This document shows positions 1 through 64,000 of a DNA stretch of 64,000 nucleotides, one piece after another; positions within the stretch are counted from its first letter, which is position 1, and each line of letters opens with the position of its first letter. The position numbers and the translations under genes were made by a program. The notes beneath the pieces were generated by a model. The model did not search any database. It had not been told where the DNA came from and was given only the letters and a program-made list of their open reading frames with translations. Origin of the DNA: Escherichia phage CAU_ECP01; sequence record PQ572755.1; one strand, 5' to 3'.

Positions 1-4
1 CAAA

Positions 5-367
5 ATGAAAATTGGAAAAACTTATATCATCAATCCAGAATGTAAAGCTATCTTCGCCAATGAATGCCCACAAAACGCCGATATGCTGGCTTTGATTGAG
101 CTTCATGGTCCTAGTTTTGTTGTAAAAGACATGAACACGGATTATGATGATGATAAATGTGTAACCCGTGTAACTATGCGAGACGGTACTGAATTCGGTT
201 TTGATGGTAAGCCAGGTTCATATTTTGAGCTTTATGATGATGAGTTTAAACACTTCATCGAGGTATCTCCAGAGTCTATTTCTAAACAATCACTCATCTT
301 TGAAGTGACTACGGAAAATGCTCGAGATGTGATTGCAGAAATTAAAGAAATTTTTGGAATAAAATAG
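5..367 (+). CDS. hypothetical protein (frd-upstream small gene); may extend upstream of the window
   Basis: 120-aa ORF starting 4 nt from the window edge; its stop codon is embedded in the downstream early promoter. Confidence 0.45.
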   Translation: MKIGKTYIINPECKAIFANECPQNADMLALIELHGPSFVVKDMNTDYDDDKCVTRVTMRDGTEFGFDGKPGSYFELYDDEFKHFIEVSPESISKQSLIFEVTTENARDVIAEIKEIFGIK

Positions 368-396
368 TATACAACAGGGTAATGGTGTGATACTAT
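367..396 (+). promoter_or_regulatory. T4-type early promoter (variant -35 GTATAC, -10 TACTAT)
   Basis: GTATAC 367-372, 18-bp spacer, TACTAT 391-396; perfect 10-bp inverted repeat ACAGGGTAAT/ATTACCCTGT (373-382/395-404) flanks the -10. Confidence 0.5.
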
Positions 397-432
397 TACC
401 CTGTCAAAACAAATGAAGCAACGGAGAATAAA

Positions 433-681
433 ATGAAATTACAACGCCAAAGCATTAACGACTTTGAAGTTAAAGGCAAATGGTACTTCAACATCCTTGA
501 TAAAGATGCTGAACTCCTTGAACAAGCTGAAACATCTTTACGTGAAATGGGTTGGAATGAAGAATGTGATGGATGTCCACTCTACGAAGATGGTGAAAGC
601 GCAGGATTCTGGATTCACCATTCTGATGTTGAATCGTTTAAAGCCGATTGGAAAGTTGTTAAGAAAAATCTGAGGAAATAA
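433..681 (+). CDS. hypothetical early protein
   Basis: 82-aa ORF downstream of the early promoter with AGGAGA-like SD; an overlapping alternative-frame ORF was discarded. Confidence 0.45.
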   Translation: MKLQRQSINDFEVKGKWYFNILDKDAELLEQAETSLREMGWNEECDGCPLYEDGESAGFWIHHSDVESFKADWKVVKKNLRK

Positions 682-683
682 TT

Positions 684-875
684 ATGATTAACTGTCTATT
701 TTTCCGTTATCTTAGAACTTTCCTTTCAGAAATAGAAAAGAAACAATATCATGAACTTGCGTTTGGGTGTTCAGCTGTACGATTAAATGAATGCCCAAGA
801 AAACAAATTTTTGTTATTGATTCAAGAATGTTTGAATTCCAATACTATATGGTCAAAAAATATCTGAGGAAATAA
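684..875 (+). CDS. hypothetical protein
   Basis: 63-aa ORF tightly packed between neighbours. Confidence 0.35.
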   Translation: MINCLFFRYLRTFLSEIEKKQYHELAFGCSAVRLNECPRKQIFVIDSRMFEFQYYMVKKYLRK

Positions 876-877
876 AA

Positions 878-1123
878 ATGATTATTGTTGTTGAATACTC
901 CAAGGGTGATGACGGATATGAAGTTTATACTTCGGTCAATTTAGACCACCCGGATTTAGCCAAATATATTGCTGATGCATTCGATTTGTCTGACGAATAC
1001 ACCATGCCAGCACGTGTTTGCGTTACAACATTTGACCCTGCCGATGGTTGCCAAATCCAGTGTGATTTAGTTTCATCAAAATCACAAATCCAAAAAGTTA
1101 TTAAAGGGCTTAAAGATGCTTAA
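878..1123 (+). CDS. hypothetical protein
   Basis: 81-aa ORF; overlaps frd start by 8 nt. Confidence 0.45.
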   Translation: MIIVVEYSKGDDGYEVYTSVNLDHPDLAKYIADAFDLSDEYTMPARVCVTTFDPADGCQIQCDLVSSKSQIQKVIKGLKDA

Positions 1124-1703
1124 ATTAGTATTTGCATGTGCCCCGTCTAAAACAGTTGATGATAAACTGGAATATGCTTTTGGATTAGGTGATGGACTTC
1201 CATGGAAGCATATCAAACAAGATATGAGTAACTTTGTTGCTCGCACTAAAAACACTGTAATGATTATGGGTGCTAAGACATTTGCATCATTACCTCGTCT
1301 ACTCCCAGATCGTACTCATGTGGTTGTCACTGATATGTCTAGAAAACTGCCTAGGACTAAAAGCGACGAACTTGCACGGTTCTATATCACCCAAGCAGAA
1401 TTTATTACCCTGGTGACTGGTAGTGAAATTAACTTGTTCGGCCCTTCAACAGACGTACCATTTAAACTTTCTACTGAACATGTTGATGTATCTGTTATCG
1501 GTGGCCCGGCTCTATTAAAACAAGCACTGCCTTATGCTGATGAAATTGTGATGACTAAAATCATTAAGAAATGTCGTGTTAATTCAGACGTTCAACTTGA
1601 TAAAGATTTCATCCAAGATATTATGCTTCAACGTTCTATGGTAGAATCTCATTACTACAGAATCGATGAACTCACCGAAATTACTGAGAGCGTATATAAA
1701 TGA
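1116..1703 (+). CDS. frd: dihydrofolate reductase
   Basis: 195 aa; N-terminal MLKLVFACAPSKTVD...AFGLGDGLPW...IMGAKTF matches T4 Frd from memory. Confidence 0.9.
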   Translation: MLKLVFACAPSKTVDDKLEYAFGLGDGLPWKHIKQDMSNFVARTKNTVMIMGAKTFASLPRLLPDRTHVVVTDMSRKLPRTKSDELARFYITQAEFITLVTGSEINLFGPSTDVPFKLSTEHVDVSVIGGPALLKQALPYADEIVMTKIIKKCRVNSDVQLDKDFIQDIMLQRSMVESHYYRIDELTEITESVYK

Positions 1704-2560
1704 AACAATACCAATACCTGATTAATGATATCCTAGAAAATGGCTACGAAACAGACGACCGTACAGGCACAGGAACAATTGCCCTGTTCGGAACTAAATT
1801 ACGTTGGGACCTGACTAAAGGATTCCCTGCAGTAACAACTAAGAAATTAGCATGGAAAGCTTGTATTGCCGAGTTACTGTGGTTCATGTCTGGTTCTACC
1901 AATGTTAATGATTTACGTATTCGTACTCACGGTAGTCTTATTCAAGGTAAAACTATTTGGGACGACAACTATGAAAATCAGGCAAAAGACCTTGGATATC
2001 ATAGCGGCGAACTTGGTCCTATTTATGGTAAGCAATGGCGTGATTTTGGCGGTGTAGACCAATTGGTCAAAACTATCGACCGCATTAAAGCTCTTCCTAA
2101 TGATCGTCGTCAAATAGTTTCTGCATGGAATCCGGTCGAAATAAATCAAATGGCTCTTCCTCCTTGCCATATGTTCTATCAGTTCAATGTGCGTAATGGT
2201 CATCTTGATTTACAATGGTACCAGAGAAGTGTTGATGTTTTCTTGGGTTTGCCATTCAACATTGCCTCGTACGCTGCCTTGACTCATATTGTAGCTAAGA
2301 TGTGTAATCTTATCCCGGGTGATTTAGTGTTCTCAGGCGGCAACACGCATATCTACAGCAATCATGTAGAACAATGCAAAGAAGTTCTTCGTCGTGAGCC
2401 TAAAGAACTGTGTGAACTTAAAATTGATTGGCCTGAAGGATTCTCTGATTGGAGCACGACATTACAGCTTCATTGGGTAACAGAGCATATGAATCCGAGT
2501 GATTTCATTCTTAAAAATTACGAATCACATCCAGCTATCAAAGCTAAAATGGCGGTATAA
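1700..2560 (+). CDS. td: thymidylate synthase, uninterrupted (no intron)
   Basis: 286 aa, same length as spliced T4 Td; start overlaps frd stop (ATGA); contains catalytic-Cys motif PPCH. Confidence 0.95.
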   Translation: MKQYQYLINDILENGYETDDRTGTGTIALFGTKLRWDLTKGFPAVTTKKLAWKACIAELLWFMSGSTNVNDLRIRTHGSLIQGKTIWDDNYENQAKDLGYHSGELGPIYGKQWRDFGGVDQLVKTIDRIKALPNDRRQIVSAWNPVEINQMALPPCHMFYQFNVRNGHLDLQWYQRSVDVFLGLPFNIASYAALTHIVAKMCNLIPGDLVFSGGNTHIYSNHVEQCKEVLRREPKELCELKIDWPEGFSDWSTTLQLHWVTEHMNPSDFILKNYESHPAIKAKMAV

Positions 2561-2561
2561 A

Positions 2562-2816
2562 ATGATTTTACGTTTTATTAATTCATATGGCACCACAATT
2601 TTTGAAATGAAAAATCCAAGTGAACTGGATATCCCTTCACCGAATAGTGAAATCACAGTTAAAGGTGAACGATTCATTTGCCATTCACATGAACGAATTT
2701 ATGAATATCGTGAATTCTGTGGTGGATTCGGTGTGGAAAAAGAGCCTCTGGTTTATTTCGATATCACGGTCTTGACTCCTAAAGAATATGAAGAAATTAT
2801 TGCTGAGGATAATTAA
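2562..2816 (+). CDS. hypothetical protein (td-nrdA intergenic gene)
   Basis: 84-aa ORF from ATG at 2562 directly after td stop; the track ORF 2499..2816 extends upstream into td. Confidence 0.45.
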   Translation: MILRFINSYGTTIFEMKNPSELDIPSPNSEITVKGERFICHSHERIYEYREFCGGFGVEKEPLVYFDITVLTPKEYEEIIAEDN

Positions 2817-2840
2817 CGCTTCAGTTTAAAAGTGTATAAT
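2817..2840 (+). promoter_or_regulatory. putative middle promoter for nrdA
   Basis: MotA-box-like CGCTTCA 2817-2823 then TATAAT 2835-2840. Confidence 0.35.
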
Positions 2841-2845
2841 AAATT

Positions 2846-2868
2846 AACGGGATAAATACTATCCCGTT
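2846..2868 (+). other. stem-loop in nrdA leader
   Basis: AACGGGATA / TATCCCGTT 9-bp stem with 5-nt loop. Confidence 0.5.
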
Positions 2869-2903
2869 TGGAGTAATGTCTATCAACCTATACTGAGGAA
2901 TAT

Positions 2904-5159
2904 ATGCAAGTAACTAAGAGCAGTGGGGTATCCCAAAATTTTGATGCACAGAAAATTATTCAAGTATTAACTTGGCAATGTGAAGGAACACAAATTGACC
3001 CATATGAATTGTACGAAGAAATTAAGACCCATCTTGTCGACGGGATGAGCACCAAAGATATCCAGAAGATTTGTATTAAAGTTGCAGCTAACTCGATTTC
3101 TGTCGAAGAACCTGATTATCAGTATGTCGCCGCCAAAGGGCTAATGTTTGCACTTCGTAAAGATGTATATGGGCAGTTTGAACCGCCTGCTTTTATCGAC
3201 CATATTTCTTATTGTGTTAATGAAGGCAAATACGACCCTGAGCTGTTGTCTCAATATTCAGCAGAAGAAATCATTTATCTCGATTCACAGATTAAACATG
3301 AACGAGACTTTGACCTGACTTATGCTGGTGCTATGCAGCTTAAAGAAAAATATCTAGTTAAAGATAAAACAACTGGGAAGATTTATGAAACTCCACAGTT
3401 TGCTATCATGGCTATTGGCATGGCCTTACATCAAGACGAAACTCATGACCGTTTGAAACATATTATTCGTTTTTATGATGCCGTTTCTACTCATCAAGTT
3501 TCATTGCCAACCCCAATTATGGCAGGTGCTCGTACTCCAACTCGCCAGTTCTCTAGTTGTGTAGTTATTGAAGCCGGTGATTCGTTAAAATCTATTAACA
3601 AAACTTCAGCATCAATTATTGAATATATTTCTAAACGAGCTGGTATCGGTATCAACGTTGGTATGCTTCGTGCAGAAGGTTCTAAGATCGGTATGGGTGA
3701 AGTTCGACATACAGGTGTTATTCCATTCTGGAAACATTTCCAAACTGCAGTAAAATCTTGTTCTCAAGGTGGTATTCGTGGTGGTGCTGCTACAGCGTAT
3801 TATCCGATGTGGCACTTAGAAGTAGAGAACCTATTAGTTCTGAAAAATAACAAAGGCGTGGATGAAAACCGTATTAGACATATGGACTACGGAATTCAGA
3901 TTAATGACCTTATGATGGAACGCCTTGGTAAAAATGATTATATTACTTTATTTAGCCCTCACGAAATGTCAGGCGAACTATACTACTCGTTCTTTGAAGA
4001 TCAAGATAAATTCCGTGAGCTTTATGAGAAAGCTGAAAAAGACCCAACAATCAGAAAGAAAAGAATCAAAGCACTAGAACTCTTTGAATTGTTCATGACT
4101 GAACGCTCTGGTACTGCTCGAATTTATCCACAATTCGTTGATAACACGAACAACTACACTCCATTTATTCGTGAAAAAGCTCCAATTCGACAGAGTAACT
4201 TATGTTGTGAAATCGCTATTCCAACTAATGATGTGAATGGTCCTGATGCTGAAATTGGTTTATGTACGTTATCTGCTTTTGTATTAGATAAATTTGATTG
4301 GCAAGACCAAGATAAAATTAATGAACTGGCCGAAGTACAAGTACGTGCACTTGATAACTTGTTAGACTATCAAGATTATCCGGTTCCAGAAGCTTTAAAA
4401 GCTAAAAAGCGTCGAAATCTCGGTGTTGGTGTGACGAACTATGCCGCATGGTTAGCTTCTAACTTTGCTTCATATGAAGACGCTAACGATTTGACTCATG
4501 AATTGTTTGAGAGATTGCAATATGGCCTTATCAAAGCTTCAATCAAACTCGCCAAAGAAAAAGGACCTTGTGAGTATTATTCAGACACTAAATGGTCTAG
4601 AGGCGAATTACCTATCGACTGGTACAATAAAAAGATTGACCAAATCACAGCCCCGAACTACGTCTGTGACTGGGAAGAACTTCGAGCTGAACTCAAAGAA
4701 CATGGAATTCGTAACAGCACACTTAGTGCTCTCATGCCATGCGAATCAAGCAGTCAAGTCTCAAATAGCACAAACGGTATAGAGCCACCTCGTGGACCTG
4801 TAAGTATTAAAGAATCTAAAGAAGGCAACTTCCGACAGGTTGTTCCTAATATTGAACACAACATGGGTCTTTATGACTATGCGTGGAAACTCGCTAAGAA
4901 AGGTAATAAGCCTTATCTGACACAAGTTGTTATCATGTTAAAATGGGTGTGCCAATCTGCTTCTGCTAATACATACTACGACCCTTCAGTCTTTGAGAAA
5001 GGCAAAGTGCCAATGTCTGTAATGCTTGATGACTTGCTTTACTTCTGGTACTTTGGTGGTAAGAACCTTTACTATCATAACACTCGAGATGGTTCTGGTA
5101 CAGATGACTATGAGTTAGAAACGCCTAAAGCTGAAGATTGCTCCGCTTGTAAGCTTTAA
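2904..5159 (+). CDS. nrdA: aerobic ribonucleotide reductase large subunit
   Basis: 751 aa; class Ia RNR alpha with ATP-cone N-terminus and C-terminal CxxC tail (CSACKL); T4 NrdA-like. Confidence 0.95.
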   Translation: MQVTKSSGVSQNFDAQKIIQVLTWQCEGTQIDPYELYEEIKTHLVDGMSTKDIQKICIKVAANSISVEEPDYQYVAAKGLMFALRKDVYGQFEPPAFIDHISYCVNEGKYDPELLSQYSAEEIIYLDSQIKHERDFDLTYAGAMQLKEKYLVKDKTTGKIYETPQFAIMAIGMALHQDETHDRLKHIIRFYDAVSTHQVSLPTPIMAGARTPTRQFSSCVVIEAGDSLKSINKTSASIIEYISKRAGIGINVGMLRAEGSKIGMGEVRHTGVIPFWKHFQTAVKSCSQGGIRGGAATAYYPMWHLEVENLLVLKNNKGVDENRIRHMDYGIQINDLMMERLGKNDYITLFSPHEMSGELYYSFFEDQDKFRELYEKAEKDPTIRKKRIKALELFELFMTERSGTARIYPQFVDNTNNYTPFIREKAPIRQSNLCCEIAIPTNDVNGPDAEIGLCTLSAFVLDKFDWQDQDKINELAEVQVRALDNLLDYQDYPVPEALKAKKRRNLGVGVTNYAAWLASNFASYEDANDLTHELFERLQYGLIKASIKLAKEKGPCEYYSDTKWSRGELPIDWYNKKIDQITAPNYVCDWEELRAELKEHGIRNSTLSALMPCESSSQVSNSTNGIEPPRGPVSIKESKEGNFRQVVPNIEHNMGLYDYAWKLAKKGNKPYLTQVVIMLKWVCQSASANTYYDPSVFEKGKVPMSVMLDDLLYFWYFGGKNLYYHNTRDGSGTDDYELETPKAEDCSACKL

Positions 5160-5175
5160 GAATTTTGTTTATAAT
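5152..5175 (+). promoter_or_regulatory. putative middle promoter for nrdB
   Basis: AGCTTTA (MotA-box-like) 5152-5158 overlapping nrdA stop; TATAAT 5170-5175. Confidence 0.4.
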
Positions 5176-5193
5176 TGACTCATGGATGAGTCA
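5176..5193 (+). promoter_or_regulatory. perfect palindrome TGACTCAT-GG-ATGAGTCA in nrdB leader (candidate operator)
   Basis: 8-bp arms with 2-bp spacer, immediately 3-prime of the -10 and 17 nt before the nrdB ATG. Confidence 0.4.
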
Positions 5194-5209
5194 CTATTGA
5201 GAGAATATA

Positions 5210-6388
5210 ATGAGTACAGTTTTTAATACCCAAAAAGTTGATGTTTTGAATGAACCAATGTTCTTTGGTTCCGGTCTTGGCCTTGCGCGTTACGATATTC
5301 AACGCCATAAAGTTTTTGAAGAGCTTATTGAAAAGCAATTGTCGTTTTTTTGGCGCCCTGAAGAGGTAAACTTGATGTTGGACTCTGCGCAGTTCAATAA
5401 GCTTCCACAGTTCCAACAGAACATCTTTACGAACAACCTTAAGTATCAATCATTATTGGATTCTATCCAAGGCAGGGCACCATCTGCGGTACTTATGGCA
5501 TTGCTTTCCGACCCTTCATTAGATACATGGGTTGCTACATGGACATTCAGTGAAACCATTCACTCTCGTTCATATACTCATATCATGCGAAATCTTTATA
5601 CTGATCCATCGAAGGTATTTGATGAGATTGTATTAGATGAAGCAATTATGAAACGTGCGGAATCAATCGGCAAATATTATGATGATGTTCTAGTTAAAAC
5701 ACGTGAATGGGAAAATGCTAAAGAAATTTTTAAATGTTTTTCCGAAAATGAATATGATTTGGATGCATATTCAAATAGTCTTATGCATGTGGAAGAATGT
5801 AAACGTGCATTAATGAAATCTCTTTATCTCTGTTTACATGTTATCAACGCCTTAGAAGCTATTCGTTTTTACGTATCATTTGCATGTACTTTCAACTTCC
5901 ATAAGAACATGGAAATCATGGAAGGTAATGCAAAGATTATGAAGTTTATCGCTCGTGACGAACAACTCCACCTTAAAGGCACTCAGTACATTATTCGACA
6001 GCTCCAACTTGGTGTTGATGGGGATGAATGGGTTCAAATTGCTAAAGAGTGTGAGCAAGAAGCAGTAGATATCTTTATGGAAGTAAATAGTCAAGAGAAG
6101 GAATGGGCTGCACACCTCTTTAAAGATGGTACATGTCCAGGTATCAATACGCAGAGTATGTGTGCTTTTGTTGATTACTTGACTGTGTCTCGTATGAAAC
6201 AGTGCGGTTTGCCATGCCCAATCACTGATGCTCCGACCAAGCATCCGTATCCTTGGATTCGTGAATATCTGAACTCAGATTTAGTTCAAGCAGCTCCTCA
6301 GGAAGTTGAAATCAGTTCTTATCTTGTCGCACAAATTGATAATGATGTAGACCAAAATGTAATCAATTCATACAAAAAATATTTCTAA
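5210..6388 (+). CDS. nrdB: ribonucleotide reductase small subunit, uninterrupted (no intron)
   Basis: 392 aa; diiron/tyrosyl-radical R2 family; continuous ORF at T4-like length. Confidence 0.95.
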   Translation: MSTVFNTQKVDVLNEPMFFGSGLGLARYDIQRHKVFEELIEKQLSFFWRPEEVNLMLDSAQFNKLPQFQQNIFTNNLKYQSLLDSIQGRAPSAVLMALLSDPSLDTWVATWTFSETIHSRSYTHIMRNLYTDPSKVFDEIVLDEAIMKRAESIGKYYDDVLVKTREWENAKEIFKCFSENEYDLDAYSNSLMHVEECKRALMKSLYLCLHVINALEAIRFYVSFACTFNFHKNMEIMEGNAKIMKFIARDEQLHLKGTQYIIRQLQLGVDGDEWVQIAKECEQEAVDIFMEVNSQEKEWAAHLFKDGTCPGINTQSMCAFVDYLTVSRMKQCGLPCPITDAPTKHPYPWIREYLNSDLVQAAPQEVEISSYLVAQIDNDVDQNVINSYKKYF

Positions 6389-6392
6389 GGAC

Positions 6393-6406
6393 GGGACTTC
6401 GGTCCC
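6393..6406 (+). other. UUCG-tetraloop stem-loop (GGGAC-UUCG-GUCCC) after nrdB, no U-tract
   Basis: Perfect 5-bp GC stem with UUCG loop 5 nt after nrdB stop. Confidence 0.5.
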
Positions 6407-6414
6407 ACTTTATT

Positions 6415-6825
6415 ATGAAAGATATTGCCGCCGAATATTCCTTTATTAAATATACAGAATTGGAGCTATTAGAAGATGCAACAATTAAAACAGTTGATGT
6501 CCCTAATAAGAAAAATGTCATATACGCTATTGCTATAGATGACGAACTTGTGTATATTGGTAAAACCAAGAATTTAAAGAAACGCATTAACTATTATCGA
6601 ACAGCCATAAATCGAAAAGACCAGACTTCAGATTCAAGAAAATCACTTATGATTTTGGATGCCTTAATGCAAGGCAAAAAGGTTGAATTCTGGGCCCGCC
6701 AATGTTTTGACCTTTCAGTCACCAACGAACTTGGTTCAATGACCATCGCAACAATGGACCTTGAAGAACCGCTTTTTATCAAAAAGTTCAACCCGCCTTG
6801 GAATATCCAACATAAGAAAAAGTAG
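6415..6825 (+). CDS. denA: endonuclease II (GIY-YIG nuclease)
   Basis: 136 aa as in T4 DenA; GIY-YIG-like motif VIYAIAIDDELVYIGKTKNLKKRINYY; position after nrdB as in T4. Confidence 0.8.
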   Translation: MKDIAAEYSFIKYTELELLEDATIKTVDVPNKKNVIYAIAIDDELVYIGKTKNLKKRINYYRTAINRKDQTSDSRKSLMILDALMQGKKVEFWARQCFDLSVTNELGSMTIATMDLEEPLFIKKFNPPWNIQHKKK

Positions 6826-6854
6826 TTTACATACCACAAGGATTGTGGTACAAT
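6825..6854 (+). promoter_or_regulatory. T4-type early promoter
   Basis: GTTTAC 6825-6830 overlapping denA stop TAG; 18-bp spacer; TACAAT 6849-6854; spacer inverted repeat ACCACA/TGTGGT. Confidence 0.6.
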
Positions 6855-6871
6855 TTAAAAAAACTAACTGA

Positions 6872-8005
<1,134 letters not shown>

Positions 8006-8007
8006 TG

Positions 8008-8037
8008 GTTTACAAACACCAAGGAAGGTGTTACTAT
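8008..8037 (+). promoter_or_regulatory. T4-type early promoter
   Basis: GTTTAC 8008-8013, 18-bp spacer, TACTAT 8032-8037; spacer inverted repeat ACACC/GGTGT. Confidence 0.6.
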
Positions 8038-8067
8038 GGCTTTTATCAATAACACGAGGAGAAAATT

Positions 8068-8568
8068 ATGAATATGCAATTGATTACTAACGATATGGTC
8101 GTAACCGCTTTTGGAGACACAACTGACGGAATCCGGGTCTTTAAGAAAGGACGTCCAGTTGGTTATCTTACTGACCTACGTGTTACACTGGCCAAAAATC
8201 TTAAAAAGAAAGTAAAACAAAAAGAGTATTCCACCCGATACGTTGAAGAGAAACGTGAAGCGATGCCGGAAGCAGTTAATGCTATGGTAGAATTTCTTCA
8301 AAACAATTTGACTAAATACGACGCTAACGTGTTCATTAATATTAGTCAACCAAACGTACATATCGCAGGTATAAAATTCTACATTATTTGCGACCCTCTT
8401 ACAGACAAATTCAACCGCCTCGGAATTTCAAGTCCATATCATACAGCAGAAGAGTTGTGTGTATTGTTTGAATCGTACAAAATCCAGTGTGATGGTTTGA
8501 AAACCGTTCTTATCAATGGATTATCCCGAGATGAAATCATTGAGATTATTAAAACATGCTTAAAGTAA
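8068..8568 (+). CDS. alc: Alc-like protein (host transcription shut-off)
   Basis: 166 aa (T4 Alc 167 aa), position between rnlA and pseT as in T4; sequence recalled as Alc-like. Confidence 0.6.
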   Translation: MNMQLITNDMVVTAFGDTTDGIRVFKKGRPVGYLTDLRVTLAKNLKKKVKQKEYSTRYVEEKREAMPEAVNAMVEFLQNNLTKYDANVFINISQPNVHIAGIKFYIICDPLTDKFNRLGISSPYHTAEELCVLFESYKIQCDGLKTVLINGLSRDEIIEIIKTCLK

Positions 8569-8912
8569 ATCCAATTTATGCTATAGTAGCAGCTTTTGCT
8601 CTAGTTTCTACGGTAACAATAGTTGTCTTAAACAACAAAGTTGATTCGTTGAATACTGAATTAGCTTCTGTTAAAAAGACCGCTAAAAACAATGCTAAAG
8701 TATTAGACGACTTCAAAGCTCAATATCGGTCAATCGAAGAAATGACTTACAAGAATCGTGTTTTAGTTGACCAACTTAAGGCCGAAAATGAAAAGCTCCG
8801 TAAGGATTCGAAGAAGAAGAACGTGGTGGCAAGTAAACCAGGATTGGTCGAAAAACAAATCAACAAGTCCTTCGATTCCTTTGCAGAAGACCTCAGGAAG
8901 CTCTCAGAATGA
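8556..8912 (+). CDS. pseT.3: i-spanin (Rz equivalent)
   Basis: 118 aa; N-terminal TM helix then coiled-coil-rich domain; overlaps the lipoprotein gene. Confidence 0.6.
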   Translation: MLKVNPIYAIVAAFALVSTVTIVVLNNKVDSLNTELASVKKTAKNNAKVLDDFKAQYRSIEEMTYKNRVLVDQLKAENEKLRKDSKKKNVVASKPGLVEKQINKSFDSFAEDLRKLSE

Positions 8913-9199
8913 TTAAATTAACCGCAGTTGTATTATCTATTGGTATTTTGGCTGGATGTGCCCAGGATGTGCCCTTAAGCCCTAAAGAAACTTTACATCC
9001 GCCATGGCCTGAATCTATTGTTGAATATAACCAGAAATGGCAAGTAAAGGTTATTGATGGTAATCCATGGGTTGGAATGCCATTTGAAGACTCTCAAGAA
9101 TTTCGTATCTGGTTAAACGACGTAAAAAGATATGTACATGACCAGAAGACTATGATATGTTATTATCGTAGTGGTTTAAAAGAGGAAAAATGCCAATGA
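8909..9199 (+). CDS. pseT.2: o-spanin, outer-membrane lipoprotein (Rz1 equivalent)
   Basis: 96 aa; signal peptide with lipobox LAGC; start overlaps i-spanin stop. Confidence 0.65.
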   Translation: MIKLTAVVLSIGILAGCAQDVPLSPKETLHPPWPESIVEYNQKWQVKVIDGNPWVGMPFEDSQEFRIWLNDVKRYVHDQKTMICYYRSGLKEEKCQ

Positions 9200-9414
9200 C
9201 TAAAGAACAGCATGAATACATTAAAGGGCTTATCTATGAATCTGAAATGGCGGCTATGATTTATGGGCGCCAGATTCAACGATTAGAATCTTTGCCTCCG
9301 ACTAATGACCGCTTGTTAGTTCAGTCTCGTGCTAATCTGAAAAATGAATATCAGAATAAGTGGGCAGTAGCGACTAAAGCTCTTCACGAGTATATTGAAT
9401 CTTTAGTAAAATAG
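9190..9414 (+). CDS. hypothetical protein
   Basis: 74-aa ORF overlapping o-spanin end by 10 nt. Confidence 0.4.
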   Translation: MPMTKEQHEYIKGLIYESEMAAMIYGRQIQRLESLPPTNDRLLVQSRANLKNEYQNKWAVATKALHEYIESLVK

Positions 9415-9443
9415 TTTACAAACTCTCAGGAGCAGAGTATAAT
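9414..9443 (+). promoter_or_regulatory. T4-type early promoter
   Basis: GTTTAC 9414-9419 overlapping upstream stop TAG; TATAAT 9438-9443; GGAGC/GCTCC inverted repeat flanks the -10. Confidence 0.6.
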
Positions 9444-9471
9444 GCTCCTATGGATAATTGAGGAAATCTAA

Positions 9472-9687
9472 ATGAAAACATTACTAGAGAATTACATCAA
9501 ACGGTCTGATGAGTATATTGATATCTGCCGTGGAATGTCACTTGGCAATTATGACAAAGATGCAGCAAAGGCACTAGATGAAGCAGGTAAAGCTCTTCGT
9601 AAAGCTGCTAAAGAAAAAGGGTTGGATTTGCAACAACTCAAAAGTCATATGATTAAATTTATTTCTTCAAACGTTAGAAGTACGTAA
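9472..9687 (+). CDS. hypothetical protein
   Basis: 71-aa ORF with GAGGAAA SD. Confidence 0.4.
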   Translation: MKTLLENYIKRSDEYIDICRGMSLGNYDKDAAKALDEAGKALRKAAKEKGLDLQQLKSHMIKFISSNVRST

Positions 9688-9770
9688 ATTAATAAAAACG
9701 TTGCTGAAATTAATAAAGACCGGCGCGAGCATAACATTCGTATTCTTGAAATTTTCTTAGGAATAAAATA

Positions 9771-10857
<1,087 letters not shown>

Positions 10858-10858
<1 letters not shown>

Positions 10859-11049
10859 TGAAACGATTATATGAAGTGATTGAGGACATCGAACAGTATA
10901 AAGAATATTTGTTTGTAGCCTGGCCTTTAGTAAATGGACAGTTCGGTATTGATGTGCTGGACTATGAGCATGAAGAACGTTTGGACGGTGGTATATTTGA
11001 TAACGTCGACCAGGCAATTGAATGGTTAAATGAAAACTATGTACGATAA
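10858..11049 (+). CDS. hypothetical acidic protein
   Basis: 63-aa ORF overlapping pseT stop. Confidence 0.4.
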
Positions 11050-11254
11050 ACATCATGAAATCGAAGATGAAGCATACAAAATGCTTCGTAAACTAGTGGG
11101 ACTTAATATGAGTCCTACATTAATCAACAAACTCGCAGGAATTCGTAATGATCTGAATACTCGTTACAAAGGCGAATATCATGTAGAGTTTGTTCCTGTA
11201 GGTGAACCGACCGAGCGATTTGTTGTTCGAGTTAAAGTAAATACTGTACACTGA
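11030..11254 (+). CDS. hypothetical protein
   Basis: 74-aa ORF; start uncertain (11030 or 11039). Confidence 0.4.
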   Translation: MKTMYDKHHEIEDEAYKMLRKLVGLNMSPTLINKLAGIRNDLNTRYKGEYHVEFVPVGEPTERFVVRVKVNTVH

Positions 11255-11261
11255 GGTAATT

Positions 11262-11537
11262 ATGTTCCCAACTTATTCTGAAATTGTAAAGGTAGTCTTC
11301 AGTCAGATTATTGCTAATAATATGTTTGAAGTGCTTGATAATGCAGCCGAACTCAGAGTTCATGCTCAACTAACTCATGTACTCAATGCTTTACTCCCAG
11401 ACCAAGTAGATTCTATTGCTATTACTCTTCTCCCTGGGTCTGCACACGTCATAGTGGTATTTGATCTTGACGGCGATTTAGTTATCCAATGTGATATCAA
11501 TTTCGGTACACAAAAAATTGAATGCAAAGCAATTTAA
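11262..11537 (+). CDS. hypothetical protein
   Basis: 91-aa ORF. Confidence 0.4.
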   Translation: MFPTYSEIVKVVFSQIIANNMFEVLDNAAELRVHAQLTHVLNALLPDQVDSIAITLLPGSAHVIVVFDLDGDLVIQCDINFGTQKIECKAI

Positions 11538-11539
11538 CG

Positions 11540-11569
11540 GTTTACAACATGGTGGAGTTGTGATACTAT
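11540..11569 (+). promoter_or_regulatory. T4-type early promoter
   Basis: GTTTAC 11540-11545, 18-bp spacer, TACTAT 11564-11569; near-perfect inverted repeat GGTGGAGTT/AACTCTACC. Confidence 0.6.
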
Positions 11570-11598
11570 AACTCTACCAACACAATGAGGAAATCGAA

Positions 11599-11835
11599 AT
11601 GCTAAGTGAAACCCCAATTACAGTACACGAATTTCAGATTAAAGTAAAAGAATTTGCTCAAGCACTCATCAATAAAGTGTCTGAACGTTTCCAGGATGCA
11701 ACATTACGAGTTATTCAAGAATCTCCACGTTCTTTTCTCATAATCGTTAATCCTAAAGATGGTGACCAGATTACTAGCCTTAAATTAGGCAGTGATGGTC
11801 TTGTTGAAGCAACTCGAGTATATGGAACACTATAA
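11599..11835 (+). CDS. hypothetical protein
   Basis: 78-aa ORF with GAGGAAA SD. Confidence 0.45.
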   Translation: MLSETPITVHEFQIKVKEFAQALINKVSERFQDATLRVIQESPRSFLIIVNPKDGDQITSLKLGSDGLVEATRVYGTL

Positions 11836-11955
11836 TGAGAGCTATCTCATTACTATCGAGAATGGTCATAAATCTGAGCACTACCAACTTAGCCTGTCTA
11901 ATCCGGTTAAAGGTATTGTTGAATCAGAATCTGTTTATATCTCCTAAGGATTGTT

Positions 11956-12948
11956 ATGTTACCTGTCGTCGGAAAACTTATTTCTCCAAAAGAACTGGCT
12001 GAGATTATTCCTTTGTCGGAAGCTTACGCATCACAAGTGGCTTCTCATCGCGAACAAGTTAATTCGATTATGAACGGTGAAGACCCACGCAAACTTATTG
12101 TTGTAGGTCCTTGTTCAATTCATGACCCTATTGCTGCTGTTGAATACGGCAAACGTCTGGCTGAACTTCAAACTCGTCTTCCTAATGTTCTGTTAGTGAT
12201 GCGCGTTTATTTTGAAAAGCCTCGAACTACCGTAGGTTGGAAAGGTCTTGTAAATGATCCATATCTTGACGGAAGTTTTGATATGAACCACGGTCTTATA
12301 GTTGCACGAACATTGTGTCGTAAACTTCTACGTATGGGACTTCCATTAGCAACTGAAGTATTAGACCCATTCACGATTAAGTATCTTTCTGGTATTTTCT
12401 CATGGGTTGCTATTGGCGCCCGTACGACTGAAAGTCAGACACATCGTGAAATTGCTTCAGGTCTACCGATGTGCGTAGGCTTCAAGAACGCAACCAATGG
12501 TTCTATTAAAGTAGCTACAGACGCGATGTATAGTGCCGCCTGGCCTCATCGGTATATGGGTATGGACGTCGATGGTACTGTAGGCATTGTTGAAGCTGAA
12601 GGTAATCAGAATACGCATATCGTATTGCGTGGCGGGACCAACGGCCCGAACTATCATTCTTCTGATATTCAAGAAGCTTCTAACAAAGCAAGGGCAGTAG
12701 GTCTGAATCATTATGTAATGGTTGACTGTAGCCATGCAAACGCTGATGGGCATTATAGCAATCAAATTGGTATTGGTAAAAATTTAGCAGCTAATGATTT
12801 GGTCAAAGGAATTATGATAGAATCGTTCCTACATGAAGGAAATCAAAAAATTTCTGATAATATGTCCTATGGCGTTTCCGTTACCGATGCGTGCATCAGT
12901 TGGGAACAAACTAAAGAGCTGTTAACTTATATTAATAAGGTTCAATAA
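11956..12948 (+). CDS. 3-deoxy-D-arabino-heptulosonate 7-phosphate (DAHP) synthase homolog, class I alpha (AroG/AroF/AroH type)
   Basis: 330 aa; GPCSIHD, RVYFEKPRTTVGWKGLVNDP, GARTTESQTHRE, DCSHAN, ESFLHEGNQ, TDACISWE align with E. coli AroG; AAGGA SD; stop overlaps cd start (TAATG). Confidence 0.85.
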   Translation: MLPVVGKLISPKELAEIIPLSEAYASQVASHREQVNSIMNGEDPRKLIVVGPCSIHDPIAAVEYGKRLAELQTRLPNVLLVMRVYFEKPRTTVGWKGLVNDPYLDGSFDMNHGLIVARTLCRKLLRMGLPLATEVLDPFTIKYLSGIFSWVAIGARTTESQTHREIASGLPMCVGFKNATNGSIKVATDAMYSAAWPHRYMGMDVDGTVGIVEAEGNQNTHIVLRGGTNGPNYHSSDIQEASNKARAVGLNHYVMVDCSHANADGHYSNQIGIGKNLAANDLVKGIMIESFLHEGNQKISDNMSYGVSVTDACISWEQTKELLTYINKVQ

Positions 12949-13529
12949 TGAAAGCTAGCACATACCTTCAGATTGCATATCTGATTTCTCAAGAATCAAA
13001 ATGTTGTTCATGGAAAGTTGGTGCCGTCATTGAAAAAGATGGACGCATTATCTCTACTGGATATAACGGTTCACCTGCAGGTGGCGTTAACTGTTGCGAA
13101 CATGCATCTGAAAATGGTTGGTTGAAGAATAAACCAATCCCAGTCATCGTTGCTGGACATAAAGAAGGCACTACAGCATTTGGACGGGTAGATAATTTTG
13201 TTTTAGCCAAAGAACATCGAGCTGCTCATAGTGCATGGTCTGCTAATAATGAAATCCATGCAGAATTGAATGCAATTTTGTTTGCCGCTCGTAAAGGTAA
13301 TTCTATTGAAGGTGCTACGTTATATACTACGCTTTCTCCGTGTCCTGATTGCACTAAAGCTATTACGCAGTCAGGTATTAAAAAGGTTGTATACGCAGAA
13401 TTATACGACCGATCTCCTGAAAATTGGGCAGATATTCTAAAACAAGCTGGTATTGAAGTAATTCAGTACTCTCGTAATAATCTTCGTTCTCTGAATTGGG
13501 AACAAATCCGAAACTTTTGTGGTGAATAA
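12948..13529 (+). CDS. cd: dCMP deaminase
   Basis: 193 aa as in T4 Cd; zinc motifs CCEH...HAELNA and PCPDC. Confidence 0.95.
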   Translation: MKASTYLQIAYLISQESKCCSWKVGAVIEKDGRIISTGYNGSPAGGVNCCEHASENGWLKNKPIPVIVAGHKEGTTAFGRVDNFVLAKEHRAAHSAWSANNEIHAELNAILFAARKGNSIEGATLYTTLSPCPDCTKAITQSGIKKVVYAELYDRSPENWADILKQAGIEVIQYSRNNLRSLNWEQIRNFCGE

Positions 13530-13530
13530 T

Positions 13531-13827
13531 ATGATTTTAACTGAACAAGAAACTATGGTTCTTCGTGAACGTATTAAAACTATTCTGTCTGTAGGCGTTC
13601 ATTGTGTTGTATTTGAAAAGGCTAACGGTGATGTACGCACTATGTTTGCTTCGCGCGATGAACTTGAAGTCAAATATGTCAATAACAATCCAGCAACAGA
13701 AGTTCGTTATGAACCTCGTGAATCAGTTCGAGCATTCGATACCAAGTTAGGTCAGTGGCGTTCTTTCCGCCTTGATAAAGTAATTTCGGTTGATGGTACT
13801 CCGGTCGAACGTTTGCTTCTTATGTAA
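13531..13827 (+). CDS. hypothetical protein
   Basis: 98-aa ORF from ATG 13531; the track ORF starts at an upstream GTG inside cd. Confidence 0.5.
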   Translation: MILTEQETMVLRERIKTILSVGVHCVVFEKANGDVRTMFASRDELEVKYVNNNPATEVRYEPRESVRAFDTKLGQWRSFRLDKVISVDGTPVERLLLM

Positions 13828-13829
13828 TA

Positions 13830-13856
13830 TGCTTTACGAATAGTATGGTATTATTA
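13830..13856 (+). promoter_or_regulatory. MotA-dependent middle promoter for gene 31
   Basis: MotA box TGCTTTA 13830-13836; -10 TATTAT about 13 bp downstream. Confidence 0.55.
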
Positions 13857-13884
13857 ATCTATCGTCAAACAACAAGGAAATAAG

Positions 13885-14217
13885 ATGTCTGAAGTACAAC
13901 TCCCAATTCGTGCTGTTGGTGAATATGTCATTCTGGTTTCTGAACCCGCTCAAGCAGGTGATGAAGAAGTTACCGAATCAGGACTTGTGATTGGTAAACG
14001 TGTTCAAGGTGAAGTTCCTGAACTATGTGTAGTTCATTCTGTAGGTCCTGATGTTCCTGAAGGTTTTGTTGAAGTTGGTGATTTGACTCCACTACCAGTT
14101 GGACAAATTCGAAATGTTCCACATCCATTTGTGGCTTTGGGACTTAAACAACCTAAAGAAATTAAACAGAAATTCGTAACATGCCACTATAAAGCTATTC
14201 CGTGTCTTTATAAGTGA
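13885..14217 (+). CDS. 31: head-assembly co-chaperonin (GroES analogue) gp31
   Basis: 110 aa, nearly identical to T4 gp31 ([34 protein letters not shown]...). Confidence 0.95.
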
Positions 14218-14225
14218 TATAAATA
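14218..14225 (+). promoter_or_regulatory. late-promoter-like TATAAATA box
   Basis: Exact TATAAATA just after gene 31 stop; followed by hairpin GAAGAG-aaca-CTCTTC (14233-14248). Confidence 0.3.
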
Positions 14226-14341
14226 ACTATATGAAGAGAACACTCTTCTAAGCGGTAGCCTACAACTGAGAGACTTGTCGAAAGAAGGTGAAATTCAGAC
14301 GAACGTGGCTACTAAATATTATCTCGAATTGAGAATTTAAA

Positions 14342-14590
14342 ATGATTAAACAATTACAACACGCTCTTGAACTGCAACGCAACGCATGGAATAACGGTCA
14401 CGAAAACTACGGCGCTTCAATTGATGTTGAAGCCGAAGCACTGGAAATCCTGCGATATTTCAAACATCTGAATCCTGCTCAGGCTACTCTGGCTGCTGAA
14501 CTGGAAGCAAAAGATGAACTGAAATATGCTAAGCCTCTGGCTTCTGCAGCTCGTAAAGCAGTTCGTCATTTTGTTATTACTTTGAAATAA
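14342..14590 (+). CDS. rIII: lysis-inhibition accessory protein rIII
   Basis: 82 aa as in T4 rIII; position after gene 31. Confidence 0.8.
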   Translation: MIKQLQHALELQRNAWNNGHENYGASIDVEAEALEILRYFKHLNPAQATLAAELEAKDELKYAKPLASAARKAVRHFVITLK

Positions 14591-14753
14591 TTGCTATCAT
14601 GCGTCAGCAAAAGGTTAGCTGTGTAAGTCATGGTAGGTATGATGACGGGTTTATGGTTATCCTGTCGTTAAATATCCAAAACCTATGTTCCCCTTGAGGG
14701 CTTGCGCAGGCAATGTCAATAAGTCCTGCATTTTCATTTAAAGAGAATTTATA

Positions 14754-14933
14754 ATGGCAAAACAAGCTAAAGCAAAGAAAGCAGTTGAAAAGAAAGTTGA
14801 TGGTACCTCTAAACGCGCTGGATACAAGCGTGGGTCGAACTCTCGTATTAATCAAACAGTTGAGAAGATCATGCGCAGAGCACGTGCAGTTCTTCGAGAT
14901 GATGCTTCTCGTTTTGGAAAGGTTGTTGCATAA
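14754..14933 (+). CDS. small basic protein (59 aa), below the ORF-track threshold
   Basis: ATG 14754 to TAA 14933 (MAKQAKAKKAVEKK...), lysine/arginine rich, followed directly by a strong terminator; the overlapping 61-aa track ORF at 14785 is in another frame. Confidence 0.4.
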   Translation: MAKQAKAKKAVEKKVDGTSKRAGYKRGSNSRINQTVEKIMRRARAVLRDDASRFGKVVA

Positions 14934-14938
14934 TTTTA

Positions 14939-14960
14939 GGGAGACTTCGGTCTCCCTTTT
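14939..14960 (+). terminator. intrinsic terminator, GGGAGAC-UUCG-GUCUCCC plus U-tract
   Basis: 7-bp GC stem, UUCG tetraloop, TTTT at 14957-14960. Confidence 0.8.
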
Positions 14961-14992
14961 GTGCGTTTAGGGCAGAAAAAGTTTAAAAAAGT

Positions 14993-15021
14993 GTTTACTC
15001 TCCTGTAGGATGTGTTACTAT
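14993..15021 (+). promoter_or_regulatory. T4-type early promoter
   Basis: GTTTAC 14993-14998, 17-bp spacer, TACTAT 15016-15021. Confidence 0.6.
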
Positions 15022-15063
15022 AGACTTGTACCACCTAATCAATAAAACAAACCGGAGAACAAA

Positions 15064-15432
15064 ATGAAAATCAATCTGAACTCATACATCAAATGTAAAG
15101 ACCACGACGGTTATAAAGCTATCGAAATTAAAGAATTCCAGTGGATGTTATACAAAGAGCAATTTGAGTTCGTAGGTTGTATGACCCCTGAAGGTCCTTC
15201 TGATGATTTCTCTTGGAAAATTGTGTTAGCAAACTTTTTCACAGGTGACACATACGAATTAAAAACTATTATTACAGGTAAAATTCGTTCAGAAACATAT
15301 GTTGACGAAGAAACTGGTTACTCTGAAGATGTTACATGGTATCAAAATGGACGCATTACAGCAGATAACCTGATCGAAAAAATGAAAGCCAAAGGTGTTT
15401 TAAATTTAGACAATTGGATTAAAGTTGCATAA
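15064..15432 (+). CDS. hypothetical early protein
   Basis: 122-aa ORF with GGAG SD. Confidence 0.5.
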   Translation: MKINLNSYIKCKDHDGYKAIEIKEFQWMLYKEQFEFVGCMTPEGPSDDFSWKIVLANFFTGDTYELKTIITGKIRSETYVDEETGYSEDVTWYQNGRITADNLIEKMKAKGVLNLDNWIKVA

Positions 15433-15436
15433 AACA

Positions 15437-15465
15437 GTTTACTTTGGTACAGGTTATGTTATTAT
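15437..15465 (+). promoter_or_regulatory. T4-type early promoter
   Basis: GTTTAC 15437-15442; -10 TATTAT 15460-15465; perfect 9-bp inverted repeat GGTACAGGT/ACCTGTACC (15446-15454/15468-15476). Confidence 0.55.
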
Positions 15466-15506
15466 ATACCTGTACCAACAAACAACTTAAACATCTGGAG
15501 AATAAA

Positions 15507-15872
15507 ATGAACTACATCAACTTCGAACGTAAATATGTTTCTAACGGTATCGCTGGTTCTTCTGAAGTTATTTGCTTATGGAAACATAAAAATGGTTCAG
15601 TATGTGAAATCGAACAGTGCATGACTCCTAATTACGTTTATATGCGATTTGAAAATGGCATCACGGTTTCAATCACGATGGAAGGTTCCAACTTCAAAAT
15701 TGCATTAGATGACGATTTCCGTCAGCGTGATTTAGGTACTCATCCTTGCTGGAACGGTGTTAATCGTAAGCTTCTGGTTAAAACTTGGATTCGTCACATC
15801 CTGAGCAACCGAGCTAAACCTGAACACCTGGAAGCAATCTTTGATGTAGTTCTTAATGAATTCGATATCTAA
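15507..15872 (+). CDS. hypothetical early protein
   Basis: 121-aa ORF from ATG 15507 with GGAGAAT SD; the track ORF starts upstream inside the promoter. Confidence 0.5.
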   Translation: MNYINFERKYVSNGIAGSSEVICLWKHKNGSVCEIEQCMTPNYVYMRFENGITVSITMEGSNFKIALDDDFRQRDLGTHPCWNGVNRKLLVKTWIRHILSNRAKPEHLEAIFDVVLNEFDI

Positions 15873-15879
15873 TTTAACT

Positions 15880-15895
15880 GGGAGCTTCGGCTCCC
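15880..15895 (+). other. UUCG-tetraloop stem-loop (GGGAGC-UUCG-GCUCCC), no U-tract
   Basis: 6-bp stem with UUCG loop just upstream of the SD of the next gene. Confidence 0.45.
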
Positions 15896-15907
15896 ACTGA
15901 GGAAATT

Positions 15908-16522
15908 ATGTTTAAAGTTAATACTTTTTATAAAATGAATTTTAAAAATGGGGATATTACTCCACGCCTTAAAAACATGTTCTCATATGACCTTATCGAG
16001 CCTTTTGAAGTTTTAGAAGTTACTGATGCCGGCTCAGTTTGTGAAATTAGAACTTCTGAAGGTAAAATTTATCAGGCAGGTGTCGGTAAATTCAGTAATT
16101 GTTTTACTTTAATATTCTCGACTGATTTAGATGAGCATTTTATTGAATGCCCTAACCCTAAGGTCTACGAAGTTCCACATCAAGAAATTAAGAAAAATGG
16201 CCCGCACGAATATACGAAGGTTGAAACTCCTCACGGCGTGATGTGGCGTCATAACTCTCCTTTTGGAAGTAAAGGAACATTTGCTCAACCGTCTAAACCT
16301 TATGACGATGAAAAATACATCGTCGTCTTTTTATCTGAACAGGGTACTCAAGACCGTGGATGCCAACGAAGTGGTTTACTAAGTGAACTTGAAGCTCATA
16401 ACCAAGCACGTGAATTCGTTGAGAAAAATCCTGGTTCTGAAGCTCTAGTCATGAAAGCAATTACTCAATATATCACTGCTCAACCTGTTGTTCATCCGGT
16501 AGAAATTAATTTCGTTAAGTAG
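15908..16522 (+). CDS. hypothetical protein
   Basis: 204-aa ORF. Confidence 0.5.
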   Translation: MFKVNTFYKMNFKNGDITPRLKNMFSYDLIEPFEVLEVTDAGSVCEIRTSEGKIYQAGVGKFSNCFTLIFSTDLDEHFIECPNPKVYEVPHQEIKKNGPHEYTKVETPHGVMWRHNSPFGSKGTFAQPSKPYDDEKYIVVFLSEQGTQDRGCQRSGLLSELEAHNQAREFVEKNPGSEALVMKAITQYITAQPVVHPVEINFVK

Positions 16523-16552
16523 TTTACATCCAAGGACGGATTAGAGTATAAT
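16522..16552 (+). promoter_or_regulatory. T4-type early promoter
   Basis: GTTTAC 16522-16527 directly after upstream stop TAG; TATAAT 16547-16552. Confidence 0.55.
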
Positions 16553-16576
16553 GATTTCTTTAGTAAGTGGAAAAAT

Positions 16577-16774
16577 ATGAAATTTTTAATAGCACAAACA
16601 GTCCAATTAAAAGGTGTTGGAATTCCTGGGGTGATTTTTAAAGTTCTCCCTGAATTTAAAACCGCCGCTGGAATTATCAATGAAGCGTATGCTGTTCAAT
16701 GGGTTGATTGGACTTCTGACATACGTATGGGTAAAGAGTTATCTCCTATTAAAGGGTTGAAACATGTTGAATAA
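16577..16774 (+). CDS. hypothetical protein
   Basis: 65-aa ORF. Confidence 0.35.
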   Translation: MKFLIAQTVQLKGVGIPGVIFKVLPEFKTAAGIINEAYAVQWVDWTSDIRMGKELSPIKGLKHVE

Positions 16775-16976
16775 ATTAATCCAGAAATTGTTTGGTATGG
16801 AAATGATTGAAGTTACGTATCGTGTGACTGATGTAAGCCCATGGGCCCGAAAAGTTGAACCATATACTAAAACAATTAAAATGCTGAAATATGACGGTGG
16901 ATTATCTATCAAAGACCGTCTACCGGCTTATGGTCATTGGGCTGATGTTGAAATTATAAGTGTTAAAGATGCCTGA
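16764..16976 (+). CDS. hypothetical protein
   Basis: 70-aa ORF overlapping both neighbours. Confidence 0.35.
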   Translation: MLNKLIQKLFGMEMIEVTYRVTDVSPWARKVEPYTKTIKMLKYDGGLSIKDRLPAYGHWADVEIISVKDA

Positions 16977-17427
16977 GTTAGAGATTAGAAGTAATTTCAA
17001 GTGGCCATCATGCGCATTAAGTAATTTCGCCCAATGGCCTTTCGTCATGGATGGTATTCAATTCGGAGGTCTTGAAGGATTTCTCCAAGGATGTAAGGTG
17101 AAAAATGTTGAACAACAAAGACGTATATTTGGGCTGTCAGGACTGGCTGCACAGCAAGCTGGAAGGTCTTATGCAAGAGCTCAGGACCGTGGGACTCTCT
17201 TCTGGTTAGGAATTCCATTTTCAAGATACTCCGAAGCATGGAAAGAATTATACACAAATGCATATTTTGAAGCAGCGATCCAAAACAAGGGGTTTCGTGA
17301 CGCCTTACAAGCCTCTAAAGGAAAAATTTTGAAGCACAGCATGGCCAGCCACCTAACAAAAGATGATACAATATTAACCGAAGCCGAATTTATTGATGTG
17401 TTAAACCTATTAAGAGACTCTTTATGA
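16969..17427 (+). CDS. NADAR-domain (YbiA-like, DUF1768) protein, putative
   Basis: 152 aa from ATG 16969; motif LSNFAQWPFVMDGIQF...F.Q..K resembles E. coli YbiA DFSNFAAWPIKVDG...F.Q..K; alignment by eye only. Confidence 0.5.
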   Translation: MPELEIRSNFKWPSCALSNFAQWPFVMDGIQFGGLEGFLQGCKVKNVEQQRRIFGLSGLAAQQAGRSYARAQDRGTLFWLGIPFSRYSEAWKELYTNAYFEAAIQNKGFRDALQASKGKILKHSMASHLTKDDTILTEAEFIDVLNLLRDSL

Positions 17428-18248
17428 AGCCTACTATTTTGACTGATATCGATGGTGTATGTTTAAGCTGGCAATCTGGACTTCCTTATTTTGCCCAAAA
17501 ATATAATCTTCCATTAGAACATATTTTAAAAATGATTCAGGACGAAAAATTTATTTCTCCTGGTAAACTATTCAATACCGACGATAACCTCGGTAAACAA
17601 TTAATAGAAAAATATAATCGCTCTGATTTTATTCGTTACTTAGCGCCTTATTCGGATGCTCTTCGAGTTATCAATAAGCTAAAAGAAGACTATAATTTTG
17701 TAGCCGTGACGGCGCTAGGTGATTCAATTGATGCTCGATTGAATAGACAATTTAATTTGAATGCTTTGTTCCCAGGCGCTTTCTCTGAAGTAATGATGTG
17801 TGGTCATGATTCTTCAAAAGAACAATTATTCGAACTAGCCAAAACAAAATATAACGTGATTTGTTATGTTGACGATTTAGCTCATCACTGCAACCATGCG
17901 GCAGAAATTCTTAATGTACCAATTTATTGGTTGGCCCGTGGTGAACGTGATGATATTCCTCGCACTGCACAACGTGTACACACGTGGGATGATATTGAAT
18001 CTCGATTGGTTCCGCCAGAGCATAATTCAGATTCAGATCGTGAAGACCTTTTAAAACGATTGGCGGATTTGCTTAAAGAATCTGGTGCAACAAGTCCAGG
18101 TGCATGGCCTAATCAAATTGGCGGCCCCTCGACAACACGTACTCCATATACCTGGCGAACCCCAGGACCAACCGATATGCGGCCATGGTGGACGATTCAA
18201 AACTTTCCTTTAGATTCGTCTAAATGGACTTGGTCTATAAATTGTTAA
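17424..18248 (+). CDS. HAD-superfamily phosphatase-like protein with C-terminal Pro/Thr/Trp-rich extension
   Basis: 274 aa; motif I ILTDIDGV, downstream DD motif (CYVDDLAHH); start overlaps NADAR stop (ATGA). Confidence 0.45.
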   Translation: MKPTILTDIDGVCLSWQSGLPYFAQKYNLPLEHILKMIQDEKFISPGKLFNTDDNLGKQLIEKYNRSDFIRYLAPYSDALRVINKLKEDYNFVAVTALGDSIDARLNRQFNLNALFPGAFSEVMMCGHDSSKEQLFELAKTKYNVICYVDDLAHHCNHAAEILNVPIYWLARGERDDIPRTAQRVHTWDDIESRLVPPEHNSDSDREDLLKRLADLLKESGATSPGAWPNQIGGPSTTRTPYTWRTPGPTDMRPWWTIQNFPLDSSKWTWSINC

Positions 18249-18257
18249 GGGATACTT

Positions 18258-18527
18258 ATGTTTGTAGTTCATGATATTACAGATGGCAAAAACACCACAC
18301 GTGACTACGGTCACGTTAACATGTTCTTTCGAGACTGGCCATTGTTTCGTTCAGTAAAAGACGCAGAAATATTTAAAGAGTGTGTTGAACAAGGGTTCAT
18401 CTACATTTCAGAATATTACGTTGAAGGACTCGGTAAATGGATTACCACTTATCAGAAAACGCTGAAATCGCTTCTAGATGAAGTGGCTTATAATAGAACC
18501 GTAACCAAAATCGAGGACATCAAATGA
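18258..18527 (+). CDS. hypothetical protein
   Basis: 89-aa ORF; stop overlaps ligase start. Confidence 0.4.
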   Translation: MFVVHDITDGKNTTRDYGHVNMFFRDWPLFRSVKDAEIFKECVEQGFIYISEYYVEGLGKWITTYQKTLKSLLDEVAYNRTVTKIEDIK

Positions 18528-20017
18528 TTTTAGATATTTTAAACCAAATAGCTGCGATCGGTTCTACTAAAACAAAACAAGAAATCCTTAAGAAAAATAA
18601 GGACAACAAATTACTTGAACGTGTGTATCGTTTAACATATGCACGTGGTATCCAGTATTATATTAAGAAATGGCCAGGACCAGGTGAAAGGTCTCAAGCG
18701 TATGGTCTTCTTGAATTAGATGACATGTTGGATTTTATTGAGTTCACATTAGCCACTCGTAAACTCACTGGTAATGCTGCAATTAAAGAGCTCATGGGTT
18801 ATATCGCTGACGGTAAACCTGATGATGTAGAAGTCCTTCGTCGTGTAATGATGCGAGACCTTGAAGTAGGTGCTTCAGTGTCTATCGCGAATAAGGTGTG
18901 GCCTGGACTTATTCAATTGCAGCCACAGATGTTAGCATCTGCATATGATGAGAAATTGATTACTAAAAATATTAAATGGCCTGCATTTGCTCAATTAAAG
19001 GCAGATGGTGCTCGTTGTTTCGCTGAAGTTCGCGATGATGGCGTTCAATTCTTTTCTCGTGCTGGTAACGAATACCATGGTCTTACCCTATTAGCAGATG
19101 AACTAATGGAAATGACTAAAGAAGCCCGTGAAAGACACCCTAATGGGGTTTTAATCGACGGTGAATTGGTTTATCATTCATTTGATATTAAAAAGGCTGT
19201 GAGCTCAGGAAATGACCTGTCGTTCTTATTTGGCGATAATGAAGAATCCGAAGAAGTACAAGTTGCAGACCGTAGCACTTCAAATGGTTTAGCAAATAAA
19301 TCTCTTCAAGGGACTATTTCTCCTAAAGAAGCGGAAGGTATGGTTCTTCAAGCCTGGGACTATGTTCCTTTAGATGAAGTCTATTCTGACGGCAAAATTA
19401 AAGGTCAGAAATACGATGTTCGTTTTGCTGCTCTTGAAAATATGGCTGAAGGCTTTAAACGAATTGAACCTATCGAAAACCAGATAGTTCGTAATCTTGA
19501 CGAAGCTAAAGTGGTTTATAAAAAATATGTTGACCAAGGTCTTGAAGGTATTATCCTTAAAAACCGTGATTCATATTGGGAAAACAAACGCTCTAAGAAC
19601 CTAATTAAATTTAAAGAAGTTATTGATATCGCTTTAGAAGTTGTAGGATACTACGAACACTCTAAAGACCCTAACAAATTAGGTGGTGTCGAACTCGTAT
19701 CACGTTGTCGTCGTATTACAACCGATTGTGGTTCAGGGTTTAAAGATACAACTCATAAAACAGTTGACGGTGTAAAGGTTCTTATTCCTTTAGATGAGCG
19801 TCATGATTTAGACCGTGAACGATTAATGGCTGAAGCTCGTGAAGGTAAATTGATTGGACGTATTGCTGATTGCGAATGTAATGGTTGGGTTCATTCTAAA
19901 GGCCGTGAAGGTACTGTAGGTATTTTCCTTCCAATTATTAAAGGGTTCCGTTTTGATAAAACAGAAGCGGATTCATTTGAAGACGTATTTGGACCGTGGT
20001 CCCAGACAGGTTTATAA
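18524..20017 (+). CDS. 30: ATP-dependent DNA ligase
   Basis: 497 aa; N-terminus MILDILNQIAAIGSTKTKQEILKKNKDNKLLERVYRLTY matches T4 gp30; adenylation motif KADGAR. Confidence 0.95.
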   Translation: MILDILNQIAAIGSTKTKQEILKKNKDNKLLERVYRLTYARGIQYYIKKWPGPGERSQAYGLLELDDMLDFIEFTLATRKLTGNAAIKELMGYIADGKPDDVEVLRRVMMRDLEVGASVSIANKVWPGLIQLQPQMLASAYDEKLITKNIKWPAFAQLKADGARCFAEVRDDGVQFFSRAGNEYHGLTLLADELMEMTKEARERHPNGVLIDGELVYHSFDIKKAVSSGNDLSFLFGDNEESEEVQVADRSTSNGLANKSLQGTISPKEAEGMVLQAWDYVPLDEVYSDGKIKGQKYDVRFAALENMAEGFKRIEPIENQIVRNLDEAKVVYKKYVDQGLEGIILKNRDSYWENKRSKNLIKFKEVIDIALEVVGYYEHSKDPNKLGGVELVSRCRRITTDCGSGFKDTTHKTVDGVKVLIPLDERHDLDRERLMAEAREGKLIGRIADCECNGWVHSKGREGTVGIFLPIIKGFRFDKTEADSFEDVFGPWSQTGL

Positions 20018-20205
20018 TGAAAGCTTATTTAGAAACAGTTATTGTAGCTAAGAAGGATGGTGGAGATGTTTCCACCTCTTGCTCTCAGATTATATTAGAT
20101 TTTCCTAATAACGATTCCTATCATATTTTTATGGACAATTTTGATAAGTACGAAAAAGGCCCTAATTTTGAAGTTTATCGTACTTTGCTCCCGATTGTGG
20201 ATTAA
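20017..20205 (+). CDS. hypothetical protein
   Basis: 62-aa ORF from ATG overlapping ligase stop (TAATG); terminator follows. Confidence 0.4.
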   Translation: MKAYLETVIVAKKDGGDVSTSCSQIILDFPNNDSYHIFMDNFDKYEKGPNFEVYRTLLPIVD

Positions 20206-20224
20206 GAGCCTTCGGGCTCTTTTT
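20205..20224 (+). terminator. intrinsic terminator, AGAGCC-UUCG-GGCUCU plus U-tract
   Basis: 6-bp stem, UUCG loop, TTTT 20221-20224. Confidence 0.8.
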
Positions 20225-20260
20225 GGCATAAATATAAATTATTACTAAAAGGAAAACACT

Positions 20261-22348
20261 ATGTCTGAACAATTAAATGAAGTGTTTGAATCTGAAGGCA
20301 GTCTTCCTGTCGTCAATTTGAACCCTAAAGCTAAAGTTCCACAAGTCTGGAAAATTGGTGATATCGATACAAACATCGTAGTCCGTTTATTCTCTTACCT
20401 TTCCGAAGGCGATGCTGTAAAACAAGTTAAACTTGGTGACAAATACGCTCATGTCGTTATTATGAGTCTGTCTGAAAAGGGTAATCTCGCTGAATTGAAA
20501 AATGGCCTTGGTCCTGCTCCTATTGATGCAATCAACACCATTTTCAATACAGTGTATGAACAGGTTAAAGCTCTTCGTATGGATGCAGTTCTGTTCCGAT
20601 TCCCTACCAAGAAATTGAAAGGACGTGGACAGCAGCTTCAAACTCTTCTTGCTCGTTTAGTTTCTACTAAAACTGGTGGTCGTTTTAAAGTGTTGTCGGC
20701 AATGTATCAATTCACAGGTAAACACACCTATGTGATGATGGTTCGTAAAAATGCCAACATTGAAGATATTAAAGGCATCCCTAACATTAACACAGAGTTG
20801 TACACGAAAGTAGATTCTGATGTTGGCGAAGTTTATGTGAGTAAAAAGACTGGTGAAAAGGTCACCAAAGAAACGGCTATCGCTGGTTCTATTGCTGCTG
20901 TAGAAGAAAAACGTAAAGATAAGCCTGTTATTGCTCGTACTAAAATTTCTCGTCGTGCTATTGCAGCAAGTCAATCTTTAGAAGCTGACCGACAAGAAGG
21001 TGAGTTATTCCAGAAATACGAAAATTCTGCTAAAGAAGTTAGTGGCCCAGCTACAGCCGAATTACTTCCTGAAGCATATGAAATTGTACTAGCCCAAGCA
21101 TCGTCCACAGCAAAAGGCACTTTAGTTGCTGATATCGAAAATAAGATTTATAATCGTATTGATGAATCCTTTAAATTTGCTGATGAAGTTTCTTATGGTA
21201 GTGTTATTAAGCCGACTTTAGAAAAGTTTGCTAAGAAAATTAAAACTGAAAAAACAACATCTGTTAAAGCATTAGCCGCTTTTGTTGAAGCTGCAAACGA
21301 AATTGCAGACTCTATTAGAGACGAATGGTTTGAAGATTTTAGACGTGATAATTTCCAACTGCCTGACGATGTTTTAGCTGAAGTATCTGAAAGAACTTGG
21401 AAACAACGTAAATCAGCGTTCTTGTCTAATGTGATGTATACTTATGCACGAGAATCGGCTAGAGGCACCTTTAATATAACAATGAATCGGGACCCTAAAC
21501 AATACTCTGTTGCTGAAAAACGAGCTATTCGTGAATATGCCTCTTCTGCGTATACCGATATCAATAATATGTTGTTAGGTCGTTATAAACCAGATTTTTA
21601 CGATGTTGCAGATGAAGATGAAGTTAAACGCGCTATTGATGGTCTTGATTCGGCGTTTTTAAATGGAGACCGTTTACCTGAAGGACTAACGTTATATAGA
21701 GCTCAGTCTATCAGAATGCCTATTTACGAAGCAATGGTTAAAAATAAGGTATTCTACTTCAGAAACTATGTTTCCACTTCACTAGCTCCTATTATTTTCG
21801 GTGGGTTTAAAGAGAACGTTGCCCTTGGACTTGCTCCTGAAGAAGTTCGCAAAGAGCTTAACATTGACAATAATGACGAAGGTGTTACTATTTCTCCTAG
21901 TCAAGTAAGAACAGCTATGCATGCACCAGAACAAATCCGTGTTAACGTTGGATGGGCTATTGATGGCGCCCATAAAGTTAACGTGATTTATCCAGGACAG
22001 TTGAGTAATCACCCTAATGAGCAAGAAATTATTTTGCCTAGAGGCATTCTCTTGCAGATAAATAAAATTACAGATGCGTCATCTGACACTGGTGCAGGTT
22101 TAGAATCCAACCTTAAATTTATTCAAGCTGAAGTCATGTCCTCAGACCAGTTGGATGAAGCTGTCATTTACGATGGTGATGTTCTCATGGAAACAGGCGA
22201 GGTGGTTGCTATGACGGGTGAAATCGAATCAGATGAGCCGGTATCGTTCTCCTCATTTGTAGAAAAAACTAGTGCTCCTAAAGGATTGAAACTGTTAGCA
22301 TCTTTAATGGATTTGGAATCGGTTCCGTTTAAATTTGTTCAAGGATAG
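20261..22348 (+). CDS. alt: ADP-ribosyltransferase Alt (head-packaged)
   Basis: 695 aa; position between gene 30 and gene 54 as in T4; ART-like R / S-T-S / E motifs (LYRAQS, YVSTSL, QEIILPRG). Confidence 0.75.
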   Translation: MSEQLNEVFESEGSLPVVNLNPKAKVPQVWKIGDIDTNIVVRLFSYLSEGDAVKQVKLGDKYAHVVIMSLSEKGNLAELKNGLGPAPIDAINTIFNTVYEQVKALRMDAVLFRFPTKKLKGRGQQLQTLLARLVSTKTGGRFKVLSAMYQFTGKHTYVMMVRKNANIEDIKGIPNINTELYTKVDSDVGEVYVSKKTGEKVTKETAIAGSIAAVEEKRKDKPVIARTKISRRAIAASQSLEADRQEGELFQKYENSAKEVSGPATAELLPEAYEIVLAQASSTAKGTLVADIENKIYNRIDESFKFADEVSYGSVIKPTLEKFAKKIKTEKTTSVKALAAFVEAANEIADSIRDEWFEDFRRDNFQLPDDVLAEVSERTWKQRKSAFLSNVMYTYARESARGTFNITMNRDPKQYSVAEKRAIREYASSAYTDINNMLLGRYKPDFYDVADEDEVKRAIDGLDSAFLNGDRLPEGLTLYRAQSIRMPIYEAMVKNKVFYFRNYVSTSLAPIIFGGFKENVALGLAPEEVRKELNIDNNDEGVTISPSQVRTAMHAPEQIRVNVGWAIDGAHKVNVIYPGQLSNHPNEQEIILPRGILLQINKITDASSDTGAGLESNLKFIQAEVMSSDQLDEAVIYDGDVLMETGEVVAMTGEIESDEPVSFSSFVEKTSAPKGLKLLASLMDLESVPFKFVQG

Positions 22349-22377
22349 TTTACAAGCACATGGATGTGTGATACTAT
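22348..22377 (+). promoter_or_regulatory. T4-type early promoter
   Basis: GTTTAC 22348-22353 overlapping alt stop TAG; TACTAT 22372-22377; GGATG/CATCC inverted repeat flanks the -10. Confidence 0.6.
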
Positions 22378-22406
22378 CATCCTATCAACAACATGAGGAA
22401 AACGTT

Positions 22407-22700
22407 ATGAAATCTATGCTTCGCTTTAATGGTCAAGAACTAGTAGTTGAAGATGCTATCCCAGCGGATGATGTTTTTAACGAAGCTGTGATTGACGAAT
22501 TGAATCGAGTATTCCCAGGTGCATTCCATATTGCTATGGAACCTCTTAAAAACTTTCGTGACCCTGAACACACTGATCAAATTTTTATAGGTGTACTGAC
22601 AGGTCATTTAGAAACAGAGGTACCAATGGTCGTATTAGTTAAATACTCTAAAGATGATACTCCATTCCGAGCACCAGCATTCCTTTCATTCCGTAAATAA
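22407..22700 (+). CDS. hypothetical protein
   Basis: 97-aa ORF from ATG 22407 with GAGGAAA SD; the track ORF starts upstream within alt and the promoter. Confidence 0.45.
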   Translation: MKSMLRFNGQELVVEDAIPADDVFNEAVIDELNRVFPGAFHIAMEPLKNFRDPEHTDQIFIGVLTGHLETEVPMVVLVKYSKDDTPFRAPAFLSFRK

Positions 22701-22709
22701 ACCCCTAAA

Positions 22710-22733
22710 GGGAGACAACGTCTCCCTTTTTTT
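22710..22733. terminator. terminator between convergent genes (GGGAGA-CAACG-UCUCCC plus T7)
   Basis: Hairpin 22710-22726 followed by TTTTTTT; lies between the plus-strand ORF and gene 54. Confidence 0.7.
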
Positions 22734-22734
22734 C

Positions 22735-23697
22735 TTATAGACCTAAAACTCTTGATGCAGAATTCACCACACCTGTCAATGTGTTTATATTAGACACACC
22801 TCCAGCAGTCCCACCTAATCTAGAAAGTCTTGATACTGCACTTCCTAGACCAGAATCATTCTGATTATTTCCAAACATTCCTGAAACACTACTAATAAGT
22901 CCTGATTCCAGCCATTCTAAAGCAGCCTGTCTATTTACAGCACCTGATTGCATAACGCGATAAGCAAATGTTACATCAAAAACTGTTATCTGATTATCAC
23001 CATCATACGTTAACTCAGGAGAAGAGACACTAACAGGAATACATCCAGTGAACATGACGGCGGTATGTGGTAAACCATTTCGTGCATGTAAATTAACCTG
23101 AATATCTGCTTCGACGTCTTGTGGTAAAGCGCGAAGACCTGTTACAGGGTCTTGGACCGAGTTTACCCAGTCTTGCATTGCTCTAAAGTTAGATGCTTCG
23201 GAATCCATTCTAAAGCTTATTACTAACGGGTCCATTTCACGGCCGGTAATTCTGATGTTCGGGGAGTTATAGTTGAAATCTGTTTCATACGATAATCGAT
23301 TCTCAGGCATTTTTACAGAATAAATCATTAAACCTGTATTATTATATGCCATATTGAAGAAGTCTATCAGATAAGATCCTACCGTGAACTCACCTAACAA
23401 GCTTTGTACCGTACGTTGGCTCATTGCTCCAATCAGATATTTACTTATACCTGATTTTCGAATTAATTTCTGTGTTCCTGCTGTAATCAGGGTTGTTACG
23501 CCCTGATTGATATCACCTTGAGACAATCCTAACCAATCAGAATCCAACCCTAAGTTATTATAAGCAAAACTACCAATTGACGAAATTAGTGAAGATGATT
23601 TGGTCGATGGCGTAGTAGCAAATACACAACTAAACATATTGTTTCGTTGGAAATCTGCATTTATAGCTTGGTTATTAAATTCTTCTAAAGAGTACAT
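22735..23697 (-). CDS. 54: baseplate tail-tube initiator gp54
   Basis: 320 aa (T4 gp54 320 aa); position and order as in T4. Confidence 0.75.
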   Translation of the reverse strand: MYSLEEFNNQAINADFQRNNMFSCVFATTPSTKSSSLISSIGSFAYNNLGLDSDWLGLSQGDINQGVTTLITAGTQKLIRKSGISKYLIGAMSQRTVQSLLGEFTVGSYLIDFFNMAYNNTGLMIYSVKMPENRLSYETDFNYNSPNIRITGREMDPLVISFRMDSEASNFRAMQDWVNSVQDPVTGLRALPQDVEADIQVNLHARNGLPHTAVMFTGCIPVSVSSPELTYDGDNQITVFDVTFAYRVMQSGAVNRQAALEWLESGLISSVSGMFGNNQNDSGLGSAVSRLSRLGGTAGGVSNINTLTGVVNSASRVLGL

Positions 23698-24806
23698 TAG
23701 AAAGTCCCCGCATAAAGTGAAGAACGGTTTAATGTAATAATTTCTCGCATTGTTATCTCTAACGTAAATGTTGACGGTAAGTTAGGAGCAACAGCGAGAC
23801 CATTAAATTGTCCATTTGGAGTTTTATCAAAACGTACACTTTGAATTTGACATGGGCCAAATACATCAGTTAACCCGTCAAATTTAGATGTATAACCAAA
23901 GTTTTTAACCATCCAAATTGTAGGGTTGCTTACAACTAATACATTTGTTAATGACGCAGTAATCTTTTCAAACAATGTCTTATTTTTTACTGCATCATCC
24001 GGTGTCATAGGCTCAATAAACGTTGAACGGTACCATTCGTCTAAATAACTTTTAATCTCTTGGGCGTACTGTGATTTACCGGTCTCACCATATGAGAAAT
24101 AGTTAAAATACTGGTAAATGTTTATAATAGCCATAAGGTCTTCAGTTGAACGTGGAGTTAAATCCCATGTAAAGACTTTAGTACGGTTCTCGGCACCGCC
24201 ATACATACTACGAGAAGTCGTATAAATCTGCTCGTTATTATCAGCCATAAGCCCTTGAGTAATAGAATCTAATGCACCAAAAACTGCAGTAGAAGCAATG
24301 TTACTTAAAACACCTGTAGCAGTACCTCCACCTTTAGTAATAAGGCTATCACCGATATCATTAAAACGATGTGAAGTTGTATCAACGTCAGATTTGGAAC
24401 GTGGCAAAAGTATATTAGCAACAGGAGTTTTATTTATAGTAGACTTATTAGCTCCGGCAGGAAGCAATCCATTTGAGAATTTAGTCACCGCATCTTTCAC
24501 ATTATCAGTTAAATCTGATATGATACCATTAGATGAAGTCCCGGCATACGCCGGACGTAAATTCCTGAGGGATCCTGAATCGCGTGCAGACATATTGTAC
24601 GCGGTAAATAATAATCCATTCTTATAAAGGTCTGTTACCTGGAAGTCTCCTGTGGAGTCATTTCCGGCTGCTCTTCCTGTAGGAAATTGAGCAACATAAG
24701 TTTTAGTAGTTGTTTCGGTTTTAGTGCTTTGCCCAGCACTTTCTGAGACTGGGATTGCTTTATTTAAATCCTTTGCATCTACTACTATTTCTTTTACACT
24801 AATCAT
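23697..24806 (-). CDS. 48: baseplate tail-tube cap gp48
   Basis: 369 aa (T4 gp48 364 aa); synteny. Confidence 0.75.
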   Translation of the reverse strand: MISVKEIVVDAKDLNKAIPVSESAGQSTKTETTTKTYVAQFPTGRAAGNDSTGDFQVTDLYKNGLLFTAYNMSARDSGSLRNLRPAYAGTSSNGIISDLTDNVKDAVTKFSNGLLPAGANKSTINKTPVANILLPRSKSDVDTTSHRFNDIGDSLITKGGGTATGVLSNIASTAVFGALDSITQGLMADNNEQIYTTSRSMYGGAENRTKVFTWDLTPRSTEDLMAIINIYQYFNYFSYGETGKSQYAQEIKSYLDEWYRSTFIEPMTPDDAVKNKTLFEKITASLTNVLVVSNPTIWMVKNFGYTSKFDGLTDVFGPCQIQSVRFDKTPNGQFNGLAVAPNLPSTFTLEITMREIITLNRSSLYAGTF

Positions 24807-24814
24807 AATAATCC

Positions 24815-26587
24815 TTAATTAACACCGGTGGCATGGAAAATTCCAGGAGCCGTTGTACTTGTTACAGGGGTCATATTCTGGACTACGGTATTCTTTTTGA
24901 CGACATTATTTGTGTTACTAATCGCCGCTACCGGTTGCTGTTGTTTAGATTCAGAAGCACGTCCTTTCTCTATTGACTGAACTTGTTTTGCTTCTGGAGA
25001 TTTAGTCGAAGATTCAGGCTTAACTGTTGTCTGAGCCTTTTTGGCTTCAGCCATTTTATTATTTAGCTTTTCAAATCTAGCATCTATTTCCTTTTTAACA
25101 ACAGGAGTTTTATTAAGTTCAGGGTCTTTAATAAGTTTACTTAAATCAGCATAAGACTTCTCGACGTTTTTAGCATTTTCCGGATTAGTCATATCGATTT
25201 TATCGATATAATCCTCAAATCTAACCAGTGCAGCACGAGTTTCATTCGCTTTTATATACGCCTCTTTACGTTCCTCTTCAGGTAACTCTTTTAATTTTGC
25301 TGATTCCGCAGCGCGCTCATCACTTGTACTAAACTCTTCTTTATTGTCGTTACCACGAACCCAGTTAGTAACGAATGTTTTGCCGCGTTGTAACATATCA
25401 AGACCTTTAGAAACGGTTCCTAATTCCCCGTCGTCACGCTTCATTTGATATTTAGCGACTTTCTCTTGGTCTTCTTTCTTTAATTTGTTCCCAGTAGTTT
25501 CTTGGAATCCTTCTAAAGCACGTCCTTCTATTTCGTCTGCGGTATCACCAAAACCTATAGCACGCAATATAGACGCGGAGAGTTTAGCCATTCCTAATTG
25601 AATTAGTTCACCTAAGTTCATTAATGCTGTTCCTACACCTTTGACAATAGCAACGGTTAAACCACCCCAGTCTCCGGCTTCCCACAATTGTTTTATCGAG
25701 TCAATAGAAGTGAATATATCGCTTAAGAATTTACCCCACTCTTTAGCTTCATCGGAGAATTTAGTAAAGTTTTCATCAAATAAATCCCAGGCAGAAGTGA
25801 ACTTGTCAGTCCAATATTTGAAATGGACTATCAATAAATCAATACCGATAACAATACCAAGAATAAGTGCGGCCATTTTTGCTGCTTCAATAGCAGCCGT
25901 TATAGTGTATTTGAAAAGCATTCCAGCAATTCTGTCTGAAATTGATATTGATTTATTAAACCCGGTTTGAACTGTTTTGGTGAGCATTGCAATTTTATCG
26001 CTCAATTTAAAGCTAATTCCGCCTTTAGAATCGGAAGTAGAATTAGCACTTTCTTGAACCGGGGCTGGGAAGAAATCTTCGTCTGGCTTATTATCAATCT
26101 TTTCAGGTGTAGGTAATGCTTTAAACAACTCATCAGAAGTTTCGTTCTCAACCACTTTAACAGGTATTGCGTTCTCAATTACTTCAAGAGAGGTGCCTCC
26201 TGTATTTTGAATAGCGGTAGATGTTTGTAATTTTTGCTCTAATAATGTAGCTAATCGGTCTAACTTAGAGTTTATTGCATTAGAAACTTCGTTTATACTT
26301 TTAGTGACTTCAGTTTGTTTTTCAATAACTTCTGCGATAAGCTCTGTGCCTTCAGCAGTATTATCTGTCGAATTCTTTAAGTCTCCAATTGATTCAATAA
26401 TTCCATTGCCTTTATCTTCTACACTTTGCGATGTGAGTTCAGACGCGGCTTGGACATCGTCTAGTTTTGATGAAATATCATTCAATGCTTCTAATGAATC
26501 GGTAGCTGCTGTTGCAGCTACTTTTTGTGGTTTATTATCGGCAATGACCTTATTTCTACGCATGGATTTCATTTCTTCAGGTTTCAT
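24815..26587 (-). CDS. 29: tail-length tape-measure / baseplate hub protein gp29
   Basis: 590 aa (T4 gp29 590 aa); synteny. Confidence 0.8.
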   Translation of the reverse strand: MKPEEMKSMRRNKVIADNKPQKVAATAATDSLEALNDISSKLDDVQAASELTSQSVEDKGNGIIESIGDLKNSTDNTAEGTELIAEVIEKQTEVTKSINEVSNAINSKLDRLATLLEQKLQTSTAIQNTGGTSLEVIENAIPVKVVENETSDELFKALPTPEKIDNKPDEDFFPAPVQESANSTSDSKGGISFKLSDKIAMLTKTVQTGFNKSISISDRIAGMLFKYTITAAIEAAKMAALILGIVIGIDLLIVHFKYWTDKFTSAWDLFDENFTKFSDEAKEWGKFLSDIFTSIDSIKQLWEAGDWGGLTVAIVKGVGTALMNLGELIQLGMAKLSASILRAIGFGDTADEIEGRALEGFQETTGNKLKKEDQEKVAKYQMKRDDGELGTVSKGLDMLQRGKTFVTNWVRGNDNKEEFSTSDERAAESAKLKELPEEERKEAYIKANETRAALVRFEDYIDKIDMTNPENAKNVEKSYADLSKLIKDPELNKTPVVKKEIDARFEKLNNKMAEAKKAQTTVKPESSTKSPEAKQVQSIEKGRASESKQQQPVAAISNTNNVVKKNTVVQNMTPVTSTTAPGIFHATGVN

Positions 26588-27117
26588 TCAAGCAATCCAA
26601 TAATTTCTGCTATACCCTTAATAGGACCATTAGGGCCTGGAATAGCAATAGTTGTCGAAAGGTCTTCTGCCCATTTGATTACAAAAGCAGGCATCTCAAG
26701 GAAAGAAATTTCTTTCTCTTCGTCATTAACTTTTATTAAGCAATTTGATAACATTTCACTGATTGTAGCGAATTGTTCAAATTTGCCTGGAGGTCTAAAA
26801 TAAAAAGTATTGCCTTGGAATTGGAATTCTGTTCGTTGGCATACATAGACGTCATCTAGCTTATATGTGAATCCGTCTTTTTCAACTTCAGACTTAAGTT
26901 TGTTATTAAATTCCAATATATGTAGACATGCAAAATCAAAATCAGCAGGACTCATATTTTTACAAATAGAATCAGCTAAGATTTTCATGTTTTCATCAGG
27001 GCCTTTAACGTCCTTTAAAAGATTATAATGTTTGAGCCCTAATTTGGGAATCATTACCTTTTTATTAGACTGTGGTAGAATTATTTTCTTTAGAGGTAGA
27101 ATCAGATTTAAGTTCAT
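26584..27117 (-). CDS. 28: baseplate hub distal subunit gp28
   Basis: 177 aa as in T4 gp28; alternative start at 27054 (156 aa) has a better SD and avoids the 53-nt overlap with gene 27. Confidence 0.65.
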
Positions 27118-28237
27118 TTTTAACCTTAACTGGGTTAACAGGTTCTAACACCATTGAGTTGGTAAACATGTACAGATGAGTTTGTGAGTTGTTATTTGAT
27201 AACTCATGAATAACTTCATCCACGTAAAATTCGGATTTGAATTGGTTCTTTTGGTCAACAAATATAATTTTAGTAGCAGGCGTTATGTTAAAATTACCTG
27301 TAGTAGTGCATTTAGCATAACCGTCGTATTGAGCCATTGTCTGAAGACGACTTGCTTCTTCAAATCCGTTACGATAGGTCATTTCGGAATATCCGCCGGA
27401 TCTTGACACAAGAATAGCATTATCACCGTCGCCAGTAACAATAACTGGAATAGATGTATCTAAAAATGAATGGGCGAATATTGTGGCGTTTTTAATAGGG
27501 TCTCTTGTAAATTGGTTGGCTTTAGTCATCCAGGTAAAATCCCATACTAATGGATACTCAAGCTCTTGAATATACTGACCTACAGTATTTGGCTCACCTA
27601 CAATCATCTTAATGCCTTCTTGACCAATAAGAGTATCGTAGTCAATCATGTTTACGCCTAAAATATCTTGCCATACGAATACGAACTTATCACTCGCTGT
27701 AGCAAGTCCTAATTCTCTGACATATGCCAAATAATCATCAAATGTGCTTGTCCAAGGAATATCAGGAACATAAGCATTAATAGTGTTTATTGGCGGAGTA
27801 ATTAACGTACGGTCTTTATATATGACACCTAACATTTCACGTATAGATTCGCCTGCGTCCGGGAAGAACGGACGCCCAAATTTAAGGTTCTCTATAGAAT
27901 GTATTGTTCCAAGCTCAATTGCAATAATATTGTCACCTTTTGAGTCCACAGACACAGAATAATGTCTACATCCGTAAATTCGAGTTCTAACTTGGAGAGG
28001 TGTGTTTGAATTTGAAACAGAGATTTGGACTATCTGCCTACCATCCATTTTAGTGTGGATGTTTTTAGTGTCATAAAATTGAAGAATCCCTTCATTTCTT
28101 CCATATAGCGAATCTCGCATGGTTAAAGTTGTTATTGTTGCAGCGAGTTCAACGTATCTATTTTCTTGCCAAGCCGAATAATCTTGATATAATTTAACGC
28201 TTAAGTTAGGATATCCTGGACGTTGGAATACTGTCAT
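27065..28237 (-). CDS. 27: baseplate hub subunit gp27
   Basis: 390 aa (T4 gp27 391 aa); synteny. Confidence 0.8.
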
Positions 28238-28986
28238 TTTTTATGGTCCTTTTCTACTAATGTTAAAGCAATACCACGTTCAACAGGAATCATTTGCATA
28301 ATAGAATCCAATGTGTATTGACTCTTTACTAGTGAATGGTTTATCTGATAGAATGTAAAAATCTCATCAGGGTTAACTAACAATTTAAAAACCTCTAAGA
28401 TATCAGTATATGTTTTAACATGGCGTTCACAACAACCTAATCTAAGGGTCAAATTAATAGGGTTCATAGAAGCAATAACCTTCTCGAGAGAGTCAATGTC
28501 TATTGCTTCTATTACTTGGATTTGGTTCTCTTCAGTCAAATCATTCCATGGGTACCATTCATCATTATAATATATTTCTTTTATGTTTTCACTTATCATT
28601 AATGCTTTATTGTCATAAAACTTTTCAGGGAAAGAAAAACGTATTTTTATACCAGCAACATCAAGTTCAGGTTCGACTAGTTCTTTTTGATATATCTCAA
28701 ATGGTGCAGTTTTTTCTTTAGAGCATTTAGGGCAAGTGAAAATAACGGGAACTTTTGTTTTGCCTATAGAGCCTGCAAAAACTTGCAGGAATATAAATGG
28801 TTGCCATGTTTTAGGGTACTCGCCAAAATAATCATCAATCAGATCGGCAATTATTTCTTTTTGTTCTTGTGGCGAACGATGTTCGATATCATTTCTAACT
28901 AGTAAAAAGTCTCTATAATCCGCCACGGTGAACGGCTTGAAACGATGAACACCATCCGGTAATTTACAACGAATTATATTAGCCAT
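28234..28986 (-). CDS. 51: baseplate hub assembly protein gp51
   Basis: 250 aa (T4 gp51 249 aa); paralogous to the adjacent gp26 over its C-terminal ~150 aa. Confidence 0.7.
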
Positions 28987-29003
28987 AATTACTCCTTTTC
29001 TAT

Positions 29004-29011
29004 TATTTATA
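29004..29011 (-). promoter_or_regulatory. late promoter (TATAAATA) for gene 51
   Basis: TATTTATA on the plus strand, 18 nt upstream of the gene 51 start codon. Confidence 0.6.
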
Positions 29012-29015
29012 AATA
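29008..29015 (+). promoter_or_regulatory. late promoter (TATAAATA) for gene 26
   Basis: TATAAATA overlapping the minus-strand late box by 4 bp; 19 nt upstream of gene 26 ATG. Confidence 0.6.
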
Positions 29016-29033
29016 CACAATAAAGGAGTTAAC

Positions 29034-29660
29034 ATGTACAAATATACGTTTACCGTACGTTTAGGCGATAAAGAAGTGAATTGTAGAGCCTTTACTTTAA
29101 AAGAATATTTAGGACTCATAGGTGCGCGGGCTACCGGTACTATTGAATCAGCAGTGAACAATATTATCACTAATTGCTCTAATGCTAAAAACTTGACTAA
29201 ACAAGAAGCCGAGCTATTGTTGGTAAATCTGTGGGCACATTCATTAGGTGAAGTGAATCAAGAACACACCTGGAATTGTTCCTGTGGGCATTCATTTCAA
29301 GTCTATATGAATTTATTGCACACTCAATTAGATGAACAGGCGGATCCCTGGTATTCGTTCAGTGGTATTAAAATTAAGTTCCGTCAACCTAAATTATTTG
29401 ATGATAAAAATATCGCATTAATGATTGCTTCATGTATTGAGGCTGTTTTTGTCAATGGAGAGTCCATCCCTGTTGAAGATTTAACTGAAGCAGAAATAAA
29501 CGACCTTTACGGCCTTATAACAGAAGATGACATGATTAATATTAAAAATCTTTTGGTATCACCGTCAATTTATCTGGCAACCCCTATTAAATGTCCCAAA
29601 TGTGGGGCGTCACACGTTCACACAATACGAGGCCTCAAAGAATTCTTTGAGTTACTATAA
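29034..29660 (+). CDS. 26: baseplate hub protein gp26
   Basis: 208 aa as in T4 gp26; Cys motifs (CSC, CPKC). Confidence 0.7.
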   Translation: MYKYTFTVRLGDKEVNCRAFTLKEYLGLIGARATGTIESAVNNIITNCSNAKNLTKQEAELLLVNLWAHSLGEVNQEHTWNCSCGHSFQVYMNLLHTQLDEQADPWYSFSGIKIKFRQPKLFDDKNIALMIASCIEAVFVNGESIPVEDLTEAEINDLYGLITEDDMINIKNLLVSPSIYLATPIKCPKCGASHVHTIRGLKEFFELL

Positions 29661-30058
29661 TGTCTAATATCAATAAACTTTATTCAGATATCGACCCAGA
29701 AATGCGTATGGATTGGAACAAGGACGTTGCTCGTTCTGTAGGACTTCGTTCTATTAAAAATAGTCTTCTTGGTATAGTGACAACTAGAAAAGGCTCACGC
29801 CCCTTCGACCCTGAATTTGGATGCGATTTGGTTGATGAACTTTTCGAGAACATGACACCACTTACAGCCGATACGATTGAGCGTAATATCCAGGCAGCTG
29901 TTCGTAACTATGAGCCACGCATCGACAAACTTTCTGTAAGTGTAACGCCAGTATATGATGACTATACAGTTATAGTAGAGATTAGATTTTCGGTCGTAGA
30001 CAACCCTGATGATATCGAACAAATCAAACTTCAGTTAGCGTCAAGCAATAGAGTGTAA
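29660..30058 (+). CDS. 25: baseplate wedge protein gp25
   Basis: 132 aa; nearly identical to T4 gp25 (INKLYSDIDPEMRMDWNKDV...DIEQIKLQLASSNRV). Confidence 0.9.
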   Translation: MSNINKLYSDIDPEMRMDWNKDVARSVGLRSIKNSLLGIVTTRKGSRPFDPEFGCDLVDELFENMTPLTADTIERNIQAAVRNYEPRIDKLSVSVTPVYDDYTVIVEIRFSVVDNPDDIEQIKLQLASSNRV

Positions 30059-30138
30059 TGCTTCAAGGCAACCTATGTATAATGGTTTTAGGTCCTTCCG
30101 ATACAGCCGGGAGATTATTAGTTAAAAGAGAGAACATT

Positions 30139-30552
30139 ATGAAGCTGGAAGATTTACAGGAAGAGTTAGACGCAGACTTAGCTATTGATACGACAAAGTT
30201 GCAATATGAGACGGCGAATAATGTTAAGTTATACAGCAAATGGCTACGTAAGCACTCATTTATTCGTAAAGAAATGTTGCGTATAGAGACTCAGAAGAAA
30301 ACTGCTCTAAAAGCAAGATTAGACTACTACTCGGGACGAGGTGATGGTGATGAATTCAGTATGGACCGATATGAGAAATCTGAAATGAAAACTGTCCTGG
30401 CTGCAGATAAAGATGTGCTTAAAATAGAGACTACTTTACAATACTGGGGAATTTTACTTGAGTTCTGTAGTGGTGCACTTGATGCAGTCAAGTCTCGTAG
30501 TTTTGCACTTAAACATATTCAAGATATGCGAGAATTTGAAGCGGGGCAATAA
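30139..30552 (+). CDS. uvsY: recombination mediator UvsY
   Basis: 137 aa from ATG 30139; MKLEDLQEEL...LQYETANNV...YWGILLEFCSGALDAVKSR matches T4 UvsY; the track ORF start at 30058 is an upstream in-frame extension. Confidence 0.9.
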   Translation: MKLEDLQEELDADLAIDTTKLQYETANNVKLYSKWLRKHSFIRKEMLRIETQKKTALKARLDYYSGRGDGDEFSMDRYEKSEMKTVLAADKDVLKIETTLQYWGILLEFCSGALDAVKSRSFALKHIQDMREFEAGQ

Positions 30553-30776
30553 TGCGTTATTCAATTGAAGATGCCTTTAATAATGATGAAGAATTTGAAA
30601 CTGAAATTAAATTCTTAATGGAAAAGTATCGTCTACGACGTCAGGATATTCGTATCCTGGCAGACCATCCTTGTGGCGAAGACGTCCTTTATATTAAAGG
30701 GAAGTTTGCTGGGTATATCGACGAGTATTTTTATACAAAAGATATGGGTATCGATATGTGCATGCGAGTGGTATAA
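30552..30776 (+). CDS. hypothetical protein (uvsY-downstream)
   Basis: 74-aa ORF overlapping uvsY stop. Confidence 0.45.
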   Translation: MRYSIEDAFNNDEEFETEIKFLMEKYRLRRQDIRILADHPCGEDVLYIKGKFAGYIDEYFYTKDMGIDMCMRVV

Positions 30777-30779
30777 ATA
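30772..30779 (+). promoter_or_regulatory. late promoter (TATAAATA)
   Basis: Exact TATAAATA 30 nt upstream of the 55-aa ORF. Confidence 0.45.
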
Positions 30780-30808
30780 GATATGTAATTTCAACTTAGG
30801 AGGCAATC

Positions 30809-30976
30809 ATGTCAGATAAGATTTGTGTTGTCTGTAAAACTCCAATCGATTCTGCATTGGTTGTTGAAACAGACAAAGGTCCAGCACATCCTGGTCCTTG
30901 TTATAATTATGTACAACAATTGCCGGTTTCAGAAAGTTCAGAAGAGCAATTGAACGAAACCCAACTTTTACTATAG
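30809..30976 (+). CDS. small Cys-containing protein (55 aa), below the ORF-track threshold
   Basis: ATG 30809 to TAG 30976 with AGGAGG SD; CxxC...C motif (CVVCKTP...GPC). Confidence 0.4.
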   Translation: MSDKICVVCKTPIDSALVVETDKGPAHPGPCYNYVQQLPVSESSEEQLNETQLLL

Positions 30977-31002
30977 TGTTACCTTTTTTGCCTATGGTTT
31001 TT

Positions 31003-31032
31003 GGCCCTTCCAAAAAGGTCGGGCCTTTTTTT
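31003..31032 (+). terminator. intrinsic terminator (GGCCC...GGGCC plus T7) between convergent genes
   Basis: 5-bp GC stem with 13-nt loop followed by TTTTTTT 31026-31032. Confidence 0.6.
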
Positions 31033-31034
31033 AA

Positions 31035-31268
31035 TTAGAAGTCTTCTTCCACATCCTCATCATCGTCGCCTTCAAGTTCGGCACGCTTACCTGCTAAGGC
31101 ATCCCTGACAGAAATATCATCTGTATCTTTTAATTCCGTTTCTTTTATACGTTTCTTATAATAAGCTTCCAATTCTTCAAGCCCTTCTAGGGTATGACAA
31201 CTAGCAATTTTACCCATGAATTCGTCAATAGATGCTTCGTATAAAAATTGTTTAAATTCAAGTACCAT
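31035..31268 (-). CDS. uvsW.1: UvsW.1-like small acidic protein
   Basis: 77 aa, acidic C-terminus; immediately downstream of uvsW as in T4. Confidence 0.6.
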   Translation of the reverse strand: MVLEFKQFLYEASIDEFMGKIASCHTLEGLEELEAYYKKRIKETELKDTDDISVRDALAGKRAELEGDDDEDVEEDF

Positions 31269-31279
31269 TTTTATCTCCT

Positions 31280-31295
31280 AAGGGCCGAAGCCCTT
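31280..31295 (-). other. UUCG-tetraloop stem-loop (AAGGGC-UUCG-GCCCUU) between uvsW and uvsW.1
   Basis: Overlaps the uvsW stop codon and sits directly 5-prime of the uvsW.1 SD; no U-tract. Confidence 0.45.
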
Positions 31296-32808
31296 ATAAA
31301 TTAATTGTTTTCATTACATAGTTAAATTTCTCATCAGCGTAACGCTGGATACGATCAATACCGTGTTTTAACAAGTAATTAAGATGAGTATACTTCTTTT
31401 TAGTATTTAATGATTTAGGTTTTACACCTGCGTCATCGATGAGATCCCAAACTGTAGCAACAGCTTTAGAACCATGCTTACGAAGCACACGACCTACTGT
31501 TTGAAGTACGATAATTTTTGATTTAACACCATGGGCAAAAATAACATGATGAAGATTCTTGACTGAAATACCGGTAGAGAATACTCCATATGATGCGACA
31601 ATAATAATGCCTTTACCATTTTCTGCCATGACTTTAAGCGCGTTACGTGTTTCAGTATCAACTTCACCTGATACGTAATAAACTTTTTCGTATCCAAGCT
31701 CTTTAATAGCTTCAAATATTTCTTTACCGTGTGTAACATGTTTAAACATTACAAAGGCGTTCTCGTCTTTCTTGGCTAATTTGACTGAAAGTTGAGCAAT
31801 CCACTTTGTACGACGTTTTAGTCCGGTAATAATTTTAACTTCTTCTTGGTATGTTTTACCTTTTAATTTGGTGGCGAATTCGTCTGGATAACGAAGGAAA
31901 ATACTATTAATCTTAAGCTCAGTTACCTGTCCGTCTTCCATTAATTTAGACGTGCTAACAGGACGGAAGATTTCGCCGAACATACCTACGTACTGCATTA
32001 CATTGGCTTTTCCGTCTCTTAATGAGCCAGATAAACCGAATTTAAACATGCAATTATTTAATCCTGAGATGATTGAAGAAATACTTTTGCCTGTTGCTAA
32101 GTGGCATTCATCGTTCATCATCATACCGAACTGAGAGAACCATTCTTTAGGCTGCTTAACTACCGTTTGCCATGTGCCAACAATAATTGGAGCGTCGTTT
32201 TTAGCTCTGTCTGCTTTATCAGCACCACCGCCAATTTTCTTAATCATCGAATGACTAAACAAGCGATAATCAACAAAATCATTAGCCATCTGGGTTGTCA
32301 ATGCTGTTGTAGGGACGATAATGAGAATTTTACCTTCATAGTTCTCTAGATAATACCGAGATAAAAGTGCTTGGATTAGTGATTTACCTGCTGATGTCGG
32401 AAGGTTTAAAATTCGACGACGATTAACTAGTCCTTCATATACTGCATCTTTTTGATACCAATGTGGTTCGATTTTGGCGTTGCCCGAATAAATTTCTTGT
32501 TTAGAAAGCCACGCGTCAAAATCTTCCCTGGTAAGGTCTTCAGTCTCAAAGATTTTAGGGTCAATCCATATAGAATAACTCATATTGTTACAGAACTTTT
32601 TTATTTGTCCTACAAGACCATATGGTAACAAACGATTGTAATCTAAAAGTCGAATTCTACCATCCCATTGCCCATAGCGATATTTTGGGTTAAATTTATA
32701 CCCGTCGGCTTCAAAGCTAAAAAAGTCACGAAGTTCGTAAAACGTACTTTCGTCGCATTCAATGCGAACGTGACTAAAATCATAAAAATGTACTTTAATG
32801 TCAGTCAT
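31294..32808 (-). CDS. uvsW: DNA/RNA helicase UvsW (SF2)
   Basis: 504 aa; Walker A GKS, DExH-like MMMNDECH; T4 UvsW-like. Confidence 0.9.
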   Translation of the reverse strand: MTDIKVHFYDFSHVRIECDESTFYELRDFFSFEADGYKFNPKYRYGQWDGRIRLLDYNRLLPYGLVGQIKKFCNNMSYSIWIDPKIFETEDLTREDFDAWLSKQEIYSGNAKIEPHWYQKDAVYEGLVNRRRILNLPTSAGKSLIQALLSRYYLENYEGKILIIVPTTALTTQMANDFVDYRLFSHSMIKKIGGGADKADRAKNDAPIIVGTWQTVVKQPKEWFSQFGMMMNDECHLATGKSISSIISGLNNCMFKFGLSGSLRDGKANVMQYVGMFGEIFRPVSTSKLMEDGQVTELKINSIFLRYPDEFATKLKGKTYQEEVKIITGLKRRTKWIAQLSVKLAKKDENAFVMFKHVTHGKEIFEAIKELGYEKVYYVSGEVDTETRNALKVMAENGKGIIIVASYGVFSTGISVKNLHHVIFAHGVKSKIIVLQTVGRVLRKHGSKAVATVWDLIDDAGVKPKSLNTKKKYTHLNYLLKHGIDRIQRYADEKFNYVMKTINL

Positions 32809-32837
32809 GTCAAATTACCATGTAATAAATATAGTTA

Positions 32838-32845
32838 TATTTATA
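32838..32845 (-). promoter_or_regulatory. late promoter (TATAAATA) for uvsW
   Basis: TATTTATA on the plus strand about 30 nt upstream of the uvsW start. Confidence 0.5.
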
Positions 32846-32858
32846 ATGAGGAAATACT

Positions 32859-33527
32859 ATGATCGATAAAGACTATATTGAAGAGTTACGTGCTCTTTCC
32901 GATAAAAAGGAAGCCAAAGCTAAACTGTTCGAATATGCGAAACAATTTGGCATTAGTGTTAAGAAAACAAAATCATTCGATAATATTGTTATTGATATCG
33001 AAGAAGCTCTTAACGCACTGGCTGATGAACCGTTACCTGAAACTGATGGATTATCTATCACCGATTTAATTACTGCCGCGGATGATGTGGACGGTGTTAA
33101 TTTCACCAACGAAGAAGTTAAAGAAGAAGCTATTCTGTTGTTTGATTCTCCAACAGAACACGTTGAAGTATTAGAAGTTGTCGAACAAGAAAAAGAATTC
33201 GACCATGATAAATTTGAAGAAGCAATTACTAAGGTTGTTGAATCTGAAAAAGAGCCTGAGACAGAGGTAAATAAAGAAGTAAAATTTGTTCTGCCTGAAA
33301 ATTTTAGTCCTACACTCATTAAATTAGGCAAAGGTCCAGGATATGTTACTGTTCCTTGGTGGATTTATCAATGGATAGCCGAAACACCTGATTGGAAATC
33401 TCACCCAACGAGTTTTGTGCATGCTTCTGCTCACCAAACATTATTTAGCTTAATTTATTATATTAATCGCGATGGATCAGTTCTAATTCGTGAAACTCGT
33501 AATTCTTCTTTCGTAACATTAAAATAA
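32859..33527 (+). CDS. inh: acidic protein, possibly Inh (prohead protease inhibitor)
   Basis: 222 aa, very acidic; position between uvsW and hoc as recalled for T4 inh; identity not verified. Confidence 0.45.
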   Translation: MIDKDYIEELRALSDKKEAKAKLFEYAKQFGISVKKTKSFDNIVIDIEEALNALADEPLPETDGLSITDLITAADDVDGVNFTNEEVKEEAILLFDSPTEHVEVLEVVEQEKEFDHDKFEEAITKVVESEKEPETEVNKEVKFVLPENFSPTLIKLGKGPGYVTVPWWIYQWIAETPDWKSHPTSFVHASAHQTLFSLIYYINRDGSVLIRETRNSSFVTLK

Positions 33528-33536
33528 GGATAACTT

Positions 33537-34952
33537 ATGGCATTCACTGTCACGTTATCTCCTTTAACTCCTACAGGGGTTATTGGAGGTTCACAAACAT
33601 TCACTGCTACACCTGCAGGTGAAAGTCCAGATGGTACTATTACATACGTCTGGACTGTAGATGATATAGCACAGGAGTCTACGGCTGCTACAATGGATTA
33701 TACTCTTGCTTCTCCAGCAGGAACAAAAAAAATTAAAGTGGTTGCAACTAATACACTTTCCGCAGGAGATCCGGAAATAGCTGAAGCGTCAACAACTATC
33801 ACTGTTAATAAGAAAGAAAATAATTCTACCGTCGCTGTTACTCCGGCTTCTCCGGCTGCAGTAGAAATTGGAACAGCAACAACATTCACTGCTAATGTAA
33901 GTAATCAACCTAGTGGTGCTGCTATTGCTTATACATGGAAAGTTGACGGGGTCGCTGCTGATGGTCAAAAGCAATCAACCTTTGAATATACACCAACATC
34001 TGAAGGAACTAAGTCTATAACTTGCTCCGTCACAGTAACTGCAACTGATTACGTTGATAAAACAGTAGAATCATCAGCGGTTTCTTTGACTGTAAATAAA
34101 AAGGCTAATTCTTCAACACTAAAAATTACGCCTGAGTCTCCGACTACGGTCTTTGGTGTTCCTATTACTTTAACTGCAAATGTCTCTAGTGCACCCTCAG
34201 GTGCTACTACATCATTCCAGTGGTCAATGGATGACAGTAATATTCCGGATGCAACTTCTGCTACATATAAATTCACTCCAACCGAGGTCGGAAGTAAAAC
34301 TCTTAAATGCACTGTATCTGTTTCTGCAACAAATTATGTTACAAAAGAAATTTCAGCAGAAGCAACAGTAGTAACTAATAATGCGACATTTAATAGTGCC
34401 ACCATTTCTTTATCTCCGCCATCAGTTAATACTACTGTTGGTGGAACTGCAACTTTAACAGCATCTGTTACTGGTGCTCCAGGTGATACTAATATTGTGT
34501 ATTCTTGGAAGAAAGACAACGTAGCAGAAAGTAATTCTACCAATACTTACAGTATTGATACCTCCTCAGCTGGTACTCATACAATTAAAGTTGAAGCAGT
34601 ATTAACTAAAGATAATTATACTCCAAAGACAATTAGTTCAACCGCTGAAGTTGTTATTGCTGAACGGACTCCAATTGAACCAGAAGGTGAATTACCTTAT
34701 GTTCATCCTCTTCCACACCGTACTTCAGCTTACATTTGGTGTGGTTGGTGGGTTATGGATGAAATCCAAAAAATGACTGAAGAAGGTAAAGATTGGAAAA
34801 TCGACGATCCGGGTAGTAAGTACTACTTGCATCGTTATACGCTTCAGAAGATGATGAAAGACTATCCAGAAGTTGATGTTCAAGAATCACGTAATGGATA
34901 CATCATTCATAAAACTGCGCTAGAAACTGGTATCATTTATACATATCCATAA
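33537..34952 (+). CDS. hoc: outer capsid decoration protein Hoc with four tandem Ig-like domains
   Basis: 471 aa; four ~90-aa repeats (TFTA...Y.W.VD...TNYV/TDYV) plus conserved capsid-binding C-terminus. Confidence 0.8.
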   Translation: MAFTVTLSPLTPTGVIGGSQTFTATPAGESPDGTITYVWTVDDIAQESTAATMDYTLASPAGTKKIKVVATNTLSAGDPEIAEASTTITVNKKENNSTVAVTPASPAAVEIGTATTFTANVSNQPSGAAIAYTWKVDGVAADGQKQSTFEYTPTSEGTKSITCSVTVTATDYVDKTVESSAVSLTVNKKANSSTLKITPESPTTVFGVPITLTANVSSAPSGATTSFQWSMDDSNIPDATSATYKFTPTEVGSKTLKCTVSVSATNYVTKEISAEATVVTNNATFNSATISLSPPSVNTTVGGTATLTASVTGAPGDTNIVYSWKKDNVAESNSTNTYSIDTSSAGTHTIKVEAVLTKDNYTPKTISSTAEVVIAERTPIEPEGELPYVHPLPHRTSAYIWCGWWVMDEIQKMTEEGKDWKIDDPGSKYYLHRYTLQKMMKDYPEVDVQESRNGYIIHKTALETGIIYTYP

Positions 34953-34957
34953 TCGTA

Positions 34958-34980
34958 AGGGGCTTCGGCCCCTTTCTTCG
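34958..34980 (+). terminator. intrinsic terminator (AAGGGGC-UUCG-GCCCCUU plus U-rich tail)
   Basis: Hairpin 34958-34975 followed by TCTTCGTTTT. Confidence 0.7.
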
Positions 34981-35046
34981 TTTTAAAGCATATAAACCAC
35001 AACTTGAGATTGATGTATATAATGGCACAAACCAAATAATACTGGA

Positions 35047-35247
35047 TTGATTATGAGAGCTGAAGTTGAAGTTTATACATTACATGAGGCGGGATTTTCA
35101 TTCGTAGAAATTGCTCAAAAAATCGGTTTACAACCTAAAGAAGTTGGATTACTATGGACTAAAGCCGAGACAGCTCGGTCAAAGTTTAAAGCAAAAGAAA
35201 AAGTTGTATACCGTAAACGTCTGATTAATAAAAAGGTGAAGAAATGA
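35047..35247 (+). CDS. small helix-turn-helix-like protein
   Basis: 66 aa; HTH-like segment GFSFVEIAQKIGLQPKEVG; basic C-terminus. Confidence 0.4.
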   Translation: MIMRAEVEVYTLHEAGFSFVEIAQKIGLQPKEVGLLWTKAETARSKFKAKEKVVYRKRLINKKVKK

Positions 35248-35495
35248 GTTTTGCACAGGAATTAAGAGAAAGGGCTCTGGCCATTAAAGCCAATTTGTTG
35301 AGTGATTTTATTACTAACTTCTCTGTGATGGCAGAGAAAGCCGCTGACAAAGGCCAGACACAATTCACGTACTATCCATCAAAGAATGATTTAACTATCA
35401 CCGAGCAAGTCGGGCAGTGGTTACGTGATAATGGCTTTCAGTACAAAATTAATCACGACCAACGTGATGGTCATTGGATAGAAATCAAGTTCTAA
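35244..35495 (+). CDS. hypothetical protein
   Basis: 83-aa ORF overlapping the previous stop. Confidence 0.4.
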   Translation: MSFAQELRERALAIKANLLSDFITNFSVMAEKAADKGQTQFTYYPSKNDLTITEQVGQWLRDNGFQYKINHDQRDGHWIEIKF

Positions 35496-35497
35496 TA

Positions 35498-35523
35498 TGC
35501 TTTACATTTTTTGATGGTATAAT
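35498..35523 (+). promoter_or_regulatory. MotA-dependent middle promoter
   Basis: MotA box TGCTTTA 35498-35504; extended -10 TGGTATAAT 35515-35523; shares TAATATGCTTTAC with the gene 31 middle promoter. Confidence 0.55.
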
Positions 35524-35614
35524 GAATCTAGGTTCTATCCATTCAAATTAAACATCGGGTCGGAGATAGAGTCTCTGCTAATTATTTTGATATTATTATT
35601 TATAATGGTGATTT

Positions 35615-36622
35615 ATGTTTAAGAAATACAGCAGTCTTGAAAACCACTACAACTCTAAGTTTATTGAAAAACTCTACACTAATGGTTTGACTACTGGTGT
35701 TTGGGTAGCACGTGAGAAAATCCATGGGACCAACTTCTCGTTAATAATTGAACGTGACAACGTCACATGCGCCAAGCGCACAGGCCCTATTCTTCCAGCA
35801 GAAGATTTTTATGGTTATGAAATCGTACTCAAGAAGTATGATAAGGCTATTAAAGGTGTTCAAGAAGTCATGGACAGTATTTCAACTTCAGTGCCGGTGA
35901 CATATCAAGTCTTTGGTGAATTCGCTGGTGGTGGAATTCAGAAAGGTGTTGACTACGGTGAAAAAGATTTCTATGTATTCGATATCATCATAAACACGGA
36001 AAGCGGTGATACTTATTACATGAGTGATTACGAAATGCAAGATTTCTGTAATACGTTTGGTTTTAAAATGGCACCAATGCTTGGACGTGGAACATTTGAT
36101 GCTCTTATCACGATTCAAAACGACCTTGATTCCGTCTTAGCCGCTTATAACGCTACGGCATCGGAAGACCTTGTAGAAGCAAATAATTGCGTATTTGATG
36201 CTAATGTTATTGGTGATAATACCGCAGAAGGTTATGTTCTGAAGCCTTGTTTCCCTAAATGGCTGCCAAACGGTACTCGTGTAGCGATTAAGTGCAAGAA
36301 CTCTAAATTCAGTGAAAAGAAAAAGTCTGATAAGCCTATTAAAACTCAGGTTCCATTAACCGAAATTGACAAAAACTTGCTTGATGTTCTAGCTTGTTAT
36401 GTTACATTAAATCGTGTTAACAATGTGATTTCTAAGATTGGGACAGTAACTCCGAAAGATTTTGGCAAAGTGATGGGATTGACTGTTCAAGATATTCTGG
36501 AAGAAACTTCTCGTGAAGGCATTGTATTAACATCATCTGATAATCCGAATCTTGTTAAGAAAGAATTAGTCCGAATGGTGCAAGATGTTCTGCGTCCTGC
36601 ATGGATTGAATTAGTATCATAA
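35615..36622 (+). CDS. rnlB: RNA ligase 2
   Basis: 335 aa; [21 protein letters not shown]...[18 protein letters not shown] matches T4 Rnl2 closely. Confidence 0.9.
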
Positions 36623-36624
36623 CG

Positions 36625-36656
36625 AAAAAAGGGGACCTTTACGGTCCCCTTTTTTT
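36625..36656. terminator. bidirectional intrinsic terminator (A6-GGGGACC-uuuac-GGUCCCC-T7)
   Basis: 7-bp GC stem flanked by A-run and T-run, between convergent rnlB and gene 24. Confidence 0.8.
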
Positions 36657-37939
36657 CATTCATCTATAATAATTTTAGGCAATTTAACACCAAGTAAAAC
36701 AGACAAGTCTGAACGTCCTGCCATTTTATCCATGTCCCCGCCATCAATTATTCTCGCTTCTTTTTCGTCTTTTGCTACTGTGTAAGGATTTGCTGATAAA
36801 GCGTATCTAACCAATAAACCAATAGACGGTTGCAAGCTTTCTGGATCAACTACAACTTTAAATGCACCAACATGTTCAGGGTCATCTAAGTCGAGACCTT
36901 CTGTATACGGGGCATAGAAAATTGATCCAACAATTTCTTTTTCACCGATATTTTCTACTACGCCAACGATCACATAATCTAATGGACTGTTAGTATCGCA
37001 ATAAAGCGGTAAACCATTAGCTAAGAACCCGTAAGCATTTTGTGAAAGATACTTATCATCTTCTGGTTTATGTTTTAACCAACCTGAAGCAGCAAGAATA
37101 GCAGCTGCACGAGCTGAAGCTACACAAAACGTCGCAGTATAAGTTGACTCTTTTTGAATGTGTGATACCATTTCACACACCATTCGATATAACGAACGAC
37201 CTGCTTCTGGAGCGGATGCATAGCTCAAGTCAATAAATCCGGTGTCAGTAATTCCAGTAACTTTATAACGTTTCGATACCGTAATTAAAGACTGAAGAAT
37301 ATCTTTATTAATTTCATCAGCCATTTCAGTAGCAAGCAAATCTTCTAAGAAGTTAGGGGCATCAAATCCATTCGCTTCCAAATCTTGCGCTAATTCAACC
37401 GTGAGGCCGGTTTTAAGTTTACGAGATTTGACTGAAGTTTGCCATTTATTAATTTGGAATCTTGCATCAGAAATTTCGCTACCGGAGCTTTCAAATTTGC
37501 TTGTCACCGCTGCATCTGAAAATAACCGTACCTTTAAATGAACAACTGCAATCTGAAGAGCTAATTCTAGATCACTTTCTTGAATATCTGCAAATGGTGT
37601 ATCTTCTAGCACTTTATAGACGATATTATTATATTTGAAAAAATCGCCTTTATTTAGTGTGACTTTTGATTCTTCTGTGAGCTCGGTAATTTTTTCTCGG
37701 TCTACATATCCAGCTTCACCTGCATAAGTAGCACCAGTTTTAAACGTTAATTCGTTGTCTGGGTTAAGATATTTAATACCATAAAAAGCAGCAACAGGTT
37801 GATTAGTTCTTTGTGTTGCTACAATGTCAGAATATATTAATTTAGTCGTAGCGCGAGTCAAAGCAACGAGATTTGGGCGACCGATTGAGTTGCTAGTAGA
37901 CGTTGTAGATTCACGCAATAATTTTTGGATTTTACTCAT
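36656..37939 (-). CDS. 24: head vertex protein gp24
   Basis: 427 aa; near-identical to T4 gp24 from memory. Confidence 0.9.
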   Translation of the reverse strand: MSKIQKLLRESTTSTSNSIGRPNLVALTRATTKLIYSDIVATQRTNQPVAAFYGIKYLNPDNELTFKTGATYAGEAGYVDREKITELTEESKVTLNKGDFFKYNNIVYKVLEDTPFADIQESDLELALQIAVVHLKVRLFSDAAVTSKFESSGSEISDARFQINKWQTSVKSRKLKTGLTVELAQDLEANGFDAPNFLEDLLATEMADEINKDILQSLITVSKRYKVTGITDTGFIDLSYASAPEAGRSLYRMVCEMVSHIQKESTYTATFCVASARAAAILAASGWLKHKPEDDKYLSQNAYGFLANGLPLYCDTNSPLDYVIVGVVENIGEKEIVGSIFYAPYTEGLDLDDPEHVGAFKVVVDPESLQPSIGLLVRYALSANPYTVAKDEKEARIIDGGDMDKMAGRSDLSVLLGVKLPKIIIDE

Positions 37940-37958
37940 TGCATTTTTTCCTTATGTG

Positions 37959-37966
37959 ATATAGAT
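37959..37966 (-). promoter_or_regulatory. late promoter (TATAAATA) for gene 24
   Basis: TATTTATA on the plus strand 20 nt upstream of the gene 24 start. Confidence 0.6.
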
Positions 37967-37980
37967 TATTTATAAAGATT

Positions 37981-38010
37981 GTTTACAACGTATTTGGTAT
38001 GTGATACTAT
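37981..38010 (+). promoter_or_regulatory. T4-type early promoter
   Basis: GTTTAC 37981-37986, 18-bp spacer, TACTAT 38005-38010. Confidence 0.6.
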
Positions 38011-38040
38011 AGACTTATCAACTACAGAGGAGTAAACAAA

Positions 38041-38310
38041 ATGACTAAAGCACGTTTCTTACGAGATACTTTAAAAGTTCTGGAAGCTGAAGCAGTTAAG
38101 TTAGTAGAAAAATATGGTGCAAAAGTTAATGGTAATGCCTTCAACAAAGTATGGATGAAAGTTGATTCTGAAGCTCGAGCTAAAGGTTATTGGGCCACTG
38201 ATAAACTTGCATCATTCAAAAACAAAAACGGTTCTCCGGCATATGTCCAAGAAGGTATGCCTAATTGGCAAAATATTTTGAAAACTTACATCGAAATTGC
38301 ACAGAAATAA
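38041..38310 (+). CDS. hypothetical protein, opposite-strand gene between 24 and 23
   Basis: 89-aa ORF with GAGGAG SD, own early promoter and a shared terminator. Confidence 0.45.
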   Translation: MTKARFLRDTLKVLEAEAVKLVEKYGAKVNGNAFNKVWMKVDSEARAKGYWATDKLASFKNKNGSPAYVQEGMPNWQNILKTYIEIAQK

Positions 38311-38320
38311 AACCAAAAAT

Positions 38321-38338
38321 GGGAGACCGAAGTCTCCC
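38321..38338. terminator. terminator hairpin (GGGAGAC-UUCG-GUCUCCC on the minus strand), main terminator of gene 23
   Basis: Identical 18-nt hairpin to 14939-14956 and 57668-57685; U-rich tract follows on the minus strand. Confidence 0.7.
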
Positions 38339-38362
38339 AAAATAAGATTTAATCAATTAAGA

Positions 38363-39931
38363 TTAGATGCCTTTTACATATACACGGCGGAAGTAAGCGT
38401 TCTTACCAAGGCTGTTCAGGATAGACGGCATACCGGACTGGATGCGAGCACCTGGAGCCTGCAGGGAACTTTCAGCAAATGGGTTAACACCGATACCGTA
38501 ACGAGTTTTAAAGCCCATTACCGGCTGGAAGTTCTTAGGATCGGAACCACGCAGTGGGGTAAGTGCAACGTAAGGAGCATAGTAAATACCTGCATCCATT
38601 TCGTTAGCGCCTTTGTAACCAACGGTGAAGTAATCCTGTTTAGCATACTGGTCGATGTATACGCGGTATTTACCACCAAGTACACCGGCAAATACAGACT
38701 TAGTAGTGTCAGTATTAAAACCAGAAGCCAGACCCTGTGCAGCGTAAGAAATACCAGTATCAACTGAAGCCAGTACGTTAACTACGTTACGGGAAGCGAT
38801 AATGAAGTTACCTTCACCACGACCGGTTTGACGAGCAATTTCAACTGCTTCTTTATCAATCTGGAACAACAGAGATTTAAAGCTTTCACCGGCCCAACGA
38901 GCACCACGGATGTCAATCGGGTCCTGGAAGTCAAATACACCAGCTTTAGAACCAGGAGTCAGGGTCATACCAGATTTACCGACCTGTGCCGAGTAGTTAA
39001 TCCAATCAACAACTTCACGGTTGATTTCTAGCATAATTTCTGTAGCCAGAATACCGCTCAGTTCAGCATCAGCATCCATACCGTGTACTGCACGGAGGTC
39101 TTGTGCTAATTCGATAGAGTAAGCAGCTTTCAGCTGGCGAGATTTAGCTTCGATAACTTGTTTATCGATACGGAAGCCCATTTCATTCCATGGGTTATCG
39201 GTAGAACCGTTGAAACCTTCCTGGAGTTCAGCGATAGAAGTAGCCATACCTTCAGCGATTTCTACCAGTGCACCAGCTTCCATTTGTTTCTTAACTTCTG
39301 CATCTAATTTAGCTGCATCAGTTGCACCAGAATCAAGTGTTACGACAGCAGAAGCTTGCAGATATACAGTACCAGTTTCTTGGAAGAAGTGAGTATAGAT
39401 ATCACCTACAACAGTAGTAGTGTCAGCAGCCAGAGCTGGGAATTTCTTAGCAGCACCCTGACCAGAGAACATCGCGTCTGGGGCATACATCGGATGGAAA
39501 GCTTCTTTAGCGCCAGCAGCGATAGGGTCTTTACCATATACTGCACGGAGAGCAAATACCTGACCGGTCGGGCTGTTCATAGGCTGAACACCACAAATAT
39601 CAAAAGCGATCAGATTAGGAATAGCACGACGAACCATACCCATAACTGCCGGCCCAATCTGGGTTACTGCACCAGAGGTTTGACCTGCTGCGATGTTCTG
39701 AGCATTATAACCGTGGTCACCACCAATTTCAGCTTCGGTCAAGAAAGAACCAAATGCCTGAGCGATTTTCTCGTCTTTATATTCAGGGGATACTTCGAAA
39801 TCTTTTTCCTGGTTTTCGAAGATTTTAGCGATAATAGCCTGCTTGCTATTAGCGATTTCCGGCAGGCCTTCACCTTCCAGCAGTTCTTTCCATTTGTCTA
39901 CGAGCTGAGCTTTAGTTTTGATAATAGTCAT
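38363..39931 (-). CDS. 23: major capsid protein gp23
   Basis: 522 aa; near-identical to T4 gp23 across the whole length from memory. Confidence 0.95.
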   Translation of the reverse strand: MTIIKTKAQLVDKWKELLEGEGLPEIANSKQAIIAKIFENQEKDFEVSPEYKDEKIAQAFGSFLTEAEIGGDHGYNAQNIAAGQTSGAVTQIGPAVMGMVRRAIPNLIAFDICGVQPMNSPTGQVFALRAVYGKDPIAAGAKEAFHPMYAPDAMFSGQGAAKKFPALAADTTTVVGDIYTHFFQETGTVYLQASAVVTLDSGATDAAKLDAEVKKQMEAGALVEIAEGMATSIAELQEGFNGSTDNPWNEMGFRIDKQVIEAKSRQLKAAYSIELAQDLRAVHGMDADAELSGILATEIMLEINREVVDWINYSAQVGKSGMTLTPGSKAGVFDFQDPIDIRGARWAGESFKSLLFQIDKEAVEIARQTGRGEGNFIIASRNVVNVLASVDTGISYAAQGLASGFNTDTTKSVFAGVLGGKYRVYIDQYAKQDYFTVGYKGANEMDAGIYYAPYVALTPLRGSDPKNFQPVMGFKTRYGIGVNPFAESSLQAPGARIQSGMPSILNSLGKNAYFRRVYVKGI

Positions 39932-39948
39932 TTGTGTTAACCTTTAAA

Positions 39949-40761
39949 TTAGAAACGAGATGCGACTTTCGCATATAAACTTACATTAGAATTCTGTTCT
40001 ACCTGAGTTGTGGTAGTGTCAACTGCTTCGGCAACAAAATTAAGACCGGCAGCGTCATTGTCAACTGTATTTATACTTTCGGTAATAGCGGCTTCTTCTT
40101 TAGTAGAACCTTTAACCATTTCTACAATAGCAGTTAACTTAGTACCAAATGCGTCAGAATAATCCATACCTTCAACCAGGCCAATAACTTTTTCTTTCTG
40201 AGATTCAGTAAGGTCTTTTACGCTTTCATTAATAGCGGTTTCACGCTGAACGTAATTGATATATGCATCACGTTTGGTAACTTCTTCGAACAAACGAGCG
40301 GTTTCTTCTTTATGTTCGGCCAGCTCTTCTTCCATTTCTGCTACAACATCTACAGATTCTTCTGGAACAACAACGTTATGTTCAACAAACAGTTCTTTCA
40401 GACCACCAAGCATGGATTCGAACAAATCAGCTTTAATGCCTTTATCAACTGCGATTTGGTTTTCTGTGAGCCATTCTTTTGCAAGATGGTCCAGGAATTT
40501 AGAAGCTTGTTCAGCCAATTTTTTATCAGCTTTCTCTTCAGCATCTTCTTTAGCCTTTTCAACTTCTTCTTCGGCTTTTTCGGCGATAGCTTTGATATGA
40601 GATTCAGCCAGTTTGACTGCTTCCTGCTTAACGGTGGCTTCGAATACAGTGCTGAAATTAGCTTTAACGTCCGGAGACAGTTCTACTGATTCGAAAACAC
40701 TATTAAGAGCAACTGAAGTCTCGATATTCTGAGCTTCTTTCAAAAGTTGTTCTTTGATCAT
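39949..40761 (-). CDS. 22: prohead core scaffold protein gp22
   Basis: 270 aa, Glu/Lys-rich coiled-coil; T4 gp22 269 aa. Confidence 0.85.
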   Translation of the reverse strand: MIKEQLLKEAQNIETSVALNSVFESVELSPDVKANFSTVFEATVKQEAVKLAESHIKAIAEKAEEEVEKAKEDAEEKADKKLAEQASKFLDHLAKEWLTENQIAVDKGIKADLFESMLGGLKELFVEHNVVVPEESVDVVAEMEEELAEHKEETARLFEEVTKRDAYINYVQRETAINESVKDLTESQKEKVIGLVEGMDYSDAFGTKLTAIVEMVKGSTKEEAAITESINTVDNDAAGLNFVAEAVDTTTTQVEQNSNVSLYAKVASRF

Positions 40762-40791
40762 TTTAGTGTCCTGTGGTTTAGATTACATTAT

Positions 40792-40799
40792 TATTTATA
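40792..40799 (-). promoter_or_regulatory. late promoter (TATAAATA) for gene 22
   Basis: TATTTATA on the plus strand about 30 nt upstream of gene 22 start. Confidence 0.55.
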
Positions 40800-41436
40800 A
40801 TGCTTTTAAACTCTCTGCGAGAGCTTTAAATGCTTCATCAGCACTGTTTTTGGTGATTTCCACCGAATTTTCTGATTCTGATATTTGTTTAGGAGTAACC
40901 CAAGCATCTGGAGCAGAAGGTCCCCATACGGCATCTACGCCGACGGTTAATTTAAATCCTTCGTTCACGATACGGTACCCTTTATTGGTGTCGGTTAAAG
41001 AACCAAGACCACGAGAGGAAACACCTGGAATCCAACCAGCTCGTATATTAGCAGCTAATTTATCGCCGGGACCATGGTCGCCTTCAATAATTCTAGCGCG
41101 TCCATATACATCGTTTCCTTTCCACCACATATCTTCAATAATGATAGCGGCTTGCATAGGGTCAACATTTGCACGAGGTGGATGATTTAATTCTCCAAGG
41201 GCTTGTTTGGTTGCGACTTGTTCTTTAATATAGTCGCTTACGGCTTTTTCCAAAACACGTTTAGGATATAAACGTTTATTTCGGTTAACAACCTCTGCCT
41301 GAAGAAAAATACCTTCTATATAAAGCCCTGGTTTTAAGCCAGAATCTTTTCCATCATGAGATTCCAACATTGGAACGCCATCAATAATCTCACCGGGTTG
41401 ACCCCAAGTTTCAATAAGTAACTCGGGTTTATTCAT
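40795..41436 (-). CDS. 21: prohead protease gp21
   Basis: 213 aa (T4 gp21 212 aa); synteny. Confidence 0.85.
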   Translation of the reverse strand: MNKPELLIETWGQPGEIIDGVPMLESHDGKDSGLKPGLYIEGIFLQAEVVNRNKRLYPKRVLEKAVSDYIKEQVATKQALGELNHPPRANVDPMQAAIIIEDMWWKGNDVYGRARIIEGDHGPGDKLAANIRAGWIPGVSSRGLGSLTDTNKGYRIVNEGFKLTVGVDAVWGPSAPDAWVTPKQISESENSVEITKNSADEAFKALAESLKAL

Positions 41437-41861
41437 TAGCTTAATCCTAATGCTTTACGACGTTTAAGAGCTTTTTTACGCTTACGCATGCCTTTAACTT
41501 GGCCTGAAGGGTTAGCTTTTTTAGCTTTAACGACCTTACGAGCGATTTGTCTACGTTTTGCTTTAGAAAGACCGGTTGTTTGGAACGCGTTACGTTCACG
41601 AGTTTTACGGTCTTTAGTGCGGGTGACTTCACCACGAGAAGAAACATGTTTAACGATAAACTCATTTAACTGCTCTTCATTAATAATGGAAGCCATTGCA
41701 ACAGCTAAATCCGTTTCAGTTTCAAGCATGTTCTCGATAATAGTATTTATATCGTCAATATCGAGAGCAGAAGACAATGCATCGATTCGGCCCTGTGCTT
41801 CAGGAATAAGTGCTTCGACATTTTCGAGTACCAATTCATAAGATTCAGGGATAAGATACAT
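41436..41861 (-). CDS. 68: prohead core protein gp68
   Basis: 141 aa as in T4; basic C-terminus. Confidence 0.6.
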
Positions 41862-42097
41862 TATTCATCGTCCTCATCATCTTCGTCTTCGTCGTCATCG
41901 CCTTCATCAGCGTCGTCTTCCGAAGCTTTAGCTTTCTTTTCTTCTTCAGGTTCTTCGCCTTCAATCAAAAATTGAGAAGCGATTTCTGCTTTGCGTGCTT
42001 CAATCAAACGAACCGTTTTTTCTGCCATTGCACTTTCAAAAAACTTTCGAGTAGCAACGAGGTCGTTTGATTTAATAGCTTGAATTAAATCGTCCAT
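41861..42097 (-). CDS. 67: prohead core protein gp67
   Basis: 78 aa with poly-acidic C-terminus ([18 protein letters not shown]). Confidence 0.6.
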
Positions 42098-43668
42098 TAA
42101 AAATCCTCTTGTTCTTGGTCGGGGTCTTGGAAACGAGCCTCTTTCGACTCTTCTTCAATTTGCTTAGCCTCTTGTTCAATTTCCTCGTCAGACATCTGAA
42201 GAATATCTTTCATAGCTGTTCTGTGAGAAATATATTTACCAATAAATGGTTCGGCCATCTGAAGCATATTAATGCGACGCTCCAGAATCTCAGCATCCTT
42301 TAATTCCGAGAAATAACTATCCCGATGAAATTTTATCTTAATATTATTTATTTCATCATTCCACTCATCTTCTGTAATAATTCCTTTAAGAATTAAATTA
42401 GTTTTAAGCGGGTCTAGGAATATCTCTTCAAATTTATGTTGCAGCTCACGAATAAATTTACCAAATGTCAATTCATCTCGTGTAATAGAAGTACCAGCAT
42501 CAAACTGTATACCACCTTGGTCGCTTGGAATACGGGTAATAGGAATACGTAAAGCCATATAAAGCGCATTACGGAACCAACGTACATCTTCCATATTTCC
42601 GGTATTATCTGCACCCGGTAATGTATCAACTTCTGTTACTGCTTTACCATCACGTCGTTGTAACCAATAATCTTCGGTCATCGACATAATATGCTGCTGG
42701 TTTTTAATCTTGCCTGTAGTAGCATCATATGCAATACGGTTTTTCATCGTATTCATAACATGTTGCATATGTTCTGCTGCTTTTCTTGAAGGCATATTAC
42801 CTGTATCAACGTACCATACACGACGATCGGGAGCACGAGTAATACGATAAATTACAACAGCATCTTCAAGAAGTTTTAATTGGTTCGCCGGCTTAATAGC
42901 CCGATGCAAATAACCAATGATATTTTTACCACAGCAATCAACTAAACCAGAATGGGCATAAACAATCGCGGCTTTAGGGATTTTTATTTTTGTGCCAGCT
43001 TCATATATGCGACCATCACAAGCATAAGATTCGTGTGATGTGTCATAAATGAAATATTCTTTATAACCCTTGACTATTTTAACACCGGCTTCAGTGGTTG
43101 TAATAACTTCACGGACATATTGAACTTGACGTGGGTCTAAACGACGAAGCTCTTTAATACCTTCTTTAGGGCGTTTAGGGTCAATAATTTTATGGAAGAA
43201 AATTCGAGAATCCACATACCAACGTCTAAAATGATCTGAACCTTTACGTTGGAAAGATAAATGATTTAACACTTCGTTAAATTCATCCAACATCATTGAT
43301 TTGATATTTGGACTAAATTTTGTGTTGTCTAAATTTATAGAAACGACTTCTGTATCATCTTCATATACGATAGCATCGGAAACTATTTCGGAGACTGCAT
43401 TATCCACTTCATAGTTCGTCATCAAATTTCGATACGTATCGATTAATTCACGGGTTGATTTGAGCCCTGGTTCTTGACTACCGAACATTCTCTGAAACAT
43501 AGCATTATATGTTTGCTGTGCTTCATTTTCAGATACTTCGTATTCTTTCGCACCGTCGTCCAATTTTGGTGTGGTGATCGATTCTAAATTTTCTTTTTCT
43601 TGGTCTTTGTAATCACGTTCGTCCATTTTTGCCCATGGAGCAAACAAACTTAAGATATTAAATTTCAT
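42097..43668 (-). CDS. 20: portal vertex protein gp20
   Basis: 523 aa (T4 gp20 524 aa); synteny. Confidence 0.9.
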
Positions 43669-43696
43669 TGTATTCTCCGAATGGGAATTATAGTTA

Positions 43697-43704
43697 TATT
43701 TATA
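43697..43704 (-). promoter_or_regulatory. late promoter (TATAAATA) for gene 20
   Basis: TATTTATA on the plus strand about 29 nt upstream of gene 20 start. Confidence 0.6.
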
Positions 43705-43731
43705 TGGACTTCTCCGTCATCACGGGAAGCT

Positions 43732-43745
43732 GGGGATTTCTCCCC
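43732..43745 (-). other. stem-loop (GGGGA-GAAA-UCCCC) after gene 19
   Basis: 5-bp G/C stem with GAAA loop between gene 19 stop and the gene 20 late promoter. Confidence 0.4.
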
Positions 43746-43752
43746 AACCAGA

Positions 43753-44244
43753 TTATTCCCACCAATCAAGAGCAAGAGTTACTTCGAACGTTTCAATCTC
43801 GTTATTCGAATCCCAGTCAAGAGATACTTCACCAACGTTAGTAGGCCACAAGCCAACAATTTCAACTTCTTTAGTGACCGTTTTAGCATCACGAGCAAAT
43901 TGACGAACGATAGCAGTCTTTTTATATTCAGCAGGTTTACCACCGGTAATTTCATTACCTTGGCCTGCTGCAATACCTTGCCAATCAACAAATTTCTGAC
44001 GAATACTATGAGCATCGTCGTTCATTACTGTAATAGTCCAATCATCGAATGTACGATCACCGGCCACGTTAATTTTACGGTTCATATAAGAAACAGGAAC
44101 CTTTTCAACAATTGCAGCAGGAAGAGCCGTAGCACGACACTGGAAGCTAAAGTTTTGCCCAAGATAAGAGATTTCTACTTCGAACAGGTTAGGGCGAGCG
44201 AAATCACCAGATTCGAAGGCGCGAGTTACATCATCTACAAACAT
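43753..44244 (-). CDS. 19: tail tube protein gp19
   Basis: 163 aa as in T4 gp19. Confidence 0.9.
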   Translation of the reverse strand: MFVDDVTRAFESGDFARPNLFEVEISYLGQNFSFQCRATALPAAIVEKVPVSYMNRKINVAGDRTFDDWTITVMNDDAHSIRQKFVDWQGIAAGQGNEITGGKPAEYKKTAIVRQFARDAKTVTKEVEIVGLWPTNVGEVSLDWDSNNEIETFEVTLALDWWE

Positions 44245-44316
44245 ATTAGCCTCTGTAGTAATATGGGCTTAGGATTAACCAGATGCCCATAGAATTAATT
44301 TTTAAACGATATAGTA

Positions 44317-44324
44317 TATTTATA
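44317..44324 (-). promoter_or_regulatory. late promoter (TATAAATA) for gene 19
   Basis: TATTTATA on the plus strand directly 3-prime of the post-gene-18 hairpin. Confidence 0.5.
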
Positions 44325-44344
44325 TGGGCTACCGAAATAGCCCA
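44324..44344 (-). terminator. stem-loop / partial terminator after gene 18 (AUGGGCUA-UUUCGG-UAGCCCAU)
   Basis: 8-bp perfect stem between gene 18 stop and the gene 19 late promoter. Confidence 0.5.
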
Positions 44345-44356
44345 TCAGGCGTCTTA

Positions 44357-46339
44357 TTAACCACCTACAGCACCAATCAGTTCGTCGAAATCGGCACCAG
44401 TTGCTGTTGCTACAAAGTTCAACGTAATATAATTTATCGAGCGGGCAGGTTGTAAGTAGAAAGTAGCTACAAATTCATTACGGTCGATAACTGCTGGGGT
44501 GTTATTGGTAGTATCACAAACAACTTTAAAGTTATATACACCACCGAGAGCTTTAATACCCTGTAGATATTGAGAAGTCTCCGTACGGAAAGAAGAACGG
44601 GTAAATGCGTTGTTCAATTCAAACAGGCGATATTTAGATGCTGAACCAATGTTCGTTTTAACCATATTGAACAAACGACGAACGTTAATACGGTCAAATG
44701 GTGAAGGAACGGAAGTGGCAGTTTTATCGCCGTACAGAACATATCCGTCACCACCGGTACCAGTAACAGGGTTAATAGCTTCCTGATACAAACGATCACG
44801 TTGTGGTTGACGAGTTTCAATTGCAAGCTTAATAACGTTAAGAATTTGTCCACGGTTATAACCGGCCGGAGACATCCAAGGCTGAGAAATATTGTCTGTG
44901 CGAGCACAAAGACCGGCAATATCAGCAGCTAACGGAACCCAACGATTCACATCGTTATATTTGTCGTATTGATATTTATAGTTACCGTCAATAGCAGCAT
45001 AAGTAGAACTTACATTAAAGTTATTATCAGTGTAAGATCCTGATGCAGTACGCCAATCAACCAGATTATCAACTGCACGATTAACAGGAATACCGACTAT
45101 AGTTGCACGTGGTGGTGAGCAAAGAACCAAGCAATCTTGACGAGAATCACCAATTGCTACAACATGTTTCTGAACTGTAGAAGCAACTTCTAAAGATTCA
45201 CCTGCACAAGAACCGGCAATAAACAACTGCGCATTAACAGATTCGCGGTCCGCAAACAAATCCCAAGCTTCCATTAAATCACCAGCGTCAACCGTTTCAT
45301 TAGATGATAAGCCACCACTCAGTTTGATTACACCAGAGAAACCTTTTGGCCAACCTTGTGCAGTAGCGAAAATATAATTGCTTGCGCCTTTAGCAAAGAA
45401 ATCATCAATAAAGATATTACTACCATAAATATCGCGTTCACCGCGTTTAGTAGAAAGAACTACACTCTGGACTACAGCATCGTTACGACGAACGATAATC
45501 GCATATTGGTCATCAGTTTGTGGGCCATACCCAAAGATTGCTTTAGCAGTAGATGCGCGAGTACCACCATCAGGATAAATTTTTAACTGGGCTGAAGCAC
45601 CTTTGTCATAGTCTGCTTTAGATACGATTTCAATTTCGAGCCGGTCGCCAAGTTCACCAGGATAAAGAGCAACTACGCCTGGGACACCATATTTTTTAAT
45701 AGATTCTTGGAAAGTTAGAGAAGTAATAGCTTCTTCTGAAGTTTCAACTTCAGTCAACAGAATACCTGAATCGGTTACGATAGAACCAATTGTAATAACG
45801 CCAGAGAGTCCAGAAGAAGAACCGGCAACTTCGGCGGTCCAGTTAGAACCTAATGCCGGATATTCATTAATTTCTTTTGCACGAGCAATAATTTTACCGG
45901 TTGGGATATAAATGTTAAGGATTTTACCATCGACATCAACTGAAGTGACATAACCATCTGCTTCAACAGTTTCGGACAAATACTTAACGATAATTTTATC
46001 ACCAACCGCATAGTTACTACCTGCAGCTGAGATTGTGAATTCGATATTGCCTGCTACAGGAGATGAGTTCTTAGCAGTATCACGATCAACTGCGCGTACA
46101 ACACGAAGGTCATTACCGTATTGAAGGAAGTTCATAGCAGACATGAAATAATCTGCTGTATCCGTATTAGGAGTACCAAACATATCAACCAATGCAACTT
46201 CATCGGTGATTTGTTTAATCTGGAATGCAGGGCCCCATTGGAATTTTCCAGCCAGAGCAGCAGTACCAGTGGAGTTATTAACTACAGTACTCTGTACGGT
46301 AGTTTCTTTGAGCTCAACGCCCGGAGAGAGAAGTGACAT
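44357..46339 (-). CDS. 18: tail sheath protein gp18
   Basis: 660 aa (T4 gp18 659 aa). Confidence 0.9.
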   Translation of the reverse strand: MSLLSPGVELKETTVQSTVVNNSTGTAALAGKFQWGPAFQIKQITDEVALVDMFGTPNTDTADYFMSAMNFLQYGNDLRVVRAVDRDTAKNSSPVAGNIEFTISAAGSNYAVGDKIIVKYLSETVEADGYVTSVDVDGKILNIYIPTGKIIARAKEINEYPALGSNWTAEVAGSSSGLSGVITIGSIVTDSGILLTEVETSEEAITSLTFQESIKKYGVPGVVALYPGELGDRLEIEIVSKADYDKGASAQLKIYPDGGTRASTAKAIFGYGPQTDDQYAIIVRRNDAVVQSVVLSTKRGERDIYGSNIFIDDFFAKGASNYIFATAQGWPKGFSGVIKLSGGLSSNETVDAGDLMEAWDLFADRESVNAQLFIAGSCAGESLEVASTVQKHVVAIGDSRQDCLVLCSPPRATIVGIPVNRAVDNLVDWRTASGSYTDNNFNVSSTYAAIDGNYKYQYDKYNDVNRWVPLAADIAGLCARTDNISQPWMSPAGYNRGQILNVIKLAIETRQPQRDRLYQEAINPVTGTGGDGYVLYGDKTATSVPSPFDRINVRRLFNMVKTNIGSASKYRLFELNNAFTRSSFRTETSQYLQGIKALGGVYNFKVVCDTTNNTPAVIDRNEFVATFYLQPARSINYITLNFVATATGADFDELIGAVGG

Positions 46340-46366
46340 TTTAATTCCTCTTAATTTGCTTTATTT

Positions 46367-48683
<2,317 letters not shown>

Positions 48684-48692
48684 ATTTACCTC

Positions 48693-49517
48693 TTATTGTT
48701 TTCTAGGACCAGGAGGGGTTGGTGGAGTCGGGATTGGAATATCATGAGTATAAGTTTGTTCAACTTCACCATTCCAATCTTGTGCTTCAACGTCTCTCGG
48801 TTTAATTTCTGTATCAACTGATTCAAAAACGCTGGCGGCTGTTTGAAGGTCTCGTTCATTAGCATGAAAATCAAGATAAGTCGTTTTAATAAGGCCTTCA
48901 GCTGCGCCTACCGGAGGATACATCCATCCATTTACTTCAAATGTTAATGACCACTCTAAACGTCGACGGGATAAATTATCACCGTCTATTTGTTCATCCA
49001 TTGCTGCCGCCATCCATACGACTTTAATATCCCTTTCAAATGGAATATCCTGCCCATATTGCTCAATCATAGTCGTATTAAAATGCGGCTGAAAATATGG
49101 AATAATTTGCTCAACGATTTGGAACATATCATCTTCGTAACGAGTAAAGATGCTCAGTTCAAAAATCATTTTAATTGGTGATGGGTTGTATTGGTCTACA
49201 ATATCCTTAGTCGATTTACTCAAAAGAGAGTTATTCAATATATTCGTTTTAAAAGTCGGGTTATAAACGAAATCTACCATTTGGAGATTTATACGTGGTA
49301 GAATAGTTTCGACTTTAGCCACATCTTCTTGTGAGTTTATAGAGGTCCATTTATTAAGTTTCATCATAAAGTGCTCTTTAGATGCATACGTAATAGGAAC
49401 TCTAATTAATTTATTGCCTGTAGTCAATTGACGGTTAACTTGGATATTTGAAAACAAATCGCCCATCATTGTGATATATCGCCTGAACGACGAGTTGTAA
49501 AAATAACCAAACATCAT
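48693..49517 (-). CDS. 15: tail sheath stabiliser / tail completion protein gp15
   Basis: 274 aa (T4 gp15 272 aa). Confidence 0.8.
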   Translation of the reverse strand: MMFGYFYNSSFRRYITMMGDLFSNIQVNRQLTTGNKLIRVPITYASKEHFMMKLNKWTSINSQEDVAKVETILPRINLQMVDFVYNPTFKTNILNNSLLSKSTKDIVDQYNPSPIKMIFELSIFTRYEDDMFQIVEQIIPYFQPHFNTTMIEQYGQDIPFERDIKVVWMAAAMDEQIDGDNLSRRRLEWSLTFEVNGWMYPPVGAAEGLIKTTYLDFHANERDLQTAASVFESVDTEIKPRDVEAQDWNGEVEQTYTHDIPIPTPPTPPGPRKQ

Positions 49518-49525
49518 TTCTCCTA

Positions 49526-49543
49526 ACCGGCCTTTCGACCGGT
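49526..49543 (-). other. short GC stem-loop upstream of gene 15 SD
   Basis: ACCGG / CCGGT 5-bp stem between gene 14 stop and gene 15 SD. Confidence 0.3.
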
Positions 49544-49566
49544 GTTTGCTTTATCTTATCTATTTA

Positions 49567-50331
49567 TTAATTCATAAACCCATCGTCAAATGGTGAATTT
49601 TGTCTACCACGGTTGTTAACTACTACATATGGTTCAACGTATTCACTTGCCTCTGAATTGATTTGCTCAACTTCAGAATATTCATCGATATTAATGTCAT
49701 GGATACCGTCAAGATTTCTAACAGGGTTAAGTTCCAAGTCACTAAATTCAGGTATATTGATACCTTCATTTTTCTGAAGCACCGGATTGATTTCTTCGCC
49801 AGAGTAAATAAACTTGCCTGCAGTAATTTTACGAATCGCATTTTTACCTACTTGATAGAACGGGTCATATGGTTCAACCCAGTTAATCTCAAACAAACTG
49901 TTGTCCATTGGGAAGTATATTAAATCACCTTCCTTAGGCTCCTGATTGTTGACCTGGTGTTTGAAAAGACCCGGGTTAATAGATAATGTAACTTCATCTT
50001 GAACTTGCATTCCGAAGTTGCTGAAGAACGATTTCGCTCCTTCATAACCTTCAAAAGAGTTCAGATACGCAGCAAATTTCCATGCTTTAGTAAATTTATT
50101 TTTAAGGTCCTCACCAAAGATAAGATCCACAGCAACATATTCACGTGGAACATAAAAACATTCAATACCGCGCATTTGTATGCTTTCTGCCACTAGAACA
50201 TCAGCTAATGTCTGACTATTCTCATAGTTATTAAAATTGACAAATGGATTGAGGATTTCGGTCTCATTTGTCTGAGAATACCCGCCACGATTTTCTAGTT
50301 TGGCGAAAAGATTTTTATCATAAGTCGCCAT
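49567..50331 (-). CDS. 14: neck protein gp14
   Basis: 254 aa (T4 gp14 256 aa). Confidence 0.8.
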
Positions 50332-50332
50332 A

Positions 50333-51259
50333 TTAACCTACCAAAATACCTGCAGGAGGGTCTAGTAAATATAACTCTTCTCGTAAAGCTTCTTTCTCTA
50401 AACGAGCTTCTTCAATTAATCGAACACCATCAACAGTGACACCACCAGGTAACATCATACCTTGATGTTTAGCAAGAATTTGTCCATTAAGCTCTTTAGC
50501 TAATGCAGTCGCATAATCTTTAACCCAGCGGTTGTTATATGCGCCTTGTTTGGTTGCAGGATCTTCACCGACTCGTCGTCCGTCCAAATTATGGTCTGGG
50601 TTGTCATAACGTTCAGAAAGAGACCATGAATCACGAGGACCGACCTGTCCGTACCCTACTGTATTTCCTACCATCTTATGGGTCTCGATATAAGAGCGAA
50701 CATACGATTCAACGATAATGACATCTTTCTGTCTAAAATTACCCATTACTTTTAATTGCTCGTTTGCAGAGTTAAACCAAAAATCCGGAAGAGGAGCAAT
50801 CATATCTTGAAGCATACCCATATAAGATACTAATTGAGAATAATACCCGAGGTCGGCACCAAAAGCGTTCGGACCGTAGAATTTACCACAATTACTACCC
50901 ATACCACCAGAAACACCGGCCATTCCTAAAAGGAAATCAGTGAACCAAGGATAAGTTGCATTACCGTCCATTGAAGTAATAGAGCCAACGTTTGTTCTTA
51001 TAATTCTTGTTACAGCAAATACATTAGAACCACGCATATCAAATACGCCATGACGATATTTTTCTTCGTCGTCAACAAAAAATACGTGGAAACCTTTATT
51101 CAATCCATCAAAATGATATTCGCCATAAAGTTCTAACGCCCGTGAAATACAATCATAAATTTGGTCTGCAGTTAATTCAACATTTACAATAGGAGCGCCT
51201 AAACGACGTAATATTACATCCTTTAATTCTTTAGGGTTTTGTGCATTATAACCTGACAT
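50333..51259 (-). CDS. 13: neck protein gp13
   Basis: 308 aa (T4 gp13 309 aa). Confidence 0.8.
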
Positions 51260-51271
51260 ATAAATCCTTTA

Positions 51272-51287
51272 GGGCCCGAAGGCCCTT
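51272..51287 (-). other. UUCG-tetraloop stem-loop (AGGGCC-UUCG-GGCCCU) after wac
   Basis: Between wac stop and the gene 13 SD; no U-tract. Confidence 0.45.
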
Positions 51288-51291
51288 TTCA

Positions 51292-52734
51292 TTAAGCTGT
51301 AGGAAGTTCAACCCAAGCACCATCTTTACGAACATAGAATTTACCGTCTGAAGGAGCATCTTCGATATATCCAGCCTCTTTAAGGGCTTGAATTTCTGCT
51401 TCTGCTGCAGCAAGGTCTGTTTCTAAAGTGGTAACACGCGTAGTTAAATCCGTAATTGTCGTGTCGTGGTTTTTAACTGTTGGCAATATACCACGTTCTT
51501 CTATGGTTTGACCGTTTGGGTTAGTGCCGCTTATAAGTTTATTTAAACTAGTTACTTGTCCTTTAATACCAGACGAATTAGTTCCCAATTCAGTTTGAAC
51601 GTTTTGAATGTTATTGCCTAGGTCGGTAACACCGGTTTCAAGAATACGAGTCCTATATAAAAGTGAACCAACCGGTTCAGGTTGTCCACCGTTTGAATCA
51701 ACTCCAACCACCTGATTAAGCCATGCTACATTAAAACGTAAACCACTAGAAGAATCAACACCTAAAACTGTGTTAATACCTGAAATGGAATCGGTATTTA
51801 ATTTGATCTTACCCTGAAGAGTAGTTGGTAAATCTGGAGAGCCTATAGTAGTTTCTAACGTTGTCAAACGTGGTTTAATACCACCAGGCGAGTTAATGTC
51901 TGAATTTATTGTTGATATAGAAAGACGATTGGCCTCGACTTGAGTTTTAATAGCGGTTGAATTAGGATATCCAACAAAATCTTTTAATGCCGCAATATCT
52001 CTGGTTTGGATAGAAATGGATGAATCAATACCGGATAAACGAGTGTAAACCGGTACTGTTAACGATGGTCTAGGACCTATTTCTTGACGGAGGTTTTCAA
52101 CTTCGGTTGTCAGAGCCCCAACATCAGAATCGGCAAATTTATTTTCTAACTCGGTTAAACGAACGCCTTGGTCAACCAACACTGAGCTGTTAGTAATAAT
52201 ACGTCGTTTCATCCCGGTGCTTTCATTACCTTCGGTCGGAACACCATTAATATCTTGTCCAGTATATTGCCCTAATTCGGTTTTAATCCAAAGAAGGTCG
52301 TTACGCACCGTACGATACACTGAATCTGTTTCTGGATTAACTACTCCGATATTAGCAATAGTATCATCTAGTTTTTCTTCAGTGTTTAAAATATCAACAC
52401 CGTGTGAATTTACAGTGTGTTTTAATACTTCAATATCATCAGTGTTATGTCCAATTTGTGCTAAAGCATCTACGTCACCAGAAACATCCAAGATACTTTT
52501 AATTGTGACAATATCAGCATTAGCGGTATCTAAAGATTCTGCGATAGTCTTAACGTTATCGTTAATTGTTTCTACATTTCGTTGAACTTCTGTTATTGGA
52601 CGGTTCATTACTCCTTCAGAACCGTATAACGTATCAGCGCCAGTTATTTCTTCTGAATTTTTAATCCAGTTTAAACGTTTTTGACCCTCATCAGGAGGGC
52701 CATCAACGTATGGTAGACTTTTTAATTCGATCAT
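51292..52734 (-). CDS. wac: fibritin (whisker antigen control)
   Basis: 480 aa, extended coiled-coil repeats, C-terminal foldon-like GYIEDAPSDGKFYVRKDGAWVEL. Confidence 0.85.
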   Translation of the reverse strand: MIELKSLPYVDGPPDEGQKRLNWIKNSEEITGADTLYGSEGVMNRPITEVQRNVETINDNVKTIAESLDTANADIVTIKSILDVSGDVDALAQIGHNTDDIEVLKHTVNSHGVDILNTEEKLDDTIANIGVVNPETDSVYRTVRNDLLWIKTELGQYTGQDINGVPTEGNESTGMKRRIITNSSVLVDQGVRLTELENKFADSDVGALTTEVENLRQEIGPRPSLTVPVYTRLSGIDSSISIQTRDIAALKDFVGYPNSTAIKTQVEANRLSISTINSDINSPGGIKPRLTTLETTIGSPDLPTTLQGKIKLNTDSISGINTVLGVDSSSGLRFNVAWLNQVVGVDSNGGQPEPVGSLLYRTRILETGVTDLGNNIQNVQTELGTNSSGIKGQVTSLNKLISGTNPNGQTIEERGILPTVKNHDTTITDLTTRVTTLETDLAAAEAEIQALKEAGYIEDAPSDGKFYVRKDGAWVELPTA

Positions 52735-52743
52735 TTTTTACCC

Positions 52744-54294
52744 TTAGTAATGGACTTTAATAATATAATTTAAAGATATATTCCATGGACGAGTCTCATA
52801 TCCGATAAGTCCTTCACGGTTAAGAGTGCCTGTTGCGTCGCGGTGACCACCTAATTCGAAGCCGTCATTTGTGAAATATGATGCGTTATCCCAATCAGCG
52901 TATTTTCTAGTACCCAAATAACCTTGATATACGGACGCTCCGAATGGTGCCTCATGACGTTGATATTCGCCCCATCCACCAGCGTGTTTATGATATGACA
53001 TTTGCTGTGCTTGGACACCACCAACATGCATACCGTCACATCCTACACCTAATCTATCCTTTCCATAGCCGTCTTGACCGCGATTATTTAAAATATGGCT
53101 GCCTGTACCAGCTCCTCTAACAAAAAGACCGCGCATGTCTGGAATTCCAGGATTATTCCAATCACCGCCAAATCTCGTTCCAACCACATTTCGATAGTCC
53201 GGAAATTGGTTCCCAGAAACGGTCCCGCCATGACATAAAACCCAACCTGGAGGAGCGCTATCACCTGCGAACATTTGAATTGTTCCAACAGGAACACGTT
53301 CAGATGCATATCGCTCTGTTGCAACCGGCTGGTCACCGTTTTTCCACATTCCGCCACGTGACCAAATTCCATTTGCTGTGAGATGGTCTAAATTTAAAGA
53401 ACCATTAATAGTTTGCCCACCGCGTGTATTAATTACATCCGCGTTCCATGCTAATGCTCCAGAGCTATCGCCTTCGGGTGCAACACCGGCCTGCGTCGTT
53501 AATTTTACGACTCCACGCATAGAACCGGTAGCTCCTCTACCATTTAGCGTTTCACCTGTTACAGCAACATCTCCTAAATTACTATTAATTTCCGCTTGTG
53601 TTCCTAGACGTATAACACCTTTATATTCTTGTGTTGCAACAGAATTCATAAAGGTGTATGGGGAAATTGCATATCCTTCGCGAAGAGTTCCTTGACGTGT
53701 TTGAGCCACCGTAGCTAAACGCACAACACCGGTAATAGATTCTGAAGCCGGGTCGTTATTAGGAGCTATTTGAGAAATTAATTTTATTGCTAATTGCTGA
53801 GTTTTAAGCGGTGTCATTGCCGTGGTATCATCAGACCCGGCAAGTGCAGCGGTTTGAGTTGCAATTTTAATAACACCATTAGTTGTTTCGGTGGAATAAC
53901 GAGTAGAGAACGTGTTATCAATAGTTTGGTCTAATTTAAGCGGAGTAATAGAAACAGTGTCTAAAGTGCCGGCAATGGCTTCCTCTTGTGTTGCATATTT
54001 AGTTACACCGTATTGTGTTTCTGACGCGTTCGGATACTGAAGTCTTGCATTTAATGTGGCGGGTGTAACGGCTTTAGTACTATTAAATCCATCAAGAACT
54101 TCTTGTTCTGTCGCTAATTGAATTACACCTTTTTCTGCTTCACTTGCGTCCGGAACACCTTTAACACCATACGCGCTAATTGAGGCTAAGGCTGCCTGGA
54201 CATTGGTTATTGAACTATCAAAATTTGACCCGGTAGGGTCAAATTCAACATATACAGATTCGTTCGAAACGTGTTGATATGTATTGTTACTCAT
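52744..54294 (-). CDS. 12: short tail fibre protein gp12
   Basis: 516 aa (T4 gp12 527 aa); synteny. Confidence 0.8.
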
Positions 54295-54968
54295 GCGGTT
54301 CTCACAAAATAATAAAAGGTTGTAGGTGAAATATGGTTGTCAAGAGTAATGGTTTGCGCACCTAGTAAATTCCAAGTGCCGTACCCGGACTTAGCCTGAG
54401 ACACTATTTCTTGAGAAACCGTGATACCATAAGAGGAATACGTTGGGAGTACGTGTCTTTGGTTATCTAAATATGTTATTTGTAATTTAGTCCCAACAGT
54501 GGGGTCATCTTTATACTCTGCAATAGCCAATTGGTCGGAAATCGCATTCCGGAGAGTAGTACGTAATTGTACAACAAATTCGTCGGCGGTCATACCTACA
54601 GTAGCATTAACAGGAAGTCCATAAACTTTTACAATAACAGGGCTTCCATCGGGCAAACTAGGGTCAGTTACACTTCCACTAAAGGACCAATAATCTACCT
54701 GTGAAGTTCCTTCAGGAGATACACCTGAGGTGTTAATTGTAACTGTTCCTACATCTGCTCTAGCAATATTATGAACATCGTTTATTGCAGATTCTACGTT
54801 ATCATCATAGAATCCTTTTGCCAATTGAGAAATAGTTACAGAACCTACGCCTTGGTTGTTTAAAATATCAATTTGAGTAGGATTTTTTCTAAATCCTAAA
54901 AAATCTGCTTCGCGGGATATTACTCCCGCTTTAGTACTAAGTATGGTCATTATGCAATCCTTACCCAA
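54291..54968 (-). CDS. 11: baseplate wedge / short-fibre attachment protein gp11
   Basis: 225 aa (T4 gp11 219 aa). Confidence 0.8.
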
Positions 54969-56764
54969 CGGTATACGGTAATTGACGGTTGAATATTATT
55001 TACAGCTTGAGGCGGTACGTGTGTACTATTCGTTGTGGCGTGGCCTTCACGGTATTTGGTGTATATAGGACCTTCTGCATCAGGGTCGTATTGACAACCA
55101 CCAATAATAATTGTACCGTTCTCATCGGAAATAAGAACTTTCTCGTCAGTTTGAGTAGGAGGTAAATCAGAATTAGTTAGTGTGTTAGACGTTGTTCCGA
55201 CTGTTCCACCGGCGGTATGTGTAGGATTCCCGCTAGAATCAAGGTCGTTATTATTTAATGCAAAATTAGGATCGCTAATATCGTCGTTCCATCCAACTAA
55301 TACTTTTCCTTGTCCCCATAATTTCCAAGAGCCAAATCCTAAATATGTGGCTGGGTTATTAGGGTTCACCGCATTTTCGTAAATAGTACCGACAGGGTAA
55401 ATAGTGTTAAAAATATTTGCAATAGACGAGAATTCCCTGCTATATGTCGGAACAGGTTCTACATTAGGCCATCCGATATTATTGAAATCGGTCAAAGCCA
55501 CATCGCCTGTCACATTTACGGTTGCACCTTGTGCGACATACCTTTCATCAGTTGTATCTAAAATGTCATCGATACTTAATAAAGTGCCTAAATCGTTATT
55601 AAACCATGTAATATCAATAATGTCTTGGTCTTCAAACTTACGGTCAAAGACTAAAGCACGTGCGATAGTTGCATCGTTATCATCATATTCAATAGAATAA
55701 TCTGTGTTAGATGTAACCCAAGTCCCACCTAAAGCTGAACACTCAGTAGAAGTTTCTGCGTCAGCTCCTTCACATCTGAACATAGGTAAACCAACAGTAC
55801 CAGCTAATTCTTGAAGAATACCGTTAAAACGAACTTCTAAAGAATTGGTATTGACCGGTTCTGAAGGATTAACTCCAAATGCGGAAAAAGGAATAGATTT
55901 CAAAGTTGACAAATCAGCGACATATACACTTCCTTCTAAGGAAGGACGGGTTGTTAATTTTGAATCTAAAATACGTATTTGGCGGCGAGAATAAGAACTG
56001 CGTAATTGTGTAATCCCATCCAAAAAGGTTTCAATTTGTACGGTGTCGCCAATATTACATGGTTGTCTTAAACGGATGTTTTTACCATCTAATGCAACGA
56101 TTTCTCCGGGATTAGCTCCTGGAGAACCAAAGTCGCTATTGTCACTGAACGCATCACCGTAGTATAATTCGTTACCACGATGTTTTACACGGATATTATT
56201 CACATTATAAGAAACAGACCCAAATACATCAAGAAAATCAGTTTGACCTTGAACTTCGACTAAAAATTCTTTACGAGCTACACTACTAATATCAGAACTA
56301 GTAATTTTGTCTATTTGTTTATTTTTAACGTATTCCCAGCGCCCAGGAGAACAGTAAACTAATTCTAAGTCTGAAAACTGCACATTGATTTCTACTGGGC
56401 TGGAAGAACCTTTAATAGTATCACCGCTGGCAGCAATTAATGTTACAGGGTTAATATTCCACGTGGCGAATACATCACGGGCTCTAATTACTTTATTATA
56501 ATCTTCCACTGTTCCTTTAGGTAAATTTATAGAAACACGCCCTGTTGAAGTATCAATTGCGTATGATTTACCCCATTCAGCAGCTAAATTAAGTCCATCT
56601 GAAGAATGGTATGTTTTCCAGGCACCAGCGGAATATGGAACTTCGCCATCGCCTAATTCATAATACAACTCATCAAAGTTTTCATTAATTTTTGCACCAC
56701 CACGACGAAGGTAATCGCCTTGTCCGTCATCAACGACGTTCCCAATTTTAATATTTTGTTTCAT
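54950..56764 (-). CDS. 10: baseplate wedge protein gp10
   Basis: 604 aa (T4 gp10 602 aa). Confidence 0.8.
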
Positions 56765-57627
56765 TATTGAGCGACCCTAATTTTCTGAGTTGAAATAACT
56801 TTAGCTGCCACTCGAAGACCATTTATATGTGAAGAAACTGTCATAGTGGCAAAATTGTTAATTATCGAAAAACTAATATTCGCAATTTCATCTTCTTCGT
56901 TATCATTACCAACGCGCATCACTGCGTATTCGGTTGAAATAACTCTTGAATTAATTGTATCTATTAGAATATTTATTTCGCATGATTTAATTTTTCTGCC
57001 GTTGGCAGATTGGCATGTAACCAAAAGTTTAGCAGCATTATATTCAGTTTTATAAAATAGAGGAATATTGACATAGTCTGAAATAATATTCCATGTCCCG
57101 TCTACAGGAATTTCGGTATGACTAAACATACTTTCTGTAGAATAATCCCATATTGAGCCGCCTGTACCAGAAGAAATACAACGAAGAGTAACTTTAGTAT
57201 AAGGTGTGGTTATAACTAAATTACCTGCAACACCTTTAATAGAATCTAATGCTTGGATACTTAATGGGTTGTTTACCGAAATTGACCCGTTTGAATTTAT
57301 AAATTCCACGGAATCACCGAGTTCACCTCTAGCAACAGTAACAATAACACCACCGGTGGAAGCATCTATATCGTGTCTACTTCCTACTGGAACAGGGGTG
57401 AAATAATCAGTAGGACCTCCTTTTTGGTAGTATCCAGTAGCATGGATTATTTGTCCATTTGGTCCTGTCCCATTAGCAGTTGCCATTTTTCGTTGGTCGC
57501 CAAACGCATTGTAAATAGCATTTATATCATTGTTTATTTTAACACCGCCGTCAAAAAGGATATCGCCTGTAGAAGCGTTACCAATTTCGCCAACGTCAAT
57601 CAATTGTTTTGGAGTTTGAATATACAT
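56764..57627 (-). CDS. 9: baseplate wedge / long-fibre socket protein gp9
   Basis: 287 aa (T4 gp9 288 aa). Confidence 0.8.
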   Translation of the reverse strand: MYIQTPKQLIDVGEIGNASTGDILFDGGVKINNDINAIYNAFGDQRKMATANGTGPNGQIIHATGYYQKGGPTDYFTPVPVGSRHDIDASTGGVIVTVARGELGDSVEFINSNGSISVNNPLSIQALDSIKGVAGNLVITTPYTKVTLRCISSGTGGSIWDYSTESMFSHTEIPVDGTWNIISDYVNIPLFYKTEYNAAKLLVTCQSANGRKIKSCEINILIDTINSRVISTEYAVMRVGNDNEEDEIANISFSIINNFATMTVSSHINGLRVAAKVISTQKIRVAQ

Positions 57628-57652
57628 GTGGCTAATCCTTAATAGTTTATAC

Positions 57653-57660
57653 TATTTATA
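57653..57660 (-). promoter_or_regulatory. late promoter (TATAAATA) for gene 9
   Basis: TATTTATA on the plus strand about 26 nt upstream of gene 9 start. Confidence 0.6.
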
Positions 57661-57667
57661 CACGAAA

Positions 57668-57685
57668 GGGAGACCGAAGTCTCCC
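57668..57685 (-). terminator. UUCG hairpin (GGGAGAC-UUCG-GUCUCCC) after gene 8
   Basis: Third identical copy of the 18-nt hairpin; followed on the minus strand by UUUCG and the gene 9 late promoter. Confidence 0.5.
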
Positions 57686-57689
57686 TAAA

Positions 57690-58694
57690 TTAGAACATAA
57701 ACAAAATATTGATCTCTTCGGTTTGGTCCATTGCCATAATAATAGGTGGACGGTTTTCCATATAAATCATTTCACCCGAATGACGCTGTAAATCTCTGGG
57801 GTCATAATAATCCTTTTCAGCTTTTATATTAGGGTCATTAGGACGGAGTTTAGCTTCTAACGGGTTTGTGATAATAGAAATTTGTCTAAATCCTTTATTA
57901 CCAGGCAGTGCTGCATTAGGGAAATAAACTGAGTCTAAATAGGCTTTAAAACGAATTATGTTTGCTTTAACTCTATACACAAGGCCAAAATCATCTTGTT
58001 GCCAGGTTAGATTGTTTTCATATCCCCACCGAGCAGGGTCTTCTTTAACTTCTTCCGGCCATGGAACGACTATATATTCATTAGTACATCGGTTTATAGA
58101 CACATCGGGTGGAATCTCATAAAGATACTCCCATATATATCCATCACCAACTTCGATAATCCCTTCAGCGTCTCCACGGCCTTCAGGAGGGGTTAAAGAC
58201 CTAACAGATGGAGTCCATTTACCGCCTAATTTAAGACATTCTTCTTTGTTGTCGAGAGACTCAATAGAACACATCCCAACATCAGGAACATCTACGCAAC
58301 GGTATACTAACCATCCAGCTCCGACTTCAGTGGCATTATATGGGGCTGTATTACATACGACTATATCATTTATTTTGAATGTATAAGGGTCCGGATAACG
58401 AATATCTCCCCAGTCACGTCTAGGAATAACCGAGTCTAACATAGATGGGATAACTTTAACTAAACCCATCATGTTAGTCCACATATCTGTTACACCTAAA
58501 ACCGAGTCTGTTGGATACGGTGGGGCGAAGCCCACCTCATTTTCATTAGCAGCCCATGGTTCAGACCGACCAAACGTTATAAAGATGGTGTTTTTATTAT
58601 CGCCATCACCTATTGAATTGTAAAAATTCAACATTTTTTCAGTTCTAAATTTTGAAGTAACTATCGCACGATAGACAACACTTGAATCATTCAT
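57690..58694 (-). CDS. 8: baseplate wedge protein gp8
   Basis: 334 aa as in T4 gp8. Confidence 0.8.
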   Translation of the reverse strand: MNDSSVVYRAIVTSKFRTEKMLNFYNSIGDGDNKNTIFITFGRSEPWAANENEVGFAPPYPTDSVLGVTDMWTNMMGLVKVIPSMLDSVIPRRDWGDIRYPDPYTFKINDIVVCNTAPYNATEVGAGWLVYRCVDVPDVGMCSIESLDNKEECLKLGGKWTPSVRSLTPPEGRGDAEGIIEVGDGYIWEYLYEIPPDVSINRCTNEYIVVPWPEEVKEDPARWGYENNLTWQQDDFGLVYRVKANIIRFKAYLDSVYFPNAALPGNKGFRQISIITNPLEAKLRPNDPNIKAEKDYYDPRDLQRHSGEMIYMENRPPIIMAMDQTEEINILFMF

Positions 58695-61600
58695 CTAATT
58701 TAACCTGTGGTGGATTAATCGGGTCTCTAGGATTTCCCACGTTATCTAACAATCTTTCATTAACAAGCTCTCTAAATCTAGAGAACGTTGTACCTGATGC
58801 ATCAAATAATGGGCTCATTGGCTTGCGTCGTTCGGACGGTAATTGTCCTTGGAAAATAGAGTTATCATTTTCTTCATTATAATTTGCAGGTAAAGGGTAT
58901 TCGATACCGGCATAAGGACCAGCATCATAAATTACTTCACCTGTAACAGGATTGAATTCTACATTACCTTGAGGGTCTAAACGAGCGACGCGGTCTGCAT
59001 ATTCCGTAGGCAGTCCGGAATCCCACTTATAATTTTTATATTTATTAATAATAGTTTCAACATGTTTAAGCGTTAATCCTGTATTAATAAACATTGTTAA
59101 TAAGGTTATTGCAATAAATCCAAATCCTACCGGATGTACAAAACGTAGTACGTCAGATTTCCAACGAGAGGATGGAAGATTTGACTTTATTTTCATGACG
59201 TAATAAGCTCTACCACGATTAAAATAATCGATAGTGTTTTGGGCAAGTTCTTTACCTTTAATACCGCGAACTATTTCACCTTCAAAATCTGCTAGTCTTT
59301 CGGCTTTTACTTCTTGACCGACTAAAAGCCTACCTAAAAGGTTATGAATAGTCACAGTCCATTGTAATTTACCTTTAGAATAGCTTCTTTCTAAATATGT
59401 AACATTACATCTACCTGTAGCGGTGTATATAGTTTGTCCAACCAAATCTTCACTTATAGAATCAGATTGAATTATGATATCGTACTCTGTTCCAGCAGAT
59501 GACTCAATTTCCACTTCAACGTCTTCGTTATAAAGAACTTTAAACAAAAACTTATACGACGCTTCAGTTCCTTTAGTAGAATAAAAATCATAACTTCTGG
59601 ACTCAAAGAACCTAGAAACTAAATCACGTTTCTCAGCATTCAAATAAATGTTCCGTTTATAAATTTCAGACCAAAGATATTCCCATGCGTGTTCTTCTCG
59701 TGGGTATTTATTTTTAATCAAATTCAATAAGTTATTATAATGAGTCCCGTATCCATCAGAAAGATATTGAATATACGCTTCACAAAATGCTTCAAAGTTT
59801 GTATTATCCAACAGATAAGACTCTGGCATCATTGTAGTGAGTAATGGGCGTAAATCCGGGTCAGCTAGACCTGTCTCTTCAACAGGAACCCAAGAAGTTT
59901 CTTTTTCTTGGTTTTGTAATGAGGCGGTCAAAAATACGTTAGTGGGCTTCCAAATTATAGAAACGTTATCTCTAACACGATAACTAAAATCATAATATGA
60001 AATTATTTCACCTGATGATTTATAAAACAACATACCAGATGCGTATTTTTTAAATCCAGTGAATTCTATATTCGGCATAACAATCTTACAATCGCCATCA
60101 TTCCAGTATTCGTGAACTTTACGATCAGGTGAAGTGCTAGGGTAGCTTTCCACTACCTTTGTGTAAAGCAAATCAGAATAAATCACTACCGCTCTATCAG
60201 AGTTATTAATCCAAGAACGTGTGCCTGATTTTCTAGAATAACTAAAGAAAGGTTCTGCATAATACTGCATAGGAGTTGGTGAAAAAGTTTCCCAATTACT
60301 TTCTTCGTTTGATGCGAAAATCATCATATGGTAATGTTTATCTGCGAGCCATTCTCTAGGATATTCATACTTAACTGCTCCAAAAAGTCCGTACTTAGAT
60401 TGCGTTTCTGGGTCGTCAACAATATCAGATTCTAAAAATTTAAAATTACTAGAAGAGATATAAAGCTCAACACCATCAGTAGACATATTGGTGAAAGCCG
60501 GTTCTATACGACGGCGTTCTTCTTCGGTATTACCAAATATCCTTTTAAATGTTCCAGCGTCATGGTCTAAAACGTATACACCTTTATCAACGGAATCCAA
60601 AATAGGCTTTGTTCTTGGGTCGTCATTAACGTTTTCAACTTCACCAATAATAAGAGCGAATATTCTTCCACCAACAGAATCCATTTTATAACAAACTGCT
60701 TTAGGGTTGCCTGTTATTGTAAACGTCTCAGGTTCAAACAACCGTTCGGAATAGGTCGGAGATAATGGATCTGAATCAATAGGAGCGTTACTGGTTTTAA
60801 CGAAGCGAACTTTATCTCTGGCCGCAATATAAACATAGTCATCATTACAAGTAATAGCTTCTGCAATACGTGATACGTTTCCTGGTAATGACGCGTATGT
60901 ACCGAAAATCTCTACATCAAAACCTAAATTTAATTGGTCCCCGATTTTAGCAAATGTTACGTCTTGTGAACTGAAACGAACATCATCAGCAGACCAACGA
61001 ATATCTGATGATTTACGCCCGTAAAAAATCTTATCATAGCCGAGCAAATACGTCGTATATTCTGATTGGTAATATACGGTTCGTGAAAGTGGATATCCTA
61101 CACGGTCATTAAGCAATTTAACCGCTTTCCATGTTTGGCCTTTATCATTAGATACTTTTACAATAGGTTGGAATCTTTCAAAAAGGTAAAGAATTCCTTC
61201 AGATTCCATTAGATATACTCGATTTATATCTTTACATACATCCTGGATATGCCCCTGGATTTCATGATACTGATTTTCACCAATTATAAAATTTCTAATC
61301 GACGACACATCGGTGTATGCAGGACTAAATTGGAACGACTCGCTCATCAGTGCTGCCATGATCGTGTCATTATTAAAATCAACGTAGTTTGTATTATTTT
61401 TTGTAAATTTTTCAGAAATAAACTCGTTAGCTAATTGCATTTCAATCATATGTTGGAATGTGTAAGCGTTTATTTCAAATGTTTCAAACTCTTCAGTGTA
61501 TCTCCAATCAGACTGCTCAAATCCCTCCGCTGCTGTAGCCACACGCATCATATATGTTGTTAATGAATTTAAACCAGACTCAAAGAAATTGTTATCAGCG

Positions 61601-61785
61601 GTATATCCTAAATTAGTCCATCTATAGCTATTACGGGGAATTTCTTCCCCGTTAGCTGTTTTGGTCTCAGCTATTTCCACAAAATAGTAGAAATTAGCGC
61701 CAACCTCATCCCAGCGAATTTGAACTTGGTTTGCGGACAATTTAGATAATCTGAGACTCGTGACTGCTGGCGCTTTTACTGTCAT
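58687..61785 (-). CDS. 7: baseplate wedge protein gp7
   Basis: 1032 aa as in T4 gp7. Confidence 0.85.
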   Translation of the reverse strand: MTVKAPAVTSLRLSKLSANQVQIRWDEVGANFYYFVEIAETKTANGEEIPRNSYRWTNLGYTADNNFFESGLNSLTTYMMRVATAAEGFEQSDWRYTEEFETFEINAYTFQHMIEMQLANEFISEKFTKNNTNYVDFNNDTIMAALMSESFQFSPAYTDVSSIRNFIIGENQYHEIQGHIQDVCKDINRVYLMESEGILYLFERFQPIVKVSNDKGQTWKAVKLLNDRVGYPLSRTVYYQSEYTTYLLGYDKIFYGRKSSDIRWSADDVRFSSQDVTFAKIGDQLNLGFDVEIFGTYASLPGNVSRIAEAITCNDDYVYIAARDKVRFVKTSNAPIDSDPLSPTYSERLFEPETFTITGNPKAVCYKMDSVGGRIFALIIGEVENVNDDPRTKPILDSVDKGVYVLDHDAGTFKRIFGNTEEERRRIEPAFTNMSTDGVELYISSSNFKFLESDIVDDPETQSKYGLFGAVKYEYPREWLADKHYHMMIFASNEESNWETFSPTPMQYYAEPFFSYSRKSGTRSWINNSDRAVVIYSDLLYTKVVESYPSTSPDRKVHEYWNDGDCKIVMPNIEFTGFKKYASGMLFYKSSGEIISYYDFSYRVRDNVSIIWKPTNVFLTASLQNQEKETSWVPVEETGLADPDLRPLLTTMMPESYLLDNTNFEAFCEAYIQYLSDGYGTHYNNLLNLIKNKYPREEHAWEYLWSEIYKRNIYLNAEKRDLVSRFFESRSYDFYSTKGTEASYKFLFKVLYNEDVEVEIESSAGTEYDIIIQSDSISEDLVGQTIYTATGRCNVTYLERSYSKGKLQWTVTIHNLLGRLLVGQEVKAERLADFEGEIVRGIKGKELAQNTIDYFNRGRAYYVMKIKSNLPSSRWKSDVLRFVHPVGFGFIAITLLTMFINTGLTLKHVETIINKYKNYKWDSGLPTEYADRVARLDPQGNVEFNPVTGEVIYDAGPYAGIEYPLPANYNEENDNSIFQGQLPSERRKPMSPLFDASGTTFSRFRELVNERLLDNVGNPRDPINPPQVKLDE

Positions 61786-63752
61786 TGTGAAATAGGCTCC
61801 AAATCTATGGTTAAATATTGTGGACGTAAGTCATTTTCAAATACAATTAATGACCCGTCTTTAGTAAAGATAACATCATCAGCTGGGTCTGAATAGAGTT
61901 CAATAGTTTGAACTTCAAATCTATCGGAAGTTAAATCAATTTTAGCTATATTCCAATAAATTGAATCAGCCGGATAATTTACTTCACCTATAGAGTAATA
62001 TTTGTTTCTTCCGTCCGTAACATGAAGTTTATTAAAATCGTCACCAGTATATGGTTGAATATAAGCATTTTCTATAACGTCACCATCTGCAAACGGGCCA
62101 ATAATAACTTGTCCAATGCCACGGTCATTTCTATCTGAACCTACAATGCGAACGTCATATTTAATAGTATCTTCCGTTTCAGGGTCAACGCGTAAACTAT
62201 CAAATGAAAACACGTTAGATTCTAATGTTCTATCTTTAATCTGGTTATTGTATTTAATACCTGTTTCAGGTGTTTTGTAGAAGTTCTGTACCTCGCGAAC
62301 CATTTGAATAGTCGCAGACGAACCAATGATAGAAATATCTGCGTCATCGACATACGTTAGCATTTTAGATTTTGCGAATGACGAGTTAAAAATTTCCACG
62401 TCTTCAATATAATACCGGTCGATTTTATTAATAATTTGGCCTTCTAACCATTGTTCAGATTCCTGTAATTTGTTCAATGCATACGTAACGCGAATATTCA
62501 TTTTAATAAACAAATAATCAGGAGAAATAACAACAGGAGTTATCGTCCCTAAGTTATACTCATTAAGATAATTTTTAATATCGTCTCGTTGGACGGAAGT
62601 CAAATATAACCCAGACTTAGGTTTAGCAGCAATAAATGCGTACCCAGGCTTAGATGAATCCGTAAATGTCTGAACTGCTTGAATAATAGAACCAAATCGT
62701 TCAGAGACGAATGTGTCGTAATCGGTCGCAGTCACACATCGTTGTTGAGTTTCGCGTTTAATTGTACCTAATTCACGGATACGTTCAATATCTTCAGGGT
62801 CGCCACCGCCATCCGCACCAACGAAGTCAGGGTTATTACTTGGGTTTTCATTAATTCCAATAACTGTGATATTAGCTAATGTATCAGCATAAGAGAATCC
62901 TACTGCACCATTTGCTTCAGCACCATTAGTAGAAATATATTCAATTACGATTTTAGAACCCTGGACAGGTTTAAGGCCGCCAATGTAGTTAGATGTTAAA
63001 GCACCTTCTGACGTGTTAATAGAGATTTCACCTTCACCAAAATAAAATTCAGTGTTCCCGTCAACAGTTTCTCGCATATAATAAATGGTTGAAGTAGAAC
63101 CAGCATGAACCATCGATTTGCGAGTCCAGTTAATCCATTCTGCTCCGTCAACATACAATTTAACCAAATTACGGTCAATGTTCTTATCACGAATAATGAT
63201 AGGTTTTAATTTATCAAATGTTAATTCAGTACGAACAATACGTCCCTGAGCTAACCTAAGACGTGGGAAATATTGATTATTTTTGTCTTTAACTACAATG
63301 ACGTCTTCTGTGGAAACAAAGTTATATGGATTTACAGAAGTACCTTTAGCATACGCCAGGAAACGAGTACCACGTGGAATAGTGATATAGTTTCTATTTA
63401 ATGCATCCGTACATGTGAGCATAATTTCTGTTTGTGCTGCCGATTTGGATGCAGGCAGATATCCATTATCTTGAGCCGCTTGTACAACGGAACTGCGCAA
63501 GTTAGCAGTACGCATAAAGCTTTCATACACTGCACTATTACTGAACTGTTGGATATAAAGAGTATTATATGCTAAAAGGTCACACAATACGTTTAAACGC
63601 GAACCTTCAAAATCATAATCAAGAAATTCGTTCTGTCCATTGAGCCATTCGATTATATTTGTTTTAATTTCGGCAAATGTGCCCCCGATAAAAATTTCGG
63701 GAATAGCATTCGCCGTTCTGACTAACTGATAATTTACAGGAGTGTTTGCCAT
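61782..63752 (-). CDS. 6: baseplate wedge protein gp6
   Basis: 656 aa from MANTPVNYQLVRTANAIPEIF (T4 gp6 N-terminus); the track ORF adds 19 codons that overlap the end of gene 5. Confidence 0.85.
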   Translation of the reverse strand: MANTPVNYQLVRTANAIPEIFIGGTFAEIKTNIIEWLNGQNEFLDYDFEGSRLNVLCDLLAYNTLYIQQFSNSAVYESFMRTANLRSSVVQAAQDNGYLPASKSAAQTEIMLTCTDALNRNYITIPRGTRFLAYAKGTSVNPYNFVSTEDVIVVKDKNNQYFPRLRLAQGRIVRTELTFDKLKPIIIRDKNIDRNLVKLYVDGAEWINWTRKSMVHAGSTSTIYYMRETVDGNTEFYFGEGEISINTSEGALTSNYIGGLKPVQGSKIVIEYISTNGAEANGAVGFSYADTLANITVIGINENPSNNPDFVGADGGGDPEDIERIRELGTIKRETQQRCVTATDYDTFVSERFGSIIQAVQTFTDSSKPGYAFIAAKPKSGLYLTSVQRDDIKNYLNEYNLGTITPVVISPDYLFIKMNIRVTYALNKLQESEQWLEGQIINKIDRYYIEDVEIFNSSFAKSKMLTYVDDADISIIGSSATIQMVREVQNFYKTPETGIKYNNQIKDRTLESNVFSFDSLRVDPETEDTIKYDVRIVGSDRNDRGIGQVIIGPFADGDVIENAYIQPYTGDDFNKLHVTDGRNKYYSIGEVNYPADSIYWNIAKIDLTSDRFEVQTIELYSDPADDVIFTKDGSLIVFENDLRPQYLTIDLEPISQ

Positions 63753-63760
63753 TTTAATTC

Positions 63761-64000
63761 CTATTTTATAAAGACTTTTGACGAGGCCTGAGAAACAGTG
63801 TCCCCGCATGAAATTGGGTCAGCCATTTGAACGGCCTTTTTACCGGTGACATATACTTTAGATGTACGAGGTTCAGTAACACCACCATGAGTCTCGTACG
63901 GTTTTTTAATTTCTGTATGAGGTGTTATTTGGTCTCCTGCTACAAGAACAGGAATACCGCCTGTGAATACTTTAGATTGAGAAGCATTAATTACTGTAGG
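63761..64000 (-). CDS. 5: baseplate hub / tail lysozyme-needle protein gp5, C-terminal fragment (runs off the window)
   Basis: Open frame to the window edge ending ...[23 protein letters not shown], gp5-like C-terminus. Confidence 0.7.

What the first reader, a model, noticed from the sequence alone, without database searches (positions are those of the whole stretch)
16969..18248. Translationally coupled NADAR-like and HAD-like gene pair upstream of ligase and the Alt ADP-ribosyltransferase
ORF 16969-17427 carries the SNFA.WP...DG...F.Q..K signature of NADAR/YbiA (DUF1768) enzymes, and its stop overlaps (ATGA) the start of a HAD-motif ORF (DxDGV ... DD) with an unusual Pro/Thr/Trp-rich tail. 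NADAR enzymes are established as N-glycosidases, including reversal of guanine ADP-ribosylation in DarT2-type systems. A phage that itself deploys an ADP-ribosyltransferase (alt, 3 kb downstream) and encodes a NADAR plus a phosphatase could be countering host ADP-ribosylation-based defence or processing ADP-ribose or nucleotide intermediates. This may correspond to conserved but uncharacterised T4 30.x genes.
Basis: partly seen in the sequence, partly recalled or inferred. Interest (0 to 1): 0.6.

Follow-up and report, generated by a model that had tools for sequence, protein, structure and literature searches.

The report
Known anti-DarT NADAR plus uncharacterised phosphatase
These are the orthologues of phage T4 genes 30.3 and 30.2: the first is AdfN, a published enzyme that strips host-added ADP-ribose off phage DNA, and the second is an uncharacterised phosphatase that tracks the DNA ligase gene rather than AdfN.

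Summary
ORF 16969-17427 and ORF 17424-18248 exist, overlap by ATGA, and have the stated motifs. The window is a T4-like, RB69-group phage, and the pair is T4 30.3/30.2.

Gene 30.3 is already solved. It is AdfN, a NADAR DNA ADP-ribosylglycohydrolase that removes DarT1-made guanine ADP-ribose and counters DarTG1 (Nat Commun 2025; Toxins 2024). The window allele is 95% identical to T4 AdfN. It is full length, lacks the RB69 frameshift, and keeps E36, K43 and H123.

Gene 30.2 is a HAD-superfamily enzyme with an intact DxD/T/K/DD catalytic set and a helical C1 cap. It ends in a helix and a disordered, fast-evolving tail. Its family grades into the 5'(3')-deoxyribonucleotidase (NT5C) family. Its substrate is untested.

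The two genes are not a functional module:
- Overlapping stops and starts are the rule throughout this cluster.
- NADAR abuts the HAD gene in only 19 of 78 related loci, and lies about 59 kb away in Klebsiella phage Roth04.
- In T4 transposon sequencing under DarTG1, 30.3 is lost (log2FC -7.25) while 30.2 is unaffected (-0.12).
- The HAD gene's constant neighbour is DNA ligase (72/78 and 71/74 loci).

Verdict: ordinary and largely already known. The residual interest lies in gp30.2.

The parts
16969..17427 (+). adfN (T4 gene 30.3 orthologue). A 152-aa phage-type NADAR DNA ADP-ribosylglycohydrolase. Catalytic E36 (17074-17076), K43 (17095-17097) and phage-type H123 (17335-17337). The C-terminal helix, residues 138-151, is intact.
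   Evidence: PF08010 at E=4.5e-69. 95% identical to T4 gp30.3 and 97% to the truncated RB69 allele, and it lacks the RB69 T insertion. AF2 pLDDT 93, with Foldseek top hits YbiA 2b3w, 8bau and 8bat. The function of the T4 orthologue is published.
17424..18248 (+). T4 gene 30.2 orthologue. A 274-aa HAD-superfamily phosphohydrolase with a helical C1 cap (about residues 12-90). Motif I is D8/D10 (17445-17453), motif II T96 (17709-17711), motif III K132 (17817-17819), motif IV D150-D151 (17871-17876). W16 (17469-17471) is invariant.
18030..18245 (+). C-terminal extension of gp30.2: a helix at residues 203-220, then a disordered Pro/Thr/Trp-rich tail at about residues 225-274. The tail is of the RB69 type.
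   Evidence: pLDDT is below 50 from about residue 231. The tail is absent or different in many homologues of 196-212 aa. It is 92% identical to the RB69 tail. It shares only an in-frame TWRTPG with T4 and is not a frameshifted copy of the T4 tail.
17424..17427 (+). ATGA stop/start overlap between adfN and 30.2.
   Evidence: T4 has the same overlap. Seven of seven successive junctions from 30.6 to alt.1 in T4 also overlap, so this is generic gene packing.
16764..16976 (+). gp30.4 orthologue (70 aa, phrog_2042). Its stop overlaps the adfN start by 8 nt. This is a context gene.
   Evidence: In T4 it is the only other gene significantly depleted under DarTG1 (log2FC -1.79, adjusted P 0.014).
18524..20017 (+). 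Gene 30, ATP-dependent DNA ligase. It is the conserved neighbour of the 30.2 HAD gene. Gene 30.1 (DUF3045, 18258-18527) lies between them here.
   Evidence: HAD-ligase adjacency holds in 72/78 HAD-anchored loci and 71/74 ligase-anchored loci.
16523..16552 (+). Sigma-70-like promoter match (TTTACA-18-TATAAT, 11 of 12) upstream of the overlapping run 30.5-30.4-adfN-30.2.
   Evidence: The total number of promoter-like sites in the region is not above the shuffled expectation, so this is only a candidate.

Best explanation
These are two independent early genes of the T4 30.x cluster that happen to abut.

(1) ORF 16969-17427 is adfN (gp30.3). It is a minimal NADAR-fold N-glycosidase that hydrolyses the bond between ADP-ribose and guanine N2 in phage DNA modified by the host DarT1 toxin. 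That restores replication in DarTG1-carrying hosts. The chemistry and phenotype are shown for the T4 orthologue. For this allele they are inferred from 95% identity, full length and intact catalytic residues, so this phage, unlike RB69, is predicted to resist DarTG1.

(2) ORF 17424-18248 is gp30.2. It is a Mg-dependent HAD phosphohydrolase: Asp8 is the nucleophile, Asp10 the general acid/base, and T96, K132 and D150/D151 complete the site. A helical C1 cap closes over a small substrate. The substrate is most likely a (deoxy)nucleoside monophosphate, as in 5'(3')-deoxyribonucleotidases. The gene is expressed with the replication and ligase genes. Its C-terminal helix and disordered tail are variable appendages. 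The catalytic competence and fold are shown computationally. The substrate and biological role are inferred.

The ATGA overlap reflects the compact packing of this gene run, not a shared pathway.
For: AdfN:
- PF08010 at E=4.5e-69.
- NADAR fold.
- E36, K43 and H123 are invariant in 43 homologues.
- No RB69 frameshift.
- For the T4 enzyme, published work shows in-vitro G-ADPr hydrolysis, necessity and sufficiency against DarTG1 during T-even infection, and loss of function on C-terminal truncation.
- Independent Tn-seq gives log2FC -7.25 under DarTG1.

gp30.2 structure and family:
- Full HAD motif set is conserved.
- Confident AF2 model with a C1 cap.
- The best Foldseek TM-scores normalised on the target are 3bwv at 0.66-0.70 and cdN/mdN at 0.61-0.64.
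- The only HAD hit in the profile search of PDB sequences is cdN (E 0.79, not significant). It aligns D-x-D-G-V-x-x-x-F/W-x-S-G-L.
- NT5C is the recurrent specific Pfam hit. It matches 7 of 38 members, and distant members reach 21.6-24.6 bits against a cut-off of 24.8 over the whole profile.

gp30.2 neighbours:
- Ligase lies next to it in 72/78 and 71/74 loci. In three of those the gene order is swapped.
- Distant members sit next to ribonucleotide reductase, RNase H, or clamp, clamp loader and regA.

Independence of the two genes:
- NADAR abuts the HAD gene in 19/78 loci and lies within 4 kb in 37/78.
- The two are about 59 kb apart in Klebsiella phage Roth04.
- T4 30.2 insertions are neutral under DarTG1 (log2FC -0.12, P 0.61, 71 TA sites), in M9 (-0.10), and on K-12 (72 of 72 sites hit).
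Against: - No Pfam or NCBIfam HAD model reaches its curated cut-off for the window protein.
- Nucleotidase specificity rests on sub-threshold profile matches and gene neighbourhood.
- gp30.2 has no phenotype in any T4 screen condition I could read, so its role is unknown.
- AdfN and gp30.2 occur in nearly identical numbers of phage records with the same host-genus profile (1510 against 1439 records). This is compatible with a looser functional link.
- The published 'unknown T-even factor' needed for full AdfN activity is still unidentified.
- The locus sets contain many closely related genomes, so the counts are not phylogenetically independent.
Confidence: 0.7

Rival explanations
1. NADAR and HAD form a two-enzyme counter-defence module. 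In this reading gp30.2 is the unidentified T-even factor that potentiates AdfN, or it dephosphorylates or disposes of the ADP-ribose-derived products released by AdfN.
For: - The genes overlap by ATGA, and T4 has the same arrangement.
- When a NADAR is nearby it always lies 5' of the HAD gene on the same strand.
- The two genes have near-identical record counts and host distribution across phages.
- AdfN needs an unknown T-even-encoded factor for full activity. RB69, which supports ectopic AdfN, does carry 30.2.
Against: - In the T4 Tn-seq under DarTG1, only 30.3 and 30.4 are significant. Gene 30.2 gives log2FC -0.12, P 0.61, with 71 sites.
- The genes abut in only 19/78 loci, and no NADAR lies within 4 kb in 41/78.
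- They are about 59 kb apart in Roth04.
- Overlapping junctions are universal in this cluster.
- Distant members of the HAD family sit with RNR or clamp-loader genes, with no NADAR.
Confidence: 0.08
2. gp30.2 is a nick- or end-cleaning partner of the phage DNA ligase. It would act as a DNA 3'-phosphatase-type HAD enzyme, analogous to the phosphatase domain of polynucleotide kinase-phosphatase, preparing ligatable ends.
For: - The strongest conserved linkage of the gene is to ligase: 72/78 and 71/74 loci, down to 34% ligase identity. In three loci the order is inverted but the genes remain adjacent.
- The PNKP and T4 PseT phosphatases are DxD HAD enzymes (established knowledge).
- One family member (P0289) gives a weak match to the polynucleotide kinase PHROG (E 5e-4) and is fused to a DNA-polymerase-annotated PHROG domain.
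Against: - The confident AF2 model has a roughly 75-residue helical C1 cap. Capped HADs generally take small molecules, whereas macromolecule-acting HADs such as PNKP are capless (established knowledge of the HAD superfamily).
- The specific sequence affinities are to NT5C.
- T4 already encodes PseT.
- More distant members lie next to RNR or clamp-loader genes rather than ligase.
- Conserved gene order in T4-like replication regions may be inherited rather than functional.
Confidence: 0.12
3. gp30.2 is an anti-defence enzyme of its own. It would dephosphorylate a host-made nucleotide toxin or immune signal unrelated to DarT.
For: - It is non-essential in the laboratory yet kept in about 1400 phage records.
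- It sits in an accessory early-gene cluster that already holds one counter-defence gene, adfN.
- It has a capped, small-molecule-type active site.
Against: No direct evidence. It is not named as a hit in the main text of the HIDEN-SEQ paper (zero mentions of 30.2), and I read its values only for three conditions. It has no PADLOC or anti-defence family match. Its neighbourhoods elsewhere are replication and nucleotide metabolism genes.
Confidence: 0.08

Closest known systems
T4 AdfN (gp30.3), anti-DarT factor NADAR (Johannesman et al., Nat Commun 2025; Toxins 2024 16:208)
   Same: Orthologue: 152 aa, 95% identical, same genomic position, and the same ATGA overlap with 30.2. It has the same catalytic E36 and K43 and the phage-type H123, and the C-terminal helix is present.
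   Different: A handful of substitutions. It is carried by an RB69-group phage whose type member has a frameshifted, inactive allele. The activity of this allele has not been measured.
DarG1 NADAR antitoxins (e.g. Geobacter lovleyi 8bat) and E. coli YbiA (2b3w)
   Same: Same YbiA/NADAR fold (Foldseek probability 0.97-1.00). Same chemistry, hydrolysis of guanine-N2-ADP-ribose.
   Different: The phage protein is the bare core, with no N-terminal extension. It has His where DarG1 has Asp and YbiA has Glu. It is not linked to a DarT gene. It fails as an antitoxin in uninfected cells. Pfam NADAR PF08719 does not match it; it falls in PF08010.
T4 gp30.2 (conserved hypothetical; phrog_420)
   Same: Orthologue. 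The HAD domain is about 86% identical, and the gene has the same position between 30.3 and 30.1/ligase.
   Different: The C-terminal tail is unrelated at the DNA level apart from TWRTPG. The window has the RB69-type tail and lacks the GIEYLxxxPT motif found at the end of many homologues.
5'(3')-deoxyribonucleotidases cdN/mdN and the NT5C family (PF06941; PDB 2jao, 1q92, 3bwv)
   Different: The matches are sub-threshold (cut-off 24.8 bits), and the window protein itself does not hit NT5C. It carries an extra C-terminal helix and tail. No activity data exist.
T4 PseT / PNKP 3'-phosphatase domain (HAD, DxDxT)
   Same: HAD catalytic core, phage-encoded, and DNA/RNA-repair context with ligases.
   Different: Those enzymes are capless and act on polynucleotide ends. 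gp30.2 has a C1 cap. There is no significant sequence match.

Membership tests
NADAR superfamily | YbiA-type alpha+beta fold (five core helices flanked by small sheets) | tested here: met
   The AF2 model has pLDDT 93.1. Its top three Foldseek PDB hits are YbiA 2b3w (E 6.7e-5, TM 0.67), PnNADAR 8bau and G. lovleyi NADAR 8bat. The next hits are noise.
NADAR superfamily | Conserved catalytic Glu and Lys of the E-x-x-x-Q-x-x-K motif (E36 and K43 in T4 AdfN) | tested here: met
   E36 and K43 are present and invariant in 43 homologues.
NADAR superfamily | Match to the curated Pfam NADAR model PF08719 | tested here: not met
   No PF08719 hit at E<=1. The protein matches the phage-specific model PF08010 at E=4.5e-69. 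One homologue (P0178) carries both annotations.
Phage NADAR / AdfN family | Histidine in the last strand in place of Glu or Asp | tested here: met
   H123 (KHS) is invariant. The feature is defined in PMC11125620.
Phage NADAR / AdfN family | Intact C-terminal helix, which is lost in the inactive RB69 allele | tested here: met
   The protein is 152 aa, the T insertion is absent, and the model has a helix at residues 138-151.
Phage NADAR / AdfN family | Hydrolysis of guanine-linked ADP-ribose on DNA, and protection from DarTG1 during infection | not testable with these tools
   Shown for the T4 orthologue and inferred here from 95% identity.
HAD superfamily (phosphatase branch) | Motif I DxD, motif II Thr/Ser, motif III Lys, motif IV DD | tested here: met
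   D8, D10 and K132 are invariant. T96 (Ser in a few members) and D150/D151 are conserved in at least 90% of 38 homologues. The second Asp distinguishes phosphatases from dehalogenases (established knowledge).
HAD superfamily (phosphatase branch) | Rossmannoid HAD core fold with a cap module | tested here: met
HAD superfamily (phosphatase branch) | Curated profile match above threshold (Pfam or NCBIfam) | tested here: not met
   HAD_2 gives 15.6 bits against a cut-off of 23.8. TIGR01428 gives 12.5 bits against 125.4.
NT5C 5'(3')-deoxyribonucleotidase family | PF06941 match above the gathering score, and nucleotide-binding cap residues | tested here: inconclusive
   The window protein gives no hit. 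Seven of 38 homologues are sub-threshold (best E 0.0029). Distant members reach 21.6, 22.8 and 24.6 bits against a cut-off of 24.8 over the full profile. The DxDGVxxxW-x-SGL stretch aligns to cdN.
NT5C 5'(3')-deoxyribonucleotidase family | dNMP phosphatase activity | not testable with these tools
   No biochemical data were found for any gp30.2 homologue.
Functional NADAR-HAD gene module | Conserved adjacency across lineages | tested here: not met
   The genes abut in 19/78 loci, lie within 4 kb in 37/78, and no NADAR lies within 4 kb in 41/78. They are about 59 kb apart in Roth04.
Functional NADAR-HAD gene module | Both genes required for the same phenotype | tested here: not met
   Published T4 Tn-seq under DarTG1: 30.3 at log2FC -7.25 (adjusted P 0) and 30.2 at -0.12 (P 0.61).

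The most novel reading that the evidence does not exclude
gp30.2 defines a large, unstudied family of phage nucleotidase-like HAD enzymes. The family has about 1000 representatives at 50% identity. Its members are anchored to the replication machinery: next to DNA ligase in essentially all enterobacterial, Aeromonas, Acinetobacter and Vibrio T4-like phages, and next to RNR, RNase H or clamp-loader genes in more distant phages. In this reading the enzyme removes a specific nucleotide that would otherwise poison ligation or replication, possibly a host-made or damage-derived one. That would be a new replication-associated pool-sanitising or counter-defence activity.
Probability: 0.2. Interest if true: 0.5.

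Novelty: already known. Interest (0 to 1): 0.25.

Why it matters
For adfN the matter is settled. It explains why most T-even phages resist DarTG1, and the intact allele here predicts that this RB69-group phage does too. That is useful for host-range prediction but not new.

What remains open is gp30.2. It is a catalytically intact phosphatase retained in about 1400 sequenced phages, and it is almost invariably next to the DNA ligase gene, yet it has no phenotype in current screens. Finding its substrate would assign function to one of the most widespread 'hypothetical' genes of T4-like phages. It would also show whether phage replication modules include a dedicated nucleotidase.

The analysis also narrows the search for the missing T-even factor that AdfN needs. 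gp30.2 is an unlikely candidate. The tiny upstream gene 30.4 deserves a non-polar test.

Tried and rejected
1. My first NADAR HMM gave weak hits on gp30.7. This was an artefact of chimeric database proteins such as P0114 (PF08010+PF06919) in the seed. A clean HMM built from A4 was used afterwards.
2. I tested the 660-aa protein P0334 (HAD at residues 507-647) as a possible ligase-HAD fusion. hhalign against the ligase alignment gave probability 0.2%, so it was rejected.
3. I asked whether the odd tail is a frameshifted version of the T4 tail. It is not. It is the RB69-type tail, in frame, and shares only TWRTPG with T4.
4. Searches of PDB sequences gave nothing significant: none for AdfN, and for gp30.2 only cdN at E about 0.8. 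NCBIfam, PADLOC and Rfam also gave nothing useful.
5. Literature searches for gp30.2 or gene 30.2 found nothing relevant. The NARP3 paper has no bearing on it.
6. The profile search of the 5.8-billion-protein set returned only T4-like relatives among the listed hits. The exhaustive representative search was needed to see the wider family.
7. Promoter and terminator scans are not above the shuffled expectation, so only one strong promoter-like site is mentioned.
8. I considered a functional link to Alt. It was dropped because the only evidence is conserved synteny, and NADARs are reported to act on nucleobase-linked (guanine, some on cytosine) ADP-ribose, whereas Alt modifies arginine on proteins.
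Full report
**What is there.** The region lies in a T4-like phage genome. The 1.9-kb stretch around the finding is 95-97% identical to a set of Escherichia and Shigella phages, one of which is classified in Mosigvirus, the RB69 genus. The gene order is gp31, rIII, 30.9 to 30.1, ligase (gene 30), alt.1, alt. They overlap by ATGA. The first matches Pfam PF08010 'Bacteriophage protein GP30.3' at E=4.5e-69. The second matches PHROG 420 at E=1.5e-78. In the T4 record they correspond to genes 30.3 and 30.2, which have the same ATGA overlap.

**Gene 30.3 is a solved gene.** Full-text searches show that T4 gp30.3 was named AdfN, anti-DarT factor NADAR (Johannesman et al., Nat Commun 2025, PMC11825919).
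- It was mapped by crossing DarTG1-resistant T2 and T4 into the sensitive RB69.
- It is sufficient in trans to restore RB69 plaquing on DarTG1 hosts.
- Its AlphaFold model matches the NADAR structures, and mutation of E36 or K43 impairs it.
- The purified protein removes ADP-ribose from DarT1-modified DNA.
- An earlier study showed that T4 gp30.3 hydrolyses guanosine-ADP-ribose but not thymidine-ADP-ribose in vitro. It also defined phage NADARs by a histidine replacing the catalytic Glu/Asp of the last strand (PMC11125620).
- A T4 transposon-sequencing study independently found 30.3 insertions 'completely lost' under DarTG1 (bioRxiv 10.1101/2025.11.20.689424).
- RB69 is sensitive because a T insertion at nucleotide 411 truncates the protein by 15 residues.

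**The window allele of adfN looks functional.** It is 95% identical to T4 AdfN and 97% identical to the truncated RB69 protein over their shared length. It is full length and lacks the RB69 insertion: RB69 reads ACTTGA where the window and T4 read AC-CGA. E36, K43 and H123 are present and invariant in 43 homologues. My AF2 model (pLDDT 93) hits YbiA, the Phytophthora NADAR and the G. lovleyi DarG1-type NADAR as its top three PDB matches. Nothing else is credible below them. The curated Pfam NADAR model itself does not match, so at the profile level the phage family is a separate, divergent branch. I infer, but cannot test, that this phage resists DarTG1.

**The closest specific affinity of gp30.2 is to NT5C, the 5'(3')-deoxyribonucleotidase family.**
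- NT5C is the only specific Pfam family hit repeatedly (7 of 38 members).
- Distant family members match the entire NT5C profile at 21.6-24.6 bits against a cut-off of 24.8.
- The only HAD hit when the family profile is run against PDB sequences is mouse cdN. That alignment pairs D-x-D-G-V-x-x-x-W-x-S-G-L with the cdN motif, including the aromatic residue six positions after the second Asp. It is not statistically significant (E about 0.8).
- The putative deoxyribonucleotidase 3bwv has the highest target-normalised TM-score and sequence identity.

Because capped HADs generally act on small molecules, a nucleotide monophosphate is the most likely substrate. This is inference, and no biochemical work on gp30.2 was found.

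**The tail.** Residues 203-220 form a predicted helix, and residues from about 225 to 274 are disordered. Many homologues end at about 200 aa. Others have unrelated tails, often ending in a GIEYLxxxPT-like motif that the window lacks. The window tail is the RB69 type (92% identity with a 3-aa indel). It shares only an in-frame TWRTPG with T4, so it is not a frameshift product. I treat it as a fast-evolving appendage of unknown role.

**Are the two genes a module? The evidence says no.**
- Start/stop overlaps are generic here. All seven successive junctions from 30.6 to alt.1 in T4 overlap by 1, 4 or 8 nt, and the same holds in the window's close relative.
- In 78 viral loci found with the gp30.2 profile, a NADAR abuts the HAD gene in 19 and lies within 4 kb in 37 (always upstream, on the same strand). 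In 41 there is none within 4 kb.
- In Klebsiella phage Roth04 the NADAR sits in the tRNA region about 59 kb from the HAD gene, while the HAD gene remains next to ligase and alt.
- Extended Data Table 6 of the T4 Tn-seq study (sheet 'resampling_Control_vs_DarTG1') lists two significant genes. Gene 30.3 has log2FC -7.25 (adjusted P 0) and 30.4 has -1.79 (adjusted P 0.014).
- In the same sheet, 30.2, with 71 TA sites, has log2FC -0.12 (P 0.61).
- Gene 30.2 is also neutral in M9 against LB (-0.10), and all 72 of its sites are hit on K-12.

So gp30.2 is not needed for AdfN-mediated DarTG1 resistance in T4. The one observation pointing the other way is that both genes occur in almost the same number of phage records, with the same host-genus profile (1510 against 1439). 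Common descent within T4-like phages explains that equally well.

**What gp30.2 does track.** Its constant neighbour is the DNA ligase gene. From the HAD side, 72 of 78 loci have gene 30 immediately downstream on the same strand, often with no gene between. From the ligase side, I used a profile of 16 diverse ligases. Of 74 loci with enough upstream sequence, 71 have the HAD gene within 3.5 kb. These include KVP40-like genomes and three distant loci (ligase 34-35% identical) in which the order is inverted but the genes stay adjacent.

An exhaustive search of 1.84 billion representatives finds 1038 family members at E<=0.001. For those I could place:
- one follows the two ribonucleotide reductase subunits;
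- one lies near RNase H and PhoH;
- one follows clamp, clamp loader and regA;
- one is near a P-loop kinase;
- one is a fusion whose N-terminal part matches a PHROG annotated as DNA polymerase.

The theme is replication and nucleotide metabolism, which fits an NT5C-like nucleotidase. The ligase linkage also keeps alive a minority reading of a nick- or end-cleaning phosphatase, but the cap argues against that. These locus counts include many related genomes and are not phylogenetically corrected.

The motif reading was accurate, and the functional guess for the NADAR was right. It is, however, already published, and the relevant toxin is DarT1 (guanine), not DarT2 (thymidine). The proposed DarT co-expression rescue is known to fail for T4 AdfN in uninfected cells even though the enzyme is active. 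Two groups reported this and attribute it to a missing T-even factor or to substrate context. The suggested cooperation with the HAD gene and the connection to Alt are not supported.

**Verdict.** The finding consists of a known counter-defence gene and a known but uncharacterised conserved gene. Novelty: already known. Interest is low to moderate at 0.25. It rests on gp30.2's unexplained, near-universal association with the ligase gene, and on 30.4 as a lead for the missing AdfN potentiator.

Noticed in passing
window 16764-16976 (+): The 70-aa gp30.4 orthologue overlaps the adfN start by 8 nt. In the T4 Tn-seq data, 30.4 is the only gene besides 30.3 that is significantly depleted under DarTG1 (log2FC -1.79, adjusted P 0.014), and it is neutral in M9 (-0.05). 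It lies upstream of the NADAR in all 15 T-even-type loci and is undetectable in the 23 more distant NADAR loci. It evolves fast: the window protein is about 47% identical to the T4-type copies. The signal is either a polar effect on adfN or a candidate for the unidentified T-even factor that AdfN needs.
   Followed up: partly
window 16969-17427, other + frames: The T4 annotation carries an internal out-of-frame gene 30.3' (75 aa) inside 30.3. In the window that frame is open for only about 34 codons, so 30.3' is not conserved and is probably not a real gene.
   Followed up: partly
homologues of window 16969-17427: Public databases hold many truncated or chimeric adfN products. There are versions of 126, 109 and about 90 aa, and fusions carrying the gp30.7, gp30.8 or DUF2883 families (PF06919, PF06019, PF11097). 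The 30.3-30.8 stretch therefore looks like a deletion and recombination hot spot, and adfN loss is recurrent, not unique to RB69.
   Followed up: no
window 15908-16522 (+): A 204-aa ORF sits where T4 has the 96-aa gene 30.6. It is annotated as hypothetical in the close relative OR062947. I did not characterise it.
   Followed up: no
window 16523-16552 (+): A near-consensus sigma-70 promoter match (TTTACA, 18-nt spacer, TATAAT; 11 of 12) lies just upstream of the overlapping gene run 30.5-30.4-adfN-30.2. The overall promoter-like count in the region is not above the shuffled expectation.
   Followed up: no
window 22707-22729: A strong terminator-like hairpin (10-bp stem, AAAGGGAGAC...GTCTCCCTTT, followed by a T run) lies between the end of the rightward alt-region genes and the leftward ORF 22735-23697. 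It could serve as a terminator where the two transcription directions converge.
   Followed up: no
L161:4001-5776 (protein P0289) and L165:4001-4603 (P0262): One distant gp30.2-family member is fused behind a domain matching a PHROG annotated as DNA polymerase (E 1.7e-34). Another lies directly after the two ribonucleotide reductase subunit genes.
   Followed up: partly
L167 (Klebsiella phage Roth04 68066-68515): In this T4-like Klebsiella phage the gp30.3-type NADAR gene sits inside the tRNA gene cluster, a few genes from an annotated acb1 (anti-CBASS) fragment, and far from the ligase region. NADAR genes therefore move among accessory and anti-defence islands.
   Followed up: no
L153:3480-5754, L155, L156: In three distant T4-like metagenomic phages the order is ligase, a small ORF, then HAD, instead of HAD then ligase. 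In L153 the flanking genes are PTH2, endonuclease VII, PhoH and UvsY.
   Followed up: partly

Follow-up and report, generated by a model that had tools for sequence, protein, structure and literature searches.

Genes 51 and 26 of this phage are, very probably, neighboring paralogues transcribed divergently from a single compact late control region that works in both directions. Within the window (the whole stretch of 64,000 nt analyzed here), gene 51 (28234..28986, minus strand) encodes gp51, a baseplate hub assembly catalyst of 250 residues, and gene 26 (29034..29660, plus strand) encodes gp26, a baseplate hub assembly chaperone or hub subunit of 208 residues; a sequence-only reading had placed both open reading frames at these same positions. 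The window comes from a Mosigvirus, a T4-like coliphage, and the locus is 100% identical to that of Escherichia phage PECP20 and 99% identical to that of Mosigvirus PhAPEC2. Pfam matches identify the neighbors of the pair as gp25, gp27 and gp28, with gene 28 (26584..27117, minus strand; hub distal subunit gp28, 177 residues; PF11110, E 1.4e-81) lying two genes downstream of gene 51 on the leftward strand. The order of this hub cluster, 28-27-51 and, divergently, 26-25, is alike in the window, T4 and seven other phages. T4 genetics established that hub assembly needs gp26 and gp51, which are viewed as chaperones or a catalyst and not as parts of the final baseplate. One publication (PMC3004832) lists both proteins as chaperones of hub assembly and notes that the finished particle lacks gp51, although gp51 is needed.

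Common descent of gp51 and gp26

The sequence-only reading had proposed that gp51 and gp26 are paralogues, and statistical comparison of the two proteins bears this out. BLASTP aligned residues 8-203 of gp51 with residues 9-208 of gp26 at 25% identity (E 2e-10), and the Smith-Waterman score of the pair was 113, as against 31.5 +/- 4.9 for shuffled sequences (z 16.6; 0 of 2000 shuffles reached the score). The profile alignment of the gp26 and gp51 families that the same reading had called for returned a significant similarity over 190 columns (hhalign, probability 99.3%, E 2.9e-20), and T4's own gp26/gp51 pair aligned at 20% identity (E 1e-5). We assigned proteins to Pfam family PF12322 (T4_baseplate) on the basis of a full-length match above its gathering score of 24.5 bits; gp51 (200.2 bits, E 4.6e-59, residues 1-201) and gp26 (203.5 bits, E 4.5e-60, residues 1-206) both belong to it, each matching positions 1-219 of the 219 in the profile. 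Both proteins also match PHROG 150 (E 4.7e-89 for gp51, E 7.3e-66 for gp26). These data support the view that gp51 and gp26 are true ancient paralogues of the T4_baseplate family. The opposing view, that their resemblance reflects chance or composition with no common descent, could appeal to the low identity of the window and T4 pairs, and we give it next to no credence; it is refuted by the shuffle, profile-profile and HMM statistics, in which one curated HMM is matched by both proteins at about 200 bits, and it sits poorly with predicted models that share the order of their elements and a structural match at a TM of about 0.7.

Two parts of the original proposal need amendment. The peptides quoted for the resemblance (one of 26 letters, one of 41 letters and DLTEAEINDLYGLI) are all present, but the similarity, which had been ascribed to about 150 C-terminal residues, extends further, and homology covers all of gp26. 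Likewise, the ancient duplication that had been suggested is supported as old within the Straboviridae but is not seen in every T4-like lineage, with exceptions among marine phages and cyanophages.

gp51 has a composite structure and consists of a gp26-like core (residues 1-203) and a C-terminal three-helix module. The gp51-specific extension (residues 204-250; 28237..28377, minus strand) comprises about 47 residues that are absent from gp26, with helices at residues 208-221, 226-231 and 234-249 in the AF2 model. PHROG 634, annotated as "hub assembly catalyst", matches residues 147-248 of gp51, and PF28602, precomputed as a second domain, is found in all full-length gp51 homologues. It is quite conceivable, if somewhat short of probable, that gp51 arose by fusion of a duplicated gp26-like core to an older, small "gp51" module that stands alone in cyanophages. 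Marine T4-like phages and cyanophages are reported to have just a short, C-terminal gp51, with a length of about 20% in cyanophages and a marine vibriophage (PMC3037559), and short representatives (P0226, 80 aa) are confined to positions 189-249 of the profile. In addition, gp26-type proteins are far more diverse in sequence than full-length gp51-type proteins, and one marine contig carries a gp26-type gene without a divergent partner. Truncation in the marine lineages would nevertheless account for the same data, and the 86-aa open reading frame beside that marine gp26-type gene bears no similarity to gp51.

Overlapping late promoter boxes between genes 51 and 26

The intergenic control region (28987..29033) spans 47 bp and is nearly symmetric, with the arrangement ATG-N5-AAAGGAG-N5-palindrome-N6-AAAGGAG-N5-ATG. 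It contains a perfect 12-bp palindrome, TATTTATAAATA (29004..29015), in which the sequence-only reading had recognized a late box on each strand. This description is exact: a plus-strand TATAAATA box (29008..29015) precedes genes 26-25, a minus-strand TATAAATA box (29004..29011) precedes genes 51-27-28 onward, both are identical to the late promoter consensus, and the two divergent boxes overlap by 4 bp. Placing transcription starts at the usual T4 late position, about 6 nt past the box, predicts starts near 29021 and near 28998, respectively. Shine-Dalgarno sequences (AAAGGAG) are located 5 nt before the ATG of gene 51 (28992..28998, minus strand) and 5 nt before that of gene 26 (29022..29028, plus strand), and the distance from each late box to its own ribosome site is about 5-11 nt. 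Across the window, we observed 16 TATAAATA boxes against 7.5 expected.

The palindrome TATTTATAAATA is identical in 8 of 8 T4-like genera, represented by the genomes of T4, Moon, Cronus, Marfa, Henu6, TG1, Acj133 and the window, and the spacer around it varies; IME13 carries a 10-bp variant, TATTTAAATA. Both boxes thus present the exact 8-bp element of T4-type late promoters and a short-leader placement before a late gene that is conserved in relatives, and both are annotated as T4-type late promoters in a 98.7%-identical GenBank record (OL960576, Mosigvirus SA79RD).

The dyad symmetry of the element, perfect here, is typical of dimer binding sites, and T4 DsbA binds with low affinity to A/T-rich sites that overlap two late promoters (Geiduschek review, PMC2988020). 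On these grounds the palindrome might be mainly the site of a dimeric DNA-binding regulator such as DsbA, with one box or neither acting as a promoter. We consider this very improbable. Each half of the element matches the late consensus at 8 of 8 positions and is followed closely, on its own strand, by a ribosome site and a start codon; the flanking late genes both need a promoter, and the 47-bp spacer holds no late box besides the overlapping pair; moreover, the roles of regulator site and promoter are not exclusive. In T4, the late promoters of 26 and 51 were reportedly described in 1989 as overlapping and divergent, with both starts mapped, which also speaks against a palindrome that serves a regulator alone, and they are said to be listed as such for that phage.

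Late transcription in T4 is carried out by the host RNA polymerase together with the phage sigma factor gp55, gp33 and the gp45 clamp. With the palindrome read as a double late promoter, this polymerase would open the DNA at one TATAAATA box or the other, and the two open complexes would probably be mutually exclusive because the boxes overlap. Each predicted mRNA would begin some 6 nt beyond its box, where the AAAGGAG ribosome site lies, and this site is separated from the ATG by 5 nt. Genes 51, 27 and 28 would be carried by the leftward message (in T4 and IME13, 29-48-54 come next) and genes 26 and 25 by the rightward one, so that hub subunits and assembly factors would be made together, late, from a single control region. 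The perfectly conserved palindromic double promoter offers a natural system in which two overlapping gp55-dependent promoters occupy one stretch of DNA.

Predicted fold and cysteine pattern

The structure predictions that the sequence-only reading had proposed yielded high-confidence AF2 models for gp26 and gp51 (pLDDT 92.4 each), with secondary-structure elements in the same order, and a Foldseek query with the gp26 model retrieved gp51-type proteins at a TM of about 0.7. In these models, the shared fold is predicted to start with an N-terminal β-hairpin followed by three helices and to include two further β-hairpins, each with a Cys pair at its tip, between which an α/β domain of about 95 residues is inserted. 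When the PDB was searched by sequence, using either single proteins or profiles as queries, no solved relative turned up for gp26, gp51 or gp28, and NCBIfam assigned none of these proteins to a family.

The paired Cys motifs noted in the sequence-only reading, CPKC...CC in gp51 and CSC...CPKC in gp26, are both present and form a four-Cys pattern common to the two proteins. In gp51, the first knuckle, C85-P-K-C88 (28723..28734, minus strand), is invariant among 31 gp51 sequences and occupies the modeled turn between strands 78-84 and 91-97; the second, C185-C186 (28429..28434, minus strand), is likewise invariant among gp51 sequences, occupies the turn between strands 179-184 and 188-193 and aligns with C187/C190 of gp26. 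In gp26, the first knuckle, C82-S-C84 (29277..29285, plus strand), falls in the modeled turn between strands 75-81 and 87-93, with C82 invariant and C84 present in 24 of 27 sequences, and the second, C187-P-K-C190 (29592..29603, plus strand), falls in the turn between strands 179-186 and 193-199, is invariant among gp26 sequences and coincides with weak Pfam zinc-ribbon matches. The four Cys columns align between gp26 and gp51. Both Cys pairs are kept in 117 of the 142 family sequences compared, whereas a further 14 retain three Cys, the fourth position often being taken by H, D or E, and 3 lack all four.

Both models thus place a ligand pair at each of two β-hairpin turns, and the four ligands are conserved across the family, as expected of a zinc ribbon. 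No curated zinc-ribbon family was matched above threshold (best E 0.005-0.13, all below gathering scores), and zinc-ribbon families gave the sole weak sequence matches of the gp26/gp51 family in the Cys analysis. Judging from the models, the Cys hairpins of gp26 and gp51 most likely constitute a split zinc ribbon, predicted to hold one structural Zn. The four conserved Cys might instead form disulfides or have another non-metal role, a reading that we regard as unlikely. The adjacent Cys of the second gp51 knuckle would be unusually arranged for a pair of ligands that share a zinc and awkward for tetrahedral coordination, and some lineages, as well as gp28, have no Cys at all. However, gp26 and gp51 are cytoplasmic assembly factors and work in a reducing compartment, their Cys pairs cap two β-hairpins in the manner of zinc ribbons, missing Cys are often replaced by the alternative metal ligands H, D or E, and the weak sequence matches point to zinc-ribbon families. 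Under the split zinc-ribbon reading, the metal would not be essential to the fold, because these Cys are missing altogether from every gp28 sequence and from a handful of members of the family. We found no report of metal binding by gp26 or gp51 in the literature searched.

The predicted arrangement resembles zinc-ribbon domains of the Elf1, IS1595 transposase and LysW types, in which two β-hairpins likewise each bear a Cys pair where the chain turns. Unlike in the usual zinc ribbon, about 100 residues, including an entire inserted α/β domain, separate the two knuckles in gp26 and gp51, and one CxxC is replaced by CxC in gp26 and by CC in gp51.

gp28 and relationship to known systems

The superfamily defined by gp26 and gp51 has a third, remote and Cys-less paralogue in gp28. 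An hhalign comparison of gp28 with diverse gp26-type proteins gave a probability of 92.2% over 170 columns (E 5.9e-7), with a score of 47.4 where decoys scored at most 17.5, and HMM scores for gp28 were 17.8 and 15.5 bits, compared with 11.3 bits for the best of 7200 shuffles. The gp26 model also matched IME13 gp28 in Foldseek (E 2.4e-6). A clear signal required the more diverse gp26-type profile: less diverse profiles or a single sequence gave hhalign E values of about 0.01 at 3-5% probability, and pairwise shuffling gave z values of 2.5 and -0.1. A statement of this relationship between gp28 and gp26/gp51 was not found in the literature searched. In IME13, gene 28 lies directly upstream of gene 29, and the record of phage Moon annotates a gp27-gp28 "GT-like" fusion.

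The paralogy of gp26 and gp51 is itself already known in the form of a single Pfam family (PF12322) and a single PHROG (150), and both late promoters are known from their annotation in OL960576; the sequence-only reading had allowed that the relationship might be known. The literature searched contained no explicit statement of the paralogy. By itself, the finding recovers from the sequence alone what textbooks describe for T4 and brings no new biology. What the present analysis could add is the split zinc-ribbon Cys pattern and the placement of gp28 as a third paralogue. Together with the confident models, the conserved four-Cys site and the evidence for a single family, whose N-domain may be chaperone-like, provide handles for work on tail assembly, and specialists in that field may find these side results modestly useful.

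Among the known systems closest to gp26 and gp51 are tail assembly chaperones (TAC), such as HK97 gp10 (PDB 2ob9) and YqbN (3klu). We tentatively raise, as a possibility about which we remain doubtful, that gp51, gp26 and gp28 form a three-member TAC-related family, with gp26 and gp51 stabilized by the zinc ribbon, whose members would together be the long-missing tape-measure and hub chaperones of T4 and would hold gp29 while gp27 and gp5 assemble around it. If true, this would explain both the "catalytic" behavior of gp51 and the absence of all three proteins from solved baseplate structures. The Pfam scan for TAC families was essentially negative (2 of 78 family members hit Phage_TAC_3, E 0.11), and genes 26 and 51 are not adjacent to gene 29, which encodes the tape-measure protein.

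The most direct comparison is with T4, in which the genes follow the same order, 28-27-51 and, divergently, 26-25-uvsY, and gp26 and gp51 show the same Cys pattern. T4 gp28 (PF11110) shows full-length remote homology to gp26-type proteins, a similar predicted fold and a place in the same hub gene cluster, and differs from them in lacking the knuckle Cys, in its shorter chain, which lacks part of the helical region, and in belonging to a separate Pfam family. The same TATTTATAAATA lies between the start codons of T4 genes 26 and 51, in a spacer of 50 bp as opposed to 47 bp in the window, with different flanks. Finally, gp26 and gp51 of the window are about 62% and about 72% identical to their T4 orthologues, respectively, with no functional difference apparent.

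Homology of gp51 and gp26

Over 28100-29800 the sequence shares 100% identity with Escherichia phage PECP20, ~99% with Mosigvirus members such as PhAPEC2 and ~69% with T4. Pfam searches on the surrounding ORFs agreed with the gene names given by the sequence-only reading, identifying gp28 (26584-27117; E 1.4e-81), gp27 (27065-28237; two domains, E 5.4e-117 and 6.9e-91) and gp51 (28234-28986; E 4.6e-59) on the minus strand, and gp26 (29034-29660; E 4.5e-60) and gp25 (29660-30058; E 4.8e-19) on the plus strand.

That reading had proposed gp51 and gp26 to be paralogs, citing peptides from their last ~150 residues, every one of which we found in the ORFs. BLASTP aligned gp51 8-203 with gp26 9-208 (25% identity, E 2e-10), and the local alignment score of 113 was reached by none of 2000 shuffles (31.5 +/- 4.9, z 16.6). 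A pairwise profile alignment of the two families (27 gp26 and 31 gp51 sequences) was also significant (hhalign probability 99.3%, E 2.9e-20, 190 columns), and relatedness is detectable in T4's own gp26/gp51 pair (E 1e-5). The similarity is therefore real, but its proposed extent was too small, since these alignments cover the whole of gp26; gp51 carries ~47 extra C-terminal residues. Both proteins match the entire profile of Pfam PF12322 ('T4 bacteriophage base plate protein') with ~200 bits, as well as PHROG 150, and member names in the two groups include 'gp26 family baseplate hub assembly chaperone' and 'T4 family baseplate hub assembly chaperone'. The Pfam description of PF12322 reportedly names gp51 and gp26 as members. 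With one curated Pfam model and one PHROG for both, their relationship is already known.

Predicted fold and paired cysteines

AlphaFold2 models of gp26 and gp51, calculated from a joint alignment of 78 sequences, had a mean pLDDT of 92.4 each and pTM values of 0.85 and 0.87, respectively. Consistent with the shared fold that had been suggested, both present the same order of elements: a beta-hairpin and three helices; two beta-hairpins, a helix and a beta-hairpin; and two helices, a last beta-hairpin and a helix, followed in the gp51 model by three further helices (208-249). A Foldseek search of predicted viral structures with the gp26 model returned gp26 proteins at the top, then gp51-type proteins (~250 aa; query TM ~0.7, E to ~1e-15), and also 'baseplate hub' proteins from a wide range of distantly related myoviruses (Campylobacter, Bacillus SP-15, phiRSL1 and PaBG among them). 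Sequence and profile searches of the PDB found no solved structure of any gp26, gp51 or gp28 relative.

The paired Cys motifs noted in both proteins do correspond, with C82, C84, C187 and C190 of gp26 and C85, C88, C185 and C186 of gp51 forming four aligned columns. In the models every pair lies in a beta-hairpin turn (a knuckle), a zinc-ribbon layout interrupted here by a ~95-residue inserted domain. Searching 1.84 billion representative proteins with a profile yielded 1535 family members at E <= 0.001, and cysteines were compared in 142 sequences, comprising 140 of the listed representatives (at least 165 aa) and gp26 and gp51 of the window. Both pairs are present in 117 of the 142, three cysteines in 14 (the fourth place often being H, D or E) and no knuckle cysteine in 3. 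Outside the family, weak sequence matches were to zinc-ribbon proteins only. From the aligned and conserved cysteines, their predicted hairpin-turn placement and these matches we infer, with good support, that gp26 and gp51 are putative zinc-binding proteins; a literature search found no report of zinc binding by either. The adjacent CC of gp51 is unusual as two ligands to one zinc. The gp51 proteins of Klebsiella phages in protein cluster P0204 (names including BL02, KpF2 and vB_KoM-Liquor) are full length and have lost all four knuckle cysteines, providing a natural test of the need for the putative metal site.

The Foldseek matches also included T4 gp26' (95 aa, UniProt Q8SDG4), the position of whose internal in-frame start is matched by ATT codons at gp26 I112-K113-I114 (29367-29375, plus strand); a gp26'-type product would contain the second Cys knuckle only.

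Extent and age of the family

Evidence for a further homologue came from gp28 (26584-27117, minus strand). PHROG 1140, the gp28 group, matched gp26 weakly (E 0.002), and first comparisons were unconvincing (hhalign E ~0.01; pairwise shuffle z 2.5). A gp28 HMM scored 17.8 and 15.5 bits on two gp26-type representatives, compared to 11.3 for the best of 7200 shuffled sequences, and the gp28 alignment matched that of 71 diverse gp26-type proteins over 170 columns, the full gp28 length (hhalign probability 92.2%, E 5.9e-7), with a score of 47.4 against at most 17.5 for decoys (1 reversed, 20 column-shuffled). Independently of these sequence tests, a 175-aa protein of Stenotrophomonas phage IME13 was a Foldseek match to the gp26 model (E 2.4e-6); it is gp28 by its record and by hhalign (E 3.8e-44). 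These comparisons show gp28, which has none of the knuckle cysteines, to be remotely homologous to the gp26/gp51 family along its full length, giving the hub cluster three paralogues. No statement of this relationship was found in the papers searched; it may already be present in database clan assignments.

Gene 28 starts before gene 27 ends, with an overlap of 53 nt (27065-27117, minus strand). The phage Moon record joins gp27 and gp28 as a 'GT-like fusion' (UniProt name 'tape measure chaperone'), implying a proposed frameshift product.

Three of the best four structural matches of gp26 were 3fgx (uncharacterised protein RBSTP2171, score 5.5), 2ob9 (HK97 tail assembly chaperone, 5.0) and 3klu (YqbN, 4.8), and 2ob9 (4.3) and 3fgx (4.2) were within the best six for gp51; these scores are low, the matched stretches are 59-78 residues long and there is next to no support from sequence. 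We hypothesize that a gp26/gp51 domain is related to tail-assembly chaperones, an idea that fits the biology, since gp26 and gp51 act in assembly alongside the tape measure, and that is also consistent with the Moon annotation.

The divergent gp51/gp26 pair was found in all nine Straboviridae-type loci examined. On a Tara Oceans scaffold, a marine 233-aa family member (5001-5702) follows gp2-like and gp3-like/tail-tube-like genes (PF23849 Phage_TTP_2), and neither a divergent gp51 partner nor an upstream palindromic late box was found at this locus; the divergent pair is thus not universal among T4-like phages. With separate HMMs, numerous ~230-aa representatives scored 60-85 bits as gp26-type versus 25-50 bits as gp51-type, and full-length gp51-type clusters were few, which makes gp26-type look like the widespread form. 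Sullivan et al. described gp51 of cyanophage and marine vibriophage origin without the first ~200 residues (PMC3037559). gp51 may have arisen when a duplicated core was fused to an older, small gp51 module; alternatively, truncation may have produced the marine forms. An 86-aa ORF beside a marine gp26-type gene, tested as a short gp51, showed no similarity.

Divergent late promoters

The palindrome TATTTATAAATA at 29004-29015 is identical to its reverse complement and therefore presents TATAAATA on both strands (29008-29015, plus; 29004-29011, minus; 4 bp in common), exactly as had been claimed for this 12-bp element. Boxes of TATAAATA type number 16 in the 64-kb window versus 7.5 expected. 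The 47-bp gp51-gp26 spacer is nearly symmetric, with AAAGGAG ribosome sites at 28992-28998 (minus) and 29022-29028 (plus), each 5 nt from its ATG and separated from the palindrome by 5 and 6 nt, respectively. T4 late transcripts usually start ~6 nt past the box, and mRNA starts are predicted near 28998 and 29021, at the ribosome sites. The palindrome is identical in all eight spacers compared (the window, T4, Moon, Cronus, Marfa, Henu6, TG1 and Acj133), which differ in flanks and length (47-66 bp). In IME13, which is more distant, the region 20830-20877 contains an intergenic palindrome of 10 bp, TATTTAAATA; each strand there reads TTTAAATA, which differs from the late consensus at one position, and the two boxes share 6 bp. 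Both boxes are annotated as T4-type late promoters in the Mosigvirus SA79RD record (OL960576, 98.7% identical to the window); the double promoter between genes 51 and 26 is therefore previously annotated.

Late in infection, RNA polymerase bearing gp55, assisted by gp33 and the gp45 clamp (PMC2988020), would open either one face of the palindrome or the other, the two open complexes being presumably mutually exclusive because their -10-type elements overlap. The leftward message would encode gp51 (a hub-assembly factor), gp27 (a hub subunit) and gp28, after which come, in T4 and IME13, gp29 (the tape measure), gp48 and gp54; the rightward message would encode gp26 and gp25. The T4 literature lists gp26 and gp51 as hub assembly chaperones, and describes gp51 as essential, yet missing from the particle and of unknown function (PMC3004832).

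The gene 26 stop and gene 25 start overlap in TAATG (29658-29662, plus), preceded in the region 29625-29662 by GAGG (29630-29633, plus) with a perfect hairpin after it, CTCAAAGAA/TTCTTTGAG (centroid -7.4 kcal/mol, z -1.85). This junction matches the split ribosome-binding-site arrangement of T4 gene 25, attributed to Nivinskas and Malys where PMC3014915 cites them. The uvsY ORF (30058-30552, plus) encodes 164 aa from its first ATG, as annotated in a close relative. T4 UvsY has 137 aa, the conserved sequence begins at M28 (30139) and the relative's record places a predicted middle promoter within the additional 5' segment; the longer start is therefore probably incorrect.

As given, the finding is of low interest; the modest value added lies in the probable zinc site, in gp28 as a third paralogue and in a domain that may be chaperone-like. 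Overlapping promoters from which this T4 baseplate cluster is transcribed divergently were reportedly described by Scarlato et al. in Virology in 1989. Taken together, the paralogy and the divergent promoters are confirmed as observations and supported in their interpretation, and both are already known for T4 and encoded in public annotation.

Follow-up and report, generated by a model that had tools for sequence, protein, structure and literature searches.

Four Ig-like domains in the Hoc decoration protein of an RB69-like Escherichia phage: the additional domain and the modular variation of hoc

What does a head outer capsid protein (Hoc) that is longer than that of T4 contain, and where does its additional length come from? 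The question is raised by the hoc gene of Escherichia phage CAU_ECP01 (sequence record PQ572755.1), of which a stretch of 64,000 nucleotides, referred to below as the window, was analysed. The hoc coding sequence occupies 33537..34952 on the + strand and encodes the head outer capsid decoration protein as an RB69-type allele of 471 aa plus the stop codon; the ORF begins with ATG and its reading frame is unbroken. The initial annotation, made from the sequence of the window, proposed that this protein carries four tandem Ig-like domains, one more than T4 Hoc.

Variation in the number of Ig-like domains in Hoc has already been published: the homologues carry from one to ten of them, and the Ig part is variable among close relatives of T4 (Fokine et al. 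2023, PMC10385173). A four-Ig Hoc is also already known, as the annotated Hoc of the RB69-type phages, present in databases since RB69 was sequenced. A literature search found no structural or functional study of the RB69-type Hoc allele, and the papers that it listed did not combine Hoc and 'four Ig-like domains' in title or abstract. The present result thus carries little weight as a discovery and is useful as context.

Both protein matches and genomic position identify the gene as hoc. The window protein matches T4 Hoc (5vf3_Z) with E = 9e-141 in phmmer, and the PHROG 1149 family ('Hoc-like head decoration') with E = 4e-138. The gene for the inhibitor of prohead protease, inh (32859..33527, + strand; PHROG 1051, E = 5e-91), ends 9 nt upstream of hoc, and the local order, comprising uvsW on the minus strand, inh, hoc, the 24.3 and 24.2 homologues and rnlB, is that of T4 and RB69. 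Taken together, the ORF map, the PHROG matches and the T4 and RB69 annotations place the gene at the conserved position of hoc (uvsW / inh - hoc - 24.3 - 24.2 - rnlB - gene 24).

The surrounding DNA is nearly identical to that of RB69-like phages. RB69 itself shows 96.9% nucleotide identity to the window over 2642 nt around hoc, PECP20 shows 99.8% over the 2.6-kb hoc region, and RB69-like phages reach 98-99% over a 24-kb stretch. Because of this near-identity over both 2.6 kb and 24 kb, the window is assigned to an RB69-like Mosigvirus. The gene is very probably the hoc of an RB69-like T-even phage of this genus, encoding a monomeric capsid-decoration fibre with four Ig-like domains, of which the third is the additional one. 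No evidence against the identity of the gene or the domain count was encountered.

Several features flank the gene. An intrinsic-terminator-like hairpin, AAGGGGC-TTCG-GCCCCTT followed by TCTTCGTTTT (34957..34984, + strand), starts 5 nt past the hoc stop codon, and a terminator is annotated at the equivalent position in Tequatrovirus DalCa. Upstream of inh-hoc, no exact match to the T4 late promoter TATAAATA was found on the + strand; the best candidate on this strand, AATAAATA at 32824-32831, matches at 7/8 positions only. The gap between uvsW and inh is only about 50 nt long (window 32809-32858) and contains an exact TATAAATA, the T4 late-promoter consensus, at 32838-32845, lying on the minus strand and directed towards uvsW. 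The homing-endonuclease gene segE, which sits between uvsW and inh in T4, is missing in the window, as it is in RB69.

Exact TATAAATA matches number 16 in the window, with 7.5 expected, and 10 of the 16 lie on the minus strand within 37967-57660. This region consists mostly of long minus-strand ORFs, and the matches there are consistent with T4-type late promoters. It includes a 522-aa ORF (38363-39931, minus strand) of the size of gp23.

The count of four Ig-like domains in tandem, followed by a conserved capsid-binding C-terminus, was borne out by a domain HMM, AlphaFold2, Foldseek and the alignment to T4 Hoc, all of which agree. Internal repetition is apparent from the protein alone: shifting the sequence by 95 aa against itself gives 74 identities over 285 positions, compared with 26.3 +/- 4.8 in 5000 shuffles (z = 10), and no shuffle exceeded 48 identities at any offset from 60 to 130. 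The four segments also match one another pairwise in BLASTP (E = 2e-6 to 2e-22), with identities of 25-39% among the four Ig copies in the identity matrix. The domain HMM finds four full-length copies, at 1-93, 94-188, 190-283 and 285-377, with scores that are partly circular given that the model was built from window and T4 domains.

The repeat pattern described initially holds in part. The motif '[TS].T[FL]TA ... [YF].W..D' recurs in all four domains; 'ATNYV/ATDYV' is confined to domains 2 and 3, domain 4 having KDNYT in its place and domain 1 nothing.

Structure prediction and profile searches point in the same direction. AlphaFold2 (AF2) models residues 1-377 as four all-beta domains of roughly seven strands each, with pLDDT of about 90 or more. 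The top Foldseek matches in the PDB are themselves strings of four Ig domains (Dscam1 Ig1-4, Sidekick-2 Ig1-4 and ICAM-5 D1-D4), and the RB49 Hoc (3shs) is recovered as well. The whole protein scores above the Pfam gathering thresholds of PKD, PKD_4, Ig_3 and I-set. When domains are scanned singly, D2 passes for PKD (26.6 bits, cut-off 23.5), D3 (best 21.3 vs 27) and D4 (26.1 vs 30) stay below the gathering score, and D1 has no Pfam match. Since Pfam gives nothing for D1 alone, its fold is assigned from the AF2 model and from its homology with domain 1 of T4.

The N-terminal Ig-like string typical of Hoc is thus present as four domains, all on the + strand. Domain 1 (aa 1-93, 33537..33815), found by the domain HMM and modelled by AF2 as a beta-sandwich, is 60% identical to T4 domain 1. 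Domain 2 (aa 94-189, 33816..34103), of Ig-like/PKD type, is 54% identical to T4 domain 2 and ends in a VSLTVNKK linker. Domain 3 (aa 190-284, 34104..34388) has no counterpart in T4 Hoc. Domain 4 (aa 285-377, 34389..34667), which matches Pfam Ig_3 and I-set, is the counterpart of T4 domain 3, at 42% identity. T4 Hoc has 376 aa (PDB 5vf3 chain Z; hoc of NC_000866) and three such domains, compared with 471 aa in the window; the protein has one Ig-like domain more than that of T4, being neither a three-domain protein nor equal to T4 Hoc in length.

The remainder of the protein is a putative C-terminal capsid-binding domain (aa 378-471, 34668..34949, + strand), delimited by alignment to T4 Hoc and homologous to T4 residues ~281-376. 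Window residues 381-471 differ from T4 286-376 at 3 of 91 positions. The ESRNG loop is kept at 450-454, and W401/W405 correspond to the interface tryptophans W306/W310 of T4; in T4, both the loop and these tryptophans have been placed at the gp23* interface (Fokine et al. 2023, PMC10385173).

AF2 gives a poor model of this domain (pLDDT below 50, from a shallow, near-invariant alignment), and the fold is therefore assigned from sequence identity to the T4 domain, whose structure is solved. Scanned alone, the domain has no match in Pfam, which holds no Hoc C-terminal family, and PHROGs and PDB sequence matches were used in its place. By analogy with T4, we infer that this conserved alpha/beta domain would dock on the capsid so that every gp23* hexamer bears a single Hoc monomer at its centre. 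Monomeric binding at this site and dispensability for growth are characteristic of the T4-like Hoc.

Could the extra length be an artefact, produced either by duplication of a repeat during assembly or by the fusion of two ORFs? Repeat-bearing genes are prone to mis-assembly, and a short contig is the source of one related mosaic. However, the copies in the window are only 25-39% identical and offer no DNA repeat for an assembler to collapse or expand, the ORF runs without interruption, and the same 471-aa ORF is found in ~28 independently sequenced phages, including RB69. These observations effectively refute an assembly or fusion artefact.

The additional unit can be located by alignment. 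In phmmer, window residues 1-190 pair with T4 1-190 and window 289-471 with T4 194-376, leaving ~95-98 aa unpaired; as judged from this alignment, the unit extra to T4 is domain 3, aa ~190-284. Its closest relative within the protein is domain 2: D2-D3 is the strongest internal pair (BLASTP E = 2e-22, 41% identity), and D3 is 39% identical to the window D2 and 37-45% identical to the T4-type D2. Both domains have a lone cysteine at an equivalent position (C163 in D2, C258 in D3) and share an [ST]AT[ND]Y motif. Neighbour joining of 48 domains places the D3 type in a clade of its own, with 100% bootstrap, beside a joint clade of T4-type and RB69-type D2, with a bootstrap of only 53% at the node enclosing the D3 and D2 clades.

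These relationships identify D3 as an apparently ancient, strongly diverged paralogue of domain 2. No repeat was found at the DNA level within hoc, Tandem Repeats Finder returning nothing and direct-repeat seeds giving short matches only, of 39 nt or less; any duplication must therefore be old. The same result, with the low identities among the domains, rules out a recent tandem duplication as the origin of D3.

The database distribution of D3 bears on a different origin, namely horizontal capture from an Ig protein other than Hoc, for instance a bacterial adhesin or a tail or fibre protein of a phage. Promiscuity of Ig-like domains among the structural proteins of phages is known, and a PHROG 'tail protein' family matches weakly over aa 98-281 (E = 6e-7). 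However, when D3 was searched by tblastn against 50,697 phage records, 30 matched at 95% identity or more and the other 841 matching records were below 60%; the best match outside its own type, at ~47% among the matches listed, is to Hoc D2 domains. The matches listed that carry a feature name all stand under Hoc or capsid-protein annotation, which makes capture from another protein family unlikely. As the nearest non-self relatives of D3 are Hoc domain 2, with which it has the D2-specific single cysteine and the [ST]AT[ND]Y motif in common, such a capture is very improbable, and paralogy with domain 2 is the preferred origin.

A T4-type Hoc domain-2 match was seen at 19255-19533 of MG010123.1, where it is annotated 'capsid and scaffold protein'. 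This 32-kb record is named Staphylococcus phage SAJK-IND; a T-even hoc is odd there, and the record may be mislabelled or contaminated.

Whether the paralogue was gained by one lineage or lost by another is a separate matter. The initial annotation spoke of domain gain; the domain is indeed additional relative to T4, but the direction of the change is not polarised, D3 standing outside the D2 clade with 53% bootstrap. Because of this low support at the enclosing node, it would be about equally possible that the RB69-type lineage gained the domain or that the T4-type lineage lost it.

It can be proposed that the four-domain form was ancestral for the T4/RB69 group, and that the T4-type allele lost a domain when the stretch between linkers was deleted. 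That D3 branches outside the joint D2 clade is what a duplication preceding the split of the allele families would produce, although D3 sits on a long branch and may be misplaced around a node with 53% bootstrap only. Deletion forms do occur, namely the Hoc of PNJ-9, which is one domain short (Fu et al. 2024, PMC11853027), and the deletion chimera P0003.

Four-Ig Hocs are also found in Dhakavirus dhabil (470 aa) and Jiaodavirus ValerieMcCarty04 (469 aa). However, the extra domains of these two phages fall among other domain types, which makes them independent events rather than orthologues of the window D3; moreover, other relatives have three domains (Erwinia phage COW86c, whose record gives no genus; Hoc of 373 aa) or two (SP18, a Gaprivervirus; 282 aa). 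On balance, an ancestral four-domain form is possible, and we lean against it.

Phage dhabil has a second gene annotated as head outer capsid protein, of 288 aa (L005:3187-4053, minus strand), which lies ~270 nt downstream of the hoc encoding the 470-aa protein and on the other strand; the Ig HMM barely detects a domain in its product. Two Hoc-like genes per genome have been noted in Muldoon and PG7 (PMC10385173).

Among the 120 best-matching homologue clusters at 90% identity, three-Ig proteins of ~376 aa are the most frequent (80 clusters), followed by four-Ig (31 clusters, ~472 aa) and five-Ig forms (9 clusters, ~568 aa). The D3 domain type is present in about 30 GenBank phage records. It is seen only in the RB69-type allele family and is always followed by the last Ig domain of that family.

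The organization of these proteins was compared by clustering all Ig domains at 70% identity, which gave seven types. The window and its near-identical cluster read 6-3-4-5, with all four types private to the RB69-type allele family. T4-type alleles read 1-0-2, 1-0-0-2 or 1-0-0-0-2, the two longer forms apparently stemming from recent tandem copies of domain 2. In addition, four architectures are chimeric: 1-0-3-4-5, 6-3-2, 1-0-3-2 and 0-4-5.

The inter-domain junctions of the chimeras fall at the conserved VSLTVNKK linker. P0003 (379 aa, a deletion form) has an additional D1/D2 fusion junction inside the first domains, in a sequence known from a single 3.3-kb assembled contig that could be an assembly artefact. 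In the window, TVNKK is encoded twice on the + strand: by ACTGTTAATAAGAAA at 33801..33815, in the D1/D2 linker, the same 15 nt also ending the T4-type D2, and by ACTGTAAATAAAAAG at 34089..34103, in the D2/D3 linker. The D3/D4 junction (TVVTNNAT) is devoid of the TVNKK motif, and types 4 and 5 are always found together in the set, consistent with this motif-less junction.

Isolated phages confirm these forms. Over 24 kb, phage CCU7 (L010:979-2682) shares 98.8% identity with the window, but its Hoc is a five-Ig chimera of 567 aa, with T4-type D1-D2 joined to window-type D2-D3-D4. Junctions were compared at the DNA level for this one chimera, and the switch lies within the shared 15-nt ACTGTTAATAAGAAA.

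Whole alleles appear to be exchanged as well. Mosigvirus SHSML-52-1 (L009:979-2109) has a T4-type Hoc of 376 aa. Conversely, Tequatrovirus DalCa (L011:2703-4118; window ~33458-34950) has an RB69-type Hoc of 471 aa, with nucleotide identity to the window of 95-99% inside hoc and of ~40-80% in both flanks. This high identity in hoc, dropping on both sides, is the basis for proposing exchange of a hoc cassette, and it indicates that hoc alleles can cross the boundary between Tequatrovirus and Mosigvirus in either direction. Phages Paracelsus, PYps35T, F26, HEMP5, a15 and ES19 have the same blastn match limits as DalCa.

Since the chimeras switch allele type at the TVNKK linker, unequal recombination at this site is suggested. 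In the mechanism proposed, the repeated linker (ACTGTTAATAAGAA, encoding TVNKK) would recombine out of register and thereby alter the number and type of domains, and whole hoc alleles would also move between T-even genera. A stronger version would make this linker a built-in recombination site for adding, deleting and swapping Ig modules and for exchanging alleles across genera, by which fibre length and adhesion could be tuned quickly, with D3-D4 as a locked pair; we regard this as close to an even prospect. If true, linker recombination would tune the length of the capsid fibre and its adhesion specificity on short time scales, and the RB69-type D3-D4 pair, having no linker motif, would stay together as one fixed module of two domains.

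As regards function, the N-terminal string of four Ig-like domains would project outwards from the capsid. The T4 Hoc fibre is 180 A long and, by inference from T4 Hoc, that of the window would be longer by about one Ig domain. The window Hoc is acidic (pI 4.8), like other Hocs; such a surface would keep virions dispersed, and the protein would adhere weakly and reversibly to glycans or cell surfaces. The BAM model holds that phages adhere to mucus through Ig-like domains with affinity for mucin glycans, such as the fucose of MUC2. Residues linked to mucin binding in other Hocs are present in the window protein (E29 and G33, as in PNJ-6; S183-L184-T185, as in PNJ-9), and D341 in domain 4 aligns with T4 D246, which is also linked to mucin binding, their presence not being evidence of binding. 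The expectations on fibre length and adhesion are drawn by analogy with these other Hocs.

For users of T4 Hoc in display or mucus-adherence work, the RB69-type protein would offer a longer fibre whose Ig domains are only 42-60% identical to those of T4, and it adds one domain type that T4 has no counterpart of. Moreover, genus membership does not predict the type of Hoc, because hoc alleles and modules appear to have been exchanged between Tequatrovirus and Mosigvirus.

Among known Hoc proteins, the nearest to that of the window are those of PECP20 (WKM80810.1; 471 aa, 100% identical) and of Mosigvirus RB69 (NP_861884.1). The RB69 protein also has 471 aa, is 98% identical, with a few substitutions only, and has the same four domain types in the same neighbourhood.

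T4 Hoc (NP_049793.1; PDB 5vf3, 8t1x, 8t9r) is encoded at the same gene position and is likewise acidic, and its domains 1, 2 and last are homologous to those of the window at the identities given above. Nothing in it corresponds to window aa ~190-284. Divergence between the two proteins is much greater in the Ig region than in the C-terminus, to the point that blastn gives no match over 33874-34677.

The ime09-type Hocs of Tequatrovirus, with four (472 aa) or five Ig domains (~568 aa), have one or two ~95-aa domains beyond those of T4, inserted after domain 2. Like the window D3, these insertions belong to the domain-2 family. However, the ime09-type copies are recent, clustering with the T4-type domain 2 at 70% identity or more (1-0-0-2 and 1-0-0-0-2), whereas the window D3 forms a separate type, at most 47% identical to outside domains among the matches listed. 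From this difference, the ime09-type and window extra domains appear to be independent events.

Finally, the Hocs of RB49 (PDB 3shs), Muldoon (10 Ig domains) and PNJ-9 (2 Ig domains) are distant in sequence (E = 3e-5 to 3shs) and differ in domain number, but they follow the same principle as the window Hoc, in which a variable string of Ig-like domains is joined to a conserved capsid-binding domain.

Follow-up and report, generated by a model that had tools for sequence, protein, structure and literature searches.

The window, a 64,000-nucleotide stretch of Escherichia phage CAU_ECP01 (sequence record PQ572755.1), belongs on sequence identity to an RB69-like T-even phage of the genus Mosigvirus: its region 37900-38400 is 99.4-99.8% identical to about 100 Mosigvirus genomes (e.g., APCEc01 and PhAPEC2). 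The PhAPEC2 locus (99.6% identical) is annotated with gp24 (head vertex), a hypothetical protein 'similar to RB69ORF188c' and gp23 (major capsid), with RNA ligase 2 further left of gp24, and its ORFs pair one to one with those of the window. On the left flank, gene 24 (capsid vertex protein; 427-aa ORF, gp24 in PhAPEC2) occupies 36656-37939 on the minus strand, and its late promoter, TATAAATA (TATTTATA on the plus strand), was read from the sequence at 37967-37974, also on the minus strand. This late promoter is invariant across all aligned T-even loci and stands back to back with a predicted early sigma-70 promoter of the T4 type on the opposite strand (37981-38010, plus strand; GTTTAC(A), TGa, TACTAT). 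Downstream of the latter lie a Shine-Dalgarno sequence (GAGGAG, 38027-38032, plus strand) 8 nt before the ATG and an 89-aa ORF (38041-38310, plus strand) whose product matches the phrog_6003 profile. The plus-strand segment 38033-38306, the sole stretch that could not be aligned with Mosigvirus LF82-7, is treated below as an exchangeable module. The intrinsic terminator hairpin of gene 23 (38320-38339, minus strand; 8-bp stem, UUCG loop, U-rich tail) follows, and gene 23 itself (major capsid protein; 522-aa ORF, gp23 in PhAPEC2) forms the right flank at 38363-39931 on the minus strand. The original prediction of a plus-strand 89-aa ORF between the minus-strand genes 24 and 23 held for every element of this layout.

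Early promoter and gene 23 terminator

The hexamers GTTTAC (37981-37986) and TACTAT (38005-38010) are separated by an 18-nt spacer; aligned as a sigma-70 promoter, the same sequence reads TTTACA-17-TACTAT with an extended -10 (TGa, 38002-38004). Hexamers, spacer and extended -10, as well as position and orientation before the ORF, agreed with the T4-type early promoter consensus (GTTTAC, a spacer of 17-18 nt, and TAnnnT behind a GT/TG-rich extended -10; PMC1524935), and the -10 ends 31 nt before the ATG. When the window was searched for GTTTAC-N15-TGNTANNAT, 7 matches with at most one mismatch were recovered against 0.66 expected (a count reached in 0 of 100 shuffles), and the exact copies were all on the plus strand (5 of 5), each ending 27-31 nt before an ATG. 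This enrichment, taken with the placement of the exact copies before ATGs, points to a recurrent early-promoter type of the phage rather than to chance. The -35 and TGn-TAnTAT are kept in seven other T-even loci (Mosigvirus, Dhakavirus and metagenomic relatives), Gaprivervirus VR7 retains the -35 with a variant -10 (CATAAT), the region from -35 through -10 is identical in RB69, and GGAG is present at the matching distance before the ATG in all homologous loci. The hexamers, the motif count and the conservation across genera bear out the earlier claim that the ORF has its own consensus early promoter. Unmodified host sigma-70 RNA polymerase would be expected to transcribe the ORF in the first minutes of infection, the early transcript running toward the 3' end of gene 23. 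No transcriptome of any Mosigvirus, Dhakavirus or Gaprivervirus was found in the literature. Megablast with the promoter segment (37940-38045) also showed that most Mosigvirus records contain a second match, 28 nt or longer, at another site (230 places in 144 records, outside the window); these second matches are not the hairpin.

These regulatory signals had been predicted for RB69 (Nolan et al., 2006; PMC1524935, supplementary files): an early promoter upstream of ORF189c (Pe:109605), a late promoter upstream of gene 24 (Pl:109573) and a terminator '23-><-RB69ORF188c'. In the same study, 13 of the 57 predicted RB69 early promoters precede novel ORFs (PMC1524935).

The hairpin (38320-38339) reads TGGGAGAC-CGAA-GTCTCCCA on the plus strand, where it is followed by AAAAUAAGAUUU without a U-tract; on the minus strand it reads GGGAGAC-UUCG-GUCUCCC and then runs into a U-run, AUUUUUGGUUUU. 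By folding, the hairpin is highly stable (z-scores: minus strand -4.2, plus strand -5.4). Because the U-run is found on the minus strand only, the hairpin is a canonical intrinsic terminator for gene 23 only and not a symmetrical shared one, and it is called on the gene 23 strand only by ARNold (PhAPEC2) and by TransTerm (RB69). Of the proposal that both transcripts share this terminator, the half concerning gene 23 was sustained by the U-run, while the half concerning the early transcript, which meets no plus-strand U-tract, was not. The hairpin would give the early transcript a stable 3' structure and probably only weak termination. An identical or compensated hairpin occurs in VR7, with T-runs on both sides, and in relatives in which the 23-24 slot is empty; it is the backbone's gene 23 terminator and not part of the cassette. 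Rfam returned only sub-threshold chance matches.

The 18-nt hairpin GGGAGACCGAAGTCTCCC was found three times in the 64 kb (0 expected), at 14939-14956 (minus), 38321-38338 (plus) and 57668-57685 (plus), each copy being oriented with the UUCG loop and the U-run after a gene end. At 57668 the hairpin is followed by the late promoter TATAAATA, an arrangement that resembles an 'empty slot'.

Coding selection and the predicted protein

Matches to the ORF were retrieved by tblastn from 240 phage records, about 120 of them at least 80% identical (Mosigvirus type) and about 120 at 30-38% identity. The latter group comprises Dhakavirus (JS98 orf173), Gaprivervirus (VR7ORF190c) and some Mosigvirus mosaics, all of which carry the gene in this slot, likewise on the strand opposite to the head genes, and metagenomic intermediates of 60-70% identity occupy this slot too. 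The reading frame is intact over at least 80% of its length in about 238 of the 240 matching records, and an intact 89-aa gene is present in the window and in about 118 other Mosigvirus-type records. Absence of the ORF from every relative, raised originally as the outcome that would count against a gene, was thus not what was observed.

Substitution rates were estimated by the Nei-Gojobori method at unsaturated distances, where omega was 0.16 for the window against the homologue P0015 (pN 0.24, pS 0.68) and 0.14 for JS98 against Dhakavirus 04086; in more distant pairs synonymous sites were saturated and the protein could still be aligned without large gaps. Residues M1, K3, F6, G31, N32, N35 and Q70 are invariant family-wide, L14, L21, N30 and A45 nearly so, and W51 is invariant in the T-even members. 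Amino acid identity of the ORF is 31-37% against 83% for gp23 and 69% for gp24. These comparisons of sequence show an ORF that is under purifying selection yet evolves far faster than its neighbors. Two homologues carry evidently spurious names in their records, 'NADPH-dependent curcumin reductase CurA' and 'glycosyl hydrolase family 25' (P0015 from JGI and H73 from phage EAWsc9, PQ341120).

The 89-aa product contains 13 Lys and 3 Arg (pI 9.74), and the T-even members as a group have pI values of 9.2-9.9, GRAVY scores of -0.44 to -0.96 and no conserved Cys or His. AlphaFold2, run on a 15-sequence alignment, gave a model with pLDDT 92.9 and pTM 0.79 and a topology of helix 3-25, helix 31-48, beta hairpin 52-60/66-70 and helix 76-88. 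We infer from the composition and the model a basic, soluble cytoplasmic protein of about 10 kDa with a predicted helix-helix-beta hairpin-helix fold. In BFVD the sole significant match was a 31%-identical family member, whose independently built model superposed with a TM score of 0.85, and a Foldseek search of the PDB with the pLDDT-93 model returned nothing at E ≤ 0.001.

The product matched phrog_6003 (PHROGs, unknown function) over its full length (E = 5.3e-45; residues 1-89 on profile positions 1-90 of 90). For the 89-aa product, neither NCBIfam nor PADLOC yielded a meaningful hit, and the best hits of a sequence-profile search of the PDB (E = 0.025) were to unrelated proteins. Pfam DUF4859 was considered and rejected (17.4 bits, below the gathering threshold of 22.6; matched by 3 of 15 family members). 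An exhaustive HMMER profile search of 1.84 billion representative proteins gave 9 matches. Two of these, P0023 and P0025, are long repeat proteins aligned over residues 40-79 only, by way of short stretches that recur; their scores were judged to be inflated by the repeats, since the Dhakavirus branch does not conserve the residues that match, and they were rejected as homologues. Two word-indexed profile searches of a 5.8-billion-sequence set gave about 20 clusters, all phage-like, with no annotated or fused relatives among them. Searching the 89-aa protein by homology and by structure recovered a family, phrog_6003, and no characterised relative. Literature searches by ORF names, by accessions and for Mosigvirus/RB69 transcriptomics yielded no transcript, protein, phenotype or function data for any member.

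That the ORF might be no gene at all, but a chance open frame in an AT-rich spacer, could be argued from its shortness, from the want of a characterised homologue and from its being split into two tiny ORFs in the RB69 reference. With omega about 0.15, about 238 of 240 records having at least 80% of the frame intact, the NGN motif, W51 and Q70 invariant across lineages of 30% identity, and AlphaFold2 pLDDT at 93, this reading is barely credible and is effectively refuted by the selection analysis. On the substitution pattern and the structural model, the ORF is a real protein-coding gene under selection.

An RNA role with an incidental ORF was weighed against the same evidence. Here the promoter and its transcript would be the functional element, acting as an antisense 'anti-late' RNA into gene 23 or as insulation. 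Read-through antisense to gene 23 is plausible, the hairpin having no plus-strand U-tract, and the promoter is better conserved than the ORF. Purifying selection on the amino acid sequence is nevertheless clear while synonymous sites are saturated, the predicted fold is confident and conserved, phages with an empty slot lack such a promoter, and the T-runs on either side of the VR7 hairpin would stop the early transcript; the RNA account is accordingly judged improbable, and the ORF is regarded here as the functional element.

The gene 23-24 slot and exchange between genera

In Tequatrovirus ESh17 and F1, Marfavirus Potts1, Winklervirus CHI14, Slopekvirus PMBT1 and Acinetobacter phage Acj9, the 23-24 spacer is only about 85-110 nt long and holds just the gene 24 late promoter and the hairpin; the GTTTAC promoter was seen in occupied slots only and is missing from these empty ones. 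The empty CHI14 spacer reads TATTTATAAAG-CCATAG-AAACAAGAATGGGAGACCGAAGTCTCCC (the right-hand string also given as AAACAAGAATGGGAGACC), and the occupied metagenomic locus L013 reads TATTTATAAAG-(GTTGTTTACA...ORF...TAG)-AAACAAGAATGGGAGACCGAAGTCTCCC, with promoter and ORF exactly between the two strings of CHI14. By this base-level match the inserted unit consists of promoter, ribosome site and ORF, and the hairpin belongs to the backbone. Since the outgroup slots are empty, insertion is the parsimonious direction, and the slot was presumably filled rather than emptied.

The slot of T4 carries segD, a GIY-YIG homing endonuclease gene, on the opposite strand and without the 89-aa ORF, and that of PYps10T also carries segD on the opposite strand. 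In Dhakavirus 04086, LF82-7 and phage F2, a segD-like gene stands on the same strand 3 nt behind the ORF; no endonuclease gene accompanies the ORF in JS98, in VR7 or in the window's own type. Four states of the slot are thus seen: empty, segD (T4), ORF, and ORF with a segD-like endonuclease. The expectation that such islands house homing endonucleases or moron-like genes was borne out for this slot, which holds segD in T4 and is empty in several relatives.

Further features of these loci were recorded. Krischvirus MIZ3 (RB49-like; L018, 2558-3274) shows a fifth slot state, a 23-24 spacer of about 700 nt with two very small ORFs that share the strand of the head genes. Two tandem gene 24 copies (24a/24b) adjoin the slot in Dhakavirus, Gaprivervirus and related metagenomic phages (L002, 1-2395; L003, 1-2399; L010, 1337-3901; L013, 1338-3897), and a single gene 24 is found in Mosigvirus, T4 and Dhakavirus 04086. 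In the 04086 record (OR842557; L004, 2771-3442, plus strand) the segD-like GIY-YIG ORF 3 nt past the ORF homologue (223 aa) is unannotated, gp23 is annotated in part only, and a spurious opposite-strand ORF is also annotated.

In T4 (NC_000866, 107253-107281; L006, 2754-2782, minus strand), a promoter-like sequence, TTTACA-17-TATTAT with an extended -10 TG, lies 21 nt upstream of segD. It agrees with the consensus at 10 of 12 positions, with A in place of the conserved G at the first -35 position, and is positionally homologous to the early promoter of the window, which suggests that T4 segD sits behind a predicted homologue of that promoter. In a review of the T4 endonuclease genes, segD was the only one oriented against its neighbors and no segD-specific promoter was identifiable (Edgell et al., 2010; PMC2988022).

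Exchange of the module was traced in Mosigvirus LF82-7. Its locus is 96.5% identical to the window up to 38032 (the end of the Shine-Dalgarno sequence), cannot be aligned across 38033-38306, and resumes at 38307 with 97.8% identity. The gap holds an 88-aa allele that is 96.6% identical in amino acids and 93.6% in nucleotides to that of Dhakavirus 04086, against 31% and 50.7% identity to the ORF of the window, and a 219-aa segD-like GIY-YIG gene starts 3 nt after it. The flanks follow the window instead: LF82-7 gp24 and gp23 are 98% identical to those of the window (62% and 82% to those of 04086), with flanking nucleotide identity of 96-98%. This mosaic shows that the ORF module is exchanged between genera, the breaks falling at the conserved promoter and hairpin, and that in at least one lineage a segD-like gene moved with it. 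The arrangement of ORF and segD-like gene in LF82-7 is shared by phage F2 (NC_054913; L025), which is classed as a Tequatrovirus and has a 5.2-kb locus 95% identical to that of Mosigvirus LF82-7.

Two vehicles fit the exchange. By analogy with the PeSL cassettes described for RB49 and phi1 (PMC2839356), the module may have moved by recombination between conserved regulatory linkers; alternatively, flanking DNA may have been co-converted during endonuclease-initiated repair. The physical linkage to segD favors co-conversion over linker recombination for the LF82-7 event.

The same linkage, and the fact that the slot is the segD slot of T4, would be accommodated if the ORF were a remnant or accessory subunit of a homing endonuclease (e.g., a DNA-binding partner of SegD), the segD-like GIY-YIG gene lying 3 nt behind the ORF in 04086, LF82-7 and F2. 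When compared by hhalign with the neighboring SegD-like protein, however, the ORF product gave a probability of 0.45% and kinship was rejected; no Pfam or NCBIfam match to a nuclease motif (GIY-YIG, HNH, LAGLIDADG) or helix-turn-helix family was obtained; and segD occurs alone in T4 as the ORF does in JS98, VR7 and the window's type. An endonuclease-derived origin is accordingly considered very improbable, and the earlier description of a lysine-rich product (13 Lys) without a recognisable nuclease motif is retained.

Outside the T-even phages, one distant homologue (P0024) lies after a GpJ-type tail gene in a siphovirus-like contig and another (P0021) within a run of small early-type genes of a non-T4-like phage, each (loci L007 and L008) with its own sigma-70-like promoter and its own hairpin. 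Compared by DNA similarity, the phages carrying these distant homologues had no close relative in the phage collection searched. Within Mosigvirus, the gene is split by two indels in the RB69 reference into ORF189c (29 aa; NP_861879) and ORF188c (41 aa; NP_861878), and RB69 otherwise matches the window exactly or almost so in ribosome site, hairpin and the bulk of the coding DNA. The indels (NC_004928, 109291-109531; L009, 9292-9532) are a 1-nt insertion, located in a short segment rich in mismatches, and a 1-nt deletion beyond it. Other broken copies were found in mogra (51 aa) and 310Ecol104PP (64 aa), and a truncated copy in the metagenomic homologue P0018. If the indels of RB69, mogra and 310Ecol104PP are real, laboratory propagation does not require the gene; a frameshift in an old or single record could also be a sequencing error instead of gene loss.

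That the protein might serve head morphogenesis, perhaps by modulating or chaperoning gp23 or gp24, was considered on account of position: every T-even genome with the ORF keeps it in the same slot, beside gene 23 and a single or duplicated gene 24, and strict retention of one position in three T-even genera could reflect a link to the head genes. The promoter, however, is an early sigma-70 promoter on the opposite strand and not a late one. Tequatrovirus, Winklervirus, Marfavirus, Slopekvirus and Acinetobacter phages with homologous gp23 and gp24 do without the ORF; RB69, a viable and much-studied phage, has it in frameshifted form; and the distant homologues lie away from head genes in non-T4 phages. 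A head function is on this evidence improbable, to about the same degree as the RNA role above.

Interpretation and comparison with known systems

That the locus holds a real gene in a promoter-led exchangeable cassette is regarded as highly likely. The fuller account preferred here, a genuine non-essential accessory gene carried in a promoter-led mini-cassette that is flanked by the late promoter of gene 24 and the terminator of gene 23, is considered probable. The early promoter of the gene, its dispensability, its fast divergence with purifying selection and its horizontal spread among enterobacterial phages together suggest an effector of host takeover or counter-defence, by analogy with other small T-even early proteins. 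Speculatively, the product might bind a host macromolecule, either nucleic acid or an acidic protein, in the service of host takeover or to counter an enterobacterial defence, with a benefit in some hosts only; such a benefit would explain the spread among unrelated enterobacterial phages and the repeated loss. This assignment of the product as a small host-binding effector is put forward tentatively, as a possibility that may well prove wrong. A bolder proposal, and an unlikely one, is that the 89-aa protein is the founding member of an uncharacterised class of small, basic early effectors whose fold is absent from the PDB and BFVD, and that it neutralises one particular enterobacterial defence or host factor; its two deeply diverged alleles, 31% identical and exchanged between genera along with a segD-like endonuclease gene, would mirror an arms race with this target, and the cassette would also serve as landing site for the spread of SegD-type endonucleases.

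If the product turned out to act in host takeover or against host defence, the repertoire of such factors would gain a new small fold, and there would be a handle on host-range differences among Mosigvirus isolates used in phage therapy. By itself, another annotated hypothetical early gene at a site of T-even genomes already well known for its plasticity carries little weight. Its value is that of a clean worked example, in which four slot states can be lined up base by base and promoter-led gene insertion between a late promoter and a terminator is followed by exchange between genera.

The closest precedent is RB69ORF189c with ORF188c, which is the same locus with the frame broken in the RB69 reference and intact in the window. 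T4 segD resembles the window ORF in slot, opposite-strand orientation and neighbors, and its locus has a promoter-like TTTACA-17-TATTAT with TG and a UUCG hairpin of the same kind; the two proteins are unrelated, however, the ORF having no nuclease motif and T4 having no ORF.

In the PeSL cassettes of RB49 and phi1, a lone ORFan, at times one within the virion module, is expressed from a strong sigma-70-like early promoter, and conserved regulatory sequences serve as linkers for modular exchange (Arbiol et al., 2010; PMC2839356). Like these, the module of the window was swapped exactly between promoter and hairpin (38032 and 38307). Whereas the PeSL stem-loop lies in or beside the promoter, the hairpin of the window is about 310 nt downstream and belongs to gene 23, and no stem-loop was found beside the promoter in 37940-38040, so that the compact PeSL motif is not reproduced. 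A separate site of the window, 14939-15063, resembles the PeSL of RB49 and phi1, with a terminator hairpin, an early promoter about 35 nt further on (GTTTACT...GTGTTACTAT; hairpin to promoter, 14939-15027) and a plus-strand ORF at 15064.

Lambdoid morons are single extra genes with their own promoter, inserted between genes that are adjacent in relatives, often antisense to their neighbors and dispensable (Hendrix et al., 2000, summarised in PMC2839356). The window ORF is likewise an extra antisense gene that brings its own promoter and separates two genes which adjoin each other in relatives; unlike a lambdoid moron, it has no terminator of its own, a feature also listed by Hendrix et al. (2000), and its expression is predicted to be early lytic rather than from a prophage. 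The moron-like behavior originally proposed was recognised in its own promoter, its exchange as a block and its frameshifts in some phages. Given the RB69 annotations of Nolan et al. (2006) and the cassettes already described, the window ORF is an annotated instance of a described phenomenon: an ordinary, moron-like early accessory gene. To this are added here the proof of coding selection, the comparison of four slot states with exact boundaries, and the link to segD transfer.
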